From NCBI GenBank assembly GCA_003141315.1, contig PLLP01000006.1, positions 86,641 through 150,640 on the forward strand: a DNA stretch of 64,000 nt. The letters are read 5' to 3'. Position numbers and translations under genes: made by a program. This stretch comes from Phycisphaerales bacterium. GTDB taxonomy: Bacteria; Planctomycetota; Phycisphaerae; Sedimentisphaerales; Anaerobacaceae. Each line of letters opens with the position of its first letter. Positions within the stretch are counted from its first letter, which is position 1. The notes beneath the pieces are model-generated. The model worked only from the letters and a program-made list of their open reading frames with translations. It had not been told where the DNA came from and ran no database searches. Shown one piece after another: positions 1 to 64,000 of the stretch.

Positions 1-1121
1 TCCTGCTGGCGGGTTTGCAGGGCTGCGGCAAAACCACCACCGCCGCCAAACTCGGTCTGTATCTTCTCGCAAATGGCAAACGGCCGCTGCTCGTTGCAGA
101 TGACCTGCAGAGACCCGCCGCCATTGAACAATTAAAAATTTTAGGCCAGCAGACAAATATCCCCGTTCATAGCGAAAAGAGCAAAGATGCTGTGCAGGTT
201 GCCAAAAATGCCGTGCGCTTCGCAAAGGACAATGGTTTCGATTGTGTCGTTCTCGACACCGCAGGCCGGCTTCACGTTGACCAAGAGATGATGGCAGAGA
301 TTTCCAACATCGCAAAGGCGGTCAACCCGCACCAGATTTACCTTGTCTGCGATGCGATGACCGGCCAGGACGCCGTCAACAGCGCAAAGGAATTTAACGA
401 ACGTCTCGAACTCGACGGCATTATCCTCACAAAATTGGATGGCGATGCACGCGGCGGAGCGGCGCTGAGCGTAAAGGCCGTCACAGGCAAACCCATAAAG
501 TTTATCGGCGTCGGCGAAAAATTAGACAAGCTCGAAGAATTTCACCCCGACAGGATGGCAGGCAGAATCCTCGGTATGGGCGACGTCGTCACACTCGTAG
601 AAAAAGCACAGGAGCAGTTCGATGCCGAAGAAGCACAGAAAATGCAGACCAAAATGGCAAAGGGCAGCTTCGATTTCGATGACTTCCTAAAACAAATGCA
701 GGCCGTCAAAAAAATGGGCGGTATGAAAGATATGCTCAAGATGATGCCGGGCGTCGGCAGCCAGCTCGACGAAATCGACCTCGACGACAAGAGCATAAAC
801 AGGATGGAAGCAATCGTACATTCGATGACCAAAAAAGAAAGGCAGGACCCGGAACTTATCGATTCATCGAGGCGCCGCCGAATCGCCGCTGGCGCAGGCG
901 CACAGCCCCAGGACGTGGCGGGATTAGTAAAAACCTTTCTTCGCAGCAGGGATATGTTAAAGGCAATGAGCGGCGGAAAACTCGGCGGCCTAAAGGCCCT
1001 CTTTTCCGGCGGACTCAATATGGAAACGCTGTCGTCTGCCATGTCCTCAGGCAGGAAAATTAAACAGAGGTCGCGAAGAAAACAAATTATAAAAAGACGT
1101 GGGAAAATTATACGGCGATGA
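1..1121 (+). CDS. ffh: Signal recognition particle protein Ffh. The 5' end is truncated by the window edge (frame from nt 3).
   Basis: P-loop [26 protein letters not shown] and a Met-rich M domain ([13 protein letters not shown]) followed by a basic tail. The reading frame is open to nt 1. Confidence 0.95.
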
Positions 1122-1432
1122 AAACAACCACTATCGAACAATATCTCGAAAAATTATCCAAATTTGCCAATACCGATTACGGCAGGCTCGTAAGAGAGCA
1201 GTTCGCAGATTCCAAAGGCGACAGCGAGCTGGCGATGCTCGTTGCGCCGAATGCCGCCGAGCTTGCCGAATTTAAAAAGGCCGTTGCGATTATGACGCCT
1301 GATGAAAAGGCCAACGCTGCGCATCTGACCGATGAGCAGGTTCAGAAAATCGCAGCCGACGCGCAGGCGGACCCCGCTAATATCGCGATATTTTTCAACG
1401 GCTTCGCTTTACATTGTAAACGTGTTTCGTAA
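1118..1432 (+). CDS. Hypothetical 104-aa protein, translationally coupled to ffh by an ATGA overlap
   Basis: The ORF start overlaps the ffh stop codon and has no competing ORF. It occupies the whole ffh-rpsP spacer. I recognise no family motif. Confidence 0.5.
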
Positions 1433-1489
1433 TCAGCGATGGTGCGATTACGAATATTAAATATATAAAGTTTTTGAAAGGGTAAAAAA

Positions 1490-1927
1490 ATGTCAGTAAA
1501 ATTAAGATTGGTACGAATGGGCAGGCGGCACAGGCCGTTTTTCAGAATCAACGCCGTTGACGGCCGAACCCCGCGAAACGGCAAAATTCTCGAAACAATC
1601 GGCCACTACGACCCCATCGAAAAAGACAAAAGCAAACAGGTCGTCCTCAATACTGAAAAAGCCAAATCCTGGCTCGAAAAAGGCGCTATACCGACCGCCT
1701 CCGTAGCGGAACTGCTTCTGCGAGCCGGCGTTAAAAATAAATTCGTCAAGGAAATGGTCTCCAGGCGTTCAAAGGCCAGAATTCTTGTAAGGAAAAAAGG
1801 ACTTCCATTTACGAAGGCTGAAAAAGAAGCGCTGAAGAAAAAAGCCGAGGCTGAAAAAGAAGCGTTGAAGAAAAAAGCCGAGGCCGAGAAAAAACCGGCA
1901 GAAGCAAAACCGGAACAAAAAGCTTAA
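1490..1927 (+). CDS. rpsP: 30S ribosomal protein S16 with a Lys/Ala/Glu-rich C-terminal extension
   Basis: N-terminus MSVKLRLVRMGRRHRPFFRINAVDGRTPRNGK is canonical S16. The tail carries a tandem AEKEALKKKAE duplication. Confidence 0.93.
   Translation: MSVKLRLVRMGRRHRPFFRINAVDGRTPRNGKILETIGHYDPIEKDKSKQVVLNTEKAKSWLEKGAIPTASVAELLLRAGVKNKFVKEMVSRRSKARILVRKKGLPFTKAEKEALKKKAEAEKEALKKKAEAEKKPAEAKPEQKA
1817..1882 (+). repeat. Tandem 33-nt duplication (2 copies, 1 mismatch) inside the S16 tail
   Basis: gctgaaaaagaagcgctgaagaaaaaagccgag at 1817-1849 is repeated at 1850-1882 with one c/t difference. Confidence 0.9.
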
Positions 1928-1953
1928 AAATTATTCGTCCAGAATATACTTGA

Positions 1954-1978
1954 CCCCCGGTTTTGCCGGGGGTTTTTG
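1954..1978 (+). terminator. Rho-independent terminator after rpsP
   Basis: Stem cccccgg/ccggggg with loop ttttg, followed by a T5 tract. Confidence 0.6.
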
Positions 1979-2017
1979 TTATTATCAAAATTTATTTTTA
2001 AAATATAATAACACGAT

Positions 2018-2713
2018 ATGAGAATTGATTGTTTAACCTTGTTTCCTGAAATGTTCGATGGGCCTTTGAACCACTCGATAATCAAACGGGCATCTGACGC
2101 CGGCATCGTGCAGATTGCGCTTACGAACATCAGGGATTTCTCCGCCGACAAACATAAAAAAGTCGATGACAAACCTTATGGCGGCGGGCCCGGGCAGGTG
2201 CTGATGTGCCAGCCCGTTTTCGACTGCTTTGAGCACATCGAGAAACTTTCCGGCGATAAAGGCCTGCCTATTCTGCTCACGCCGCAGGGTCAGAAATTCA
2301 GCCAGGCTATGGCTCAGCAATTCAGCCTCGAAAAAAGGCTCATCCTGATTGCCGGCCGATACGAAGGCTTCGACGAGCGGATACGAACCGGCCTGAATGC
2401 CAGGCAGGTCTCCATCGGCGATTACGTCCTCAGCGGAGGCGAGCTCGCTGCGATGGTAATCATCGACGCCGTCGTAAGGCTGCTGGCGGGCGCACTCGGC
2501 GATGAGGACTCCGCAAAAGACGAATCCTTCAGCGAACTGGCCGGCGGTTTTCTCGAATATCCGCAATACACAAGGCCGGAAGTTTTCAGGGATTTGAAGG
2601 TGCCGCAGGTACTTTTAAGCGGCGACCACGCCAAAATCGCCGATTGGCGACGCCTACAGGCCCTCGAACGCACCCAAAAATGGCGGCCCGACCTCCTCGA
2701 AAAACATCAATAA
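2018..2713 (+). CDS. trmD: tRNA (guanine37-N1)-methyltransferase
   Basis: [13 protein letters not shown] start; also [17 protein letters not shown] ([10 protein letters not shown]), [10 protein letters not shown] and HAKIADWRR. Confidence 0.95.
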
Positions 2714-2840
2714 TCCTCAAAAAAAGACTTGTCTTATTTCTTAAAATTGCTATACTGCTTTGCTCGAAAAAAATGGCGTCGATTGACGCCCTTACGAATC
2801 GGCTTACTTAAAATTGTCTAATGCCGCAGGAGTGCGAACA

Positions 2841-3227
2841 GTGAAAACAGATATTATGAAATTAGTTGAGTCCAAAAACCTCAAAAAAGTTATACCGCAT
2901 TTTGAAGTCGGCGATTCCGTCAACGTCCACTGCAAGATCGTCGAAGGCGACAAGGAACGCGTCCAGGTCTTCAGCGGCACCGTCATCGCACGAAGGGGCA
3001 GCGGCATCAGCGAAACCTTCACCGTCCGCAGAATCGTCGCCGGCGAAGGCGTCGAAAGAGTCTTCCAGCTCCACTCGCCGGGCATTGTTGACGTAAAGGC
3101 AACCAGAAGCGGCAAAACCAGAAGGGCCAAACTGTATTACCTGCGGCAAAAGACCGGCAAGGCCGTAAAGCTCGCCCAGAAATACAGCGAACACGCCGCC
3201 GAAAAGACCGCTGCAACCAAGGCCTAA
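2841..3227 (+). CDS. rplS: 50S ribosomal protein L19
   Basis: [36 protein letters not shown] is canonical L19. The GTG at 2841 lies 8 nt after AGGAG (2828-2832) and gives a normal L19 length. The ORF-track start at 2814 is a TTG and is probably too long. Confidence 0.92.
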
Positions 3228-3304
3228 ATCGCAGCAAACCGATAACGATAAAATATTAATCGTTCGCTATTTATCATTTATCGATAATTATTTATCATTA
3301 TTTT

Positions 3305-3694
3305 ATGCTGCTGCTGAAAAAAAGATTATTTTCTGACCCGAAACTGCTTGGCCGCTGGGGCGAAAAACGCTGCGAAAAATTCCTCAAACAAAAAGGCCTG
3401 CATCCTCTCACTCGCAACTTCTCCTGCAAAACCGGCGAGATTGATTTGATTATGGTCGACAGCATCGGCTCAATCGTTTTTGTCGAGGTAAAATGCCGGA
3501 TAAACGAGGACTTCACGCCCGCCGAAAATCTCATCACAACCGAAAAACAGCGAAAATTGTATAACGCCGCCCGATACTTTTTAAGAACCCAAAATATCGA
3601 TAACCGCCCCTACCGCTTCGACATCGTCACAATAGTCCTCGAAAGCAGCGGCTGCGAAAAAATCAACCACTACGAAAACGCATTTGTCCTGTAA
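3305..3694 (+). CDS. yraN: YraN family (UPF0102) endonuclease-like protein
   Basis: GRWGEKRCEKFLKQKG, GEIDLIM, VFVEVKCR and RFDIV motifs. The position after rplS is typical. Confidence 0.85.
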   Translation: MLLLKKRLFSDPKLLGRWGEKRCEKFLKQKGLHPLTRNFSCKTGEIDLIMVDSIGSIVFVEVKCRINEDFTPAENLITTEKQRKLYNAARYFLRTQNIDNRPYRFDIVTIVLESSGCEKINHYENAFVL

Positions 3695-3750
3695 AGAAAC
3701 TTTATTTTTGCCAATCCGCATTTTACAAATCACCAACCACCGATTAAAAT

Positions 3751-4539
3751 TTGCCATCTATGGAATTGATTGATACACATTGCCATTTGACCTTCGAGCA
3801 ATTAGCAGGCAGCGTCGATGCCGTTTTGCAGAGGAGTATCGAGGCCGGCGTGTCGAGCTGGATTACTGTCGGCATTGACCTGAACGAAAATAAAAAGGTC
3901 CTGGCTCTATCTGAAAAATATGCAAACCTGTATGCCGCCGTCGGAATCCACCCGCACGAGGCAGCGAAAACACAGGACGCCGACATGGAAAATTTGAAAC
4001 AATCCGCAAAACATCACAAGGTCGTTGCAATCGGCGAGACGGGCCTCGATTACCATTACGATTTTTCTCCCCCTATCGACCAGGCCCGAATTTTCAAGGC
4101 ACAACTGCAGATTGCCGCCGACCTGAATTTGCCCGTTATCATTCACTCGCGAGAGGCCTTCGACGACACCCTGAAAATTCTAAATGATTATCGAAGCAGC
4201 CTGAAAAAGGTCGTATTCCATTGTTTCAGCTATAGCCCCGAGCAGGCGAAAATTTTACTGGATTACGGCTGCTTTTTATCCTTCACCGGCGTCGTCACCT
4301 TCAAAGGCGCCGAGACTACCCGGCTGTCGGCCAAATCGACGCCGCCCGAAAGATTGATGATTGAAACGGATTGTCCTTATATGACGCCAGCGCCGATGAG
4401 AAAGCAGAAAATCAACGAGCCTGCGTTTCTGGTTCATACCGCAAAATTCATCGCTGAATTGAAGCAAGTTCCCCTCGAAGATTTCGCAAGCGCCGCCGCC
4501 TCCGCCACCCGCTCCTTCTTTAACCTCACCAAAAAATAA
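3751..4539 (+). CDS. tatD: TatD family metal-dependent hydrolase/DNase
   Basis: LIDTHCHL start; also GIHPHEA, AIGETGLDYHY, VIIHSREA, FHCFS and ETDCPYM motifs. Confidence 0.9.
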   Translation: MPSMELIDTHCHLTFEQLAGSVDAVLQRSIEAGVSSWITVGIDLNENKKVLALSEKYANLYAAVGIHPHEAAKTQDADMENLKQSAKHHKVVAIGETGLDYHYDFSPPIDQARIFKAQLQIAADLNLPVIIHSREAFDDTLKILNDYRSSLKKVVFHCFSYSPEQAKILLDYGCFLSFTGVVTFKGAETTRLSAKSTPPERLMIETDCPYMTPAPMRKQKINEPAFLVHTAKFIAELKQVPLEDFASAAASATRSFFNLTKK

Positions 4540-4587
4540 AAATCGCACTCCCCATACGTCGGGATTTGTCAGGTTAAGGAGTATTTA

Positions 4588-6030
4588 TTATACATCATCG
4601 TCTTTAAGATCTGGCTGACCAGGCAGTTTCAAAAATCGGGCATTAAATAGGTCATATCTGCTAGATTGCATCCATACCCCTACGCAGGCTTCCTGCCAAT
4701 GCTGCCAATATTGCCAAAACCTAACACTTATTGCTGACATTTGAGGAAATACAAATTTGATTACACCATCGGAATCACCAAAAAGATTGAGCGTGAGAGA
4801 CCTGAATTCTTCAGGTTTTGCAAGACACCAGTAAGGCAAAACATCAAAAACTAATTGTTCCCGTTTCATCAATGCTTTATTACAATTGGTTGTTTGGCAA
4901 CATACTCTGAACTCAACCATGGAAGCCAATAAATTGGACATCAATAAATTATTAGCCAAGCGTTTCTGGTTTGGGAAAAAACCCTTTATGAGTTCAAATT
5001 CGCTTATTTTTAAAAGAAATTTAAAGGGTTCTTTTATATCAACCTGCAAACCTCCTGGTGGGTAATGAGCAGAACGATTTTGTAACCAACTTACCTCGCC
5101 GTTACGTAACTCGTTCGGCATTTTCAGTATCATCCATTCATCAATCAAATCAAAAAGTTTTAAGCCGACAGCAATTGACATTCCTAACCGACCGACAACA
5201 TAAAGCATGTAATTTCCTATGTTGATTGTCGATATAAAACCACCACCCATTTCATCTTTGAGAACAGCGAGTCTTCTGATAAGCCCAAAAGACTCCTTCC
5301 AGTAATTTTTTTTACCTGTTTCGACTGCAGAAAAAATTGGAATAAATCCGGGAAGGCAAATATTTCCTGCTTCTAAAAGGGTATCTTCCCAATCTTTACC
5401 GCCTTTTTGAGCAGCCATATCCCCTTTATCTTGTTTCCATTTTTTTAATTGCTCTGGAATCGGTTCTGTAACTTCATCAATTAGTTTTCGCCATGCGATT
5501 AGGTCGTCTTGACGAATTATATCAAGGCATTGCTCCCTTAGTCCGTATTTGCCCTTGTCTTGAAAAACGGACAAAGTGTTGGGTAACTCCTTTTCACTGC
5601 ACACATCAAAAACTTGTGCAACTACTGCATCTATACCATCAGAACTTCTTGCCGCCAATTTACTTGCTAATATAGGGGAGAATTTCCCGACTTCTTCTGC
5701 TTCAACCTCATGCCACACAGGAAGAATGACTTTTTTGCCTACATTATTTTGTCGTGCAACTAAGGCGTCAAGTTCAGTTTTTGGCCATTCTTTTTTAAAA
5801 AATGATTTGCTTAATATAACCACGCCATATCTACTGTTTGCCAAACCATAGTCAATCTTTTCACGCAAATTATCTCCCAGTTTTAATTCAAATCCGTCAT
5901 ACCAAACCTTAAGATTAGAATCTCTAAGTTTCCCCACCAATGGTTCTACAAAAGACTTTTTATCTTCAGATGCATGGCAAATAAAAACGTCATATTCCAC
6001 TTTAAAATTCCCTAAATATTTGTTTTTCAT
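4588..6030 (-). CDS. TIR-domain protein: N-terminal TIR of about 140 aa fused to an unassigned Trp-rich C-terminal domain of about 330 aa
   Basis: YDVFICHASEDKKSFVEPLVGKLRDSNLKVWYD...VVILSKSFFKKEWPKTELDAL matches the bacterial TIR pattern, including the conserved Glu in WPKTEL. The gene is visibly AT-richer than tatD and comM. Confidence 0.85.
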   Translation of the reverse strand: MKNKYLGNFKVEYDVFICHASEDKKSFVEPLVGKLRDSNLKVWYDGFELKLGDNLREKIDYGLANSRYGVVILSKSFFKKEWPKTELDALVARQNNVGKKVILPVWHEVEAEEVGKFSPILASKLAARSSDGIDAVVAQVFDVCSEKELPNTLSVFQDKGKYGLREQCLDIIRQDDLIAWRKLIDEVTEPIPEQLKKWKQDKGDMAAQKGGKDWEDTLLEAGNICLPGFIPIFSAVETGKKNYWKESFGLIRRLAVLKDEMGGGFISTINIGNYMLYVVGRLGMSIAVGLKLFDLIDEWMILKMPNELRNGEVSWLQNRSAHYPPGGLQVDIKEPFKFLLKISEFELIKGFFPNQKRLANNLLMSNLLASMVEFRVCCQTTNCNKALMKREQLVFDVLPYWCLAKPEEFRSLTLNLFGDSDGVIKFVFPQMSAISVRFWQYWQHWQEACVGVWMQSSRYDLFNARFLKLPGQPDLKDDDV

Positions 6031-6267
6031 TAAGAACTTGAATTTTTCCGCCTTATTCCCAAAAGATATATTTCTATGGTATTTTACATCCTAAATTCTT
6101 ATAAGACAAGCGGTTTGGAACGCATTTTCGTAATTTATTATTGAATCCTGTCAATCCTGCTATCCTGTCTTAAAAATGATTAACGGCAAATGATAACTGA
6201 TAAATTCTTCTCTCTGTGTCCTCGGTGACCTCTGTGGTGAAATGAACAAGTTCCGCGTGCAGCGAGT

Positions 6268-7794
6268 TCACAGTTTTCTGTCGAGCCTGCGGTAGCCTAT
6301 GGCCTCTGCGATGTGTTCAGACCGGATTTCTGCAGAGCCGGCGAGGTCTGCGATTGTGCGGGCAACCTTGCAGATTTTATCGTGCGCCCGGGCAGACAAG
6401 CCGAACTCCGTCATCGCCTGCTTCAAAAGCATCTCGGAATGTAAATCGAGCTTGCAGTATTTTTCGACTTGTTTATGCGACAATCGCGAATTGGTAATCA
6501 CCTTGCCATCAAAACGATTGGCCTGAAGCCCCCTTGCCCGAACAACATCCATCCTGATAGTCTGCGAATCTGTCTGCGCCGCCTTCGAGCGAAGCTTGCT
6601 GAAACTGACCGCCGGCACTTCGATATGGATATCGATTCTATCGACCAGCGGGCCGGAAATTTTCGACATATAACGTTCGATTTGGCCGGGCGTGCATTTG
6701 CACCGCCTCGTTTCCGAGCCGAAAAAACCGCACGGGCAGGGATTGCACGACGCAACGAGCAGAAAATTCGCAAAGTATTTTATGCTGCGTTTCGCCCGCG
6801 ATATGGTGACGGTGCCTTCTTCGAGGGGCTGGCGAATCATTTCGAGGACGTGCCGCGGAAATTCGGTAAGCTCATCGAGAAATAAAATGCCGTGATGCGC
6901 CAGCGAAAGTTCACCGGGCCTGGCGTTTGTGCCGCCGCCGATAAGAGCCGGCCCGCTGGCGGTATGATGAGGCGCTCGCACAGGCCTGGTCGCCAGCAAT
7001 GCCTTGCCTTTGCCGAGCAGGCCTACCGATGAATAAATCCGCGTAGTTTCGAGAGATTCCGCCAGTGTAAGCGGCGGCAAAATCGTCGCGAGCCTCTGGG
7101 CAAGCATAGTCTTGCCTGCGCCGGGCGGGCCAATCATCAGGATATTATGCCCGCCGGCAGCCGACACGATTAAAGCACGCTTTACACTTTCCTGACCTTT
7201 AACATCCGAAAAATCAACGTCATACTGGCTTTCAATATCGAATATTTTTTCGATGTCAATGCCGGCTGGTTCAATGGGCAATTGCCCGGACAAAAAGCCC
7301 GTCGCCTGCGCTAATGAACCGACGCCGAAGACCTCCAAATCCTGCACGACAGCAGCCTCGGCGGCATTATCCAGCGGCACAATGATTCCCCTGAAATTAT
7401 TCGCCTTTGCGGTCATCGCCATACTCAAAACGCCGTTGACCGGCCTGACCCTGCCATCGAGGGCAAGCTCGCCGACGATTGCGTAATCTCTGGCAATTGA
7501 ACTTGCAAACGCACCGCTGCCGATTAGCATGCCGAGCGCAATCGGCAAATCGAACGCGGGCCCTTCCTTTTTTGTGTCCGCAGGCGCAAGGTTCACCAGC
7601 GATTGAGTCTTCGGGTATTTGTAGCCGCTGTTGATTATCGCGCTTCGGACTCTTTCGGTGCTTTCCTTTACGGCGGCGTCCGGCAGGCCGACGATAAGCG
7701 TTTTTTCAAAACCGCCGCGAGCGACATCCACTTCGACCTCGCAGATTATCCCCTCAATCCCTTCGAGTGCCACGCTATGCAGTCTCGCCAGCAT
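6268..7794 (-). CDS. comM: YifB/ComM family Mg-chelatase-like AAA+ ATPase
   Basis: N-terminal Lon-protease-like domain; Walker A GPPGAGKT; GILFLDEL Walker B; PCPCGF zinc motif; C-terminal Mg-chelatase domain. Confidence 0.93.
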   Translation of the reverse strand: MLARLHSVALEGIEGIICEVEVDVARGGFEKTLIVGLPDAAVKESTERVRSAIINSGYKYPKTQSLVNLAPADTKKEGPAFDLPIALGMLIGSGAFASSIARDYAIVGELALDGRVRPVNGVLSMAMTAKANNFRGIIVPLDNAAEAAVVQDLEVFGVGSLAQATGFLSGQLPIEPAGIDIEKIFDIESQYDVDFSDVKGQESVKRALIVSAAGGHNILMIGPPGAGKTMLAQRLATILPPLTLAESLETTRIYSSVGLLGKGKALLATRPVRAPHHTASGPALIGGGTNARPGELSLAHHGILFLDELTEFPRHVLEMIRQPLEEGTVTISRAKRSIKYFANFLLVASCNPCPCGFFGSETRRCKCTPGQIERYMSKISGPLVDRIDIHIEVPAVSFSKLRSKAAQTDSQTIRMDVVRARGLQANRFDGKVITNSRLSHKQVEKYCKLDLHSEMLLKQAMTEFGLSARAHDKICKVARTIADLAGSAEIRSEHIAEAIGYRRLDRKL

Positions 7795-7937
7795 ATTTTG
7801 TTCTCCGTTCCGACTTACAGTCCGCCGAGGCGGAACCGAATGAGCTTATCGAAGCCCGATTTGAAAGGGATTATTCTAATGGCTGGCTGTATCTATCTGC
7901 AAGGAATTTTGGCTTAAATTTAGATGGAACGAAAAAA

Positions 7938-8690
7938 TTAGCCACAGATTGCACTGATTAACACTGATTCTTCTTATAACTAAATACTGAATACTAAATA
8001 CTGAAGACTAATTTTAACCACAGATTAACACAGATTTTCACTGATTATTTTTTAAAAAATTAATCGAAAAATTTGAAAAATGGGGGATTTTTTGGAAATT
8101 TTTTAGAATTTTTTGGGATGAATATTTGTTTTTAGCTTAAAAATGAAGATGAGGGGTCGATATAATCGTTAAATTTTATGTATCTTACCCAGATTAAGCA
8201 CAAAATGACACCAGTTTTGGTCAGATTTGGGTCACTTTCGAGCACTTTCGGGTCAATTTCGGGTAGTTTCAGGGTTAAATCGAGTGGTTTTTGGGTAGTT
8301 TTTGATGGCAAATTTTGATGTTAAGATTGGAGATTTTGTTGTGAACAAATAGGCAATACAGGCAGGATGGACAAATAGGCGGGATTGTTTCACCACGAAG
8401 AAATTAGCCACAGAGGACATCCGCCTAGGCGGACCTTCGGCGCACAGAGCAAAAAAATTATTTAACCACTGATTAACGCGGATTGACACGGATTTTTTAG
8501 CCACAGAGGACATCCGCCTAGGCGGACCTTCGGCGCACAGAGGGTTTTTTGCTGACTTGGGTGTATTCGTAAAAAATTGCTTTTTTAAGCGAGCTTAAAC
8601 AGCAATTTTTCACTCGTACACGAAAGCTGTTCGCTTTCAATTCAAATTACAAGTCAGCAAAAGAAGTTTTTAACCACGGATGCTGAATAA
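7938..8690. repeat. Cluster of short repeat modules of the TTA(A/G)CCAC(A/T/G)GA type, including two perfect 46-bp direct repeats
   Basis: Modules start at about 7938, 8014, 8404, 8462, 8497 and 8669. ttagccacagaggacatccgcctaggcggaccttcggcgcacagag occurs identically at 8404-8449 and 8497-8542. A related inverted module lies at 6211-6241. Confidence 0.8.
8045..8340. other. Phased A/T-tract region with a 10-12 nt period; predicted intrinsically curved DNA
   Basis: gggtcactttc gagcactttc gggtcaatttc gggtagtttc agggttaaatc gagtggttttt gggtagttttt ..., preceded by tgggggattttttggaaattttttagaattttttggg. Confidence 0.55.
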
Positions 8691-8696
8691 AAATGC

Positions 8697-8726
8697 TTGC
8701 TTTTATTTCCAGTTTAACAGTATAAT
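8697..8726 (+). promoter_or_regulatory. Candidate sigma70-type promoter for the TcmP/DUF5131 pair
   Basis: TTGCTT (8697-8702), 18-nt spacer, TATAAT (8721-8726). It lies about 95 nt upstream of the ATG at 8823. Confidence 0.35.
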
Positions 8727-8822
8727 ATTGCCCTAAGGCCGGAAGAGATTCGCACCTTATTCTTCTGGTTCTATTACAGAAGAATTGAAAGTTTAAAAAC
8801 AATTCACTTGAGATGAAAATAT

Positions 8823-9941
8823 ATGGCCAAAGATTTTCATGCTGAGCCGTTTGACAGAGAAACAAAGCTGAAACTCGAGATATTTAGGGGATATATCAGG
8901 GAATGGCTGCCTGTGTTTCTTTCCAAAAGGACATTCAAAGCGATTACTTTATATGACTTTTTTGCTGGTCCCGGCAGGGACATAGAAGGTGAAAAGGGTT
9001 CGCCTCTTATAATAATTGATGAAGTGGAGGCGTATCTTAATAATCCGACAACGCCCAAGGCACAGGGCGTGGAAATCAAACTATATTTCAACGATGACGA
9101 CAAATCAAAGTACATAGTATTAAAAGAGGCGATTGAAAAAGAGGGGATAAAGGGATTTTTCAGTGTCGAGGTAGAAAACAAGGATTTTACTGCGGCCTTT
9201 AATGATAAGTTTTCTGCGATAGGCGCCGCCGATACAGCAAATCTTGTCATTCTCGACCAGAGCGGGATAAAACACATTACTCAGGACATATTCAAAAAAC
9301 TGATGGCCTGCCGTTCGACGGATATTTTGTTCTTTATATCGTCTGCTACGGTAAAGAGATTCGTGGGGGAAAATTGTATAGACCAATACCTGCCAAGTAT
9401 TTCCAAAGAGCAGATCGACAATCTCGATGCGGGTCATATTCATAGGTTTATATGTAATGAGTATTACCGAAAATTAGTGCCGACCGGAAAAGATTATTAT
9501 CTTTCGTCGTTTTCGATTAAGAAGGATTCGAACGTTTATGGGCTTATATTCGGCTCAGGAAGTTTATACGGTCTGGAAAAGTTTCTAAGGGTATGCTGGG
9601 CTATCGACCCAAAGACAGGCGAGGCAAACTATAATATTGATAAGGATGACTTCAGGGACGAAGAAAGCATGTTCAAGGAGCTCAATGTAATTCATAAAAA
9701 AGAAGAGTTCCAAAAAAATCTAACAGCCGAACTTAAGAAAAAGCCTATGACAAATAAAGAGCTTTACCGATATTGCCTTGAGAGCGGTTTTTTGCCGAAA
9801 CATGTAAATGAAATACTGAAGACCTTGCAGAAAAATGGTAAACTTATTGTTTCGCCAGAAGGTTCTAAGGGATTTTATATCGGCTGGGATTACTATAGCG
9901 ACAAGAAGGATAAAACGGTAACCTTAAGAGTGAAAGAATAG
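8823..9941 (+). CDS. Three-Cys-motif partner protein (TcmP-like), with a C-terminal winged-helix-like segment
   Basis: The N-terminal pattern (ETKLKLEIFRGYIREWLPVF, then LYDFFAGPG) matches my recollection of the TcmP family (TIGR04474). It sits immediately upstream of a Gp37/Gp68 gene, the defining context. AT-rich. Confidence 0.55.
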   Translation: MAKDFHAEPFDRETKLKLEIFRGYIREWLPVFLSKRTFKAITLYDFFAGPGRDIEGEKGSPLIIIDEVEAYLNNPTTPKAQGVEIKLYFNDDDKSKYIVLKEAIEKEGIKGFFSVEVENKDFTAAFNDKFSAIGAADTANLVILDQSGIKHITQDIFKKLMACRSTDILFFISSATVKRFVGENCIDQYLPSISKEQIDNLDAGHIHRFICNEYYRKLVPTGKDYYLSSFSIKKDSNVYGLIFGSGSLYGLEKFLRVCWAIDPKTGEANYNIDKDDFRDEESMFKELNVIHKKEEFQKNLTAELKKKPMTNKELYRYCLESGFLPKHVNEILKTLQKNGKLIVSPEGSKGFYIGWDYYSDKKDKTVTLRVKE

Positions 9942-9953
9942 AGGCCCCTTTAT

Positions 9954-10676
9954 ATGGGAAACACTAAAATAGAGTGGACAGAATCAACGTGGAATCCTGT
10001 TACAGGTTGCACAAAAATAAGTACAGGGTGCAAGAACTGCTATGCGGAACGTATGACAATTCGCCTTCACTCTATGGGACAGTATAATTATAGGAATGGT
10101 TTTAAGCCGACTTGTCATCCTCATACGCTTTCTTTGCCACTGAACTGGAAAAAGCCTCAGATGATTTTCGTAAATTCCATGAGCGATCTATTTCATGAGA
10201 AAATACCGGTTGATTTTATTCTCGACGTGTTTGATGTGATGAAAAAAACGCCTCATCACCAGTATCAGGTTCTTACCAAACGGGCGGAGCGACTTGCCTC
10301 GCTTTCAAAGATTCTCCCATGGAGAGAAAATATTTGGATGGGTGTGACTGTTGAGGCGGCTGATTACAAACACAGGATAGATTGTCTTAGACAAACAACC
10401 GCACATATAAAATTTCTATCTTTAGAGCCGTTATTGGGCGATCTTGGCGATTTAAACTTAGATGGCATTGATTGGGTTATTGTTGGTGGCGAGTCGGGAA
10501 CTGGAGCAAGGCCGATTAAACCCGAGTGGGTACGAAATGTACAGCATGAGTGCTGCTACCAAAACGTGGCTTTCTTCTTTAAGCAATGGGGCGGCGTAAA
10601 TAAAAAGAAAAATGGACGATCATTAGACGGACGCACATGGGATGATATGCCTCCTCAAGCACTGGCCTTTAAATGA
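9954..10676 (+). CDS. Phage Gp37/Gp68 family protein (DUF5131)
   Basis: TKIEWTESTWNPVTGCTKISTGCKNCYAERM N-terminus, LTKR, GESG and FFFKQWGG motifs, all typical of PF07505. Starts 12 nt after the preceding gene. Confidence 0.75.
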   Translation: MGNTKIEWTESTWNPVTGCTKISTGCKNCYAERMTIRLHSMGQYNYRNGFKPTCHPHTLSLPLNWKKPQMIFVNSMSDLFHEKIPVDFILDVFDVMKKTPHHQYQVLTKRAERLASLSKILPWRENIWMGVTVEAADYKHRIDCLRQTTAHIKFLSLEPLLGDLGDLNLDGIDWVIVGGESGTGARPIKPEWVRNVQHECCYQNVAFFFKQWGGVNKKKNGRSLDGRTWDDMPPQALAFK

Positions 10677-10767
10677 AGAAGCAACGGAAACTCGAAATTT
10701 GGGGTGATCCTCCACACGAATGGTCCGCTCCGCCTTCGGCGGACCTTCGGCATGGCGGATAAACGAA

Positions 10768-10804
10768 AAAATATACCGTCGCCGTGCCGGCGACGGCTAA
10801 ACAA
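10768..10804. repeat. 37-nt hairpin element (copy 1), 36/37 identical to 15846-15882
   Basis: aaaatataccgtcgccgtGccggcgacggctaaacaa. The 9-bp stem is ccgtcgccg/cggcgacgg. Confidence 0.9.
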
Positions 10805-10928
10805 GACCAGTAACAGCCCGGGAAATGCTGAAAATTGATGTAGAAAGGGGGTTTTTATGGGCGGTTTTGCGGGAAAAGGCGGCAAAACATAAAAATAAAA
10901 AAAAATTAAAAAATATTCAAAAAAAGTG

Positions 10929-10956
10929 TTGCAAAACCAGATTTCCGTGGTATAAT
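10929..10956 (+). promoter_or_regulatory. Near-consensus extended -10 sigma70 promoter with no downstream ORF
   Basis: TTGCAA (10929-10934), 16-nt spacer ending in TGG, TATAAT (10951-10956). Confidence 0.45.
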
Positions 10957-10962
10957 GAAGCA

Positions 10963-11085
10963 TCGAAATAAAGGTCTTTTCTTTTTTTAGTTTTGGTTTC
11001 GTAGAGGCAGCAATACTTTATAAAGCTGTATTCTTCAAAATTAACGGCTGTCTCCGGCCGGGGCAATTAAACCCCGGCTTTTTTA
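10963..11085 (+). ncRNA. Candidate small RNA of about 120 nt, bounded by an orphan promoter and an intrinsic terminator
   Basis: Promoter at 10929-10956. Terminator stem gccgggg/ccccggc (11057-11078) plus T6. No plausible ORF lies in between, and I recognise no RNA family. Confidence 0.3.
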
Positions 11086-11308
11086 TTGCGCATTTTTGCT
11101 ATTCCTACAATAAACCATCAGCCGAAATTTGCTTAAAGAGCGGGTTTTTTGTATAAAAAGGCAACAAACCAGCATACAATGCAGGAAATAAGCTGGAATA
11201 TTGCTGCAATCTGAAAATATTCCAAAAATAATGGAACAGCAGGGCTATTTTGCGCATCTTTAAGGTTGGTTTAAGGGCTCGCGTTCCGAAAGTATTAAGG
11301 ATGGGCAT

Positions 11309-11851
11309 TTGGAACAGGAAAGTGAATTACTAACGGCCCGGCTGGCGGCAGGTGAGCGGGCGGCGGCTGAAGAGCTCGTGAACAAGTACTATGAGAGAAT
11401 TTACCTGTTCTTCAGAAGGATGGGTCATAACCGCCAGACCAGCGAAGACCTAACGCAGGAATGCTTCCTGAAGGTTTGGCAGCATGTAGGCCAGTTGAAA
11501 TACAGCGGGCAGATTGGCAGCTGGTTATACAGAATTGCCGGCAATACTTCAAAATCATATTGGCGAAAGAACCGGCATTACGCGATTTTGGAATGCGATA
11601 TTGAAATACCGGATATAAAGCAGGATGGTTCGAATGCAGTGGAACACGCAGAGCAGCTTTGCAGGGTAAAGAACGCCGTGGCGGGGCTGCCGATGAAATA
11701 CAGGCAGGCTGTTGTGCTGCATTATCTTCAGCAGCTGACGATAATCGAATCGGCTGAGGCGATGGGTATCAGGGAAGGCACTTTCAAAAGCAGATTGAAC
11801 AGGGCGTTAAAGATATTACAGCAGGCTGTAGAAAAACCTGCGGATAGATAA
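11309..11851 (+). CDS. ECF (sigma-24 family) RNA polymerase sigma factor
   Basis: Region 2 (YYERIYLFFRRM...DLTQECFLKVW) and region 4 (YRQAVVLHYLQQLTIIESAEAMGIREGTFKSRLNRA). TTG start. Confidence 0.9.
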   Translation: MEQESELLTARLAAGERAAAEELVNKYYERIYLFFRRMGHNRQTSEDLTQECFLKVWQHVGQLKYSGQIGSWLYRIAGNTSKSYWRKNRHYAILECDIEIPDIKQDGSNAVEHAEQLCRVKNAVAGLPMKYRQAVVLHYLQQLTIIESAEAMGIREGTFKSRLNRALKILQQAVEKPADR

Positions 11852-11895
11852 CGACGAAATTAAAAAAAGTTTGTCAGAAAAATAGAGAGTTTGTT

Positions 11896-12432
11896 ATGGA
11901 AAAGGAAAAATTAGAAAATTTGTTAAGTGAGCTGTCTCAAAGGACAGCGGAACCTGCCAGGCCGGGACTGGCTGATAAAATCAAGGCCCGTATTCCGGAT
12001 AATCCGGCGGGCCATAAAGGCGGTTTCAATACCTTCAGGATTATTATCGATTTAAGGGTTGGCAGATTAGCCGTTGCTGCTGCCATACTCGTCACTTTGT
12101 CTTTGTTCATCGCCTTTTATGGCGGCAAAGGGCGCAGCGGCATCGCCTTTTTCCAGGATACAAAAGACCTTGTTCGGTATCTCTTCCGGGCCGATAAGAA
12201 CGCCCAGTTAGCCCACTTTGCAACAGGTCAATTTCTTCCAGAGCAGAACAGGGAATTTGTATACTATGGTGATTTTGCAAATTCTTCCGACCCTGATACG
12301 CTACTGATGCACTGGAAATTAGATGACGACAAGTACAGGGTGGTCTTCAGCAATTTTCGCTCTGAGGTTGTGACGGGCAACGACCTGATAAAGCTGCAGG
12401 CTAAGATGCTGAAAAAAATGGCTGCTAAATGA
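11896..12432 (+). CDS. Putative single-pass membrane anti-sigma factor
   Basis: Lies directly downstream of the ECF sigma gene. One TM helix (LAVAAAILVTLSLFIAFY) separates a short cytoplasmic N-terminus from an extracytoplasmic domain. Confidence 0.45.
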   Translation: MEKEKLENLLSELSQRTAEPARPGLADKIKARIPDNPAGHKGGFNTFRIIIDLRVGRLAVAAAILVTLSLFIAFYGGKGRSGIAFFQDTKDLVRYLFRADKNAQLAHFATGQFLPEQNREFVYYGDFANSSDPDTLLMHWKLDDDKYRVVFSNFRSEVVTGNDLIKLQAKMLKKMAAK

Positions 12433-12598
12433 TTTTTTGCGGGATTTTAAGGCTGTTTCTCATTGACATTTGAATATGTGTTTGTTAGAATGGGCTGTTT
12501 AGGAAAAATGTAAATACCCCTGTTCATCGGTGGTAATTTAAGTTTGAGTTTGAATTTCAGGTAAATTCTGACAATTTAATAATTAAAGGAGAATAATT

Positions 12599-13414
12599 AT
12601 GAAAAGGAAACACGGTTTTACACTTGTTGAGCTTCTGGTTGTAATAGCTGTAATAGCCCTGTTGATGTCAATCCTTATGCCGGTTTTGAGAAGGGCAAAC
12701 GACCAGGCAAAAAGAATCCTTTGCGCCAACCATATAAAAAACCAACTGATTGCAATGGTGATGTATGCGGATTCCCATAACTATAAGATTCCCGTTGGCG
12801 GCGGCTACTGGCCCTGGGATGTCGAGGCGACTGTGACGAACCAGATGCTGAAGAATATGGGTGTGGACTTGAGTTCATTACCATCAGCCACGGATATACC
12901 GGTAGAATTTTCAGTCAATTTTTATTGCCCTGCTAATGCCCAGCAGAGAAGATTCCGCGATCAAAACTGGAATTACACTGTAAATCTCATCACAGGGGCA
13001 GGCTTTCGTGTTCTCGGCTACGCCTATTTGTGGGCCGCGAACTGGAATGATAAGGGAAATATCACGACTTACCCAATTTACAAACAGGACAAAGGTGCTG
13101 ATAAAACTGACCCGGCTAAAAAATGGGTTACCAGAATGGATATGCCGCAAGCATCAGACGCTGAACTTATTGTGGATGCTACTTTAAGCGATCCGTCGTA
13201 TCCCATTGATAAATATCCCAATGGCAACTTTGCCATAGTAACGTGTGGCGGTAATGGCAATGACAGTACAAGCCACCTGATTGACGATACCAAGCCAGCC
13301 GGCGGTAATATTGGTTTTGCTGATAACCACGTTGAGTGGCGGCCTTTCACCGATATGAATAAAAGGTTCGTAGTCGGCGGCGGAACCGACGGATGCCCTC
13401 GTTGGTGGTGGTAA
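12599..13414 (+). CDS. Prepilin-type N-terminal cleavage/methylation protein of the DUF1559 type (type II secretion pseudopilin-like)
   Basis: KHGFTLVELLVVIAVIALL prepilin signal. C-terminal GGNIGFADNHVEWR resembles the H-X9-DG motif of DUF1559 proteins. Confidence 0.85.
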   Translation: MKRKHGFTLVELLVVIAVIALLMSILMPVLRRANDQAKRILCANHIKNQLIAMVMYADSHNYKIPVGGGYWPWDVEATVTNQMLKNMGVDLSSLPSATDIPVEFSVNFYCPANAQQRRFRDQNWNYTVNLITGAGFRVLGYAYLWAANWNDKGNITTYPIYKQDKGADKTDPAKKWVTRMDMPQASDAELIVDATLSDPSYPIDKYPNGNFAIVTCGGNGNDSTSHLIDDTKPAGGNIGFADNHVEWRPFTDMNKRFVVGGGTDGCPRWWW

Positions 13415-13442
13415 GATAAATCGTTTTTTTTGCTGTGAACAA

Positions 13443-13481
13443 ACAAAACCATATCTCCCAAAGGTATGGTTTTGTTTTTTT
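13443..13481 (+). terminator. Rho-independent terminator
   Basis: 11-bp stem acaaaaccata/tatggttttgt followed by T6. Confidence 0.6.
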
Positions 13482-13573
13482 AAAGGGTTTTCCCCGTTAG
13501 AAGCCACAGGGCTACCCGCAAGTTTGTAAATACCGACACAGACACAATTATAAAACACCGGCTTCTAACGGGA

Positions 13574-14545
13574 TTACAGGTTTTTGTTGAGTTCAATCAT
13601 TTTTGCGGCGGCATCGAGAATGTTTTTGCGTAATGCTTTTGGCGTCAGCACCTGCACCTGGTCGCCGTAGCCTAAAATCCACCAGGTTATCTCGCCGAGA
13701 CCGTCGACGCGAAACTCGACAATAGCGGAACCATCCGGGTTAAATGATACCTTTTGCGTGCTGTGCCACTGCACCTCCGCCACATTGCCCGCCACCTTAG
13801 GCAAAAATCGCAGCTTCACATTATGAATTTTTCCCTCGGGTATCATCGACCATGCCCTTCCGAGGTAATCAGCGGGGTCGAATTTACCGCCGTCAAGAAA
13901 ACATTTATCGAGTGTCTGCAAACTGGTGATTCTGTTGAGTTTGAATGTCCTTAAACTTTTATGCATAAGCGAATGCCCGACCACATACCATGCCCGCTGA
14001 TTATACATTAGATGATACGGGGCAAATTCAAGCTCTATGTTCTCGTTTTCGAAGAGGGAGTGATACTGGATTTTTACCTTGTGGCTGGTTTCGATGGCTT
14101 TCTGGAGCTGACCGAAAATTTTATCGAGGGCGCCTATCGGCGCCTGGGGATTAAGCCGGGCCGAAATACTGTTCAGCGAGCTGTTGCAGTATTGCCTTAT
14201 CCGGACGGGAAGGTTGTTTTCAATTTTCAATGCCGCCAGCAGGGCCGAGTTTTTGTATGGAATCTGCATCTGGCTGCTTACCTTATAGACCAGCAGGAGC
14301 AGGCTTAACGCCTCCTGAAGATTCAAATCTATCGGCGGCAGAAAAAACTGCGGGTCTATGGTGTAGCTGCAGCTTCGGCTATCGTAGCGATACGGGATAC
14401 CTATCAGCTGAAGCTCTTTTAAGTCGCGAAATACGGTTCTTCTGCTTGTGCCGAAGGTCGTTGCCAGCTCGTCTGCGGTGCAGCTCCTGCCGGCCTGCAG
14501 CGTTGTCAATATCTGCACAATCCTGCTTACTCTTGCGCTCTTCAT
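13574..14545 (-). CDS. HTH + WYL domain transcriptional regulator (YafY-like)
   Basis: N-terminal RIVQILTTLQAGRSCTADELATTFGTSRRTVFRDLKEL HTH; central YHLMYNQRAWYVVGH WYL-type core; C-terminal WCX-like region. Confidence 0.85.
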   Translation of the reverse strand: MKSARVSRIVQILTTLQAGRSCTADELATTFGTSRRTVFRDLKELQLIGIPYRYDSRSCSYTIDPQFFLPPIDLNLQEALSLLLLVYKVSSQMQIPYKNSALLAALKIENNLPVRIRQYCNSSLNSISARLNPQAPIGALDKIFGQLQKAIETSHKVKIQYHSLFENENIELEFAPYHLMYNQRAWYVVGHSLMHKSLRTFKLNRITSLQTLDKCFLDGGKFDPADYLGRAWSMIPEGKIHNVKLRFLPKVAGNVAEVQWHSTQKVSFNPDGSAIVEFRVDGLGEITWWILGYGDQVQVLTPKALRKNILDAAAKMIELNKNL

Positions 14546-15011
14546 TTGGACTTCCCCTTCTTCTAACGTTACGGATATTCTATAAAATCAACCGCATTAG
14601 CGCCAATTCTATTAAGAAAAACACCGGAATGCAATTATACCATAAATAATTATAAAATGCACTACAGAATACCAAAAACAGGTGTTGTATTCGTTCAATC
14701 CGTAATACTCCCTTCGGCAGGATAAATCCCCTTTTGCGGCTGAATTGCAGAATAAAAAAACTCTCGAAGTTGAAATTTGTGAGCAAATATGTTAAAAGCC
14801 ATTTCATAATTGTCTCCCCCGCGCACCTGTCGTGAGCTTGCCTGTGGTGAGTTCATTCGAACCGTCGAAGGAAGCGGGAGTCCAGATTGGCCTGTAGATT
14901 GTGGCACGGTCATCTTGGCCGTGCTTTAAGTAAGTTTATAGCACGGGCTGGAAGCCCGTGCCACGATAGGATGTTTTGTTTGGTAATATCAGAAAAAAGC
15001 GAGTAAAGCTG

Positions 15012-15878
15012 ATGGCACATAAAATAATAAGTAAATCGCAGTTAAGCGAAGACGTTTTTACGGCGGACGTCGAGGCTGGGCATATAGTGCGTGCAGCCAA
15101 AGCGGGCCAGTTCGTTATTATAAGCGTTAATAACGAGTTCGGCGAACGAATACCCCTGACGATTGCCGGGGTTAATCCGCAAAATGGAACTATAAAAATT
15201 ATCTGGCAGCGGGTAGGGAAAACGACTGCGCACCTTGCCGATTTAAAGGGGGGCGACTCAATAGCCGCGATTGTCGGGCCATTAGGGAGGCCGACACATA
15301 TCGAAAATTTCGGAGCAGTCGTCTGCGTCGGCGGAGGCATCGGTGCCGCCCCGCTTCTACCTATCGCAAAGGCTCTTAAAGAAGCGGGCAATAAAATCAC
15401 GGTAATTTTAGGCGCGAGAAGTAAATCCATCCTGATTCTGGAAGACGAATTCCGAAAGATAAGCGATGAGATAATAATTACGACCGATGACGGCTCTTAC
15501 GGCAGAAAGGGATTCGTAAGCGAAGCCCTGGCTGAGGTCTGCCGACGAACACCGAAACCGAATCAGGCCTTTGTCATCGGGCCGGCAATTATGATGAAGG
15601 TCTGCTGCGAAGTGACAAAAGAATTTGCGGTCCCGACGCAGGTATCGCTGAATACGATTATGGTGGACGGCACGGGTATGTGCGGCGGATGCAGAATCGA
15701 ATACGACGGCAAACCGAAATTTGTCTGCGTGGACGGCCCGGAATTTGACGGCCACAAGGTGAATTTCGATTTGATGATGAAAAGACTGGCCGCTTATAAA
15801 GAAATGGAAAAGACTTCTTACGAGCAATACAAAAAGCACGTTTGTAAAATATACCGTCGCCGTACCGGCGACGGCTAA
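15012..15878 (+). CDS. NfnA-like FAD/NAD(P)-binding, [2Fe-2S] subunit (sulfide/dihydroorotate dehydrogenase-like)
   Basis: RIPLTIAG, GPLG and VGGGIGAAP motifs, and C-terminal CGGCR...CVDGPEF. Paired with a GltD-like subunit. ATG at 15012 is preferred over TTG at 14976. The last 9 codons and the stop lie inside the hairpin repeat at 15846-15882. Confidence 0.85.
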   Translation: MAHKIISKSQLSEDVFTADVEAGHIVRAAKAGQFVIISVNNEFGERIPLTIAGVNPQNGTIKIIWQRVGKTTAHLADLKGGDSIAAIVGPLGRPTHIENFGAVVCVGGGIGAAPLLPIAKALKEAGNKITVILGARSKSILILEDEFRKISDEIIITTDDGSYGRKGFVSEALAEVCRRTPKPNQAFVIGPAIMMKVCCEVTKEFAVPTQVSLNTIMVDGTGMCGGCRIEYDGKPKFVCVDGPEFDGHKVNFDLMMKRLAAYKEMEKTSYEQYKKHVCKIYRRRTGDG

Positions 15879-15882
15879 ACAA
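15846..15882. repeat. 37-nt hairpin element (copy 2), forming the 3' end and stop codon of the nfnA-like CDS
   Basis: aaaatataccgtcgccgtAccggcgacggctaaacaa encodes ...IYRRRTGDG-stop. Confidence 0.9.
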
Positions 15883-16059
15883 CACCCCCGACCACAGGGG
15901 TCCCGCCGATGGCGGGCTAACCATAATAGGGAACAAGGCACAAAGAAAAATAAAATATCAAATATAAAAAAGGTAAAAAGGCGTGAAGGGTAAAAAAAGT
16001 GTGAAGGGTGTGAAAAAAGAAAATAACAAATTTCAAATATAAAATTCGTAATTTAAGAT

Positions 16060-17541
16060 ATGGCGAACGATAACAAACAAACTAAACAAAACAACAATCG
16101 GGAAGCAGGCGGATTGACAGCAGCCGAGCGGTACAAAATCCCTCCGCAGGATATGCCGGAGCAGGCGCCAGAGCAAAGGGCAAGGAATTTTGAGGAGGTG
16201 GCAACTGGTTTTACCGAAGAGCAGGCCCGCAAAGAGGCCTTACGGTGCCTGGGCTGTAAAAACGCACCCTGCGTGAAAGGCTGCCCCGTGCGGATTCGCA
16301 TAAAAGATTTTATCGCGGAGATAGCGCAGGGCAATTACAAGAAGTCACTGGAAATTATAAAGGAAAATTCGCTGCTGCCGGCGGTCTGCGGGAGGGTCTG
16401 CCCGCAGGAAAACCAGTGCCAAGAGCAATGCACGGTCGGAATTAAATTCAAGGATATCGCCAAGTCGGTTTCGATAGGCAGGCTGGAAAGATTCGTTGCC
16501 GACCTCGACGTGGACGACAAAGACACTCCGAAGGTCGGAGCGCCGACAGACAGGAAAGTAGCGATAATAGGTTCAGGCCCGGGCGGAATAGTTGCAGCCG
16601 CTGACACGAGGCGGGCAGGACACGACGTTACCATATTCGAGGCTTTTCACAAGCCGGGCGGCGTGATGGTTTATGGAATTCCGGAATTTAGATTGCCAAA
16701 ATCAATTGTTCAAAAAGAGATTGATACACTCACAAGGATGGGCGTCAAAATCGTCCCGAATTTCGTGGTGGGAAAGACCAGTACCATCGAACAGCTCCTG
16801 AAAGAGGACGGTTTCGATGCTGTCTATATCGGCGTCGGGGCGGGGCTGCCGAAATTTATGAATATCGAAGGCGAGTCGTTTGTCGGCGTCTACAGCGCAA
16901 ACGAATATCTTACTCGTGCAAATCTTATGAGGGCATACAAGTTCGGCGCCGGAGCCGACACGCCGATTGCCCGCTCGAAGAAAGCGGCGGTAATCGGCGG
17001 CGGAAACGTGGCGATGGACGCCGCGAGAATGGCGGTCCGGCTGGGAGCGGAAAAGGTTTATCTGATTTACCGCAGAACAGAAAAGGAAATGCCCGCCAGG
17101 GTCGAAGAGGTTCACCATGCAAAACAGGAGGGCGTGGAATTTCACCTGCTGCAGAACCCGAAGCGGATTATCGGGGATGAAAACTGCCGCGTAAAGGCAA
17201 TCGAATGCTTAAGATACAAGCTTGGCGAACCTGACGCATCCGGCAGGCAGAGGCCGGTTGCAATTGCCGGCTCTGAATTCCAAATCGAAGTGGACTGCGT
17301 AATCGTCGCCGTCGGCAATATTCCGAATCCGCTGATTCAGCAGACCTCGCCGGAGTTGAAATTCAATGAGGAAGGCTGCATAATAGTCGATGAAAAAGGC
17401 CGGACGTCTATGGAGGCTGTCTACGCAGGCGGGGACATCGTAACGGGTGCCGCCACAGTTATCCAGGCGATGGGTCAGGGCAGAACCGCCGCCCAATCCA
17501 TAAACGAATACCTGCAGCAAAAAACAAAAATCCGCAGTTAA
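16060..17541 (+). CDS. NfnB / glutamate synthase small-subunit-like NADPH-dependent oxidoreductase
   Basis: CLGCKNAPCVKGCPV and CGRVCPQENQCQEQC Fe-S motifs; IIGSGPGG and VIGGGNVAMD dinucleotide folds; YAGGD. Confidence 0.9.
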   Translation: MANDNKQTKQNNNREAGGLTAAERYKIPPQDMPEQAPEQRARNFEEVATGFTEEQARKEALRCLGCKNAPCVKGCPVRIRIKDFIAEIAQGNYKKSLEIIKENSLLPAVCGRVCPQENQCQEQCTVGIKFKDIAKSVSIGRLERFVADLDVDDKDTPKVGAPTDRKVAIIGSGPGGIVAAADTRRAGHDVTIFEAFHKPGGVMVYGIPEFRLPKSIVQKEIDTLTRMGVKIVPNFVVGKTSTIEQLLKEDGFDAVYIGVGAGLPKFMNIEGESFVGVYSANEYLTRANLMRAYKFGAGADTPIARSKKAAVIGGGNVAMDAARMAVRLGAEKVYLIYRRTEKEMPARVEEVHHAKQEGVEFHLLQNPKRIIGDENCRVKAIECLRYKLGEPDASGRQRPVAIAGSEFQIEVDCVIVAVGNIPNPLIQQTSPELKFNEEGCIIVDEKGRTSMEAVYAGGDIVTGAATVIQAMGQGRTAAQSINEYLQQKTKIRS

Positions 17542-17603
17542 AAAACTGACCTTGCAAGAAAGTTTCAGCCGATAACCTGATGATTACGGGCCATTTTTCG
17601 GAT

Positions 17604-17618
17604 TTGACAATCTGTCAA
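17604..17618. promoter_or_regulatory. Perfect inverted repeat TTGACAatcTGTCAA upstream of the DUF1015 gene; candidate operator overlapping a -35 box
   Basis: Palindrome read directly. It lies about 95 nt upstream of the ATG at 17711. Confidence 0.3.
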
Positions 17619-17710
17619 TTTTTTAGTAGCATATTTCGCTCGTTAAGTTTGACAAAAAGAAGCCGCAAACGTTTTGGCAGCTGACAGGCAGCGGAAGGTT
17701 CGGTGTTTAG

Positions 17711-19021
17711 ATGGAAATTAAGCCGTTCAAAGCATATAGATTTAATGCTGGGGTGACAGGCAATGCCGGCGATTGTATCGCCCCGCCTTACGATGTTATC
17801 GACGCCGGCCTGCAGGAAAAACTCTATAGCAAAAACGAATACAACATCGTACGAATAACCAAAGGGAAAACAGAACAATCCGATAATGAAAAGAATAACC
17901 AATACACCAGGGCGGCAAAATACCTCAACGAATGGCTGGCAAAAGGCGTATTAAAACAGGATTCGAAGGAAGCTATTTACGCATACATTCAGAGTTTCCA
18001 GCTCGGTGGCAGGAAATTCAAAAGAGGGACGTTTATCGCACTCGGCAAACTCGAAGAATTCGGCGGCTCGGTAAAGGCGCACGAAAATACCCTGAGCGGC
18101 CCGAAGGCAGACAGGCTGAACCTGCAAAGGGCGACCGCAGCCCAGTTCGGGCTGATTTTTATGTTATACGAAGACACAAAAAAGGTCGCGGATAAACTGA
18201 TAGAAAAGGCTTCCGCCGGCAAGGCTGTAGTCGAATTTACAGATGAGGACGAAGTTAAACACCAGTTGTTTGAGATTATCGACAAGGCCGACGTCGAGAC
18301 AATCTGCAAGATGATGTCGGAAAAAAGCTGCGTTATCGCAGACGGGCATCATCGATACGCAACGTCGTTGAATTATTATAACGAGACAAAAAATCCCAAC
18401 GCAGCATACCAGATTATGGCCTTCGCGAATATTCTCAACGAGGGGATGATAATCCTCGCAACGCACAGGCTCGTCTATGGTTTAAAAGGTTTCTCGACAG
18501 AAAAACTGCTCGGCGGTTTGAAGGCGAGCTTCGATATTACAGAATACAAATTCGATACCGACAAGGCAAAACAGCAGGCAAAGAAAAAGATGCTCGAACA
18601 GATGAAGAAGGCTTCAGAAGATAATAAAAATGCCTACGGGATATACACGGGGGACGGGGCTTTCAGGGTTGCGACTCTGAAGGATAGCAGCGTTATGGAT
18701 AAATCGCTTGCTGATAAAAGCAAGGCATACCGCCGGCTCGACGTGGCAGTATTGCACAGACTTATTCTCGAAGATCTGCTGGGAATCGGCGAAAAGGAAC
18801 TGGCGGCAAAGACCAATCTCGAATATGTGAAGGATACGCCCAACGCGGTCGATAATACAATCGGCAGGGTCGATGCCGGTCAGATTCAGGCGGCGTTTTT
18901 TGCCAATCCTGAAAAAATGAAAATGATACAAATGGTGGCGGATGCGGGCGAAAGGATGCCGCAGAAATCCACCTTCTTCTTTCCGAAAGTGTTTTCCGGA
19001 CTTACAATTTACAAAATGTAA
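17711..19021 (+). CDS. DUF1015 domain-containing protein
   Basis: MEIKPFKAYRFN start, PPYDVI, ADGHHRYAT and PQKSTFFFPK motifs characteristic of DUF1015. Confidence 0.85.
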   Translation: MEIKPFKAYRFNAGVTGNAGDCIAPPYDVIDAGLQEKLYSKNEYNIVRITKGKTEQSDNEKNNQYTRAAKYLNEWLAKGVLKQDSKEAIYAYIQSFQLGGRKFKRGTFIALGKLEEFGGSVKAHENTLSGPKADRLNLQRATAAQFGLIFMLYEDTKKVADKLIEKASAGKAVVEFTDEDEVKHQLFEIIDKADVETICKMMSEKSCVIADGHHRYATSLNYYNETKNPNAAYQIMAFANILNEGMIILATHRLVYGLKGFSTEKLLGGLKASFDITEYKFDTDKAKQQAKKKMLEQMKKASEDNKNAYGIYTGDGAFRVATLKDSSVMDKSLADKSKAYRRLDVAVLHRLILEDLLGIGEKELAAKTNLEYVKDTPNAVDNTIGRVDAGQIQAAFFANPEKMKMIQMVADAGERMPQKSTFFFPKVFSGLTIYKM

Positions 19022-19042
19022 CTTTTTTACAGGAGTAATAAA

Positions 19043-20131
19043 ATGGCAGACTGGAGAAATCCGCCGAAACTGTACATACCTGGACCGATTCAGGTTCCAG
19101 ACGATGTTTTAAAAGAATTGTCGAGGCCGGTTCTTGGCCATCGCGGCAAGGAATACGCACAACTTCAGGCCGAGACGGTCGATATGCTGAAAAAAGTTCT
19201 GTTCACGAATCAAAACGTTTTCTTGTCAACATCGTCGGCGTCGGGTATCTGGGAAGCGGCGATTCGCAACTGCGTCGCGCCGGATGAGACGGTGCTTTCA
19301 ACCTGCTGCGGCGCGTTCAGCGACAAATGGGCAGAGGTGGTGACGATGTGCGGCAGAAAAGTCGAGACGCTGAAGGTTGACTGGGGCAAACCCATAACGG
19401 CAGAAATGCTCGATGCGAAACTTGCGGCCGGCAAATACGCAGCCGTCACTTTGGTGCATAACGAGACAAGCACAGGCGTTATGAACCCGATAGAAGATAT
19501 TTCCAAAATGATGCAGAAAAAATACCCGAACGTGCTGGTCTTTGTAGATTCGGTGAGCGGTATGATTGGCCTACCGGTAAAGTTTGACGAGTGGGGCTGG
19601 GACGTTGGCTTTGCATCCGTGCAGAAGTGTTTCGGGCTGCCGCCGGGGTTTGCCGTTGCTGCCGTGAGCAAAAGGGCACTTGAAAAAAGCAAGACGGTTC
19701 CGTTCCGCGGCTACTATTTCAATTTCGAGGAATGGGCGAAGGCTGCCGAGAAAAATCAGACGCTCGTCACGCCAAGCGAGCCGCATATTTACGGACTGCA
19801 TTACCAGTGCACCAAACTCCTGAAAGAGGGAATGGAAAACGTCTGGGCAAGGCATAAAAAGATGGCGGACTTCGTACGAGGCTGGGCGAAGAAAAGATTC
19901 GGATTGTTCTGCGAGGAAAAATACGCATCGAACACACTTACCACCATTAAAAATACCCGCAACATCAACGTCGCGGAAGTAATCGCAGCGGTTCAGAAAA
20001 ATCATAACGTGGTGTTCGGCAACGGCTATAAGAAATTGAAAGAAGCGACCTTCCGGATTGCACACATGGGCGATATTTCGCTCGATGACATGAAAAAGCT
20101 TACGAGCTGGATTGACGAAGTAGTCGGTTAA
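19043..20131 (+). CDS. Class V aminotransferase (serine-pyruvate/phosphoserine aminotransferase-like)
   Basis: IPGP start, HNETSTGV, DSVSG, SVQKCFGLPPG (PLP lysine) and FRIAHMG. Confidence 0.88.
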   Translation: MADWRNPPKLYIPGPIQVPDDVLKELSRPVLGHRGKEYAQLQAETVDMLKKVLFTNQNVFLSTSSASGIWEAAIRNCVAPDETVLSTCCGAFSDKWAEVVTMCGRKVETLKVDWGKPITAEMLDAKLAAGKYAAVTLVHNETSTGVMNPIEDISKMMQKKYPNVLVFVDSVSGMIGLPVKFDEWGWDVGFASVQKCFGLPPGFAVAAVSKRALEKSKTVPFRGYYFNFEEWAKAAEKNQTLVTPSEPHIYGLHYQCTKLLKEGMENVWARHKKMADFVRGWAKKRFGLFCEEKYASNTLTTIKNTRNINVAEVIAAVQKNHNVVFGNGYKKLKEATFRIAHMGDISLDDMKKLTSWIDEVVG

Positions 20132-20174
20132 TAGGCCGATAGAGGGTTAAATTCCCGATTGTAGCGATAATTCA

Positions 20175-20207
20175 AGCGAGTCCTGAAAAACGGGCTCGCT
20201 TTTTTTT
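20175..20207 (+). terminator. Rho-independent terminator
   Basis: 9-bp stem agcgagtcc/gggctcgct followed by T7. Confidence 0.6.
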
Positions 20208-20281
20208 ATTTAATTTTGCCGGAAACAGCCGGCTTGTAAAGGTTGACTAATCGATGGTTTTTTAATAGAATTCTGCTTATC

Positions 20282-20353
20282 GCCAACGTAGCTCAATGGT
20301 AGAGCTCCGGTTTTGTAAACCGGGGGTTATCGGTTCGAATCCGATCGTTGGCT
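20282..20353 (+). tRNA. tRNA-Thr (anticodon TGT)
   Basis: Manual cloverleaf: acceptor gccaacg/cgttggc; D arm gctc-aatggta-gagc; anticodon arm ccggt-ttTGTaa-accgg; T arm atcgg-ttcgaat-ccgat. 72 nt, no encoded CCA. Confidence 0.9.
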
Positions 20354-20391
20354 TTTCGATTTGACTTTTCTAACTCGTAAAATCGCGTATT

Positions 20392-20424
20392 AAAAAAGGC
20401 CGTGTGCATAGAGATGCACACGAC
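20392..20424 (-). terminator. Rho-independent terminator for the minus-strand secreted-protein gene
   Basis: Stem cgtgtgcat/atgcacacg, followed on the minus strand by T6. Confidence 0.5.
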
Positions 20425-20461
20425 CTGAAAATGCTGCAGATGAATCCTACTTTTTATGCGA

Positions 20462-20824
20462 CTATTTCTTTGCTTTTAAGGGGGCTGCGCTATACTCCGT
20501 GATTGTCAACCACTCTGCGCCTGCTTTCTCTGACAGCATGCCCTTGACATCCACTCTCTTTCCAGCCATTTTCTGACCCAGCTCTTTTCCCTTTTCATCG
20601 AGGGCGATATGGTATGTGTGCTTGATTTTTTGGCCAACCTTTAAATCCACCGTATTGATGTCGCCGACTTTGTCTTTGGCTACTTCAACTATTCCTATGT
20701 AGCTCTTAGGTTTTGTCTTTGAGGATTCATTGGCGTCGCCGGTTTTTTTTGCATAGGCAGCACCTGCAAGAACTCCTGATACCAATAACACTGTGACTGC
20801 TGTTTTCAAAAACTTACTTCTCAT
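20462..20824 (-). CDS. Small secreted hypothetical protein
   Basis: Signal peptide MRSKFLKTAVTVLLVSGVLAGAAYA and an upstream AGGAGAAACC RBS-like sequence. No family recognised. Confidence 0.6.
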   Translation of the reverse strand: MRSKFLKTAVTVLLVSGVLAGAAYAKKTGDANESSKTKPKSYIGIVEVAKDKVGDINTVDLKVGQKIKHTYHIALDEKGKELGQKMAGKRVDVKGMLSEKAGAEWLTITEYSAAPLKAKK

Positions 20825-21093
20825 TTTTGGTTTCTCCTTAATAAATAACTTCTGATTTATATAATTATCGGCATTCCCGGCCTTTTAACATAAGTCCCCG
20901 TGGAAAACCTTATTTAAGAAACACTGTTTTTGATTATGCAAAGTTAATCGTATCCATTACGCCGGCCTCCTCTGCGACAGTCGCAGTCTCGATTGCAATC
21001 AGGTATGCCGGGTGCACATCACATTACACAGCGAGAGACAATGGACGAGTTAATCCTTTGCGGACGGTTTGCTTTGCAGTAGAATAGCACGCG

Positions 21094-21591
21094 ATGGAAA
21101 ACGATTTGAAAAATACCATTAGGCCGACTCAGACGCGATTTAGCTTCGGCACCACCTCGGCCATCATCACCAATCTGGGCATTATCACAGGCCTCGATAC
21201 GCTGGCGCATCCAAAATTAAGCATCATCGGCGCACTTTTGGTCATCGCACTGGCCGACAATATATCCGATTCTTTCGGCATCCATATCTATCAAGAGTCG
21301 GAGCACCTCAGCAAAAAAGAAGTCTGGCTCTCCACGCTGACCAACTTCTTCGCGCGACTGTTTGTTTCATCGACCTTCATCATTCTGATAATTCTGCTGC
21401 CCGTTAAGATTGCGGCTGCCTGCTCAGTAATCTGGGGGTTGTTGATATTAATCATTATGACTTACACAATAGCAAGACAGAGAAAAATGAGTCCTTATTC
21501 TGCAATTCTTATTCACACTATCGTTGCAGCTCTAGTCGTCGCAGCGAGCCACTTCATCGGAGCATTCCTAATCGCACGGTTCCAGGGCTGA
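21094..21591 (+). CDS. Integral membrane protein, possibly VIT1/CCC1-like
   Basis: Four to five hydrophobic segments. FGTTSAIITNLGIITGL and ALADNISDSFG resemble short VIT-family proteins. The assignment is weak. Confidence 0.45.
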   Translation: MENDLKNTIRPTQTRFSFGTTSAIITNLGIITGLDTLAHPKLSIIGALLVIALADNISDSFGIHIYQESEHLSKKEVWLSTLTNFFARLFVSSTFIILIILLPVKIAAACSVIWGLLILIIMTYTIARQRKMSPYSAILIHTIVAALVVAASHFIGAFLIARFQG

Positions 21592-21739
21592 AAAATCTTC
21601 ACGGTGCTTTAACCTGTTTGGTTCTCTCTGAATAAATACCTTGATTTGCCGGTGCGTTATCCTATTATGTTCGTCCAACCCGGCAAATATTTTTTATACA
21701 GTATCCTCTTGTGAGGATAAATTACATTAAGGAGATTAT

Positions 21740-22159
21740 GTGGAAACCAGTGGTTCATTTCTGCATCGGCAGCGAAAGGTGATATTATTTATTTTAATCC
21801 TGATGTGGACAGGGGCTTTCGCAGCTACGCACATTCCCGCCAGATACATTCCCAGCCAGATTGCCGGTCTTGGAGATATTGTCCTTCACGGAATCGGATT
21901 TTTGGGGTTAAGCAGCTGGTTAATCCTGACAATGGCGGCATTCGGCGTAAAGCCGGTAAAACGCATACTTTTTGTTCTATTGGTCATGATGATATATGGA
22001 GCCCTCGATGAATACACGCAGCAGTTTTTTGGCCGGTCAACCGAACTAAAGGACTGGCTCACCGATACGACGGCGACTGTGGTATCGCTGATATTGTGGG
22101 AAACCATTTTGTTTTTGGCACAGAGAATAACTCGAACAAAGGTTTCGCAAAACAAGTGA
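21740..22159 (+). CDS. VanZ-like family membrane protein
   Basis: Four TM segments and the DEYTQQFFGRSTELKDWLTDTTA motif, typical of VanZ. Confidence 0.7.
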   Translation: METSGSFLHRQRKVILFILILMWTGAFAATHIPARYIPSQIAGLGDIVLHGIGFLGLSSWLILTMAAFGVKPVKRILFVLLVMMIYGALDEYTQQFFGRSTELKDWLTDTTATVVSLILWETILFLAQRITRTKVSQNK

Positions 22160-22585
22160 ATCTTTGGCTCTTTTCCGGACTACTACGCCCAATTATGTGA
22201 CCGAAACCATCGAATTCAAGAGGTTTCCTTCTCCAATAGGAAACCTCTCGCAACTCTCTCTTAACCAAATGTCTCAAACTGTGTCACTTCCGTTAACGTC
22301 AGACAGTTATAATACTAACTCTATTTAAGCATGAGTATAAATGCTATTATCGGACTCCGATTTACAGTGAGTGGTAAAGTCTGTATAAATTTTTAAAATA
22401 ATCGAACATTATGGGAAATGGATTTACCTTTGAGCTCTTTCCTCCGACAATCATAGTAGAAGCAAATAGTCCCCTCGATTTGCTTTGGCCTGGCATTTCT
22501 GCAAAAAACGCTAAAAAAGCAGGAAAAGCTGACTTGTGCAGGCCTGCGGCAAGACGTTTATATTCAGGGGCAAGGAGATAGAATT

Positions 22586-22807
22586 ATGGCAATCAGCAGC
22601 AGCATTAATGCAGTTTCAAATTCACAGAGTGCGGCGGCGGCAGCCCTGCAAGAGGCCAGCGAAACCACTGCGACCACGATAAAGGAAGCTTTACACGGTG
22701 ACCAGCAGGCAATCCGAAAACTCGCGAAACAACAACAGCAGGAAATGCAGCCTCCAATTCGAACACCAGAGCCAGGCGTTGGCAAAGCAATTGACTATAA
22801 AGGCTGA
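22586..22807 (+). CDS. Small protein (73 aa), possibly YjfB-like 'putative motility protein'
   Basis: Strong AAGGAGA RBS 7 nt upstream and its own terminator. The pattern of an N-terminal Ser/Ala-rich helix, Gln-rich middle and C-terminal GxxIDxKG resembles the YjfB family. Confidence 0.45.
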   Translation: MAISSSINAVSNSQSAAAAALQEASETTATTIKEALHGDQQAIRKLAKQQQQEMQPPIRTPEPGVGKAIDYKG

Positions 22808-22832
22808 CCCTGTTATAACAGGAATTTACTAA

Positions 22833-22864
22833 AGCCCGTAAACATAAAATTTACGGGCTTTTTA
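22833..22864 (+). terminator. Rho-independent terminator
   Basis: Stem agcccgtaa/ttacgggct followed by T4-5. Confidence 0.55.
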
Positions 22865-23127
22865 ATTTCTCTTTTGTGCGTTGTCAACCAAAATAGGCCT
22901 CTTTACTGTCTCGTTTAGACTAACGATTTCCTCGATTAATTCTTCTTCGACGCCAAAAATGCGCGCTCACTAAATATGGAACAAACATCGGTTTTTATCT
23001 ACCCCTTAAAACTTAAAACTATTAAGCTGAAATGCCAAAATTGAGGAAGGCAAAGACCCATAAAACCTGCTAAAATAAGGAATTGCGCAAGGTTAGGGCA
23101 GAAAATGCCCCATAAAAACGAAAAATA

Positions 23128-23156
23128 TTTGAAACAAAACGCAAAATAGCGTAATA
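23128..23156 (+). promoter_or_regulatory. Candidate sigma70 promoter for the LamG/dockerin gene
   Basis: TTGAAA, 17-nt spacer, TAATAT. This would leave a 5' UTR of about 165 nt. Confidence 0.35.
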
Positions 23157-23327
23157 TATAGAGGGGGAAGCAGGCTTTCAGAAAGGAGTAAAGGGTATAG
23201 CAAGTTAATTCGCTTTCCGCCTCCGGCATTTACACCCAAAAGGGGCGGGCAATAGAAGTTAAGGTATTTTTATATAAATTCTCTGGTTGGATTTTTGTTT
23301 TAAAATTCTTCGATGGAAGGGTGAAAA

Positions 23328-26300
23328 ATGATTAAGAAGCCTGGCATTATCGTTATCGTAATTTTGGCTCTTGCATGCAGTTATGCACAAGCGGTAAATC
23401 CTGTCGGTTGGTGGAAATTCGATGAGGCATCTGGAACGACCGCTTATGATTCAGCCAGCCCTGCGCACAATGGAACGGTTAACGGCGGAGCGACACTCAA
23501 CGGCAGCGGAATTCTTACACTCGATGGCACCGATGATTATGTAAGTCTGCCGATCGGCTCGGTGATAAACTCGCTTACCAGCTGCACTATAACAGTATGG
23601 ATTAATTCCTCCAATGTGAGCACCCAGTGGCAGCGGATTTTCGATTTCGGGACGGGGCAAACAAAAAATATGTTCCTTACGCCGCAAGCAGGCACCGGAA
23701 CAATGCGATTTGCAATTACCACTGCAGGCGGGGGCAGCGAACAGCAGCTTACTTCCGCGAGCGCATTACCATCGGGTGCGCATCTGATTGTGGTGCGAAT
23801 CAACGGTTCTACAGACGTAGGCACGATGTTTCTCGACGGCACTATCGTCGCTACGAACAATAGTATGACACTTGCGCCATCGAATCTTGGCAGCACTACC
23901 AATAACTGGCTGGGCAGAAGCCAATACCCCGACCCGTATTTCAACGGCTCTTATAACGAGTTGCGGATTTATAATTACGCAATGACTGATGCCGAAGTAA
24001 TGGCGTTAAGTCAAAAATTGACGGCAACGATTCCGAATCCTGTGAGCGGGGCAACCGTGCCTCGAAATACGGACCTTAGCTGGCTGCCTGGCACAAATGC
24101 TGCTTCGCACGATGTCTATTTCGGCACCGATCAAACACAGGTGACTAATGCTACCCGCACAAGCCATACCGGCGTTACCTACACAAACGTTGACGTGAAC
24201 AGCTACGACCCGGGCATTTTAAATTTCACTCAGACCTATTACTGGCGAATTGACGAGGTTAATGGCTCCAATATTTGGAAAGGTACAGTCTGGAATTTTA
24301 CCACCGACGGGAATATTAACCTTGAGAATGACTTCTTTAACATCAAAATGGATATCGTACACGACGGTATTACGATGTTAAAGAAAGTCAATGACAGTTT
24401 CGACACTGATTTCGTATTGAGTCCTGCTGATTATACTGCTTATGGCGTTACAGACCCGGGTTGGCTGCTCGGCGACATTATAAGCAAATACAGAGTCAAC
24501 GGCGGAGGCTGGCTAACGGCAAAAACGCAAGTTTCCACGGATAACAGGGTTGTGGCAGTAGATGACGCAAATAAAACGGTGACGTTTTCGTATTTGACAA
24601 ATTCATCGATTACCGGCGGAATTAAAAACTTCCAGCTTACGCAGGTCTGGCATCTCGACGGCAACAACCTGTCTTTGGATATGAAAATCAAGAACACCAG
24701 CGGGGGCAATTTGGAATTCGGCGACCTGGCGTTTCCTATGCCATTTGACACAATTTATTCAGGCTCAACAGCTGATATTCAATCCAAGCACGTGATGAGG
24801 CACGAACTTATCGCCGGTTACGGCTCTTATATGCTCTGGATGAAGGTCAACGGCCTCGGGCCTTATCTTGTTATGACTCCAACCGGTGAAACCAAGCTGG
24901 AATACTACGAGGTTGACGATGGCAACGGCAAATTCCTGCCTTATATGTATTCATCCGTGGCAGGTCCTGCGGTTTCAGGCACATGGCGTCAGCCTTATAC
25001 CAGCAAGGTTCTCTCTGCGGGTGGGGAGCTTAATTTCGGATATAAATTCCGCTGGGCAGATAATTACAAGGAAGCAAGCGATGTTCTTTATGACTGCAAT
25101 GTTTTTGATATCGAAGTCCTGCCCGGTATGACGATTCCGCAGGATTTGCATGCGATGATTAAGCTTCGAACGAAAAAGGCGCTGGATGCAAATTCGCTAA
25201 CCGCTGAATATCCCGCACAAACAGTAATTACTTATGCCGGCAATCCTCAGACGGATATATATTTATACAAGGTTCAGTTTAACCGGCTTGGTGAAAATCT
25301 TATAACAATAAACCACGACAGCGGCCAAAAGACATACCTCGAATTTTTCTCGACACAGGACCTCGAAACCTTAATCAAAAAGCGTGCCAGTCACTTAGTC
25401 AATTATCAGCAGGTTAAAAACCCGGCCAAGTGGTATGATGGTCTTGTCGGCCTCTGGGATATGCGAACTGCCGTGCTGCGCACGCCTGACAATACCGGTG
25501 GTTTGACTTATCATATTGCTTCTGATGACCCTGGTCTTTGTCATGTTCCCTACATCGCATCGAAAAACGTCACCTATCCTGACCAGAATGAAATTAATGC
25601 CTGTGAATACTACATACAGCACTTTGTCTGGGGCGGCCTACAGCAAACCACTACAGAGGCGTATCCTTACGGAATTTACACCATACCCAATTGGTATCAG
25701 CACCGTGTTACTAATCCTTGCCCAACTTGCATTGGCCGTATATTTGATTACCCGCATATAGCAAATTTATATTATTGTATGTATAAAATCGCCAAAAATT
25801 ATCCGGATATGGTTCACTACCTTAATAAGGACGGTTATCTCGAGCGGGCATACCAGACGGCACTGGCTAACTATACCTTACCTTATGCCATCAACGGTGC
25901 GACCTGGCAGTGGGAAACAGGCACGATGGATGAAGTAATTTATCCTGAACTGATAAGGTCGATGCACGAGGAAGGCTGGGACGCGAACGCTGTTAACCTC
26001 GAAAATCAGTTAGACAAAAAAATTAAATACTATGTATATGATAATCCTTATCCGTATGGTTCGGAGTATTCGATTGATTCGACGGCTTTTGAAAGCACAC
26101 AGGCCCTTGCGAAGTGGGCTTTGGAAGACCATCCTTTGACGCCTGACTCAGACCATCCGAACGTAAGTCAGCAGGATGTAAGAGATTTTATGGACAGGCA
26201 GATGTATGCGAATATCTCAGTTCGCGGATGGATTGAACCTGCGTTTTATCATCTCGGCAGTGACTACCGCAGCAGCCCTGACTATTACATATTAACTTAT

Positions 26301-27170
26301 ATGGCACAGGAAGGCGGCTGGGCGGTAATGGATTATGCACTCGATTTCGCTCCGGAAAAATTGCCGTATATAAAACTGGGTTATGCTTCTTATCTCAGTT
26401 CCTGGGCTTTGATGAACACCGGCACGGCAGAGACCAATTACGGTTACTGGTATCCGGGCCTCGCCAATGATGGCGCTATTGGCTGGGCATTCGAGCCTCA
26501 AAAATATGTTACGATCTGGCTTCAGGGCTGGACGCTTAACCGCGGCGTATGGTACTACGACGGCGAAATCGACCTCGGGCTTGGCGGAGCATTGAGAATG
26601 GCAAGGTCGGTTGTAATACAAGACGACGTGTTCGGTCTTTTCGGACTCGGCTGTGACGCATCTTTCTCTGCCGGCAAATACTATGTTGTGCCGAAAGACG
26701 GGCTGCGCGAGCATCTGGTTATGAACAATATCGGGCTGTCGATGGACCTGGACCGCGATACGTTTGCGAAGAACCAAAATGTAGTGGTATGCAGTTCATT
26801 AACTTCGATAAAATTTGTCCTGGAAAACGAAAGAGCTAACGCTCATACGACATTGCTGAGTCTCTATGGCATGCCGAGCGGGAGTTATGCTTTAAGAATA
26901 AACGGCGTTATTCAGTCTACATTCAGCCACATCGCTTCTGAAAAATCCGTTATCGAGCTTAATGTCGGTTCGGCTGCGACAAGCACCGTTTCAATCGGCT
27001 TTAAGGCAGATATTGACGGGGATGGAAATGTGGATTTTGCCGATTTTGCTATACTGGCTCAGTATTGGCAGGAGAGCGGCTGTGGAGCATGCGGCGGAGC
27101 AGACCTTACAGGCGACGGAAAAGTCAACGAAGATGATTTAAAAGAGTTTGTCAATCAATGGCTGTTATAG
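23328..27170 (+). CDS. Large secreted protein (1280 aa): signal peptide, LamG-like jelly-roll, a conserved approx 90-aa beta module, a large unassigned central domain, and a C-terminal dockerin-like repeat pair
   Basis: Signal peptide ILALACSYAQA. WWKFDEASGTTAYDSA...LDGTDDYVSLP (Laminin_G_3 type). SWLPGTNAASHDVYFGTD...TYYWRIDEVN. C-terminal DIDGDGNVDFADF...DLTGDGKVNEDDL. Confidence 0.85.
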   Translation: MIKKPGIIVIVILALACSYAQAVNPVGWWKFDEASGTTAYDSASPAHNGTVNGGATLNGSGILTLDGTDDYVSLPIGSVINSLTSCTITVWINSSNVSTQWQRIFDFGTGQTKNMFLTPQAGTGTMRFAITTAGGGSEQQLTSASALPSGAHLIVVRINGSTDVGTMFLDGTIVATNNSMTLAPSNLGSTTNNWLGRSQYPDPYFNGSYNELRIYNYAMTDAEVMALSQKLTATIPNPVSGATVPRNTDLSWLPGTNAASHDVYFGTDQTQVTNATRTSHTGVTYTNVDVNSYDPGILNFTQTYYWRIDEVNGSNIWKGTVWNFTTDGNINLENDFFNIKMDIVHDGITMLKKVNDSFDTDFVLSPADYTAYGVTDPGWLLGDIISKYRVNGGGWLTAKTQVSTDNRVVAVDDANKTVTFSYLTNSSITGGIKNFQLTQVWHLDGNNLSLDMKIKNTSGGNLEFGDLAFPMPFDTIYSGSTADIQSKHVMRHELIAGYGSYMLWMKVNGLGPYLVMTPTGETKLEYYEVDDGNGKFLPYMYSSVAGPAVSGTWRQPYTSKVLSAGGELNFGYKFRWADNYKEASDVLYDCNVFDIEVLPGMTIPQDLHAMIKLRTKKALDANSLTAEYPAQTVITYAGNPQTDIYLYKVQFNRLGENLITINHDSGQKTYLEFFSTQDLETLIKKRASHLVNYQQVKNPAKWYDGLVGLWDMRTAVLRTPDNTGGLTYHIASDDPGLCHVPYIASKNVTYPDQNEINACEYYIQHFVWGGLQQTTTEAYPYGIYTIPNWYQHRVTNPCPTCIGRIFDYPHIANLYYCMYKIAKNYPDMVHYLNKDGYLERAYQTALANYTLPYAINGATWQWETGTMDEVIYPELIRSMHEEGWDANAVNLENQLDKKIKYYVYDNPYPYGSEYSIDSTAFESTQALAKWALEDHPLTPDSDHPNVSQQDVRDFMDRQMYANISVRGWIEPAFYHLGSDYRSSPDYYILTYMAQEGGWAVMDYALDFAPEKLPYIKLGYASYLSSWALMNTGTAETNYGYWYPGLANDGAIGWAFEPQKYVTIWLQGWTLNRGVWYYDGEIDLGLGGALRMARSVVIQDDVFGLFGLGCDASFSAGKYYVVPKDGLREHLVMNNIGLSMDLDRDTFAKNQNVVVCSSLTSIKFVLENERANAHTTLLSLYGMPSGSYALRINGVIQSTFSHIASEKSVIELNVGSAATSTVSIGFKADIDGDGNVDFADFAILAQYWQESGCGACGGADLTGDGKVNEDDLKEFVNQWLL

Positions 27171-27263
27171 AACCTGCAGCAGAAACCTTTGTCGCAAAAC
27201 AGGCTGACAGGTTCGTTGTAAATTTTAGTTAGTAAGATATAAATTTATTGACGCGCGTAAAAA

Positions 27264-27294
27264 ACGGGACGACTTCCATCGTCCCGTTTTTTTT
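27264..27294. terminator. Hairpin terminator between convergent genes, flanked by A/T tracts on both sides
   Basis: Stem acgggacg/cgtcccgt, with an A5 tract before it and a T8 tract after it. Confidence 0.6.
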
Positions 27295-27328
27295 ATTGCT
27301 AACCTATCTATAACCGCAATTTATCGCC

Positions 27329-28426
27329 TTATGAATTTTTCATAAATCCCCTTATACAGAGGTCGCCGTTCAGGTTTTTTATTTCAAGATTATGCGGGCG
27401 AGCCTGATTCAGGGCATCAGCCATTAGTTTTGTCGTATGAGCAAGGCCGCTGCGGGCAAGATTTTTCGGCGCGATATAGACAACAATCTCGTCGGCAAGA
27501 CCTGCCCGCAAAAAAGAGGTAATCACTGTCGGGCCGCCTTCGACAAGCAGCTGCTGAATGCCTTTCCGGGAAAGCACGGCGATGGTTTCTTTGAGACTAC
27601 ATTTACCTCCTGCAGAAGAAACGGTAATAATTCTCGCTCCTTTTTTCTGAAGCGGCATAGTTTTCGTATTATTTTTATTCGCAGTGAATACAAGCACGGG
27701 CGCTTTTTTTGCGGTTTTGATTAGATTGCAAGTTGGCGGGATTTTTAATTTGCTATCAAGCACAACCCGCAAAAGTTTTTTATCCTTTCGGGCAGGTCTT
27801 GCGGTAAGGAGCGGGTCGTCTGCCAGCACCGTATTTATGCCAACAAGAATCGCGTCAGCCCTGCGGCGAAGGATTTGGGCGTTGCTTCTGCTTTTTTGGT
27901 TTGAAATCCATCGATATTTTTTTGACGCCAAAAAACCGTCCCGGGATTGAGCCCATTTTACGATTACCCAGGGTTTGCTGGTTTTTGCGAATTTGAAGAA
28001 CGGGGCATTGAGAAGTTTCGCCTGGTTTTCGCAAAGGCCTGTCTCGATTTTGATGCCGGCTTTTTTGAGCAGCCTGATGCCTTTGCCGTTTGCGTGCGGC
28101 GACGGGTCGATTGCTGCGATGACGACCTTCGCAATTTTCGCTTTTATTATCGCATCGGTGCAGGGCGGGGTTTTGCCGAAATGGCAGCAGGGTTCGAGCG
28201 AGACGAACATTGTTGCGCCGGCGGGATTATTGCGTTTTTTTCGGCAATCGGACAGCGCGTTGATTTCTGCGTGCGGCCCGCCGAACTTCCCGTGGTATCC
28301 TCTGCCGATAATTTTGTTATCTTTTACGATTACGCAGCCGACAGCAGGATTCGGTTCAACAGAGCCGATACCCTTCGCGGCAAGGGTCAGGGCATCGAGC
28401 ATAAATTTTTCATAGCGGCTTTTCAT
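27329..28426 (-). CDS. ribD: Bifunctional riboflavin biosynthesis protein RibD (deaminase/reductase)
   Basis: PNPAVGCVIV, HAEINAL and SLEPCCHFGKTPPC deaminase motifs, plus a C-terminal reductase domain (KWAQSRDG, EGGP). The ATG at 28426 (MKSRYEKFM) avoids a 120-nt overlap with the upstream gene. Confidence 0.92.
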   Translation of the reverse strand: MKSRYEKFMLDALTLAAKGIGSVEPNPAVGCVIVKDNKIIGRGYHGKFGGPHAEINALSDCRKKRNNPAGATMFVSLEPCCHFGKTPPCTDAIIKAKIAKVVIAAIDPSPHANGKGIRLLKKAGIKIETGLCENQAKLLNAPFFKFAKTSKPWVIVKWAQSRDGFLASKKYRWISNQKSRSNAQILRRRADAILVGINTVLADDPLLTARPARKDKKLLRVVLDSKLKIPPTCNLIKTAKKAPVLVFTANKNNTKTMPLQKKGARIITVSSAGGKCSLKETIAVLSRKGIQQLLVEGGPTVITSFLRAGLADEIVVYIAPKNLARSGLAHTTKLMADALNQARPHNLEIKNLNGDLCIRGFMKNS

Positions 28427-28427
28427 T

Positions 28428-29030
28428 TCAGCTTGCCAATAATTTCCCGGCGTCAGCCAATTGTCTTTTGTATTTTTCAGGCACGGTCTGGTCTTGAGTT
28501 TGAGCAGCCATACCGATAAAAATTTTACTCTCAACCTTTGCACCCACACATTTAGCGGCGGATTTGAGGACGCTCATTGCGCCGGGATAAAGAAGCCTTG
28601 CAATAAACTCAGGCGGAGCGGCAGATGTCATTATAACGGCTTTTTTGGTCGGCTTTTTTATTCGATTTTTAGGTGCATGAGCCCCCCAGGGCCAATAGCC
28701 GTAAGGAACAAGTCTTTCGATGAATACCCTCATAACAGCCGTCACATTGAACCAGTTGACGGGTGCGGCCAGAACTATCCCATCGGCTGCATCAATCCCG
28801 TCGAGAATTCGTTTCGTATCGTCGTCAAGAACACAGTCGCCCCGTTTTTCGCCCGGCTGCTGCATACAGCAGCGGCAGTTGGTGCAGAATTCGATGTGTT
28901 TATCGAGCAGGAAAATTTTCTCTGTTTGAGCCCCCTGCTGCCGGGCGGCTTCGAGCAGCTCATCGACAGCAGTGTCGATGGTTTTGCCCTTTCGGTATGT
29001 GCCGACAATTGCGATTATTTTTTTGCTCAT
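28428..29030 (-). CDS. Flavodoxin-like fold NAD(P)H-dependent FMN reductase / iron-sulfur flavoprotein
   Basis: KIIAIVGTYRKGKT and CTNCRCCMQ motifs, and DGIVLAAPVNWFNVTA. The ATG at 29030 is preceded by a GGGAAGA RBS. Confidence 0.8.
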   Translation of the reverse strand: MSKKIIAIVGTYRKGKTIDTAVDELLEAARQQGAQTEKIFLLDKHIEFCTNCRCCMQQPGEKRGDCVLDDDTKRILDGIDAADGIVLAAPVNWFNVTAVMRVFIERLVPYGYWPWGAHAPKNRIKKPTKKAVIMTSAAPPEFIARLLYPGAMSVLKSAAKCVGAKVESKIFIGMAAQTQDQTVPEKYKRQLADAGKLLAS

Positions 29031-29034
29031 TGGT

Positions 29035-31044
<2,010 letters not shown>

Positions 31045-31206
31045 TCACTCACAAAAGAGAAGAGTGAAGGGTAAAGGGTGAAGTCCGCCTTTGGCGGATT
31101 CATCCCGAACTTTTTTTGCCCGCGGCGCATTCTGCCGTGTTGATAAAACCTGTAAGTCTGCTGTATAATTATGCCAAAATATGCCTTTTTAAGAAAGGGA
31201 AAAGCG

Positions 31207-32904
31207 ATGAAAAAAACAAAGGCTGCAGTTGTTATTATTTTGGCGGTATGTGGAAACATTTTCGGATACGACCGGCTGACGGGGCTGCCGTTCGCGAGCA
31301 GAAGCGAGGTGATAGCGTGCAACGGGATGGCGGCGACGAGTCAGCCGCTGGCGACACAGGCGGCGATTGATATTCTTAAAAAAGGCGGCAACGCAGTCGA
31401 TGCGGCGATAGCTGCCAATGCGGTGCTGGGGCTGGTTGAGCCGGTAAGCTGCGGGGTGGGCGGGGATTTGTTCGCAATCGTCTGGGACGCGAAGACGAAG
31501 AAACTTTACGGATTAAACGCGAGCGGCAGGTCGCCGTATTCGCTTACGATGGATTATTTCAGAAAAAACAATATTGAAAAAATTCCGCCTTACGGCCCGC
31601 TGCCAGTGACGGTGCCGGGGTGCGTTGACGGGTGGTTCGAGCTGCACAAAAAATTCGGGAAGCTTTCGATGCCGGAAATTCTGGCGCCCTCTATAAAATA
31701 CGCAAGAGAAGGTTTTCCGGTGACGGAACTTATAGCAAATTACTGGCAGCGGAGCGCAAAGACCCTCGGCGAATATCCGAATTTTAAGGAAATTTTTATG
31801 CCCGCAGGTAAAGCACCCGCCAAGGGCGAGATTTTCCGCAACCCGCTTCTTGCAAATACGCTGGAAAAAATCGGTAAAAAAGGACGCGATTGTTTTTACA
31901 AAGGTGAGATTGCGAAAAAAATTACCGACTTTATGCAGAAGAACGGGGGATTTTTATCGATGCGGGATTTGGCGGAGCATAAATCGGAATGGGTAGAGCC
32001 TGTAAGCACAAATTACCGGGGGTTCGACGTGTGGGAGCTTCCGCCGAACTGCCAGGGAATCGCGGTTCTGCAGATGCTCAATATCCTCGAAGGCTTCGAC
32101 CTGAAATCGAAGGGGTTCGGCAGCATCGAACACCTGCATTATTTTCTCGAAGCCAAAAAGATAGTTTATGAGGACAGGGCAAAGTATTACGCAGACCCGG
32201 ATTTTAACAAGATACCCGTCAGAGAGCTTATCTCGAAGGAGTATGCAGCAAAACGCAGGCAGCTTATCGATGCGAACAAGGCGGGAACTGATTTTGAGCC
32301 GGGCAATCCCGATTCCGATACGAGAGATACGATTTATCTTACGGTGGCGGACAAATACGGCAATATGGTTTCGCTGATTCAAAGCAACTACAGAGGAATG
32401 GGTTCCGGGATGACGCCTGACGGCCTTGGGTTTATTTTGCAGGACCGCGGCGAGTTGTTTAATCTGCAGGATGGTTTTTTGAACAGCTACGCCCCGCACA
32501 AAAGACCTTTTCATACGATAATTCCGGGTTTTATAACGAAGGATGGAAAACCATTTATGAGTTTCGGCGTTATGGGCGGTGATATGCAGCCGCAGGGGCA
32601 GGTGCAGATTATTTTGAATTTGGTTGATTTCGGTATGAATTTGCAGGAGGCGGGCGACGCCCCGCGATTGCAGCATACAGGTTCTGCCGACCCAACGGGC
32701 GATAAAAAGGCGGGCAGCGGAACCGTGTTTCTCGAAAGCGGCTTTCCAAAAGAGACGGTCGAATTGTTAGAGAAGATGGGACACAAAATCAGTCCGCAGA
32801 AAGAAGATTACGGCGGCTACCAGGCAATAATGTTCGACAGCAATAACCATTGTTTTTATGGTGCATCAGAATCCCGCAAGGACGGCCAGGCGGCGGGATA
32901 CTGA
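31207..32904 (+). CDS. ggt: Gamma-glutamyltransferase
   Basis: Signal peptide MKKTKAAVVIILAV; GGNAVDAAIA; catalytic DTIYLTV (Thr nucleophile); GGDMQPQ. An alternative upstream ATG lies at 31171. Confidence 0.93.
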   Translation: MKKTKAAVVIILAVCGNIFGYDRLTGLPFASRSEVIACNGMAATSQPLATQAAIDILKKGGNAVDAAIAANAVLGLVEPVSCGVGGDLFAIVWDAKTKKLYGLNASGRSPYSLTMDYFRKNNIEKIPPYGPLPVTVPGCVDGWFELHKKFGKLSMPEILAPSIKYAREGFPVTELIANYWQRSAKTLGEYPNFKEIFMPAGKAPAKGEIFRNPLLANTLEKIGKKGRDCFYKGEIAKKITDFMQKNGGFLSMRDLAEHKSEWVEPVSTNYRGFDVWELPPNCQGIAVLQMLNILEGFDLKSKGFGSIEHLHYFLEAKKIVYEDRAKYYADPDFNKIPVRELISKEYAAKRRQLIDANKAGTDFEPGNPDSDTRDTIYLTVADKYGNMVSLIQSNYRGMGSGMTPDGLGFILQDRGELFNLQDGFLNSYAPHKRPFHTIIPGFITKDGKPFMSFGVMGGDMQPQGQVQIILNLVDFGMNLQEAGDAPRLQHTGSADPTGDKKAGSGTVFLESGFPKETVELLEKMGHKISPQKEDYGGYQAIMFDSNNHCFYGASESRKDGQAAGY

Positions 32905-32944
32905 AAGTCAAAACTTAAAGTGTAAAACTTAAAATTGTGGAAGG

Positions 32945-34066
32945 TTATTTTACCAGCAGGTTTCGGGTCTGTGCAATGAATCGCAGCATACCGGCGGCCT
33001 GCCGGCGAATCTGGGGGTCGAAATTGGTGACTCGGCTGCTCCATTTTTTATACTGCTCATTAAGAAGCAGCCGGGTTTCTTCGCTATCCATATCGGGACG
33101 GACGCCGAGGAAAAATTGTTCATCCTGAACTTCGCAGATGTCCGGCGTGAGAATTTTCTGGACGAGAGTGATAACAATATTTTTATCCACCTCAAGCCAG
33201 CCGGCGATATTTTTCAGCAGGGATAATTTTGTGCGTGAAACGGTGCCGCCTGACCTTGCCAGCTGCAGACAGAATTCCAAAGTATCACTGCGTAACGCGG
33301 GCGAAGCAATTTTGGCGATTTCGAGGCAGACTTTTTCCGCGTTGACAGTATTACCCGAGCGAAGAAGCGAAATGGTTTTATTCAGTGCGCGTTCAATCTG
33401 TTTTTTTGCCTTGTCGGAGTCGTCAACAGGGTCGATGTTTCGCCGTGCCCATTTTTTTATCATCTCGATTTCGCAACCGGATAACGAGCCGTCGGCGCCG
33501 CTCACGGTGAAAGCGAGCGTCACGGTAAGTATTTTGGAGCGTTCGATATTTTCGTGCAAGTCGATAAAGCCCGGCGAGGGGCTGTCGTAAATAAATACGC
33601 AGTCGGAAGACGCCACCTCGACCGGATTATCAAAGCCGGAAATGGAAATTGAAAATTGCAGGGTTCTTTTGCCGCTGCGTGGAAGCTGCAGCCAGAGCGG
33701 GTCTATTTGCGCAATTGTCGTCCAGTCTGCAAGTGTGGTAATCGAGGCGGGCAGAGTGCCAAGCTCGGTGACAAAGCAAAACCTCAGGGAATCGGGCAAT
33801 TGCCATTGTTTGCTGCTTCCGCGGACGGGCAGGGGATTTTCGGTGCCGTCGGTAATATCGGCGGCGGTTATCTGAACACTGGTCCTTGGAAGGTCAACGG
33901 AAGAGTGGATTGAGCCGCGGATTTTTATCGCGAGAAGAGGAGTCTGTCCTTTCTCTTCTTTTAACTCGACGGAACTATCAAGGGCAGAAGACGGGACAAA
34001 CGGCTGGGTGAAGCTACCAAGCCGAAACTTTTGCAAAAACCGGGAGCGGATTTTCTCAAAATACAT
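32945..34066 (-). CDS. TerB/DjlA-N-like domain protein with no HPD J-domain motif; third gene of the Hsp70 operon
   Basis: A beta-rich N-terminal half is followed by a helical region (ILTVTLAFTVSGADGSLSGCEIEMIKKWA ... LEFCLQLARSGGTVSRTKLSLLKNIAGWLEV) resembling TerB repeats. The C-terminal tail is LGVRPDMDSEETRLLLNEQYKKWSSRV. No HPD tripeptide is present. Confidence 0.55.
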   Translation of the reverse strand: MYFEKIRSRFLQKFRLGSFTQPFVPSSALDSSVELKEEKGQTPLLAIKIRGSIHSSVDLPRTSVQITAADITDGTENPLPVRGSSKQWQLPDSLRFCFVTELGTLPASITTLADWTTIAQIDPLWLQLPRSGKRTLQFSISISGFDNPVEVASSDCVFIYDSPSPGFIDLHENIERSKILTVTLAFTVSGADGSLSGCEIEMIKKWARRNIDPVDDSDKAKKQIERALNKTISLLRSGNTVNAEKVCLEIAKIASPALRSDTLEFCLQLARSGGTVSRTKLSLLKNIAGWLEVDKNIVITLVQKILTPDICEVQDEQFFLGVRPDMDSEETRLLLNEQYKKWSSRVTNFDPQIRRQAAGMLRFIAQTRNLLVK

Positions 34067-34089
34067 AAGTTTATCAATTTCGGCATAAT

Positions 34090-35661
34090 TTACTGCACTT
34101 TAAGAGTTTCGAACCGTTTGGCCTTTTCTTCGATTTCGTTCTGCTTCATATTGCCCTGACGGTCGAGAGCGAAATCGACTTCAAGCACGCTGCCGGACTG
34201 GACGTCCTCGAAGAAACAATGCATCCTCTGATTGACATCGTAGCTGTACGTCACCTTGATTGGACATTCAGCAGGCCTGTTTGGCGGCAGCTGAAGCTTG
34301 TGGGTGGTAATCTTGTTGACATATTCGGGAGCGGTATCTTCGCCCTGTGTGATGTTTATTTCGAGCTCCGTCTGTCCTTCGGCAACGGTGTAGAAGGTTT
34401 TTGTCGCCTGGCAGGGAAGCGGCGTGTTTTTCCTGAGGATGATTCTGTTTTCGACAACGCGTTTGCCGCTTTTCTTGTCGATTGGCGCACAGATAGTGCC
34501 GTAGCTGTGATTGCAGACGTCGGTGAGGCGGATATTTTTCAGGCCGCCAATGATTCCTGTTGAAAGAGCCAGCGGGTTATCGCGGATGAGCGTCATGCCT
34601 GCGTGAATAGCGGCTCCAAGCGATACGCACTCGTCAACGTTGACGGCAACATCCGGGTCGAACCCAAACATTTTTCTAAGCCGTTTCTGAACGATGGGCA
34701 TCCGGCTGCTTCCGCCCGACAGCAGAACCTTGTCAATCTGCGACGGTTTCAATTTCGCTTCTTCGAGAGCGACTTCGAGCAAAATATCTATACGGCTCAT
34801 CAGGGGAGCAACAGCTTCTTCGAAAACCTGTCGGGCAAGCTCGAATTTCGTTGAGCCGGACCGGCCGTAAAGAATCTGCTTGGCGACGTCTCTTCTCGAC
34901 AGTGTCTTTTTAACATCCTCGGCCTCATCTTCGAGTTTCGCCCTTTCTTCTTCGGTATTGATAAGTTCGGCGCCTAATTTATCTTTGTAGAAGCTCCGCA
35001 TAATTTCGAGTATTTTTCTGTCGAAGTCGATGCCGCCGAGTTCGTGGTCTCCCTGCGAGCAGATGATATTCATATCTGTGCCTTTTACATCCATAATAGT
35101 GACGTCAAAGGTGCCGCCGCCGAGGTCGTATATGAGGATTTTTCCGTAGACGGGGCAGGTGGTGGCATAATAAAGGGCGGTAGCGACAGGTTCGTTGACT
35201 ATTCCTACGACGTTGAGTCCGGCAAGTGTGCCGGCGTCCATAGTCGCCTTGCGGCGTATTTCATCGAAGTGCGCCGGAACAGAGATAACGACATCGCGTA
35301 TCTGCCGATTATCAACCGAGCAGTCATCTTTGAGTTTTTTCAGTATCAGCGCAGAGAGTTCAACCGGCGACCATTCTTTGCCGTCGAGAAATTTTTTGTA
35401 GGAGGCGTCTCCCATCTGTCTTTTAATCCAGCGGACAGACCTTTGCGGGTTGAGGTATCGGCAGTGCAGGGCTTCGATTCCGACGCGTATTATACCGGAA
35501 CTTTCCTCGTCAAAAAATATTGCCGACGGGGTCAGCCTTTCGCCTTCGGAGTTAGGGACGATTTCCGGCCTGCCGATGGCGTTTAGGATGGCCAGCGAAG
35601 AAAAGGTTGTCCCAAGGTCGATACCGGCTATCGTATCTATTTTAGACCCGTTATTAGACAT
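34090..35661 (-). CDS. Atypical Hsp70 family ATPase (523 aa; full NBD, SBD-beta, no helical lid)
   Basis: GIDLGTTFSS, ISVPAHFDE, DLGGGTFDV and LSGGSSRMP motifs. It ends soon after the beta-sandwich, so it is roughly 100 aa shorter than DnaK. Confidence 0.9.
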   Translation of the reverse strand: MSNNGSKIDTIAGIDLGTTFSSLAILNAIGRPEIVPNSEGERLTPSAIFFDEESSGIIRVGIEALHCRYLNPQRSVRWIKRQMGDASYKKFLDGKEWSPVELSALILKKLKDDCSVDNRQIRDVVISVPAHFDEIRRKATMDAGTLAGLNVVGIVNEPVATALYYATTCPVYGKILIYDLGGGTFDVTIMDVKGTDMNIICSQGDHELGGIDFDRKILEIMRSFYKDKLGAELINTEEERAKLEDEAEDVKKTLSRRDVAKQILYGRSGSTKFELARQVFEEAVAPLMSRIDILLEVALEEAKLKPSQIDKVLLSGGSSRMPIVQKRLRKMFGFDPDVAVNVDECVSLGAAIHAGMTLIRDNPLALSTGIIGGLKNIRLTDVCNHSYGTICAPIDKKSGKRVVENRIILRKNTPLPCQATKTFYTVAEGQTELEINITQGEDTAPEYVNKITTHKLQLPPNRPAECPIKVTYSYDVNQRMHCFFEDVQSGSVLEVDFALDRQGNMKQNEIEEKAKRFETLKVQ

Positions 35662-35676
35662 TATATTTCACCTCGA

Positions 35677-36990
35677 TTAACTATACAGTTTAACCCTTGC
35701 AGCGCGGACGACCTTGAAGTTATCCTCATCAATAAAGTGCCTGTAGCCCGGCTTTACGACGGCTGCGATTTTGCCTTTCATTTCCTTTTTTTCCGTGACT
35801 TGTCTTTCCCTGACAGCCTCTGCGATTTTTTCCTGGCCGCTGTAATCACTGTCGATTTCAGGCTCATACTGTTCGATGCCGCTTGATTCGAGGGCAAAAA
35901 TCAGCTCGTCTCTGATTTCCTCGAGGTCTTCAGTTCCCATAGAGATATTTTTGAATTGTTCTATGCGGTCATCGAGATTGTCGATACTGCGAATGACTTT
36001 AAGCCCGAATGTTTTGATTATATTCCAGTCGTAACCATCCTGGAGTTTTTTCATCCTGTCCTGCTGACTAATAGCGTAGTCTCTTATGGCAGAGACCTGA
36101 TGAGTAAGGTCTTTAATGAACCCGCCGATAGGCTCGGAGCGTTCGGCAGCGGTTTTGACGGCTTCGGCCATCTGTTTGAATTCGGAAACCTGCTGCTCCA
36201 TTTCTTCTTTCTGGGCATTGAAGGCTTTTTCAATCCTTACGGTGTTTTCGTCGCCGGCACTTCGGATATCGGATGCCTTTTGATGAATGCTGTGGGCTTC
36301 CGAACGGAGTTTAAATGTTTTTTTGGACTCGCTCACCTTTTCATCGGAGAACAGCAGGTCAAGGCTTTGAGGCGCGGTGTTAAGCACATCGCTGAATGAC
36401 TTAAGAGCCTGCGCCGAATCATCCGGACCTTTAGGCGCAGGTTTATCGCCGGAATAATCAGTTTTGAAATCGTGCCAGCCTGCTTCTGCCAGTATCTTGG
36501 AATGGTCCATCTCTTTTTTCTTTGATTTACCTTTTTCGGTTTTCCTGTCGAGTCCGCCTTCGGAGGCTTCGTTACTCGCCGTTTCCGGCTGAATAATAAC
36601 AACCTTTCGGTGGTCTTTTTGTTCCGAAGCGGATTTACCGGACCTGTGGAGCAGACCCCATAACGTCTGGAAGAACCAGATAATGAACCAGCCTGCCAGA
36701 ATTGCAAAAGAGGTAAGAATGAATACAACAGAAACATCGACGAGCGTTTCCCGTGCTTCTCTTTTTGTATTGTATGAATCAAGTCTCTGCTTCCAGTCGT
36801 CAGAGGAAAATATATCGGCAAGCATTCGAACGCTCACTTCATCGGCATCAATATTTTCGAGCTTGTCGAGGCGGGCCTTGATAACATCGAGAACCTTTTG
36901 TTCTTTCTTCTGGACGTAACGTCCCCAGATAAAAACAGCGGAACCCGCAAGCAGCATAATCAGGCCTAATGCAACGAGTTTTTTACCCAT
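35677..36990 (-). CDS. Membrane-anchored GrpE-like protein (2 TM helices, disordered linker, coiled coil, GrpE-like C-terminal domain)
   Basis: TM1 LVALGLIMLLAGSAVFIW; TM2 VVFILTSFAILAGWFIIWFF. The C-terminus (IFALESSGIEQYEPEIDSDYSGQEKIAEAV...GKIAAVVKPGYRHFIDEDNFKVVRAARVKL) follows the GrpE beta-domain pattern (G.e.i...G..FDP..H.A.....G.V..v...GY......v.R.A.V.V). Confidence 0.6.
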   Translation of the reverse strand: MGKKLVALGLIMLLAGSAVFIWGRYVQKKEQKVLDVIKARLDKLENIDADEVSVRMLADIFSSDDWKQRLDSYNTKREARETLVDVSVVFILTSFAILAGWFIIWFFQTLWGLLHRSGKSASEQKDHRKVVIIQPETASNEASEGGLDRKTEKGKSKKKEMDHSKILAEAGWHDFKTDYSGDKPAPKGPDDSAQALKSFSDVLNTAPQSLDLLFSDEKVSESKKTFKLRSEAHSIHQKASDIRSAGDENTVRIEKAFNAQKEEMEQQVSEFKQMAEAVKTAAERSEPIGGFIKDLTHQVSAIRDYAISQQDRMKKLQDGYDWNIIKTFGLKVIRSIDNLDDRIEQFKNISMGTEDLEEIRDELIFALESSGIEQYEPEIDSDYSGQEKIAEAVRERQVTEKKEMKGKIAAVVKPGYRHFIDEDNFKVVRAARVKLYS

Positions 36991-37123
36991 TATATCTTCT
37001 TCCTACAGAGCCCAAATAATCCTGTTTAAAACAGCCCCCTGACACCTGGTCGCACAGCCCGGCATCAGAAAACCACAATAAAAGATGTCTATCGGTACAG
37101 GTTTTTCACAAACTGCCTAATAT

Positions 37124-37152
37124 ACTATAAGTAATAATCGAGCATTTCTCAA
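37124..37152 (-). promoter_or_regulatory. Candidate sigma70 promoter of the GrpE-like/Hsp70/TerB-like operon
   Basis: On the minus strand: TTGAGA, 17-nt spacer, TATAGT. It lies about 130 nt upstream of the ATG at 36990. Confidence 0.35.
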
Positions 37153-37576
37153 AACGGCTGAAATTTAAAAACGGCCCGCCTTTCAAGGTTCCGATATAAT
37201 CAGGAAAAACGTGCCAAAAGTGGCCGTCCGGCTGCGGCATAAATCGCCAATCTGCCGCGGCGATGCCGAGTTGTAAAAGTATTACGAACTTCTTTGGAAA
37301 TTCAACGTCCGAAAAAATATACCAAAACGTATTCTGTGAATACTACAATTACAGATGAATAACCAATCGTATTCGCAATCTATTGCTAATATGGGACGTT
37401 GCAGCAGCCAGGTATATTTGCGGTTTTCTTAAACCGCAGGAGGACAGGCGCTGTTTTCGCTGCAATTAACGAATCCGACAGCGGCGGATTGCAAAGTTCA
37501 GTTAAATAAAGATTGATGCCCGCATAGTCTGATAACTATTGATGAACCCGCCGCATCGCCTGCTGCCGGACCGGCA

Positions 37577-37673
37577 TCCGCCTGCGGTCCGCCTGCGGCG
37601 GAGGGCTTTATTGCCCCCGCCACTGGTGCGGGGGCTAACCACGCCGTTGTCGTCCGCCACACGAATGGCGGAC
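37577..37673. repeat. Composite cluster of short GC-rich hairpin modules
   Basis: tccgcctgcgg + tccgcctgcggcgga + gcccccgccactggtgcgggggc + gtccgccacacgaatggcggac in tandem. The same module types recur at 40783-40799 and 41193-41220. Confidence 0.75.
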
Positions 37674-38013
37674 AAGTTTATGGTCCGGATAAAAAAAGGC
37701 ATTTTTGGAATTTTATCAAGCGACCGTCCGGCATAGCCGAAATTATTTGCACGAAGGATTGGTAAAATGAAAATAAATATTACTTTTAGAAAAATCGGGG
37801 TAATGAATAAAAGGCTATCAAGCCGGTTTCGGCTCAAAGAATACGGTATAAATGAACAGAAGGGATTGTATCCGCTAAAGGCGGAGTAGCGGCGGGGCCA
37901 TAGAAAAAAAGTAAAGGTATTAAAAAACTTATTACAGATTATCGGGAATGACAAGGATTGTTGCCCGGGGAAGACAAGTGTTATAGGACAAAAAATGATA
38001 ATCTGAAAACAAA

Positions 38014-38631
38014 ATGGAGCTGCTGCAAACATTGAATAAAAAATTATACATCGTTATTTTGGTTTTGAGCCTGCTGGCAACGATTTGTTATGCCCTTAAC
38101 GAAGCGGAAACCAAGGAATATCAGCTCAAGGCGGCCTTTCTGTATAACTTCATGAAATTTGTCGACTGGCCTGGAGATTTTGCGGACACCAATGAAATAA
38201 CGATAGGAATTATCAGCAAAGAACCCATCGGAAACCTGTGTGAGCCGCTGAAAGATAAGAAGGTCAAAAATAAGAGCGTTAAAATTATACAGTACCCGAG
38301 TTTCGAGGAGCTAATCAATCTCGGCAAACAGGATAAAAAGGCGATGGACGAGCAAATTGAATCCATAAAAAAATGCCATCTTTTATTCATATCTGCCACC
38401 GAGACTAAAAACGCCAAAGAAATCCTCGACCAGGTAAAGGACAAAAATATCCTCACAGTCGGCGAGCTGGATGGTTTTCTGGCAATGGGAGGGGCGATAA
38501 ATTTTGTTGTTGAGGACAAGAAGATTCGTTTTGAAATAAATCTTGAAGCGTCCGATAAGGCAAAATTAAAGATAAGCTCGCAGCTTTTACAACTCGCAAA
38601 AAAAGTGATTAAAGCAAAAGAGCAGGGTTAA
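38014..38631 (+). CDS. YfiR family (DUF4154) periplasmic protein
   Basis: Signal peptide followed by EYQLKAAFLYNFMKFVDWP, the YfiR hallmark. Confidence 0.8.
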   Translation: MELLQTLNKKLYIVILVLSLLATICYALNEAETKEYQLKAAFLYNFMKFVDWPGDFADTNEITIGIISKEPIGNLCEPLKDKKVKNKSVKIIQYPSFEELINLGKQDKKAMDEQIESIKKCHLLFISATETKNAKEILDQVKDKNILTVGELDGFLAMGGAINFVVEDKKIRFEINLEASDKAKLKISSQLLQLAKKVIKAKEQG

Positions 38632-38709
38632 AATCACCGATAACACTTCCCAGGAGGCAGGAACAAGGGATATTTTTGGAGATAGCTTTTTACTCTGAGG
38701 CCTGGGAAT

Positions 38710-40242
38710 ATGAAAATTAGACATAAATTAACTGCAATCATAATGCTCACCAGCGTGACCGCCCTGCTTCTCGGATTAATCGCCTTCATCACGTGGGAGT
38801 ATTTTGATTTGAAGAATCAGATGGTTTTCAATCTTCTGACGCACGCATCGATAGTAGCTGACAATTCAAAAGCGGCGGTTGCCTTCGATGATGCCAAGGG
38901 CGCCAAAAGTATTCTGAACGCTCTTCATGCCTCCCCGTCAATTATTCACGCACATATTATAAAGGCAGACGGCAACTCCTTTGCAAATTATAACCGGGAT
39001 GCAAATGACCAGAGCATTCACATACTTGATTTGAGAGGTAAAAACTACGCATTTACCCAGGACTCGCTGAACCTGAAGCACAATATTGTCGACCCGGACG
39101 GCGAAAACATAGGCACAATATATCTTCAGGCGGAATTGAAAGAGCTGTATTCCGGAATAACAAGAACAGCATATATAGGCCTGGTGATTGCCTCAATTGT
39201 CATTTGCGTGACGTATCTTCTGTCATCGAGGCTGCAGAAAATTATATCCGGCCCAATATTAAAGCTGGCTGTAGTTGCCAAGGACGTTTCAGATAAAAAG
39301 GATTATTCCGTTAGGGCAATAAAACATACCGAAGATGAAGTAGGCCAGCTTATCGAGGCGTTTAATGAAATGCTGTATGAGATTCAACAGAGGGATATTG
39401 AGCTTCGGGAAATAAACGAAAAACTGGAAATCCGCGTAAAGGAACGAACGGCAGACCTGGTTGTTGTCAATCAGCAACTTGAAGAACTGAATACGGAACT
39501 TAAGACAACAATAAGCAAACTTACAGCGGCCAACCGCGACCTTTCTGATTTTGCGCACGTGGCAGCCCACGACCTAAAGGCACCACTGCGGGCAATAGGC
39601 AGTTTAGCCGGGATAATGCACGAGGATTACAGTGATTATCTCGATGAGCAGGGCAAAAATTATCTTAAGATGCTCATCCAAAGGACTGAACGGATGAGCG
39701 AGCTTATCAATGCGATACTGAGATATTCGGAAATCGGCAGGCTTTCCAGCGAGAAGGAAGTGGTAGACCTGAATAAAACGATAAAGGAAATCACCGATAA
39801 TCTGGCCGTGCCGCCGAACGTCAAGATAACGATAGAAGACAAACTTCCGACAATAGTTGCGGAAAGAGAAAAAATAACACAGATCTTCAGAAACCTTATC
39901 GGCAACGCAGTAAGATATATGGATAAACCAAACGGCGATATAAAGGTAGGCTTCAAGAAAAGTGAAGATTTCTGGACCTTTTACGTGTCCGATAACGGGC
40001 CCGGCATCCAGGAAAAATATTTCGATAAAATATTCACTATCTTTCAATCGCTGAAAAGAAGAGATGAGCTCGAAAGTATAGGGATTGGACTATCTATAGT
40101 GAAAAAAATCGTTGAACTGTACGGCGGGAAAGTCTGGGTCGAATCTAATTTCGGGAATGGTTCAACTTTCTACTTCACCTGGCCCATAAACAATTTGGAG
40201 AATATTAATTATGAGAAACTCAAAACCTATTCTGTTAGTTGA
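38710..40242 (+). CDS. Sensor histidine kinase (CHASE8-like periplasmic domain, HAMP, HisKA, HATPase_c)
   Basis: IVADNSKAAVAFDDAKGAKSILNAL (CHASE8-like); HAMP (VGQLIEAFNEM); H-box FAHVAAHDLKAPLR; N-box NLIGNAVRY; DNGPGI; GIGLSIVKK. Confidence 0.9.
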   Translation: MKIRHKLTAIIMLTSVTALLLGLIAFITWEYFDLKNQMVFNLLTHASIVADNSKAAVAFDDAKGAKSILNALHASPSIIHAHIIKADGNSFANYNRDANDQSIHILDLRGKNYAFTQDSLNLKHNIVDPDGENIGTIYLQAELKELYSGITRTAYIGLVIASIVICVTYLLSSRLQKIISGPILKLAVVAKDVSDKKDYSVRAIKHTEDEVGQLIEAFNEMLYEIQQRDIELREINEKLEIRVKERTADLVVVNQQLEELNTELKTTISKLTAANRDLSDFAHVAAHDLKAPLRAIGSLAGIMHEDYSDYLDEQGKNYLKMLIQRTERMSELINAILRYSEIGRLSSEKEVVDLNKTIKEITDNLAVPPNVKITIEDKLPTIVAEREKITQIFRNLIGNAVRYMDKPNGDIKVGFKKSEDFWTFYVSDNGPGIQEKYFDKIFTIFQSLKRRDELESIGIGLSIVKKIVELYGGKVWVESNFGNGSTFYFTWPINNLENINYEKLKTYSVS

Positions 40243-40630
40243 AGACGATGACGTCGATGCCCTGACTACTAAAAGGGCGCTGAAGGAAATCAAGGTTACC
40301 AACGAACTCGTTCATAAGCTCGATGGTGAAGATGGATTGCAATACTTAAATGCCGGCAATACTAAACCTTGCGTTATCCTGCTCGACCTTAATATGCCGA
40401 AAATGAACGGGTTTGAATTCCTCAGGGCAATTAAGGCCAATGAAGGTCTAAAGAAAATTCCGGTCATAGTCCTTACTACTTCCGATACCGACCAGAATAT
40501 ACTCGACAGCTACGAACTGGGCGTCGCCGGCTATATCACCAAGCCCGTCGATTACCGTCAGTTTGTAGAGGCTATGAAAACCGTGGATATGTACTGGACT
40601 TTAAGCAGGCTTCCCGAACACGACCAGTAG
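40211..40630 (+). CDS. Stand-alone response-regulator receiver protein
   Basis: ILLVEDDDVD, ILLDLNMPKMNG, and LTTS...K receiver motifs. It overlaps the kinase gene by 32 nt. Confidence 0.9.
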   Translation: MRNSKPILLVEDDDVDALTTKRALKEIKVTNELVHKLDGEDGLQYLNAGNTKPCVILLDLNMPKMNGFEFLRAIKANEGLKKIPVIVLTTSDTDQNILDSYELGVAGYITKPVDYRQFVEAMKTVDMYWTLSRLPEHDQ

Positions 40631-40668
40631 TCCGTCATCAATCATCTGTAAAAAGACAAAAGAGAAAA

Positions 40669-40693
40669 AGACCTCCCATAGAGGTCTTTTTTG
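40669..40693 (+). terminator. Rho-independent terminator
   Basis: Stem agacctc/gaggtct with loop ccata, followed by T5. Confidence 0.6.
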
Positions 40694-40779
40694 TTATATA
40701 TATTTGCTTGAATAGAACCAACACTTCTGCCCTTTGTCAACATCAGGTCTCGATTCGCCTGCGGTGAAGAACATAGCGG

Positions 40780-41058
40780 TTAATCCGCCTGCGGCGGACC
40801 CGCATCTGCCAATTTACTTTTAAGCCAATCCCGCCCCCTGCCGCTCTTGAGCCATCGCTCACGCTTCATAGCCTCGGAACGAGTCGTGAAAACATCGGAA
40901 TATATAAGTTTCCAGGGACCTTTCTGCTTTGTGGTATATTTCGCAGGATTGTGTTCGCGGCTGTTATGCTCGCTGATACGGCGGCTCAAATCATTAGTAT
41001 GGCCGACATATCGCCGACCTGTAGATATGCTTTCGATTACATATACATAATACTCCAC
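40780..41058 (-). CDS. Small GIY-YIG nuclease family protein (92 aa)
   Basis: (M)EYYVYVIESISTGRRYVGHTNDLSRRISEHN...RSEAMKRERWLK is a canonical GIY-YIG/URI core. The GTG start lies 2 nt downstream of the tRNA-Asn 3' end. The last 6 codons and the stop lie in a GTCCGCC-type hairpin. Confidence 0.8.
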   Translation of the reverse strand: MEYYVYVIESISTGRRYVGHTNDLSRRISEHNSREHNPAKYTTKQKGPWKLIYSDVFTTRSEAMKRERWLKSGRGRDWLKSKLADAGPPQAD

Positions 41059-41060
41059 AA

Positions 41061-41133
41061 CTCCCCGAGTAGGGCTCGAACCTACGACCTGGCGGTTAAC
41101 AGCCGCCCGCTCTGCCAATTGAGCTATCGGGGA
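41061..41133 (-). tRNA. tRNA-Asn (anticodon GTT)
   Basis: Manual cloverleaf on the minus strand: acceptor tccccga/tcgggga; D arm gctc-aattggca-gagc; anticodon arm ggcgg-ctGTTaa-ccgcc; T arm gtagg-ttcgagc-cctac. 73 nt. Confidence 0.9.
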
Positions 41134-41253
41134 ATAAAACCCAGCTATATATTATTATTTCAAAGCTGATACCCCTGCAGCTCCGGCGGTTAATCCGCCT
41201 GCGGTCCGCCTGCGGCGGACTCTGCCAATTGAGCTATCGGGGAATAAAACCCA
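41111..41253. repeat. Perfect 33-bp direct repeat duplicating the tRNA-Asn 5' part plus its upstream flank
   Basis: tctgccaattgagctatcggggaataaaaccca occurs at 41111-41143 and again at 41221-41253. A shorter relative (ctgccaatt preceded by the same hairpin) lies at 40776-40814. Confidence 0.9.
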
Positions 41254-41500
41254 AAAACAAAGGTTTTATCCGACCTGCAAAAACATCAGGCACAGTTATG
41301 ATATATTATCCACAATTTGAGGCCTTTGTCAATGCCGAGCTTCAATAAAGCCGATATTTGTAAAAGTTTCGGCAAGTATGGACAAAAACATAAATTTTAG
41401 TATAATAGACCTTTTGCAAACGTCTTATATTACAAAGACCTGGATGGACGAGAGCTAAACGTATTTGTTATCATAGTGTTTTTACGGGTTCTTATTTAAA

Positions 41501-42385
41501 ATGGCAAAAGATATTCTTGAAGTTGGCGGCTTCAGTATTAAAAGGCGCATCGGTTCCGGCGCCCGCAGCACTATTTATGAAGCAGTTGATGATGAGGACA
41601 ACACCCCCGTCGCCCTCAAGCGGGTAATCTACGAACGGGCTGAGGATGTTCGCGTATTCGAACAGGTCGAAACAGAATTCAAAACGGCTCAGCGGGTTGA
41701 CCACCCCTATGTGCGAAAATGCTACAAACTCAAAAAGATTCGGGTAATGTTCCAGGTTCGCGAGATGATTCTTTCTATGGAGCTTTTTGACGGGGTGACG
41801 CTCGAAGAGCATCCGAATTTAAGCCTGCTGGACGTGCTGCTCGTATTCCGGATGGTGGCCAACGGACTAAACGCGATGCACCAGCAGGGTTATGTGCATT
41901 GCGATATAAAGCCCAACAATATTTTATTGAGCAAAACAGGCGCAATTAAAATTATTGATTTGGGTCAAAGCTGCAAAATCGGCACGATAAAGCGCCGCAT
42001 ACAGGGGACGCCGGATTACATTGCCCCCGAACAGGTAAGGCGTGCGCCGCTCGGGCCAAAAACGGATATATTCAATCTCGGCGCGACGATGTACTGGGCG
42101 CTAACGGGCAAGAACGTTCCGACGTTAATTCCGAAAAAGGACACCCTCGACGTGTTTGTCAAGCAGCCTTTGCGGGCGCCTCATGAACTGCAAAAGCAAA
42201 TACCGGAACCTATCTCGAACCTCGTTATGGAATGCGTAAAAGAGGACCCGGCAGCAAGACCCAAGAATATGCTCGAGGTAGTTTCGAGGCTTGATATGCT
42301 CATTCATGGAATTATCGGCGGCGCATTAAAACCTCAAAACTCTTATGAACAGGACCGGAAGCGAAACAACCCGGAGGAGAGCTGA
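41501..42385 (+). CDS. Ser/Thr protein kinase (kinase domain only)
   Basis: GSGARSTIYEA, VALK, HCDIKPNNILL, DLGQS and GTPDYIAPE motifs. Confidence 0.9.
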   Translation: MAKDILEVGGFSIKRRIGSGARSTIYEAVDDEDNTPVALKRVIYERAEDVRVFEQVETEFKTAQRVDHPYVRKCYKLKKIRVMFQVREMILSMELFDGVTLEEHPNLSLLDVLLVFRMVANGLNAMHQQGYVHCDIKPNNILLSKTGAIKIIDLGQSCKIGTIKRRIQGTPDYIAPEQVRRAPLGPKTDIFNLGATMYWALTGKNVPTLIPKKDTLDVFVKQPLRAPHELQKQIPEPISNLVMECVKEDPAARPKNMLEVVSRLDMLIHGIIGGALKPQNSYEQDRKRNNPEES

Positions 42386-42438
42386 TATTAAGCGGCCCGC
42401 AAGATTCGTCTGATTTATCTGAAGCGAGTTTTGAAAAA

Positions 42439-43287
42439 ATGGAGCAAACGATAACAGGATTGCTTGAGGACGGCAGTAATGCCAACTACTCTGATAAATT
42501 CAGGACAGGCAACATTGTTTATATTCCTGCCGATGCCGAGCTTATTGCCACCGGAGACATTCACGGCCATCAGCGCAATTTCGAGAGAATAGTTTCCTTT
42601 GCCGCCCTGGCGAAAAACCCGAACAGACACCTGCTGCTCCAGGAGATTATTCACGGCGGCCCTGAAGATGACCAGGGAGGATGCCTGTCTTATAAATTGC
42701 TGTTCGACACCGTTCGTTTGAAGGTTCAATTTCCCGACCGGGTGCATTTTATTATGGCAAACCACGACACCGCATTCATCAACGACGGGATGGTGCTTAA
42801 AAACGGCAAGGAAATGAACAGGGCGATGAAATCAGCCATCAACAGGGAATTTCAGTGCAACAGCCTCGACGTGCAGGCAGCGATAACGGATTTTTTTATG
42901 TCCCAGCCTCTCGCCGTTCGATGCGAAAACCGGATATGGCTGTCGCACTCACTGCCGAGCGACCAATACGTCAATTTATTCGATAAAAATATTTTCGAGA
43001 AAAAACTTACAATCGAAGATACTATTCAGCCTGGTTCGGCGTATTTGCTTACGTGGGGAAGGCGGCACAGCCAGCAGACGCTCGATGAGATGGCAGAGCT
43101 TCTTGACGTCGATATTTTTGTTCTCGGACACCAGAGGCAGGAGAACGGATGGAGCCGGCAGGGCAATAATTTAATTATTTTAGCTTCGGATCACAATCAC
43201 GGCTGCCTGCTGCCGATAAAGACTGGCAAGCCTTACACAATCGAACAGCTTGAAAGCTCGATAATTCAGCTATCTTCCATAGCTTGA
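42439..43287 (+). CDS. Metallophosphoesterase (PPP-type Ser/Thr phosphatase-like)
   Basis: GDIHGH, ANHD (GNHE equivalent) and VLGHQ motifs. Confidence 0.78.
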   Translation: MEQTITGLLEDGSNANYSDKFRTGNIVYIPADAELIATGDIHGHQRNFERIVSFAALAKNPNRHLLLQEIIHGGPEDDQGGCLSYKLLFDTVRLKVQFPDRVHFIMANHDTAFINDGMVLKNGKEMNRAMKSAINREFQCNSLDVQAAITDFFMSQPLAVRCENRIWLSHSLPSDQYVNLFDKNIFEKKLTIEDTIQPGSAYLLTWGRRHSQQTLDEMAELLDVDIFVLGHQRQENGWSRQGNNLIILASDHNHGCLLPIKTGKPYTIEQLESSIIQLSSIA

Positions 43288-43356
43288 CAAACATATCCAT
43301 TTAGTGGTAAAAGCTTTGTAGTTTAAGCTTCAACATCACAGGAAAAAAGCTGAAAA

Positions 43357-44580
43357 ATGAACTGGATATTTTTAACAGCGATAACGGCAGTCCTTTCACA
43401 ACTGCTTTTTGTCTATTTTGTGTATCTGAATTTCCGCAATGCGCGCAAGAAGCACAAAAAAGACAGAAGCTCGTATAATCCGCCCGTTGCGCTGTTTATC
43501 CCGTGCAAGGGAATAGACACAGAATTTGAAAAAAACATTGAATCATTTTATACCCAGCAATACAGCAATTACCTGCTTTGGTTTGTCGTCGCCGATACGG
43601 CAGATGCAGCTTACGGCAAACTGCAGGAGCTGAAAGCAAGATTCGCCCCGATTTCAAAAGCAAAGGAAGTCCGGATTCTGACAAGCGGGCAGAGCGAATT
43701 GTGCAGCCAGAAGATTCACAACCTACTCTATTGCTACAGGCAGCTTCCGCGCGGAATCGAGATTATGGCATTTGCAGATTCTGACACCTGCATCCGGCCG
43801 GACTGGTTAAGCCATATCGTCCATCCGCTGAAAAAACCCGAATTTGGCGCCACCAGCGGATACAGATGGTTTATTCCGAAGAAAACCAACCCGGCCTCGC
43901 TCATTCTGTCGGCATTGAACGCAAAGGTGGCACAATTACTCGGCAATTCTCCTTTCAACCAGGCCTGGGGCGGCTCGATGGCAATAAAAATCGAGACGTT
44001 CGGCAAACTGGGCATCGATAAAATATGGGCCAAAGCTGTAAGCGATGACCTGTCGCTTACCATTGCGGTAAAAAAGTCGGGACAGAAAATCGCTTATGTG
44101 CCGGCCTGCTTAGTCGCCACTTATCAGCAGTGCAGCTTTAGCGAGCTTTTCGAATTCAGCCGGCGGCAGTTTCTGATAACGAGAATCAACCGGCCTATTG
44201 TCTGGTGGTTCGGCCTTCTGGGTTCGTTTTATTCCGTGGCTGGCCAGTGGGCGCCATTGGCGGTGATTTTCTTTGTGTCCGCATTAAGACGTGACACCGT
44301 GTACCTGCTGTTATCAATATCATTCGTATTTTTTGCGGGCGAATTTACCCGTGCAATACTGCGACAAAAAATGGCGGCCTTATTATTAACAAAAGACCGG
44401 ACTAACCTTACTGCCGCCGCCGCATGCGATATTTCGGGCTGCTGGCTCTGGACAATTCTTAATCTTTTTCTGCTGCTGTGCTCAGCTTTCGGCAGGACAA
44501 TCTGCTGGCGTGGCCTGCGATACAAACTTATCAATCAGGGAGAAACTGTGCTTATCGGGGCTGCCCAGAAATCCGATTAA
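43357..44580 (+). CDS. Membrane glycosyltransferase, GT2/GT21 (ceramide glucosyltransferase-like)
   Basis: N-terminal TM; PCKGID; FADSD (DxD); SRRQFLITR (Q/RxxRW-like); C-terminal TM helices. Confidence 0.72.
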   Translation: MNWIFLTAITAVLSQLLFVYFVYLNFRNARKKHKKDRSSYNPPVALFIPCKGIDTEFEKNIESFYTQQYSNYLLWFVVADTADAAYGKLQELKARFAPISKAKEVRILTSGQSELCSQKIHNLLYCYRQLPRGIEIMAFADSDTCIRPDWLSHIVHPLKKPEFGATSGYRWFIPKKTNPASLILSALNAKVAQLLGNSPFNQAWGGSMAIKIETFGKLGIDKIWAKAVSDDLSLTIAVKKSGQKIAYVPACLVATYQQCSFSELFEFSRRQFLITRINRPIVWWFGLLGSFYSVAGQWAPLAVIFFVSALRRDTVYLLLSISFVFFAGEFTRAILRQKMAALLLTKDRTNLTAAAACDISGCWLWTILNLFLLLCSAFGRTICWRGLRYKLINQGETVLIGAAQKSD

Positions 44581-44597
44581 AACGGGCCTTGCGGCTC

Positions 44598-45755
44598 TTA
44601 ATCTATACTACCAATATCGTCCTGAGATTTACCGACCAGGTATATCCTATTTTTCCCGCTCCTTTTTGCTTCGAGCAAGGCCCTGTCAGCCTGTTCGAAA
44701 AGCTCTGCTGCGGTTGAGCCGTCGCGAGGGAAACTTGCGAGGCCGCCGCTGATTGTAAGAACCCCCTGGCTTTCAGCGCCGAGGAGTGATAACTGTGCCT
44801 TTTTAAGCTCTGCACGAAACCGGCTTGCAATCAGTATGGCTTCTTTTGGGTGTTCTGATTGCAATGAGCGTCTGTCTGTTTCAGTCATGGTGGATTTTTC
44901 ATCCTGCACATCCCAGAAAATCACCACAAATTCGTCGCCGCCGATTCTGCCGACGACATCGTGAGGCCGGCAGCTGCGGCGAATCAGGACGGCAACCTGT
45001 TTGAGAATCTCATCGCCGGCACTGTGGCTGTAGGTATCGTTGTAGTGCTTGAAATAATCGATATCGAACATCAGCAGGGTTACCCTGCCGCTTCTTACCC
45101 TCGTATATTCTATAATCTGACTGCAGAACTCCCAGACGTATCTCCTGTTTTTCAGACCGGTAAGGTCATCGGTGGTAGCCAGTATCTCAAGCTCCCGCAG
45201 TTTTTTCTGCATCTGGACATCTGAGTCGGCGTCCTGTAATCCCGGTCCGCCGAAGGCGGACTTCGAGAAAACGACTGAATGAAAGAAATCGCTTACCTCA
45301 AGAGGACAAATCAGGTAATCGTCAGCGAGTTTTGAGCCGTTGTTTGACGATTTGACCAGCTCGATAGCCGCCGGCTCTTCGCTCATCCTCGACAGCAATA
45401 CAATTTTAGCGCCCGGGATGGTCTTTCTTATACTGCTGAGAACTGCTTTTAGTTTGGGTCTGGCTGATGAAATCACAAGTACGATAGTATCCCAGCTGCC
45501 TGTCGCAGCAGCGTTAACGCCCGCATTAATATCTTCGTAGAGTGAAATGCCCTGCCCGTTGAGGGCATGCCCCTCGACAAATGCCTCTCTGGCATCGCCA
45601 ATCAATAAAATCCTGTCCTTGAAATCATTTTTGCCGGAATCAGATGTACCCATTGCAGTCAAATCCAGGAATAACTTTTTGTCCTCGTCCGTAAAAATCC
45701 TGAAGATTACATCCTGCCGAAACTCTCCAAACAATTTACGACCCCAAAACCTCAT
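44598..45755 (-). CDS. Diguanylate cyclase (GGDEF) with an N-terminal receiver-like domain
   Basis: DDLTGLKNRR, FDIDYFKHYND and RIGGDEFVV motifs. The N-terminal ILLIGD...IVLVIS fold looks REC-like. Confidence 0.9.
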   Translation of the reverse strand: MRFWGRKLFGEFRQDVIFRIFTDEDKKLFLDLTAMGTSDSGKNDFKDRILLIGDAREAFVEGHALNGQGISLYEDINAGVNAAATGSWDTIVLVISSARPKLKAVLSSIRKTIPGAKIVLLSRMSEEPAAIELVKSSNNGSKLADDYLICPLEVSDFFHSVVFSKSAFGGPGLQDADSDVQMQKKLRELEILATTDDLTGLKNRRYVWEFCSQIIEYTRVRSGRVTLLMFDIDYFKHYNDTYSHSAGDEILKQVAVLIRRSCRPHDVVGRIGGDEFVVIFWDVQDEKSTMTETDRRSLQSEHPKEAILIASRFRAELKKAQLSLLGAESQGVLTISGGLASFPRDGSTAAELFEQADRALLEAKRSGKNRIYLVGKSQDDIGSID

Positions 45756-45925
45756 AACGGGTATTTGGTTTCCGCCTCCGGCGGACTCCCCGCCCTTCGC
45801 AGAGCATTACCTAATCATTTATTATACAATCAGTTATGGAAAAGTCAATAAGGCTTGTCCAATAAAGGGGGGTATCTGCACTATTGCGACAAAAAAAAGG
45901 ATATTATATGCCAATGTTTTTTCAT

Positions 45926-47830
45926 TTATTCGGACTTTGGCATGTCCGCGAGGATTTTCTTTACCTTTTCAGCGTAAAAATTATCGTGGTATCGGTTCAA
46001 AAAGCCGGAAAGCAAATCCCTGGTTTCCGAGAGCAGCTTTTTCTTTTGTTCGGAAGCGGTCTGCTGCTCCGACCATAATCGTTTCTTTAGCATTGCCAGT
46101 TCATAGAGGGCCTGCATTCCGCCATCGGTGCCGGTATATTTTGTGTACAAAGACGCCAGCTTTTCCATTCGCAACTGGTCGTCAGCAATAAGCATTATCC
46201 TGGCGAGGAGCAGATTATCATACAAGCCGTCCTTTTCGCTTGTCTGGCTGATAAGCTCATCGAGTTGCTGGGGGTAATCAGTACTGTGGGGATTGAGCAT
46301 AACAAATCTTGCCAGCCTGGCCTCTGACTTCTGGCTGCCTTTAAGGTTTTCAGGTCCAATGAGGCTGCGAAGCTGATAAATTCGGGTCTGCAGCTCGGTA
46401 AGTTTAAATGGCGTCATAACGGTATCTGCGGGCGGCCTGAAAAGGTTGAAAATATTATCTTCCTGCTTAGTGTCCTCATTGGCTTGCGCAAGTTTTTCGT
46501 CGAGCATCTTCTGGGCTTCCGCCAGCAAACTATCCGCCTCTGTAAATCTGCCCATCCCCGCCCAGTGTCTCGCGATGCGCCATCGTGCCTCGAGTGATTC
46601 GATGCTGTTGGGATATTCCCCGAAAAGACGAATCCAGATTCCAAAAACACTTTCATAAGGATAATCGCTGTAAAAAGAAAGGGTCTCTTTCTGTTCAAGC
46701 TCCCTGATATCAGGACTATACTCACTGAGAATGGCCTTATAATACAGGGCTATAGGCATACGCCTGCTTTCAGTTCGCGTCTCAATAAACCTGTCAAAAT
46801 CCCTGAGCAGCTGTTCTCTTTTGTCCTGGAATCTCAATTCAGGGCCGGCATTAAACCACCAGGGCCAGGTGCCATTAGCAAGCCGTTCCAGTATCACGCC
46901 TTTTAGTTTGCCCCGAAGCACTATCGGTTCAGCGGGATAAAAATAGGCCTTGAGCAATCTATCAACAACCGGCTTATCGGCCAATGTTTTGTCGAGGGTT
47001 TGTGTAATGCCGTGAGAGCGGAATTCCTCGACAAGCTCTGGATTGTTCTTTGCCACATATAATTGGTAATCCAGTTCATCGAACCCCATACGGGTATTAA
47101 AAACGACAGCCGCCAGCACAAGCACTAAGCTCGTTGAGGCAAAGACGAGGCCCGGCCTGTATCGCACAAAATGACCAACACCCACAACTGCGCCTGCGAT
47201 ACATAAACCCGCAAGCCAGGCACAAATCCACGGCGTATATGCAAAGCCCCAGACAAGCGGTTCGGAACCTTTGACCCTGCTGAACAATGCCCAGTAAAAA
47301 AGCTGAGGAGCGATACAGAGGGCAATTGATGCAAAGCGGGAGCGAAACCGCAACGGCCTGACAGCTACCGCAAAACAGCTTAAGAGGACAAAGAAAGCAA
47401 AACCCGGCATACCGGCAAGCAAAAATATCTCCGCGACGAAAGGCAGGCAGTACCGGAAACTCATAAGCTGGGATACAAGCACAGGTTCAACCGCGAGGAT
47501 ACCCATAAGCAGGCCGAGCACAAGTATCTGCCAGGGGTATTCAAAAATAGAGATGCCTTCCGTGACAAACCTGCCAAGGTCCCAGCCCCTTAGATAAACA
47601 AGAGCGTCAAAATCAAACCCCCAGAAGCTGCCGGTAAGCATCTTCGACCAGAACAGGCAGGTAATCCCAAAGACTAATATCGAGAAAAACCAAAATATCA
47701 GGACGTTGCGGTGGCTATAGTGGAGGGTGGGGCCAACCGTCATAAATGACTTGGTGGTGACTATTTGCGTTTTTTCTGTTTCCTGCTCTGGCATTATCAA
47801 TCCGGCTGTTCTGCACAGCAAACTCCGCAA
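45926..47830 (-). CDS. Polytopic membrane protein with a helical-repeat (TPR-like) C-terminal half; function unknown
   Basis: About 8 hydrophobic segments in the first 270 aa, then an all-helical soluble region. No family recognised. Confidence 0.6.
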   Translation of the reverse strand: MRSLLCRTAGLIMPEQETEKTQIVTTKSFMTVGPTLHYSHRNVLIFWFFSILVFGITCLFWSKMLTGSFWGFDFDALVYLRGWDLGRFVTEGISIFEYPWQILVLGLLMGILAVEPVLVSQLMSFRYCLPFVAEIFLLAGMPGFAFFVLLSCFAVAVRPLRFRSRFASIALCIAPQLFYWALFSRVKGSEPLVWGFAYTPWICAWLAGLCIAGAVVGVGHFVRYRPGLVFASTSLVLVLAAVVFNTRMGFDELDYQLYVAKNNPELVEEFRSHGITQTLDKTLADKPVVDRLLKAYFYPAEPIVLRGKLKGVILERLANGTWPWWFNAGPELRFQDKREQLLRDFDRFIETRTESRRMPIALYYKAILSEYSPDIRELEQKETLSFYSDYPYESVFGIWIRLFGEYPNSIESLEARWRIARHWAGMGRFTEADSLLAEAQKMLDEKLAQANEDTKQEDNIFNLFRPPADTVMTPFKLTELQTRIYQLRSLIGPENLKGSQKSEARLARFVMLNPHSTDYPQQLDELISQTSEKDGLYDNLLLARIMLIADDQLRMEKLASLYTKYTGTDGGMQALYELAMLKKRLWSEQQTASEQKKKLLSETRDLLSGFLNRYHDNFYAEKVKKILADMPKSE

Positions 47831-48029
47831 AACAGCATCTGAAAAGAATCGTTAAAATTTTTAAAAACAGCTCCGGCCTGCCTTCCTTCGAATTCGCGTA
47901 ATTGTAACCAAAAACGGCAAAAAATAATAGTCGAAACTGCGAAATATTTGCTTTAAGTCCGATGTCGAACCTACTTGAAATGAAAGGATGCCGCCGGCAC
48001 GCCAAAAGGCTGGAGGGTTCGTGGAAAAA

Positions 48030-49178
48030 TCAGAAGACAAGATAATTTTGAGCCTTATTTAACCTAACACCGGCCATCCCAGCATCGCCCAGATACCGCA
48101 GCTTGCCCATTTCCCTAATTTCTAATATTCTATTAACGGTAATCGGGCCAAGCCCCGGCACGCGGAGCAGCTCCAATTTTGAGGCCTTATTAACATTCAT
48201 CGGGAAAAACTCCGGATGCCTGTTCGCCCAGACCTGCTTGGGGTCCAGTTCCAACGAAAGGTTCTCGTTATCATCGAAAAAGACGTCTGATTCGTCAAAG
48301 TGATATTTGCGCATCAAAAAATCTACCTGATAAAGCCGGTGTTCCCTGATGAAGGAATTCGAGGACTGTTCATCGGCGGCTCTTTCGCCATCGATAGACG
48401 GGTCGCCCAATCCTTTTTGGTATGCGCTAAAATAGACCCTGTGCATATTGAGGCGGTTATACAATGCCGCGGTATATTTTACGATTTGCCGGTCGCTCTC
48501 CCCTGCCGCACCGACGATGAACTGGGTTGTCTGTTTGACATTGGCATATTTTTCGCCTTTTGCGGTGAGATTGCTTATTAGTTTTATTGGCTCGATAATA
48601 TCGCGGATGTAATCCTTTTTAGCTGATAGCTTTGCGAGATTCTGCTTACCGGGGGTTTCGATATTCAGCGATACGGCGCTGGCAAGCGACAAGGCCTCTT
48701 CGATGGCGGCAGGACTTGAACCGGGGATAATTTTCAGATGAATATAGCCTCTAAAGCGGTGCTTGCCGCGGATAATTTTGGCAACGGAATTGAGCCTGTC
48801 CATCGTGGTATCCGGCGAGCCGAAAGTGGCGGAACTTAAAAACAGGCCGTGAACCTCGCCTGCCCGCAGGTAATCCATAAAAGAACTGGCTGTTTCATCG
48901 GGGCTCAGGCTGCAACGTCTTATATCCGATTGCTGCCTGAGGGGGCAGTATTTGCAGTCGTTAACGCAGACGTTTGAGAGCAGAGTCTTAAAGAGAACGC
49001 TTGTGCCGCCGTTGGGGAGCGTGACGGGGTAAATCCACTTGCCCTGCGGTGTTCGCCTGCGATGCTCCTCTTTTTTGCTGCCGCACGCACAAGCAAGGTC
49101 GTACTGCGCATCGGAGCTGAGCATCTGAAGTTTGGCATGCGTATCAGGCCTGCTTACTATCGAAACCATCGCAAACAA
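48030..49178 (-). CDS. Putative DNA modification/repair radical SAM protein (TIGR03916-like) with a C-terminal HhH
   Basis: KLQMLSSDAQYDLACACG N-terminal motif; CVNDCKYCPLRQ radical-SAM cluster; ELLRVPGLGPITVNRILEIR helix-hairpin-helix. Confidence 0.82.
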   Translation of the reverse strand: MFAMVSIVSRPDTHAKLQMLSSDAQYDLACACGSKKEEHRRRTPQGKWIYPVTLPNGGTSVLFKTLLSNVCVNDCKYCPLRQQSDIRRCSLSPDETASSFMDYLRAGEVHGLFLSSATFGSPDTTMDRLNSVAKIIRGKHRFRGYIHLKIIPGSSPAAIEEALSLASAVSLNIETPGKQNLAKLSAKKDYIRDIIEPIKLISNLTAKGEKYANVKQTTQFIVGAAGESDRQIVKYTAALYNRLNMHRVYFSAYQKGLGDPSIDGERAADEQSSNSFIREHRLYQVDFLMRKYHFDESDVFFDDNENLSLELDPKQVWANRHPEFFPMNVNKASKLELLRVPGLGPITVNRILEIREMGKLRYLGDAGMAGVRLNKAQNYLVF

Positions 49179-49276
49179 CCCCTGAAAAAAAGGTATTCAT
49201 TTCGGCTTAAAGCAATTATACTTTAATTGTCAGGAAGCTGTGTGTAAAAATAATTTTTCATTTTAGGAATTTAAGG

Positions 49277-51697
49277 ATGAACGATACGGCGGCACAGGTT
49301 AACCCGGCAAAGGGCAGAGGACTTTCGATTCTCGAAAATATTTTATTGCTGATTTGCGCAGGCGTAATAGTTCTGCGTACCAGCATAGCGGAAATGCCGC
49401 TGCTGCAATCTTCCGACCGTCTTCCATATCACAATCTTGCGCCATACAGCCTGATTCTATCGATAATCCTGATAGGCGTTTTTCTGCTGTGGCTGACGGC
49501 AAGTATTCTGACTAATCAGTTTATTTACCGCAAGGCGTATAAATCGGGAATGGAAATCGGCCTGGTGCTGCTGATAATCGCATCGTGCATCGCAGTTGTC
49601 ATCGCATCCAACGGCAGGGCGGCGATTACAAACGCCATTATTTTCGCCGCACCGTTTTTTATGGTGATTTTCCTGATTCAGGTTCTCGATTCAGGATTGA
49701 AAATCAAACTTGTGCTGGCGGCAATCGCGGCGGCAGGATTTATGAACGCCTATCAGTCGGCGGACCAGTATTTTAAGGGTAACCAAGAGCTTATAAAGCA
49801 GTATAAAGAAAATCCACAAAAAATGCTCGATACAATGGGTATCGAAAAAGGCTCCATAGAACACTTTCAATTCGAGCATCGCCTGTTTTCGAAGGACATA
49901 ACCGGATATTTTACGACCAGTAATTCAACAGGCTCTTTCGCAATACTGGCGGTGTTTGCGGCAGCGGTTTTTCTGATTGAAAAGATAAAGAGCAGGAAGA
50001 ACCCCGGCGCCGACCCCTGGCACATAATTACCTGCGGTGTCGTTGCATTGGCAATCCTCGCCACACTACTATTCACCCACAGCAAAGGGGCTATCACAGC
50101 ATTTATCATTGCAGTTATATTTTTTGCGGGCGCCCTGCTTTTCGGAAAACAGCTTTATGCCTATCGCAGGAAGATTGCATTTATCGCTGTCTTGCTTGTG
50201 GCAGCCGCTTTAGCTGCATTATTTTATTATGGCCTGTCTCACCATAAGCTGCCGGGCGGCAATTCGATGCTGGTAAGGCAGCAGTATTGGCAATCGGCTG
50301 TCAGGATTTATGAAGACCATCCGCTTACGGGCATAGGCGGGGGCAATTTCGCGAATTACTATTTTCATTATAAAATGCCGCAATCCCTCGAATCGGTTTC
50401 AGACCCGCACAATTTTCTGCTCAGTATATTAGTTCAGTATGGCCCGCTGGGGCTGGCGGGTTTTTTGGCGATAATAATTATCCCGTTATACCTGATTATT
50501 TTTCCTCCTCTCACGAGGACGGCACAGTCAGTTCGTAGCGCAATTGACGAGCCTATAAATTTGAAATTTGAAATTTCAAATTTCAAACTTAACAGGATTG
50601 TTGTTGCGGGAGCTGCCTTTGCAATGCTGCTGCTTATCAGGCCCCTGGTTGACCCCCTGCCCAAAGGGGTTTTGCCGGAAGAACGAATTGCATCCCTGTT
50701 TATTTTATACCTTATACCCGCGGCTGCTTTTCTCATAGGATTCCTGCTCATATCAGCCGGTGGCTTGTTCAATCAAACCGCCGGCACTACACTCCAAAAC
50801 GAAGCGGGAGAGGCGGCTTACCCGATTGAAATTGTTGCCGCATTATTTTGCGCTGTGGCGGGCGTTCTGATGCACAACGTTGTGGATTTTGCGATTCTTG
50901 AGCCGCCGGTTCTTACTGCATTTTGCGCTTGTCTTGCCTGTTTAGTCTCGACCGATTTAAATTACCGCGGGCAAGGCGTTGCCATTCGTAAACTGCAGCC
51001 GGCCGGCAAGGCGTTGCCGGTTGCCGCATCGATAGCAGTATTTATCGCTGTTTTGTATTTTGGTTTAATGCCGGTCAAAAAGAGTCTTAACGAAATGGCC
51101 GGTGCAAACAGTTTTGCCGTAATCGGGCAATTCGGCCAGGCTCATTTACTCCTCGAAAGTGCGACCAAAGATGACCCGTTAAGTCCGCTGGGCCCATCGG
51201 TCAACGGCAGATTTTATACGGCAGAATATCTGGGGGCTGCGGTGAATGCCGCCAAGGCAGGGAAGCCGGACAACAATACCGGCTTGTTATTCGACAAGGC
51301 AGAGAAAAACCTGCTCGAAGCGATAAGACGGGACAAGGCCAGCTACAAGGATTACGAACGGCTGAGCAATTTGTATGTGCTGTCGGCTGAGCAAAATTCA
51401 GAGCCGCAAAAAAAAGCCGAATGGTTAAATAAGGCTTATAAAACAGCGGAACAGACTGTTGCTCTTTATCCATCGTCCGACAAGCTCCGGTTTTATATTG
51501 CCCAAATCGCCGGCGAGCTCGGCAACAAAGATGTTGCGCTGGAGAATTACAAAAAGGCGGTAGAGTTCGAGGACGCATTCAGGGAGCAATTCAGGATAAT
51601 GTATCCCGGCTGGAAGTCTTCCTCCGGCGAGTTCAGCAGGCTTGGCCAGGACAAATACGATGCGGCGAAAAAACAAATTGAATTGCTCTCGAAATGA
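49277..51697 (+). CDS. O-antigen ligase (Wzy_C)-like polytopic membrane protein with a C-terminal TPR-like domain
   Basis: More than 10 TM segments. THSKGAITAFII...HPLTGIGGGNF...DPHNFLLSILVQYG matches the Wzy_C core. Confidence 0.75.
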   Translation: MNDTAAQVNPAKGRGLSILENILLLICAGVIVLRTSIAEMPLLQSSDRLPYHNLAPYSLILSIILIGVFLLWLTASILTNQFIYRKAYKSGMEIGLVLLIIASCIAVVIASNGRAAITNAIIFAAPFFMVIFLIQVLDSGLKIKLVLAAIAAAGFMNAYQSADQYFKGNQELIKQYKENPQKMLDTMGIEKGSIEHFQFEHRLFSKDITGYFTTSNSTGSFAILAVFAAAVFLIEKIKSRKNPGADPWHIITCGVVALAILATLLFTHSKGAITAFIIAVIFFAGALLFGKQLYAYRRKIAFIAVLLVAAALAALFYYGLSHHKLPGGNSMLVRQQYWQSAVRIYEDHPLTGIGGGNFANYYFHYKMPQSLESVSDPHNFLLSILVQYGPLGLAGFLAIIIIPLYLIIFPPLTRTAQSVRSAIDEPINLKFEISNFKLNRIVVAGAAFAMLLLIRPLVDPLPKGVLPEERIASLFILYLIPAAAFLIGFLLISAGGLFNQTAGTTLQNEAGEAAYPIEIVAALFCAVAGVLMHNVVDFAILEPPVLTAFCACLACLVSTDLNYRGQGVAIRKLQPAGKALPVAASIAVFIAVLYFGLMPVKKSLNEMAGANSFAVIGQFGQAHLLLESATKDDPLSPLGPSVNGRFYTAEYLGAAVNAAKAGKPDNNTGLLFDKAEKNLLEAIRRDKASYKDYERLSNLYVLSAEQNSEPQKKAEWLNKAYKTAEQTVALYPSSDKLRFYIAQIAGELGNKDVALENYKKAVEFEDAFREQFRIMYPGWKSSSGEFSRLGQDKYDAAKKQIELLSK
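50560..50587. repeat. Perfect 28-bp AT-rich palindrome embedded in-frame in the O-antigen-ligase-like CDS
   Basis: tttgaaatttgaaatttcaaatttcaaa equals its own reverse complement. It encodes part of ...NLKFEISNFKLN... Confidence 0.95.
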
Positions 51698-51750
51698 TAG
51701 ATTCGGCAGGCTCACTACATGACCGGCAAATAAATTTTCGATGATTGACG

Positions 51751-52857
51751 CTACATATTTATAAGTTGGCGAGCGATTAGTTCGGCGGCGTTTCTTTTGG
51801 CAATCGCAAGGCAATTGTTTTTCATCTCCGCACGTTTCGCATCGTTCTTCATCAAATCCGCCAGCTCTTCGGCAAGCCATTCTTTCCTATCCTGTGCATC
51901 GGGCAGGTCGTCAACGATTATCGCTGCACCGGCCTCGACGAGTATGCCGGCGTTTAGATACTGGTGTCTGTCCTTGTGATAAGGATACGGCATACAAATA
52001 CTGGGAGCGGATGCAACGGCGTATTCGGCGACGCTGCCCGCGCCGCTTCTGCCGATAAGCAAATCCGCCGCCGACAGGAGGTCTGCCATATCATCGTAAT
52101 AGTCGACTACTTTATAGGTAAATTTGGCGCCGGCATATCCGGTTTTTACCTGTTCAAAATTATTGACGCCCGCCAGATGTACGACCTGCCAGGTATCGGC
52201 GAAACAATTCAGGAGACCGGTGAGCGAGCAGAGCGTGGTGTTGATATTCTGCGAGCCGCTCGATGCGCCGGTGATAAGCAGAATCTTTTTGTTTTTATCC
52301 AAACCGAGCCGTTCGATTGCCCTTTTCGGTTCCGGATTTTCAAATGAGCTTCTTAGCGGGCAGCCGACAACGCTGATTTTGTCTTTTTGCTTTTTTAAAT
52401 ATTGTTTAGTCTCATCGAATTGAACGAAAATTTGTCCTGCCCAGCGTGCGATGAGCTTATTTGCCTTTCCTGGGACAATATCGACATTAATAAGGAATAG
52501 CGGCAATTTTCGTTTGTGCGCCATCCAGCAAACAGGGGCGGCGGCAAACCCTCCGATACCGATTATGACGGGATTGGGGCATTGTGCGATTTTCTGCCCC
52601 GCGATTTCGGCGCTCTGGAAAAACGTCCTGAAAAATTTCAGCAAAGCTGCTGGGCGCAGCGAGAAACCTTCCGCAGATAGCTGCGTAAATTCAAAGCCGG
52701 CTTTCGAGAGGATTTTTTTGTCGATTTCCCTTTTGCTGCAGAAGAAGTGAATTTTGGAATCTGGTTCGAGTTTTTTTATTTTTTCCGCAACGGCAATCGC
52801 GGGGTAAATATGCCCGCCCGTTCCGCCGCCCGCAAAGAAAAAGCACCTGCCGGTCAT
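51751..52857 (-). CDS. murG: UDP-GlcNAc:undecaprenyl-PP-MurNAc-pentapeptide GlcNAc transferase
   Basis: FFAGGGTGGHIYPAIAVAE, GIGGFAA, ITGASSGS and GRSGAGSVAE motifs. Confidence 0.93.
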   Translation of the reverse strand: MTGRCFFFAGGGTGGHIYPAIAVAEKIKKLEPDSKIHFFCSKREIDKKILSKAGFEFTQLSAEGFSLRPAALLKFFRTFFQSAEIAGQKIAQCPNPVIIGIGGFAAAPVCWMAHKRKLPLFLINVDIVPGKANKLIARWAGQIFVQFDETKQYLKKQKDKISVVGCPLRSSFENPEPKRAIERLGLDKNKKILLITGASSGSQNINTTLCSLTGLLNCFADTWQVVHLAGVNNFEQVKTGYAGAKFTYKVVDYYDDMADLLSAADLLIGRSGAGSVAEYAVASAPSICMPYPYHKDRHQYLNAGILVEAGAAIIVDDLPDAQDRKEWLAEELADLMKNDAKRAEMKNNCLAIAKRNAAELIARQLINM

Positions 52858-54287
52858 TGCACCTGCTGCTCCTCCAGTTCTTCATTCGGCTGAACGCCCG
52901 ACGAGCCTGGAACATCAGAGGGAAATTTCGCAGAAGGGATTTTTTGTCCCTGCGAATAAAAAGATACAATCGGCTGCGAATGCACGTCCTGCTGAACGCC
53001 TGCCTGCTGCGAGGCGGCAGTATTGCAGAAAGCGGCAGACCCGGTCGCCCGCCACGCGGCGGGCTGTGATTTTGCAATATTGAGCAGGACTCCGACAGCA
53101 GCAGCGGCGAGCAGCATTCCGGTGCCTCCCGCACTAACAAACGGGAGCGGAATGCCTTTTGTTGGTAAAACTACGGTGACAACGCCGATGTTGATTACCG
53201 CCTGCAGGCCAATGGCAAGCACGATGCCGGTTGCCAGTAATTTGCCGAAGGGGTCGTTGCATTTTCTGACGACCGATGCCGCGAGGATGACAAACGTAAT
53301 AAATAAAATAATCACAACAGTCGTGCCGGCAAAGCCAAGCTCCTCGCCGATGATTGCGAAGATAAAATCAGTGGTATCTTCCGGCAGATGACCGTATTTG
53401 CAGATGCCTTTACCGAGGCCTTTGCCGAAAGCGCCGCCGGAACCTACGGCGATAAGCGACTGGCTCGCCTGATAATTGGATGAACCTGAAAGCTCCGCCG
53501 GGTGCAAAAATGAGGTAATCCGCTGCATCCTTTCGGGGTAAAGCAGCAAGATAAGCAAAAAGCCAACAAGAATAAAAGGAACCGGTATCAGCAGATGCTT
53601 CCATTTCGCACCGCCAAGTGCGAGGATTAAAAATGCGAGCAGCGAGAGGAAGGCAGCGGTGCCGAGGTCTTCGATAACGATAAGAAAGACAGCCGCCCCA
53701 ACAACGCCGCAGAGCGGGACGAATCTCTGTTTAAACTGGTGCAGGGTATCGGCATATTTTATACAGGCGCCCGAGAGGAAAAAAACGACCGCCCACTTTG
53801 CAAGTTCTGAGGGCTGAAAACTCATTGTCATAGGGCCGAGCGGAATTTTCAGCCAGCGGTAATGCTGATTGACCTTCGGAATAAATGAGTGCAGAAACGG
53901 CACAACCCTCTGGCTAAGAACAAGCGCCAGCAGAATTATGCTAACGACCAAAAAGCAGACGCTGGCAGATTTGAGCAGGGGTTCAGTGAGGGCAAATTTT
54001 TTGTAATCGAACCTGGAAGCGATAAAAAGGATCGCAACCGCCACCGGAAAAAAGAATATCTGCCTGAGGTTCGGCGATTCGTAAAACCGCCGCCAGTCAA
54101 TATCCGAAGTGACGCTGGCCGACGCCGAAAAGACAAAAATAGTGCCGACCGCCATTAGCACAATGACGATAAAGCCTATAGCATCAGGCAGCCAGTTCTT
54201 ACCGCTTTGTATAACCATTGGTTCGACAGGCTCACCACTTTTGTTAATAATAAGGTTATGAAAACTGCACAATAAAGTAAATTTCAA
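52854..54287 (-). CDS. ftsW: FtsW/RodA/SpoVE family peptidoglycan glycosyltransferase with a low-complexity C-terminal tail of about 70 aa
   Basis: QPSELAKW, LPEDTTDFIFAIIGEELG and LPTKGIPLPFVSAGGT motifs. There is a 4-nt overlap with murG. The start is uncertain; ATG at 54218 is an alternative. Confidence 0.88.
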   Translation of the reverse strand: MKFTLLCSFHNLIINKSGEPVEPMVIQSGKNWLPDAIGFIVIVLMAVGTIFVFSASASVTSDIDWRRFYESPNLRQIFFFPVAVAILFIASRFDYKKFALTEPLLKSASVCFLVVSIILLALVLSQRVVPFLHSFIPKVNQHYRWLKIPLGPMTMSFQPSELAKWAVVFFLSGACIKYADTLHQFKQRFVPLCGVVGAAVFLIVIEDLGTAAFLSLLAFLILALGGAKWKHLLIPVPFILVGFLLILLLYPERMQRITSFLHPAELSGSSNYQASQSLIAVGSGGAFGKGLGKGICKYGHLPEDTTDFIFAIIGEELGFAGTTVVIILFITFVILAASVVRKCNDPFGKLLATGIVLAIGLQAVINIGVVTVVLPTKGIPLPFVSAGGTGMLLAAAAVGVLLNIAKSQPAAWRATGSAAFCNTAASQQAGVQQDVHSQPIVSFYSQGQKIPSAKFPSDVPGSSGVQPNEELEEQQVQ

Positions 54288-54440
54288 CTCTACAGGATTA
54301 TTTTCGGCGTTTGAAGGCCAATTACAGCAGAAATTTATTCTTCCGGTTTCAATACGCCATTGACGCAGCAGCGGATGAAAATCGTAATGCTGCCGTCAGG
54401 CAACATAGCATTCAGGAGACGCAGGAGACTTGCGGTAATT

Positions 54441-55556
54441 TTACCGATTATCGAAAAAGTTATTGAGGATTTGAACAACCCTTTTTGAGGCGTTGCCATC
54501 CCACAACGGCGGAGGCGTATAGCCGGCTTTATCAAAGTGCCTGGCCCAATCCAGGGCAGACGACACTTTAGCAAGGTCGAGACCCGTTATGCGATTGGTT
54601 CCTTTTTCCACGGTAAGTGGACGCTCGGTGTTATCCCGCAGGGTGATGCAGGGTATTCCGAGCCAGGTGCTTTCCTCCTGGATTCCGCCGGAGTCGGTAA
54701 GAATGAAACTCGAAGAAATCATCAGATTGATAAAATCGAAATAGCCGACAGGCCCAATCATTTTAAGATTTTTTATCGAATTAAATTCGTTTTCCAGGCC
54801 GAATGTATTCAGGTTTTTTCTGGTTCGCGGATGAATCGGGAAAACCAGCTCATCCTGCGAGGCTGCCTGTTTCAATATGGACAGCAGAACTTCGAGACAA
54901 GGCCTGTTATCGACATTCGATGGGCGGTGCATAGTCACAAGGCCGAACTTTTTACCCTTTAGGTTCAATTTTTCTGCCGTCCCGTTATTCCTGATTTCAC
55001 GGAGATTATTTTTCAGGGAATCAATCATCAAATTTCCCACCAGATAAACTCGCTCTTCATTTATACCCTCGTTTTTCAAATTCACCGTGCCGGACGGCTC
55101 GCTGGCAAAAAGCAGGTCTGAAATCCGGTCGGTAAGAATGCGGTTTATCTCTTCAGGCATAGTCATATCGAAACTGCGCAGACCAGCCTCAATATGAGCA
55201 ACCGGGATGTTTAATTTTGCGGCAGCCAGCGCGGCAGCGATAGTGGAATTAACATCGCCGACAACTACCACAAGCGCGGGCGGCTTTTGCAGCAGAAGCT
55301 GCTCCATCTTAATCAGGACCTGTCCCGTTTGAAAGCCGTGCGTCCCGGAACCAACGCCGAGCGAAAAATCCGGTGTCGGGAGTCCAAGGTTTTTAAGAAA
55401 TATATCAGACATAGAAAAATCATAGTGCTGGCCCGTATGAACAATCCGTGTCTCGAAGCGAGATTCGAGAGGCTTTAGGGCGTGCCAAAGCGGGGCGATT
55501 TTCATAAAATTAGGCCTGGCACCTGCAATGAGATAAATTGCTATTTGTCCGGGCAT
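54441..55556 (-). CDS. wecB: UDP-N-acetylglucosamine 2-epimerase (non-hydrolysing; WecB/WbpI-like)
   Basis: GARPNFMKIAPL, VHTGQHYD, VGDVNST, EAGLRSFD, HRPSNVD and LTDSGGIQEE motifs. Confidence 0.92.
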   Translation of the reverse strand: MPGQIAIYLIAGARPNFMKIAPLWHALKPLESRFETRIVHTGQHYDFSMSDIFLKNLGLPTPDFSLGVGSGTHGFQTGQVLIKMEQLLLQKPPALVVVVGDVNSTIAAALAAAKLNIPVAHIEAGLRSFDMTMPEEINRILTDRISDLLFASEPSGTVNLKNEGINEERVYLVGNLMIDSLKNNLREIRNNGTAEKLNLKGKKFGLVTMHRPSNVDNRPCLEVLLSILKQAASQDELVFPIHPRTRKNLNTFGLENEFNSIKNLKMIGPVGYFDFINLMISSSFILTDSGGIQEESTWLGIPCITLRDNTERPLTVEKGTNRITGLDLAKVSSALDWARHFDKAGYTPPPLWDGNASKRVVQILNNFFDNR

Positions 55557-56608
55557 CTGGTTGACCCTTTTTTAAGTTTTTCCAATAACCTGATTATCCA
55601 ATCGGTAAGGTCGACACATTCCCTTAACATTATCTGCCTTTTGTTTTGCCAATTTTCTTTCAAGTTCGGCATCGAGAGCCACTCGTTCATTTTATCGATA
55701 AGTTTTTCAAAATTTTCAGGTCTTATGCCGGCTGTCAGGCCGTATTTATGCTCCAGCTCTTCCAGGTATGAAAGGCGGCCTACAAAGCTGTTGCATCGCA
55801 ATGCGGGCGTTCCGAGCACTGCTGCCTCGGCAATCATCGTCTGGCTGTCGCCGATAACCATATCTGCAAACGCCATCACATCAAATATTCTGTCGGCGGG
55901 AACAGGCAGCAGGTAAGAATTCATAGATTCATCGATTGTTCTTTCTGCGCTGATAAAAACTTTACCGTGTTTCGAGAGATGATTAACCAGGAACGTGGCC
56001 TGAGCGGTACTAATACCTTTTGCTCCTATGTCGTGGTGAGCTGTAAGAGAGACAAGCCGAACCAAAAAGTAATGTTCGCCCTGGCGGAGACCCAGCAGAT
56101 TCAAAATCGAAGGGGCAGGCCTGAAGTAGTTGGGATGGAGATAAGCCATCTCGTGATATCCCTGGTACCTGATATGCCTTTTACCATAATCTTCGTATTT
56201 CAGGCTTTCCGGCGTCACTATGTAATGTGCAAGAGGATAGGCTAATTTGGCAAATATGGGGACCACTTTCGCATCGTCTTCATTAAAAATCAGTGAAACA
56301 GCGCCTGTAAGCCGCGAGACTAAACCGGCAACGGCAGAGGTGCCTATAATAAAATCCGTTCGTTTCCTGGCCGCCAGGAAAAACGCTGCAAAGAATGTTT
56401 TCACTGTCTGCCAGGCAAGCGGTAAAAGCCCCTTTCTTTTTCGGGATATTACATAATAAGGCCAGCCCGTCCTGGAAAGAAGGTCAATCAGGCAGTCTTT
56501 TTGTCGGGCAATTATCCGGACATCGTGGCCGGCCTGCTTGAGACTTTTGATAGAATTTTTAAATAGATGAAAATGAGCGGGATGTCCCAGGTCAAAAATA
56601 ATTCTCAT
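55541..56608 (-). CDS. DUF354 domain-containing protein (GT-B-like)
   Basis: MRIIFDLGHPAHFHLFKNSIKSLKQAGHDV is the typical DUF354 N-terminus. Confidence 0.8.
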   Translation of the reverse strand: MRIIFDLGHPAHFHLFKNSIKSLKQAGHDVRIIARQKDCLIDLLSRTGWPYYVISRKRKGLLPLAWQTVKTFFAAFFLAARKRTDFIIGTSAVAGLVSRLTGAVSLIFNEDDAKVVPIFAKLAYPLAHYIVTPESLKYEDYGKRHIRYQGYHEMAYLHPNYFRPAPSILNLLGLRQGEHYFLVRLVSLTAHHDIGAKGISTAQATFLVNHLSKHGKVFISAERTIDESMNSYLLPVPADRIFDVMAFADMVIGDSQTMIAEAAVLGTPALRCNSFVGRLSYLEELEHKYGLTAGIRPENFEKLIDKMNEWLSMPNLKENWQNKRQIMLRECVDLTDWIIRLLEKLKKGSTRCPDK

Positions 56609-56689
56609 ATATTATTCCCACGCGGGCATCGAACCCTGCTATTCTATCCTGCACATTCGGCGACATTGTATCAGCCGGGTTAAAACCAT

Positions 56690-58435
56690 TTAACGTTTTT
56701 TCAGGAGGATAAGGGGGACGGCCCCTTCGCCGCCCGGCTGCACAGTTTTATCCTGTATTATCTCGTATCGGGCCAGAAGCTTTTGAAATTCCGGTTTTTT
56801 GCTCAACTGCACAGTCTGGTCATCGGCAATCAATATCGCATAGTCGTAATCGCCTTTTAAGATATCCGCCTCGGCGCCGTCGATAAGCTGGCTGTAAGAA
56901 AGCTTCTGATTAAGCCCGACATTAAAAATCCAGGTTTGCGATTCCTGATTTCTTCCGAGCATCCAGGTATCTTTGTGCACATTTTGAGATACGAGAATTT
57001 TCTTATTTTTATCCAGTTCCAGGTATTTGCCGAATACCGAGAGAGGAGCGAAACGCCATTCGCTTCGGAATTTGAGGGCATTGGATTTCACGTCATTTAT
57101 ATTATTTTGCAAAGGCAGATACACTACCATAAAGAGGCAGAAAAATGAGACGAATAAATACAGCATATTTTGTTTATTCGTCAGCATTATCAGAATCAAA
57201 ACCACTAAAACCGTAAGGGGCATAATGGCGACCGCATAAAAAGCACTCGGCTCTTTCGGGTTTTTATAAAAACCAATAAACGAAGGAACAAGCCACATTA
57301 AAATGCCGACGAGAATAAACGCCGCGGCTATGGCCAATATCGCAGCGATATATTTGGAAAGTTTGGAATTTTTTGTGATTGTAATCCTGCTGAAATCAAA
57401 GTCAAAAAATTGGGCGGCAAAAACGCACAACACCGGCAGCGCAGGCGAAAAATAGCGGGGTAAAACAGTAAATGAGCTCCTGATATAAGTCAAAAAAACC
57501 AGCGTAATAAGCGGGACTATGCTTAACAATCTTTTGCGTACCCCGCCAATCACTGACGATTGTTTCGCCGCCAGTATATAAAAAACAAGCAGGGGGAAAA
57601 GCGGCGTCGTTGTCATATAATTGAACCAGGAAATAATCGGCCTTTGCGAATAGTAAGGGTCATACGCGCCGGTGGGGGCATTAATGTTAGTGCCGAGGAC
57701 ATTCGCTATACTGGACGGGCGAACCGAGAAGAAAAAGTCGCGGATAAAAATACCATCCAGCATCATCAGCAGAATGCAGCCAGCGAGCATCCCGACAAGC
57801 ACCAGCCCGGCATCCTTGAAAAATCGTTTCAGGCTAAATACATCCTCATCCCTGCCAAGTCCGCAAAATAAAACGATACTACAGATACCGGTCTCTTTCG
57901 ATTTCACCGCCCAGAAGAAAAGCAGGCCCAGAAGAATTACCATATATTTATAAAGTTTATTTGCCTTCGCCGGCAGGAGGAGATAAACCAGGGCCATCGC
58001 CGCAAAGATAAACATTACCGTAAAGTCGGATAGCGTGCAGCCCAACTCCTCGGCAAAACCCGGCAGCATTATAAAAAACAGGACGGCAATTACCGCAACG
58101 AGCCGGCTTTTCGAGAGGTCGATGAGCCTGGTACAAAAATAAACAAGCACGGAAGTTCCGAAAAAGATGAACAGCCAGAATATTTTGCCGCCGGTTATCG
58201 CATCGCCCGCCAGGAACATAAAAAACTTTTGCAGATAGATATGGCCATACCTGTTAAGTATCCAGGATTCGGGGCCTGTGTTCTGGGATAAACTCATATA
58301 AAGCAAATCATCCCAGTTTTTGGTTGTTCCGAGATGTGAATAAGTCCACAAAGCACCGACAGCCGCAAATAGAAAGAGGCCGACAAGCTCAAGTGTTTTG
58401 AACGATTTGTTATTATTTTCTACAATCTGTTTCAT
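56690..58435 (-). CDS. GT-C-fold (ArnT/PMT-like) polytopic membrane protein
   Basis: About 12 TM segments, an acidic motif (NWDDLLY) in the first extracytoplasmic loop, and a soluble C-terminal domain. Confidence 0.5.
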   Translation of the reverse strand: MKQIVENNNKSFKTLELVGLFLFAAVGALWTYSHLGTTKNWDDLLYMSLSQNTGPESWILNRYGHIYLQKFFMFLAGDAITGGKIFWLFIFFGTSVLVYFCTRLIDLSKSRLVAVIAVLFFIMLPGFAEELGCTLSDFTVMFIFAAMALVYLLLPAKANKLYKYMVILLGLLFFWAVKSKETGICSIVLFCGLGRDEDVFSLKRFFKDAGLVLVGMLAGCILLMMLDGIFIRDFFFSVRPSSIANVLGTNINAPTGAYDPYYSQRPIISWFNYMTTTPLFPLLVFYILAAKQSSVIGGVRKRLLSIVPLITLVFLTYIRSSFTVLPRYFSPALPVLCVFAAQFFDFDFSRITITKNSKLSKYIAAILAIAAAFILVGILMWLVPSFIGFYKNPKEPSAFYAVAIMPLTVLVVLILIMLTNKQNMLYLFVSFFCLFMVVYLPLQNNINDVKSNALKFRSEWRFAPLSVFGKYLELDKNKKILVSQNVHKDTWMLGRNQESQTWIFNVGLNQKLSYSQLIDGAEADILKGDYDYAILIADDQTVQLSKKPEFQKLLARYEIIQDKTVQPGGEGAVPLILLKKR

Positions 58436-60159
58436 TGCCTGCTGCTCTTAAATACTTTCCAGTAATCATCGTGATAGACGAGACTTCGGCCTTTCAGGTC
58501 GGGCCAATTGGGCGGCACGACAATATAATCCGCCTTCGATTCCGCGGCAAGTGCGAGCAGGCCGTTAAGGTCGCCTTCGGCGGTAATTTTTTCGAGTTTG
58601 GCCTGATAGTCCGACCATCTGAGGAAACCATCGGGCTTATTGAACCTGGCAAAGTCGCCGCCATCCCGCGTGGTGACCATGCTCCTCTGCGCATATATCC
58701 GGAACGGACTCATAAAATTATTGGCGAACAAAAAGAGGGACTCAGCCGGCGTGTTCGTCTTTGCCCAGTTCGATACGCCTTCGACGTACTGGTGCCAGCC
58801 AGCTATTTCGATTTTATTACCGTTCAGGAGCTGGTTTAACTGGGCAGAATTATATTCCCACTGACCGAACGGGTCATCTGAATTGTTGACAAAAAGCGGC
58901 AACAATACCACTATCACCGCACAGACGGTTATAAGAAGCGCTTTTGCGCTTAAGCCAGCCGAGCGTAAAATATCGGCAAGCAAATAAGCCGTATATATGT
59001 ATAACACAAGGTATGCGAACTTCTGACCCCGCATAAAATTATCGAGGAAAGGATACGTTTTCATAGATAAATAAACCTGCTGCAAAACGGCCTGCCCAAT
59101 AACCGTCCCCACAAAAGACAGCACGGCAAAGACGATAAGGAATTTGTCAAAAGCATTTCTTTTCTCTTTCCTGATGCACCAGCCGAGGGCAGCAATGAAA
59201 ATAAAAGGAGCAAAACAATAAAAAGGCTGCACTAATTTCGATGCCGGCACGGGCAGAAAACCAATCTGGCTGAAACGATATTGCAGGGCCTGGTAATACT
59301 GCTGGGCCTGCTCCGGCGAAAACGGAGGCGATACGAGATGATTAACATATATGGTTTGAATCACAAAAGGCAGGGCGCCCGCGATAAATGCAACGCCGGC
59401 AAACAGCAAAATCAGGAGTTTGCCGCGGTTCTTCAGGGCGAAATATAAAAGAGCCAGCCAGCAGAGAACGGCAAAATCGAGCGACTCGGGGGGATTCAGA
59501 TTAAATAAAATTCCCGTTATAAAAAATGGAATCACGAGCAGGAAGCTGTTCCTGTATTTCCAAACGAGGATAAAAACGAGCGGAATAAAAACAAGCACGA
59601 AACTCCTGGGCTGGACGGCCTGAAGGCGGTCAAGCCCGTAATATGTTTCCGCCATGCTCCATCGCCATATAATCGCACAGCAGGCGGTAATCAGGGAAGC
59701 CCAGACCGAACGGGTAAGATAATAAAGCGAGCCGTAAATGATAAATAAAAACGCGATGGAAAGCGGAAACTGCGCGACCCTGTGCCCGCCGATAATTCCC
59801 CAGTTGCTTATGAAAAAAGAAATGATTCCTCTTATCAGCGGAGGATAAGAATCGGCAGCCTTGCCGGCCCAGATTGTATCCTTCGCGAAATTTTCTGGGT
59901 GCTGCTTTGTCTCTATCATTGTGACGATGTTCATCTGGTCGCCGTGGATGACAGGAACCGGGTTCAGCATCCATACCCAGCCCGCGAAAATTACCATAAC
60001 GAGGCCTGCCAGAATATGCAGGTGAATATTTTTTCCGCCCGCAGGCTCAATTCCGAAAAAATCATCGGCTGATTTTAACTGTCCCGCATAAGAAGGATTT
60101 ACTTCGTTTTTTTTCCGTTTGGAACCAGTTTTATCCTGCATCATAAATTCCAAAAACAA
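58432..60159 (-). CDS. Polytopic membrane protein, possibly a second GT-C-type glycosyltransferase
   Basis: More than 10 TM segments plus a C-terminal soluble domain. It is coupled by a 4-nt ATGA overlap to the downstream gene. No family motif recognised. Confidence 0.45.
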   Translation of the reverse strand: MFLEFMMQDKTGSKRKKNEVNPSYAGQLKSADDFFGIEPAGGKNIHLHILAGLVMVIFAGWVWMLNPVPVIHGDQMNIVTMIETKQHPENFAKDTIWAGKAADSYPPLIRGIISFFISNWGIIGGHRVAQFPLSIAFLFIIYGSLYYLTRSVWASLITACCAIIWRWSMAETYYGLDRLQAVQPRSFVLVFIPLVFILVWKYRNSFLLVIPFFITGILFNLNPPESLDFAVLCWLALLYFALKNRGKLLILLFAGVAFIAGALPFVIQTIYVNHLVSPPFSPEQAQQYYQALQYRFSQIGFLPVPASKLVQPFYCFAPFIFIAALGWCIRKEKRNAFDKFLIVFAVLSFVGTVIGQAVLQQVYLSMKTYPFLDNFMRGQKFAYLVLYIYTAYLLADILRSAGLSAKALLITVCAVIVVLLPLFVNNSDDPFGQWEYNSAQLNQLLNGNKIEIAGWHQYVEGVSNWAKTNTPAESLFLFANNFMSPFRIYAQRSMVTTRDGGDFARFNKPDGFLRWSDYQAKLEKITAEGDLNGLLALAAESKADYIVVPPNWPDLKGRSLVYHDDYWKVFKSSRQ

Positions 60160-60222
60160 TTTAAATCATAACATCCCGATTCCACTAAAACATAAGGTTC
60201 ACAGCAGGCATTTGGCCGGGAA

Positions 60223-61173
60223 TTACTTTAATTCCTTATTTGCCTCCATATCGAACCACATCGCAAAGAGGGTGAATTGTGCGCAGCTCATAAAACTGAA
60301 CATAGCCGCCAGTGCGTTTGTGGGCGGTATTCTCCCGTTCTCGGCCCAGAACCAGAATAGCCTGATAAACAGCAGAATAGTAGCCAGGCCGAACAAAAGC
60401 CCGAGAGAATAAAAGAACACGAGCGGGTGAAAATCCCTGATGATATATTTTTCCTTCATCCGGTACAAAAAACCTTTCAGCAGGAGAAGCGGTATTGTGA
60501 AAGCGACAATGCTGATTTTGATTTTGGACTTTTCGCCGATATTATACACCGGCCGGACAGGGATATCCCTTACCTTCAAATTATAGACGTTGAGCTTTAT
60601 GAGCATATCGTTCGGCATACCGAATCTTTTATATATACCGTCGAGGTCGAGCATCTGCAGGGCTTTTAGATTTATAACCGTATAGCCGGTCTGGGAATCG
60701 GCAACATGCCAGTATCCGGAAGCGATTTTAGTAAGCAGCGAGAGGTAGGAATTGCCGAGGTATCGCACTTTCGGAATAATTCGCCAGGCGTTGCCGGTGA
60801 AGAGACGGTTTCCTTTTGCGTAATCAATCTCGCCGGACACTACCGGGTCAAGCAGGCCCGGCAAATCCACGGGGTCCATCTGAGCATCGCCCGCCATAAC
60901 GGCCGTCGCATCCATCCGGTTGTCCATGGCCCATTTATAGCCGGCGGCAATCGCCCCTCCTACGCCTGAATTATTATCGAGCCGGATTAGAACAACCCTG
61001 CCGCCGGATTTTTTTGCAAAATCATCGACAACCTGCGCGGTTTTATCCTTACTCTTGTCATCCACGACGACAATTTTATCGACATAGTCCGGCATTGTTT
61101 CGATAACCCTGCCGATAAGGTGCTCTTCGTTATAGGCAGGCACAACCACACAAACCGTCTTGTTTTTATACAT
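60223..61173 (-). CDS. GT2 polyprenyl-phosphate glycosyltransferase (GtrB/ArnC/DPM1-like) with two C-terminal TM helices
   Basis: VVVPAYNEE, VVDDKSKDKT and DAQMDP (DxD) motifs. The ATG at 61173 is preceded by GGGAGA. The ORF-track start at 61203 is an alternative. Confidence 0.85.
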   Translation of the reverse strand: MYKNKTVCVVVPAYNEEHLIGRVIETMPDYVDKIVVVDDKSKDKTAQVVDDFAKKSGGRVVLIRLDNNSGVGGAIAAGYKWAMDNRMDATAVMAGDAQMDPVDLPGLLDPVVSGEIDYAKGNRLFTGNAWRIIPKVRYLGNSYLSLLTKIASGYWHVADSQTGYTVINLKALQMLDLDGIYKRFGMPNDMLIKLNVYNLKVRDIPVRPVYNIGEKSKIKISIVAFTIPLLLLKGFLYRMKEKYIIRDFHPLVFFYSLGLLFGLATILLFIRLFWFWAENGRIPPTNALAAMFSFMSCAQFTLFAMWFDMEANKELK

Positions 61174-61262
61174 ACATTTCTCCCGTTCTATGTGGCCCGT
61201 CATTCGAAATCGCCCCGTTAGAAAACCTACAGATTTTAATCTCTGCTAAACAGGGACAGTTT

Positions 61263-62375
61263 CTAACTGGGTTTGCCGGCGACAAAAGCAAGAATGGTTT
61301 CGACGACATAATCCTTCATTTCGTTTGTAAGCTCCGGATAAACCGGCAGGGCAATGACTTCTTTGGCGGCCTTTTCCGAATGCGGGAAGTCGCCCTGTTT
61401 ATATCCCAGATATTTGAAACATTCCTGGACATGCATCGGCACCGGGTAGTAAACTTCACAGCCGATTGTTTTTTCCTTCAGGAATTTTATAAGCTCATCA
61501 CGTTTCGGCACCCGAATCACATACTGGTTGTAGATAGTTCCGCAATCAGGGCTGATGAACGGAGTTATAACGGGTGAACCTTTGAATTTTTTATCGTAAT
61601 AGGCGGCATTATCCCTTCGGGCCTGCGACCACTTGTCGAGATGCGGCAGCTTAACCAGTATAGCGGCGGCCTGAATCGGGTCGAGGCGGAAGTTGCCCCC
61701 GACATACTTATGATAATACTTTGGCTGGCTTCCGTGATTTCGCATAATGACCAGCCGGTTATACAATTTTTCATCGTTGGTCACCACCATCCCGCCGTCG
61801 CCTACCCCGCCGAGATTTTTGCTCGGGAAAAAGCTGAAGATACCGGCCGTTCCGACGCTGCCGGCTTTTTTGCCTTTGTAGGTGCTTGTGATGGATTGTG
61901 CCGCATCCTCAATAACCGCGATATTATTTTTAGCGGCAACATCCATAATGGGGTCCATATCCGCCATCTGGCCGTAGAGGTGAACGGGCATAATCGCCTT
62001 CGTTTTTTTCGTAACGGCAGCGGCAACCTTTTTGCTGTCGATGTTATATGTCTTCGGGTCAATATCGACAAAAACGGGTTTCGCGCCGGTTCTGGCGATG
62101 CAGCCAACGGTGGCGAAAAAGGTGAACGGCGTCGTGATTACCTCATCGCCGCTCTTTATATCGAGGCTCATCAAGGTATTCAGGATGGCATCGGTTCCGC
62201 TGGAGGCGCCGACGGCAAATTTGCAGTTGCTGACGGCGGCAATCTTCTGCTCAAGCTCCGCTACTTTGGGCCCGCCGATACAAACCTGCGATTCGAGAAC
62301 CTCTGAAACCGCCGCCAAAATTTCATTTTTAATTGTCCGGTATTGTGCCTTCAAATCCAAAAGTGGTACTTGCAT
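61263..62375 (-). CDS. DegT/DnrJ/EryC1/StrS family sugar aminotransferase (WbpE-like)
   Basis: VPLLDLKAQY start, SGTDAI, FSFFPSKNLGG (PLP Lys) and NFRLDPIQAA motifs. Confidence 0.92.
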   Translation of the reverse strand: MQVPLLDLKAQYRTIKNEILAAVSEVLESQVCIGGPKVAELEQKIAAVSNCKFAVGASSGTDAILNTLMSLDIKSGDEVITTPFTFFATVGCIARTGAKPVFVDIDPKTYNIDSKKVAAAVTKKTKAIMPVHLYGQMADMDPIMDVAAKNNIAVIEDAAQSITSTYKGKKAGSVGTAGIFSFFPSKNLGGVGDGGMVVTNDEKLYNRLVIMRNHGSQPKYYHKYVGGNFRLDPIQAAAILVKLPHLDKWSQARRDNAAYYDKKFKGSPVITPFISPDCGTIYNQYVIRVPKRDELIKFLKEKTIGCEVYYPVPMHVQECFKYLGYKQGDFPHSEKAAKEVIALPVYPELTNEMKDYVVETILAFVAGKPS

Positions 62376-62397
62376 ACAAAACTCCTAAAAAAGTTAA

Positions 62398-62433
62398 AAG
62401 TCACAAGTCGTAAGTCAAAAGTCATAAGTCATA
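62398..62433. repeat. Degenerate 7-8 nt tandem 'word' repeat (AAGTCNN)x5 in an intergenic spacer
   Basis: aagtcac aagtcgt aagtcaa aagtcat aagtcat a. Confidence 0.8.
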
Positions 62434-62434
62434 A

Positions 62435-63106
62435 TTATTTCGTCGAAGGTTTTTTGAAGTCATCGTATTTGATTTTTCCGACGGCCATTTCCGGGGGCAG
62501 CGGCGCCTCCTCGTCAATATCGAGACATCGCAATACGCCCGGTTTTGTTTCCTTGTACTTGTAGCCGCTTTCGGGGCATACCATAATGCCTTTGGCATCG
62601 GGTTTTCCTAATTTTATTCCGTGGCGGCTCATCCAGCCGACCTGCCGCCCGGGATTACCCACCATCAGTGCGTAATCGGGAACGTCCTTTGCCACAACCG
62701 TGCCGGCTGCAATAAAAGAGTATCTGCCAAGCTCTATGCCGCAGACAATTGTGGCGTTTGCGCCGACGGTGACGCCGCGATGAAAAATCGTTTTCTCGTA
62801 CAGGCTGTGCCTTATAACCTGCGAGCGCGGGTTGGTGACATTGGTAAGGACGCAGGAAGGCCCGAGGAAGACGTCGTCTCCGACAATCGTGCCGGTATAA
62901 ATCGAGACGTTGTTCTGCACCTTGACGTTATTACCGATAATGACGCCATCGGCAATAACAACGTTTTGGCCGAAAATGCAGCCCTTTCCAATTTTTACGT
63001 TCTTCATAATATGGCAGAAGTGCCAGATTTTACTGCCCTCGCCGATTTCGCAGGGCTGGTCAACAAAAGCCGTTTCGTGGACAAAATAATTTTTCTGCTC
63101 ACTCAT
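62435..63106 (-). CDS. Left-handed beta-helix sugar N-acetyltransferase (WbpD/WlbB-like)
   Basis: Hexapeptide repeats (IGKGCIFGQNVVIADGVIIGNNVKVQNNVSI...) and a C-terminal extension as in WbpD. Confidence 0.88.
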   Translation of the reverse strand: MSEQKNYFVHETAFVDQPCEIGEGSKIWHFCHIMKNVKIGKGCIFGQNVVIADGVIIGNNVKVQNNVSIYTGTIVGDDVFLGPSCVLTNVTNPRSQVIRHSLYEKTIFHRGVTVGANATIVCGIELGRYSFIAAGTVVAKDVPDYALMVGNPGRQVGWMSRHGIKLGKPDAKGIMVCPESGYKYKETKPGVLRCLDIDEEAPLPPEMAVGKIKYDDFKKPSTK

Positions 63107-64000
63107 AAAAGGTCCTCCGTACTTACAGGGGCGCCGTTATTTTTCAGCGACTTCTGCCCCGCTTCGAGAATCTGCACGACGCGCAAACCGTCAAGGCTGT
63201 CGCTTCTGATTTTTTTATCATCGAGAACGCAATCAACAAAGTGCGCACATTCGAGCGAGAGCGGCTCGCCTGACGATATTTTCGGTATCACGATGTCGCC
63301 GAACCGCAGCGAAATTATTTCCGGGTACGAGGCAACGGTATCTTTTTTCACGGCTGCACCCTTATCCCAGATGCGAATTTTTTCGCTGGCCTCCATATCA
63401 TCGAAGGTCGCCATTTTTTCCGAGCCGACCACCGTCATTTTGCGAATTTTGTGCGGGTCGAGCCAGCTGCAGTGGATATTCGCCATTTTGCCGTCGTTGA
63501 ATTTGACGGTGGCAAAAACCACGTCTTCGATGCCGTTCTGCAGGTAGCACTGCCCCCATGCCGACACCGAGACCGGCTGCGAACCGAACAAATAGCAGAT
63601 AACCGATATGTCGTGCGGCGCAAGCGACCACCAGGCATTTTCGTTCTTGCGAACGATTCCGAGGTTGACCCGCTGGGTGTACATATAATACAGCCGGCCG
63701 AGTTTGCCGGTATCAATCATGTCTTTGACAAAATTAACGGCGGGGTGATATTCGAGGAGATGGCCGACCATAAGTTTTACATTTTTTTTCGCCGCAAGCT
63801 CAACAAGCTCTTTCGCATCGGCGACCGTAAGCGTTAAAGGCTTTTCGACGTAGATGTGTTTGCCGGACTCGAGGCAGCGTTTGGCCACATCGAAATGTTT
63901 CGGCACATCAACCGCAATAACGACCGCGCCAACGGTTTTGTCGGCGAGGACGTCATCGAGCCGGGTCGTAGTCTGCACCGCGGGAAAACTTTTCTTCTGG
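63103..64000 (-). CDS. Gfo/Idh/MocA family oxidoreductase (WbpB-like). The N-terminus lies beyond the window edge.
   Basis: GKHIYVEKPL and MVGHLLEYHPA motifs. The frame stays open to nt 64000, and the Rossmann N-terminus is missing from the window. Confidence 0.88.
   Translation of the reverse strand, partial: QKKSFPAVQTTTRLDDVLADKTVGAVVIAVDVPKHFDVAKRCLESGKHIYVEKPLTLTVADAKELVELAAKKNVKLMVGHLLEYHPAVNFVKDMIDTGKLGRLYYMYTQRVNLGIVRKNENAWWSLAPHDISVICYLFGSQPVSVSAWGQCYLQNGIEDVVFATVKFNDGKMANIHCSWLDPHKIRKMTVVGSEKMATFDDMEASEKIRIWDKGAAVKKDTVASYPEIISLRFGDIVIPKISSGEPLSLECAHFVDCVLDDKKIRSDSLDGLRVVQILEAGQKSLKNNGAPVSTEDLL

Follow-up and report, generated by a model that had tools for sequence, protein, structure and literature searches.

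A TIR domain joined to an undescribed C-terminal domain: a candidate single-chain anti-phage protein of Phycisphaerae

Within the 64-kb stretch of DNA analyzed here (the window), one AT-rich gene is predicted to encode an N-terminal TIR domain followed by a large helical C-terminal domain (CTD). A well-understood TIR is here combined with an undescribed CTD that is reused on other immune-type enzymes, which points to a one-protein anti-phage sensor-effector as the most likely identity of the product. The explanation that we favor, with modest confidence, is that the gene encodes a self-contained single polypeptide acting by abortive infection, in which the TIR would be the NADase effector and the CTD its sensor or regulator; this draws on the sequence and on analogy with characterized proteins. 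The first-pass annotation had likewise suggested a one-chain sensor-effector immunity protein with a new sensor, and the checks on the TIR, the CTD, and the homologues support that suggestion.

The gene and its TIR domain

The longest ORF is present exactly as first annotated, in its position, strand, and length (Table 1; residue numbers follow this ORF). Translation probably starts at the GTG at position 6000, giving a protein of 470 aa, because 60 of the 62 homologues in the family alignment begin with M-E-Y-D-V-F, ORF residues 1 to 9 have pLDDT values below 50 in the full-length model, and an AGGGA is located upstream of this GTG.

The first ~140 aa had been read as a TIR domain, with a Pfam search proposed as a check, and the search confirmed the reading. 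TIR_2 covers residues 15 to 121 (E = 5.7e-21; 75.7 bits versus a cutoff of 28), and the Pfam TIR model also matches (E = 4.4e-12; 46.6 bits versus a cutoff of 21.3). In phmmer searches against the PDB, the E values of the domain ranged from 2e-41 to 2e-38. Foldseek searches against the PDB gave 21 matches at E ≤ 1e-7, with rmsd values mostly of 1.0 to 2.4 Å, and the TIR fold superposes on solved TIRs with target TM scores of 0.84 to 0.94 for most chains. The identities to AbTir, BtTir, TcpB, and PdTIR are 45 to 54% in these alignments (E of ~1e-10).

Glu86, which had been placed at the catalytic position of NAD-cleaving TIRs, indeed aligns with E208 of AbTir, and W82 aligns with AbTir W204, both without gaps; the WxxxE Glu of BtTir is likewise aligned gap-free. 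None of the 62 family members deviates at W82, E86, or G52. AbTir E208A is inactive, AbTir W204A has reduced activity, and very little or no activity is left in AbTir G174A and S176A. TIRs of the AbTir/BtTir/TcpB clade are NADases that produce 2'cADPR, and self-association is needed for their activity. Judged by these alignments, the TIR encoded in the window belongs to this enzymatically characterized NADase clade, and its predicted catalytic motif is intact. In the BB-loop, G52 is conserved, and position 54 is occupied by Asn in the window copy and by Ser in 54 of the 62 homologues. As N54 replaces the usual Ser and AbTir S176A is nearly inactive, the TIR of the window copy could be impaired.

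Table 1. Features of the TIR-CTD gene and its surroundings in the window
Feature	Position	Strand	Remarks
TIR-CTD gene, longest ORF	4588..6030	-	480 aa; ORF list
TIR domain, residues 13-145, AbTir/BtTir/TcpB/PdTIR clade	5596..5994	-	Pfam, Foldseek, phmmer
BB-loop G52-D53-N54-L55	5869..5880	-	Column counts
WxxxE predicted catalytic motif W82-P-K-T-E86	5773..5787	-	E86 codon 5773-5775; translation
Flexible interdomain linker, residues 146-163	5542..5595	-	Disordered in model
CTD, residues 164-472	4615..5541	-	~310 aa; AF2 model
Trp-rich helix RFWQYWQHWQEACVGVWMQ, residues 437-455	4666..4722	-	Translation
AT-rich spacer from comM to the gene	6031..6267	-	GC 0.363; holds promoter-like hexamers and CAGGAT(A/T) copies
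Second low-GC insert across comM, TcmP + DUF5131 (PADLOC candidate PDC-M30)	8823..10676	+	Context, outside the gene

The CTD and its superfamily

The linker between the two domains is the least conserved and most indel-rich part of the family alignment, and its residues 148 to 160 have pLDDT values below 50 in the full-length model. The CTD is predicted by AF2 to be all-alpha apart from one small beta-hairpin. When modeled alone, it reached a pLDDT of 90.8 and a pTM of 0.89; the pTM of the full-length model is 0.69, and the relative orientation of the TIR and the CTD is uncertain.

The combination of AlphaFold and Foldseek that had been recommended for this region yielded a confidently folded model that maps to no known fold: no resemblance was found in the PDB (best E value, 0.26) or in BFVD (best E value, 0.49). 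No match to the CTD was identified in Pfam, NCBIfam, PADLOC, or PHROGs, a CTD profile produced only noise against PDB sequences (E = 0.015 or worse), and a literature search retrieved no paper describing the domain. The first-pass annotation had reported residues ~150 to 480 to be devoid of transmembrane segments and known motifs, in agreement with these searches, and no known non-defense family appeared among the family or fold matches. No secretion signal and no stretch of transmembrane-grade hydrophobicity were detected in the protein (best 19-aa Kyte-Doolittle mean, 1.55). The hydrophobic segments of the CTD are a buried Gly/Ala-rich helix at residues 271 to 289 and a second segment at residues 218 to 236, with best Kyte-Doolittle means of ~1.5.

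The Trp-rich end that had caught attention earlier corresponds to the helix RFWQYWQHWQEACVGVWMQ, whose W439, W442, and W445 do not vary within the TIR-CTD family; the latter two are also conserved in 88% and 83%, respectively, of 95 distant CTD members. Both belong to the superfamily signature derived from the conservation map (D176, W180, W198, F352, E373, W442, and W445), which the window CTD carries and whose residues may have no more than a structural role. Divergence is faster in the CTD than in the TIR, the mean pairwise identities being 42% and 68%, respectively, and the TIR was more conserved in 98.7% of the pairs; faster evolution than that of the effector domain is typical of sensors. 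The CTD is a real and conserved module with no known family or fold, and the models predict that it folds independently.

The gene had been called a singleton, which is correct in that it has no operon partner, but it is no orphan: there are ~65 full-length homologues of the TIR-CTD protein. A HMMER profile search of 1.84 billion representatives assigned at least 173 clusters at 50% identity (E ≤ 1e-3) to the CTD superfamily. When the window family was aligned to the 95 distant CTDs with hhalign, the probability was 99.9% (E = 9e-33; 321 columns), compared to 0.2% for reversed and column-shuffled control profiles. In every case the CTD occupies the C terminus, and the median number of residues beyond it is seven. 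The modules that precede it are TIR, SEFIR, CAP12-like TIR, Ser/Thr kinase, and ParA-like ATPase domains, and the N-terminal partners counted in 100 distant members were TIR_2 (64), SEFIR (61), Pkinase (10), ParA-like (2), and CAP12-TIR (2). In most of the distant CTD-bearing proteins, a SEFIR domain is recognized by the PADLOC model of bSEFIR, with E values from 7e-66 to 5e-77, and N-terminal modules of CTD-bearing proteins also match PADLOC models of PD-T4-6/mad6 kinases (2e-42) and PDC-M28B. Such reuse of one CTD behind alternative effector-type N termini is what a portable module with a sensory or regulatory role would be expected to show.

In SEFIR-CTD proteins, the match to the PADLOC bSEFIR model extends beyond the SEFIR domain, which raised the idea that the CTD is the C-terminal region of the validated bSEFIR. 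This identity was rejected: the window CTD and seven stand-alone CTD proteins had no PADLOC matches at E ≤ 1, and the overlap of the model with the SEFIR-CTD proteins comprises the SEFIR tail plus linker only. Likewise, plasmid SEFIR proteins of E. coli, Enterococcus, and Bacillus match the SEFIR-CTD protein P0151 over the SEFIR only.

Genomic setting of the gene and its homologues

The gene is foreign and accessory and was acquired horizontally. Its GC content is 0.376 and its GC3 is 0.314, whereas the GC3 values of tatD and comM, the neighbors to which it had been compared earlier and found AT-richer, are 0.60 and 0.62 (neighbors overall, 0.60 to 0.65). Only 0.5% of the gene-sized segments in the 64 kb are equally AT-rich. 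The gene is missing from 80 loci containing comM orthologues (76 to 84% identity). An empty-site comparison at tatD/comM was attempted, but tatD never adjoins comM in these 80 loci, and no clean empty site was obtained. Two closer relatives, P0296 and P0297, have 90% ComM identity and lie beyond the loci compared.

The slot downstream of comM is variable and holds an unrelated gene in L017, the closest comM relative among the loci retrieved. The TcmP and DUF5131 genes across comM, with GC contents of 0.40 and 0.43, are also missing from that locus. TcmP was identified with NCBIfam TIGR04474 (134 bits versus a cutoff of 53), and the pair matches PADLOC PDC-M30A (1.5e-116) and PDC-M30B (7e-119). 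No tRNA or Rfam elements that would mark an integration site were detected in positions 1 to 14000.

The spacer between comM and the gene had been described as repeat bearing, and the gene had been credited with its own promoter. The TTGTCT-17-TAAAAT hexamers do exist at 6109 to 6081 on the minus strand, but a scan of the region found 3 such sites compared to 4.4 expected by chance, so that they are no evidence of a promoter and carry no weight. The description of the spacer stands as far as three short CAGGAT(A/T) copies are concerned; these are not above chance, and no significant repeat family was found.

Homologues occupy at least seven unrelated locus types, and no neighboring gene is conserved across the 11 contexts compared (the window and 10 others). 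Five of these contexts, including the window, carry PADLOC defense or candidate genes within ~5 kb, the "PDC" neighbors among them being candidates that are themselves unvalidated. The window has the PDC-M30 pair across comM; L012 has BREX, PDC-S02, and a type-VI retron RT; L014 has Dcm/Vsr and a PD-T4-1-like gene; L015 has an integrase element; and L016 has a PglX-like methyltransferase and an LmuB/AriA-like ATPase. About half of the contexts have no recognized defense system: four are leu-operon loci, two are MutS-ProS loci, and one is of unknown content. The toxin-antitoxin genes HicA and HEPN-MNT are located near the L013 copy. Downstream genes of matching size (~277 aa) occur in five loci and were considered as a conserved partner, but only those of the close relatives L015 and L016 encode related proteins.

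A survey of homologues and their defense neighborhoods had been called for, with the reservation that they might prove to be core, vertically inherited genes. They are instead accessory, as judged from the diversity of locus types and from the absence of the gene at the 80 comM loci, and nearly half of the contexts hold defense or candidate genes. Searches of plasmids, annotated phages, and IMG/VR contigs yielded no CTD, and one homologue locus bears an integrase. A scan of the genome contigs for the family returned one spurious TIR fragment only. The host bacteria belong to the Phycisphaerae/Sedimentisphaerales; they are free living and come from metagenomes of sediment and peat.

Proposed function, alternatives, and known systems

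In the mechanism that we propose, the protein would be inactive in the resting state, its N-terminal TIR being an NAD+-cleaving effector that is active only upon TIR self-association and that is tied by a flexible linker of ~15 residues to the helical CTD, the putative sensor or regulator. During infection, the CTD would recognize a cue supplied by the phage, with a multimeric phage protein as the likeliest candidate, and binding of the cue would cluster the TIR domains or free them from inhibition. NAD+ would then be hydrolyzed, 2'cADPR possibly arising as a side product, and phage replication would no longer be supported by the infected cell. We infer an immune role, a sensory CTD, and NAD+ depletion rather than signaling as the output; activation by clustering is proposed by analogy with SpbK.

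It is rather unlikely that the TIR instead generates a signal, as Thoeris ThsB does, so that the CTD would sense infection, a 2'cADPR-type molecule would activate an effector encoded elsewhere, and NAD+ depletion would not be the killing step. The clade of the TIR would equally fit signaling with an unlinked effector, given its 45 to 54% identity to 2'cADPR-producing TIRs; W82 is the counterpart of AbTir W204, whose position is informative about cyclase activity, and PADLOC ThsB1 models match the TIR (E = 4e-35). However, the ThsB match is limited to the TIR domain, none of the 11 contexts has an adjacent ThsA-like gene (SIR2/SLOG, Macro, or transmembrane effector), and the pairing of the CTD with kinases and ParA-like ATPases fits a sensor with interchangeable effectors better than a sensor with a signal synthase. 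A role outside immunity is unlikely. The protein might be a switch in stress or dormancy, the product of a selfish gene of the addiction type, or an interbacterial or host-directed factor resembling TcpB/BtpA, with the CTD serving in regulation or localization. TcpB/BtpA, described as an animal-host immunosuppressor, is among the closest solved TIRs, leu and MutS-ProS housekeeping operons with no known defense system account for half or more of the contexts, and the L013 copy has the toxin-antitoxin genes mentioned above in its vicinity. Against such roles, the hosts are free-living organisms of sediment and peat, the protein has neither a secretion signal nor a transmembrane segment, and no antitoxin-like partner is conserved. 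In addition, the alternative partners of the CTD match validated or candidate defense models (bSEFIR, PD-T4-6-type kinases, and PDC-M28B), and 5 of the 11 contexts hold defense or candidate genes.

It is very improbable that the roles of the two parts are reversed, the CTD being a membrane-active or protein-binding toxic domain and the TIR, SEFIR, or kinase an oligomerizing adaptor or sensor. The constancy of the CTD behind varying N-terminal modules and its hydrophobic helix 271-289 and segment 218-236 would suit such an arrangement, but their hydrophobicity is below transmembrane grade, and Foldseek revealed no likeness to pore-forming or other toxin folds. Moreover, the N-terminal partners (TIRs with a catalytic Glu, SEFIRs, and kinases) are known enzymatic effectors, and the faster evolution of the CTD than of the TIR is that of a sensor.

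Returning to the sensor-effector explanation, SpbK, bSEFIR, and DSR1/2 belong to a growing class of defenses in which one protein depletes NAD+. The CTD has the properties of a sensor-type domain, being well folded in the models, conserved, reused behind several effector classes, and missing from the libraries consulted. More tentatively, it may represent an unrecognized portable phage-sensing module and a new class of compact single-chain receptors that gate at least four effector chemistries (TIR NADase, SEFIR NADase, Ser/Thr kinase, and ParA-like ATPase) through a single, conserved kind of phage cue. If so, the Phycisphaerae TIR-CTD proteins would form a single branch within a defense superfamily that is widespread, dominant in the environment, and missed by Pfam, PADLOC, NCBIfam, and the PDB. 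The gene offers a small (~470-aa) single-gene candidate for experiments, and the natural domain-swap series, with TIR, SEFIR, kinase, and ParA on one CTD, should help to find what the CTD recognizes. A CTD profile would allow defense annotation tools to detect these proteins, which are frequent in metagenomes of sediment and peat and invisible in databases of cultured organisms. Should the CTD not be a sensor, it would still stand as a new family of domains fused to NADase TIRs.

The closest enzymatic relatives, AbTir, BtTir, TcpB (BtpA), and PdTIR, align with the TIR without gaps through WxxxE but carry their TIR at the C terminus, behind an N-terminal coiled-coil, whereas here the TIR comes first and the CTD follows. 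In AbTir, the BB-loop residue that is Asn in the window copy is Ser. PADLOC PDC-S66, with its coiled-coil and TIR architecture, matches through the TIR only (profile positions 146 to 279 of 282), and for the retron-TIR model NCBIfam NF042941 the score was 96 bits versus a cutoff of 600, the TIR portion alone being matched. Thoeris ThsB is also a TIR protein thought to sense infection, but its models leave the CTD uncovered, and ThsA is not encoded next to the gene in any of the 11 contexts.

bSEFIR is reportedly a single-gene SEFIR defense, said to come from Millman et al. in 2022. Like the TIR-CTD protein, it is encoded by a single gene and combines an N-terminal STIR-clan domain, which depletes NAD+ in bSEFIR, with an uncharacterized C-terminal region. 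It differs in having SEFIR instead of TIR: the window protein has no Pfam SEFIR match and meets the PADLOC bSEFIR model over residues 14 to 80 only (E = 9e-4), and the CTD is unlike the bSEFIR C-terminal region as modeled in PADLOC. SEFIR acts as a single protein whose N-terminal domain depletes NAD+, and in DSR1 and DSR2 an N-terminal NAD+-depleting domain is activated when the C-terminal domain detects a phage component (10.1101/2024.02.11.579819). The TIR-CTD protein has neither the SIR2 nor the STAND ATPase of DSR1/DSR2 and Avs, is far smaller (470 to 480 aa), and has a CTD fold unlike the solved structures. The proposed logic of an N-terminal effector gated by a C-terminal sensor is nevertheless the same, and in Avs, too, the effector is exchanged on a constant sensor.

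SpbK of the Bacillus subtilis element ICEBs1 is a single-protein defense in which a helical domain is connected by an 18-residue linker to a TIR NADase; the helical domain docks on the multimeric phage portal YonE, which clusters the TIRs and switches on NAD+ cleavage (PMC12847820). The domain order is the reverse of that found here, with an N-terminal TIR, and the CTD, at ~310 aa and with another fold, differs from the 94-aa four-helix bundle of SpbK, to which it had no PDB fold match at E < 0.26, provided that the copy of the PDB used includes SpbK. The TIRs appear to belong to different clades, since SpbK was missing among the PDB sequence matches to the TIR (E ≤ 1e-5). SpbK nevertheless shares with the TIR-CTD protein a helical domain, a flexible linker, and a TIR in one polypeptide with no partner gene, and we have adopted it as the mechanistic template.

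TIR domain and gene features

The minus-strand ORF described in the first-pass annotation is present in the window and encodes 480 aa, comprising a TIR domain (residues 13 to 145), a linker, and a C-terminal domain (CTD; residues 164 to 472). The true start codon is probably a GTG within this ORF, since 60 of 62 aligned homologues begin at M-E-Y-D-V-F, AGGGA lies just 5' of the GTG, and residues 1 to 9 have a pLDDT of <50 in the full-length AlphaFold2 model (62 homologues as input; mean pLDDT, 88.3). The gene was also rightly described as AT rich: its GC content is 0.376 and its GC3 0.314, compared with GC3 values of 0.60 to 0.65 in trmD, rplS, tatD, and comM. Only 0.5% of gene-sized windows across the 64 kb are equally low in GC, and the only other stretch with ≤40% GC lies on the opposite side of comM. 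The hexamers of a proposed promoter are present, yet there were three such matches against 4.4 expected in shuffled sequence. The 5' spacer, described as repeat bearing, contains three short CAGGAT(A/T) copies but no significant repeat family; the triplet could be an operator-like element, its length being too short to tell from chance.

Features of the window and of homologue loci
Feature	Sequence	Coordinates (strand)	Remark
TIR-CTD ORF	Window	4588-6030 (-)	480 aa
Probable GTG start	Window	6000
Trp-rich stretch	Window	4666-4722	RFWQYWQHWQEACVGVWMQ
BB loop with N54	Window	5869-5880 (-)
Promoter-like hexamers	Window	6109..6081
CAGGAT(A/T) copies	Window	6150-6176 (-)	GACAGGATAGCAGGATTGACAGGATTC
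Other stretch with ≤40% GC	Window	7601-10244
comM-TcmP gap	Window	7795-8822	~1 kb; GC 0.37
TcmP and DUF5131/gp37 genes	Window	8823-10676 (+)	GC 0.40 and 0.43
Membrane protein gene downstream of comM	L017	4906-6324 (+)	472 aa
Three-gene block	L015	2363-5264
Three-gene block	L016	5637-8534

The N-terminal assignment was confirmed by Pfam TIR_2 (residues 15 to 121; E=5.7e-21; 75.7 bits, cutoff 28), and Pfam TIR also matches there (E=4.4e-12). The top 21 Foldseek matches in the PDB were BtTir, TcpB/BtpA, PdTIR, and AbTir (identity, 45 to 54%; E ~1e-10; rmsd mostly 1.0 to 2.4 Å; target TM-score 0.84 to 0.94 for most chains), and a sequence search of the PDB gave the same relatives (E, 2e-41 to 2e-38). 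The window TIR is a member of this sequence clade, whereas the coiled-coil-then-TIR architecture of these proteins is not that of the window protein. AbTir, BtTir, and TcpB cleave NAD+, produce 2'cADPR, and need TIR self-association for activity (10.1101/2022.05.07.491051). The glutamate pointed out as catalytic is E86: KKEW82PKTE86LDALVAR aligns gaplessly to AbTir KKDWTNYELDGLVAR, and W82, E86, and G52 are invariant in 62/62 family members. AbTir loses all activity with E208A and part of it with W204A or T205A, while little or none remains in the BB-loop mutants G174A and S176A (10.1101/2022.05.07.491051). Position 54 of the BB loop is Asn in the window copy and Ser in 54 of 62 homologues; because S176 is the AbTir equivalent of this Ser, the window copy may be attenuated in NADase activity.

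A C-terminal module with several enzymatic partners

The remaining ~330 residues, in which no motif had been recognized, are without a match in Pfam, NCBIfam, and PADLOC. They lack a transmembrane segment, as had been stated (best 19-residue Kyte-Doolittle mean, 1.55), and contain the Trp-rich stretch; Trp makes up 3.5% of the CTD. Modelled alone (residues 146 to 480, 25 homologues; pLDDT 90.8, pTM 0.89), the CTD is predicted to have an all-alpha fold of some 18 helices, with a single small beta-hairpin. The full-length model places a linker with a pLDDT of <50 (residues 148 to 160) between it and the TIR. The structure search suggested earlier gave no known fold in the PDB (best Foldseek E=0.26; TM 0.2 to 0.3, generic designed helical repeats) or BFVD (best E=0.49). 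No relative was found by a profile search of PDB sequences or in PHROGs, and a literature search turned up no description of the CTD.

Far from being an orphan, the gene has ~65 full-length homologues among the 5.8 billion proteins searched (identity, 37 to 67%; query coverage, 96 to 98%; length, 457 to 511 aa), all unannotated and nearly all of metagenomic origin. Many CTD residues are invariant in their alignment, including W180, W299, W315, W401, W439, W442, and W445, as is a C-terminal LPGEP motif. A CTD-only profile matched 173 of 1.84 billion cluster representatives at E<=1e-3 and 61 at E<=1e-10. Comparison of the family CTD profile with that of 95 distant CTDs gave a probability of 99.9% (E=8.7e-33, 321 columns), against 0.2% for reversed and column-shuffled controls. 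Positions D176, W180, W198, P227, G264, F352, E373, P399, W442, and W445 are conserved superfamily-wide. The CTD is always C-terminal, with a median of 7 residues beyond it.

Among 100 distant members searched with Pfam, the N-terminal partners were TIR_2 (64), SEFIR (61, largely the same proteins), Pkinase (10), ParA/MinD-like (2), CAP12/Pycsar-type TIR (2), and a LexA-type wHTH extension (1); none of the 100 had a Pfam family over the CTD. The SEFIR partners match the PADLOC bSEFIR model (E=7e-66 to 5e-77), the kinases PD-T4-6/mad6-type kinases (E~1e-42), and the ParA-like ATPase PDC-M28B. One C-terminal module thus recurs with several kinds of enzymatic domain that serve as effectors in anti-phage systems, whether validated or candidate. 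Among TIR-CTD proteins the CTD averages 42% pairwise identity versus 68% for the TIR, which is the better conserved in 98.7% of 1891 pairs. Variety of partners and faster CTD evolution are patterns as seen in sensor domains joined to effector domains.

Three close CTD relatives (P0126, 655 aa; P0124/P0166, 656/623 aa; E=1e-93 to 1e-102) differ in N-terminal arrangement: in one, an AbTir-like TIR is preceded by an additional N-terminal region of ~170 aa, and in two a KGGVGR-type ParA/MinD ATPase replaces the TIR, so that effectors are swapped even among near relatives. Seven proteins of 323 to 354 aa (P0152, P0154, P0160, P0176, P0198, P0216, and P0225) consist of the CTD without an N-terminal enzymatic domain; they could be true stand-alone sensors whose effector is another protein, or come from genes that are split or wrongly called.

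Genomic context

The gene is accessory and foreign to its surroundings. It lies between convergent tatD and upstream comM, whose product is 77 to 83% identical to ComM homologues of Phycisphaerae/Sedimentisphaerales, the type of Planctomycetota genome to which the window belongs. Neither the TIR-CTD gene nor tatD is present in 80 ComM-orthologue loci (76 to 84% identity). In L017, the closest of these, the position downstream of comM is taken by an unrelated gene, low in GC, for a multi-TM protein of nearly the same length with a C-terminal-type 'FADGHV' motif, so the site is variable. Across comM, TcmP (NCBIfam TIGR04474) and DUF5131/gp37 match the PADLOC candidate system PDC-M30 (E=1.5e-116 and 7e-119) and also PDC-M41B. 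This pair, flanked by comM and an ECF sigma gene, is a second inserted cassette, because its GC content is low and the comM-ECF sigma gap in L017 is just 636 bp. The AT-rich comM-TcmP gap contains no ORF of >86 aa, tRNA, or Rfam match and could be an insertion remnant or regulatory region. No tRNA or Rfam element marking an integration site was found in positions 1 to 14000, and searches of plasmids, annotated phages, and IMG/VR contigs gave no CTD.

The proposed defence association was examined in 11 contexts (the window and 10 homologue loci): defence or candidate-defence genes lie within ~5 kb in 5, window included, and the others are single-gene insertions among housekeeping genes. In L012 the gene directly follows BREX (PglX, PglZ, BrxL) and a PDC-S02 gene, with a type-VI retron RT downstream (E=3.8e-72); in L014 it adjoins Dcm/Vsr and a PD-T4-1/PDC-S36-like gene; in L015 it lies within an integrase-bearing element; and in L016 it adjoins a PglX-like methyltransferase and an LmuB/AriA-like ATPase (all by PADLOC). 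Four loci have it in the leucine operon at three different insertion points (upstream of leuA, leuA|leuC in two loci, and leuD|leuB), two inside a MutS-MNT-peptidase M48-...-ProS block, and one among neighbours without known function. No neighbour is conserved across the 11 contexts. Downstream genes of ~277 aa were rejected as a common partner; they coincide in size, but only the proteins of L015 and L016, two closely related loci, are related to each other.

These two loci have in common a block of the TIR-CTD gene, a 278/279-aa gene with a weak PDC-M15A match (PADLOC; E=1.8e-11), and a 204-aa gene (80% identity), which may be a cassette specific to this sub-family or reflect no more than close synteny. 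In related Planctomycete-type contigs (L001, L004, L006, and L009 to L011), leuA-leuC-leuD-leuB is broken by varied accessory genes, other inserts being 23S_rRNA_IVP four-helix proteins, a PEMT-like gene, DUF1877, and an N6/N4 methyltransferase; this operon thus resembles a hotspot for insertion.

Proposed function and comparison with known systems

The first-pass interpretation, a possible sensor-effector immunity protein, survives every computational test run. We lean towards a single-chain abortive-infection protein, in which the TIR would be an NAD+-cleaving effector dependent on self-association and the CTD, on its flexible linker, would detect infection and govern TIR clustering. A signal-making role as in Thoeris, with the receptor encoded elsewhere, would fit the 2'cADPR made by the clade of the window TIR, but no context has an adjacent ThsA-like gene, and we consider it unlikely. 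Marginally less probable still is a non-immune NAD+-consuming role, suggested by housekeeping surroundings in half of the contexts; however, the remaining partners of the CTD are of defence type, and the host bacteria are free-living. A swap of roles that makes the CTD the effector could be read from its hydrophobic helices, but it has no toxin-like fold and its partner domains are enzymes themselves, making this highly improbable.

Several established identities were rejected: Thoeris, because there is no ThsA; retron-TIR (96 bits versus a cutoff of 600); and bSEFIR, the window protein having no SEFIR domain and the CTD lying outside the bSEFIR model. Plasmid SEFIR proteins match over the SEFIR domain only, and eight CTD-only sequences had no match in PADLOC.

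By analogy, the closest experimentally established template would be SpbK, in which an 18-residue linker joins a helical domain to a TIR; docking of the former on the dodecameric portal of the phage concentrates the TIRs and switches the protein on (PMC12847820). SEFIR and DSR1/DSR2 are likewise single proteins with an N-terminal NAD+-depleting domain and a sensing C-terminal region (10.1101/2024.02.11.579819; 10.1101/2022.05.11.491447). The same single-chain mode is proposed here, with a sensor-type domain that is in no library, and on balance we favour defence by a single STIR-clan NADase protein whose C-terminal module is new and reused widely. There is nothing unusual on its effector side; databases lack the CTD superfamily, which is a tractable route into infection sensing by such proteins.
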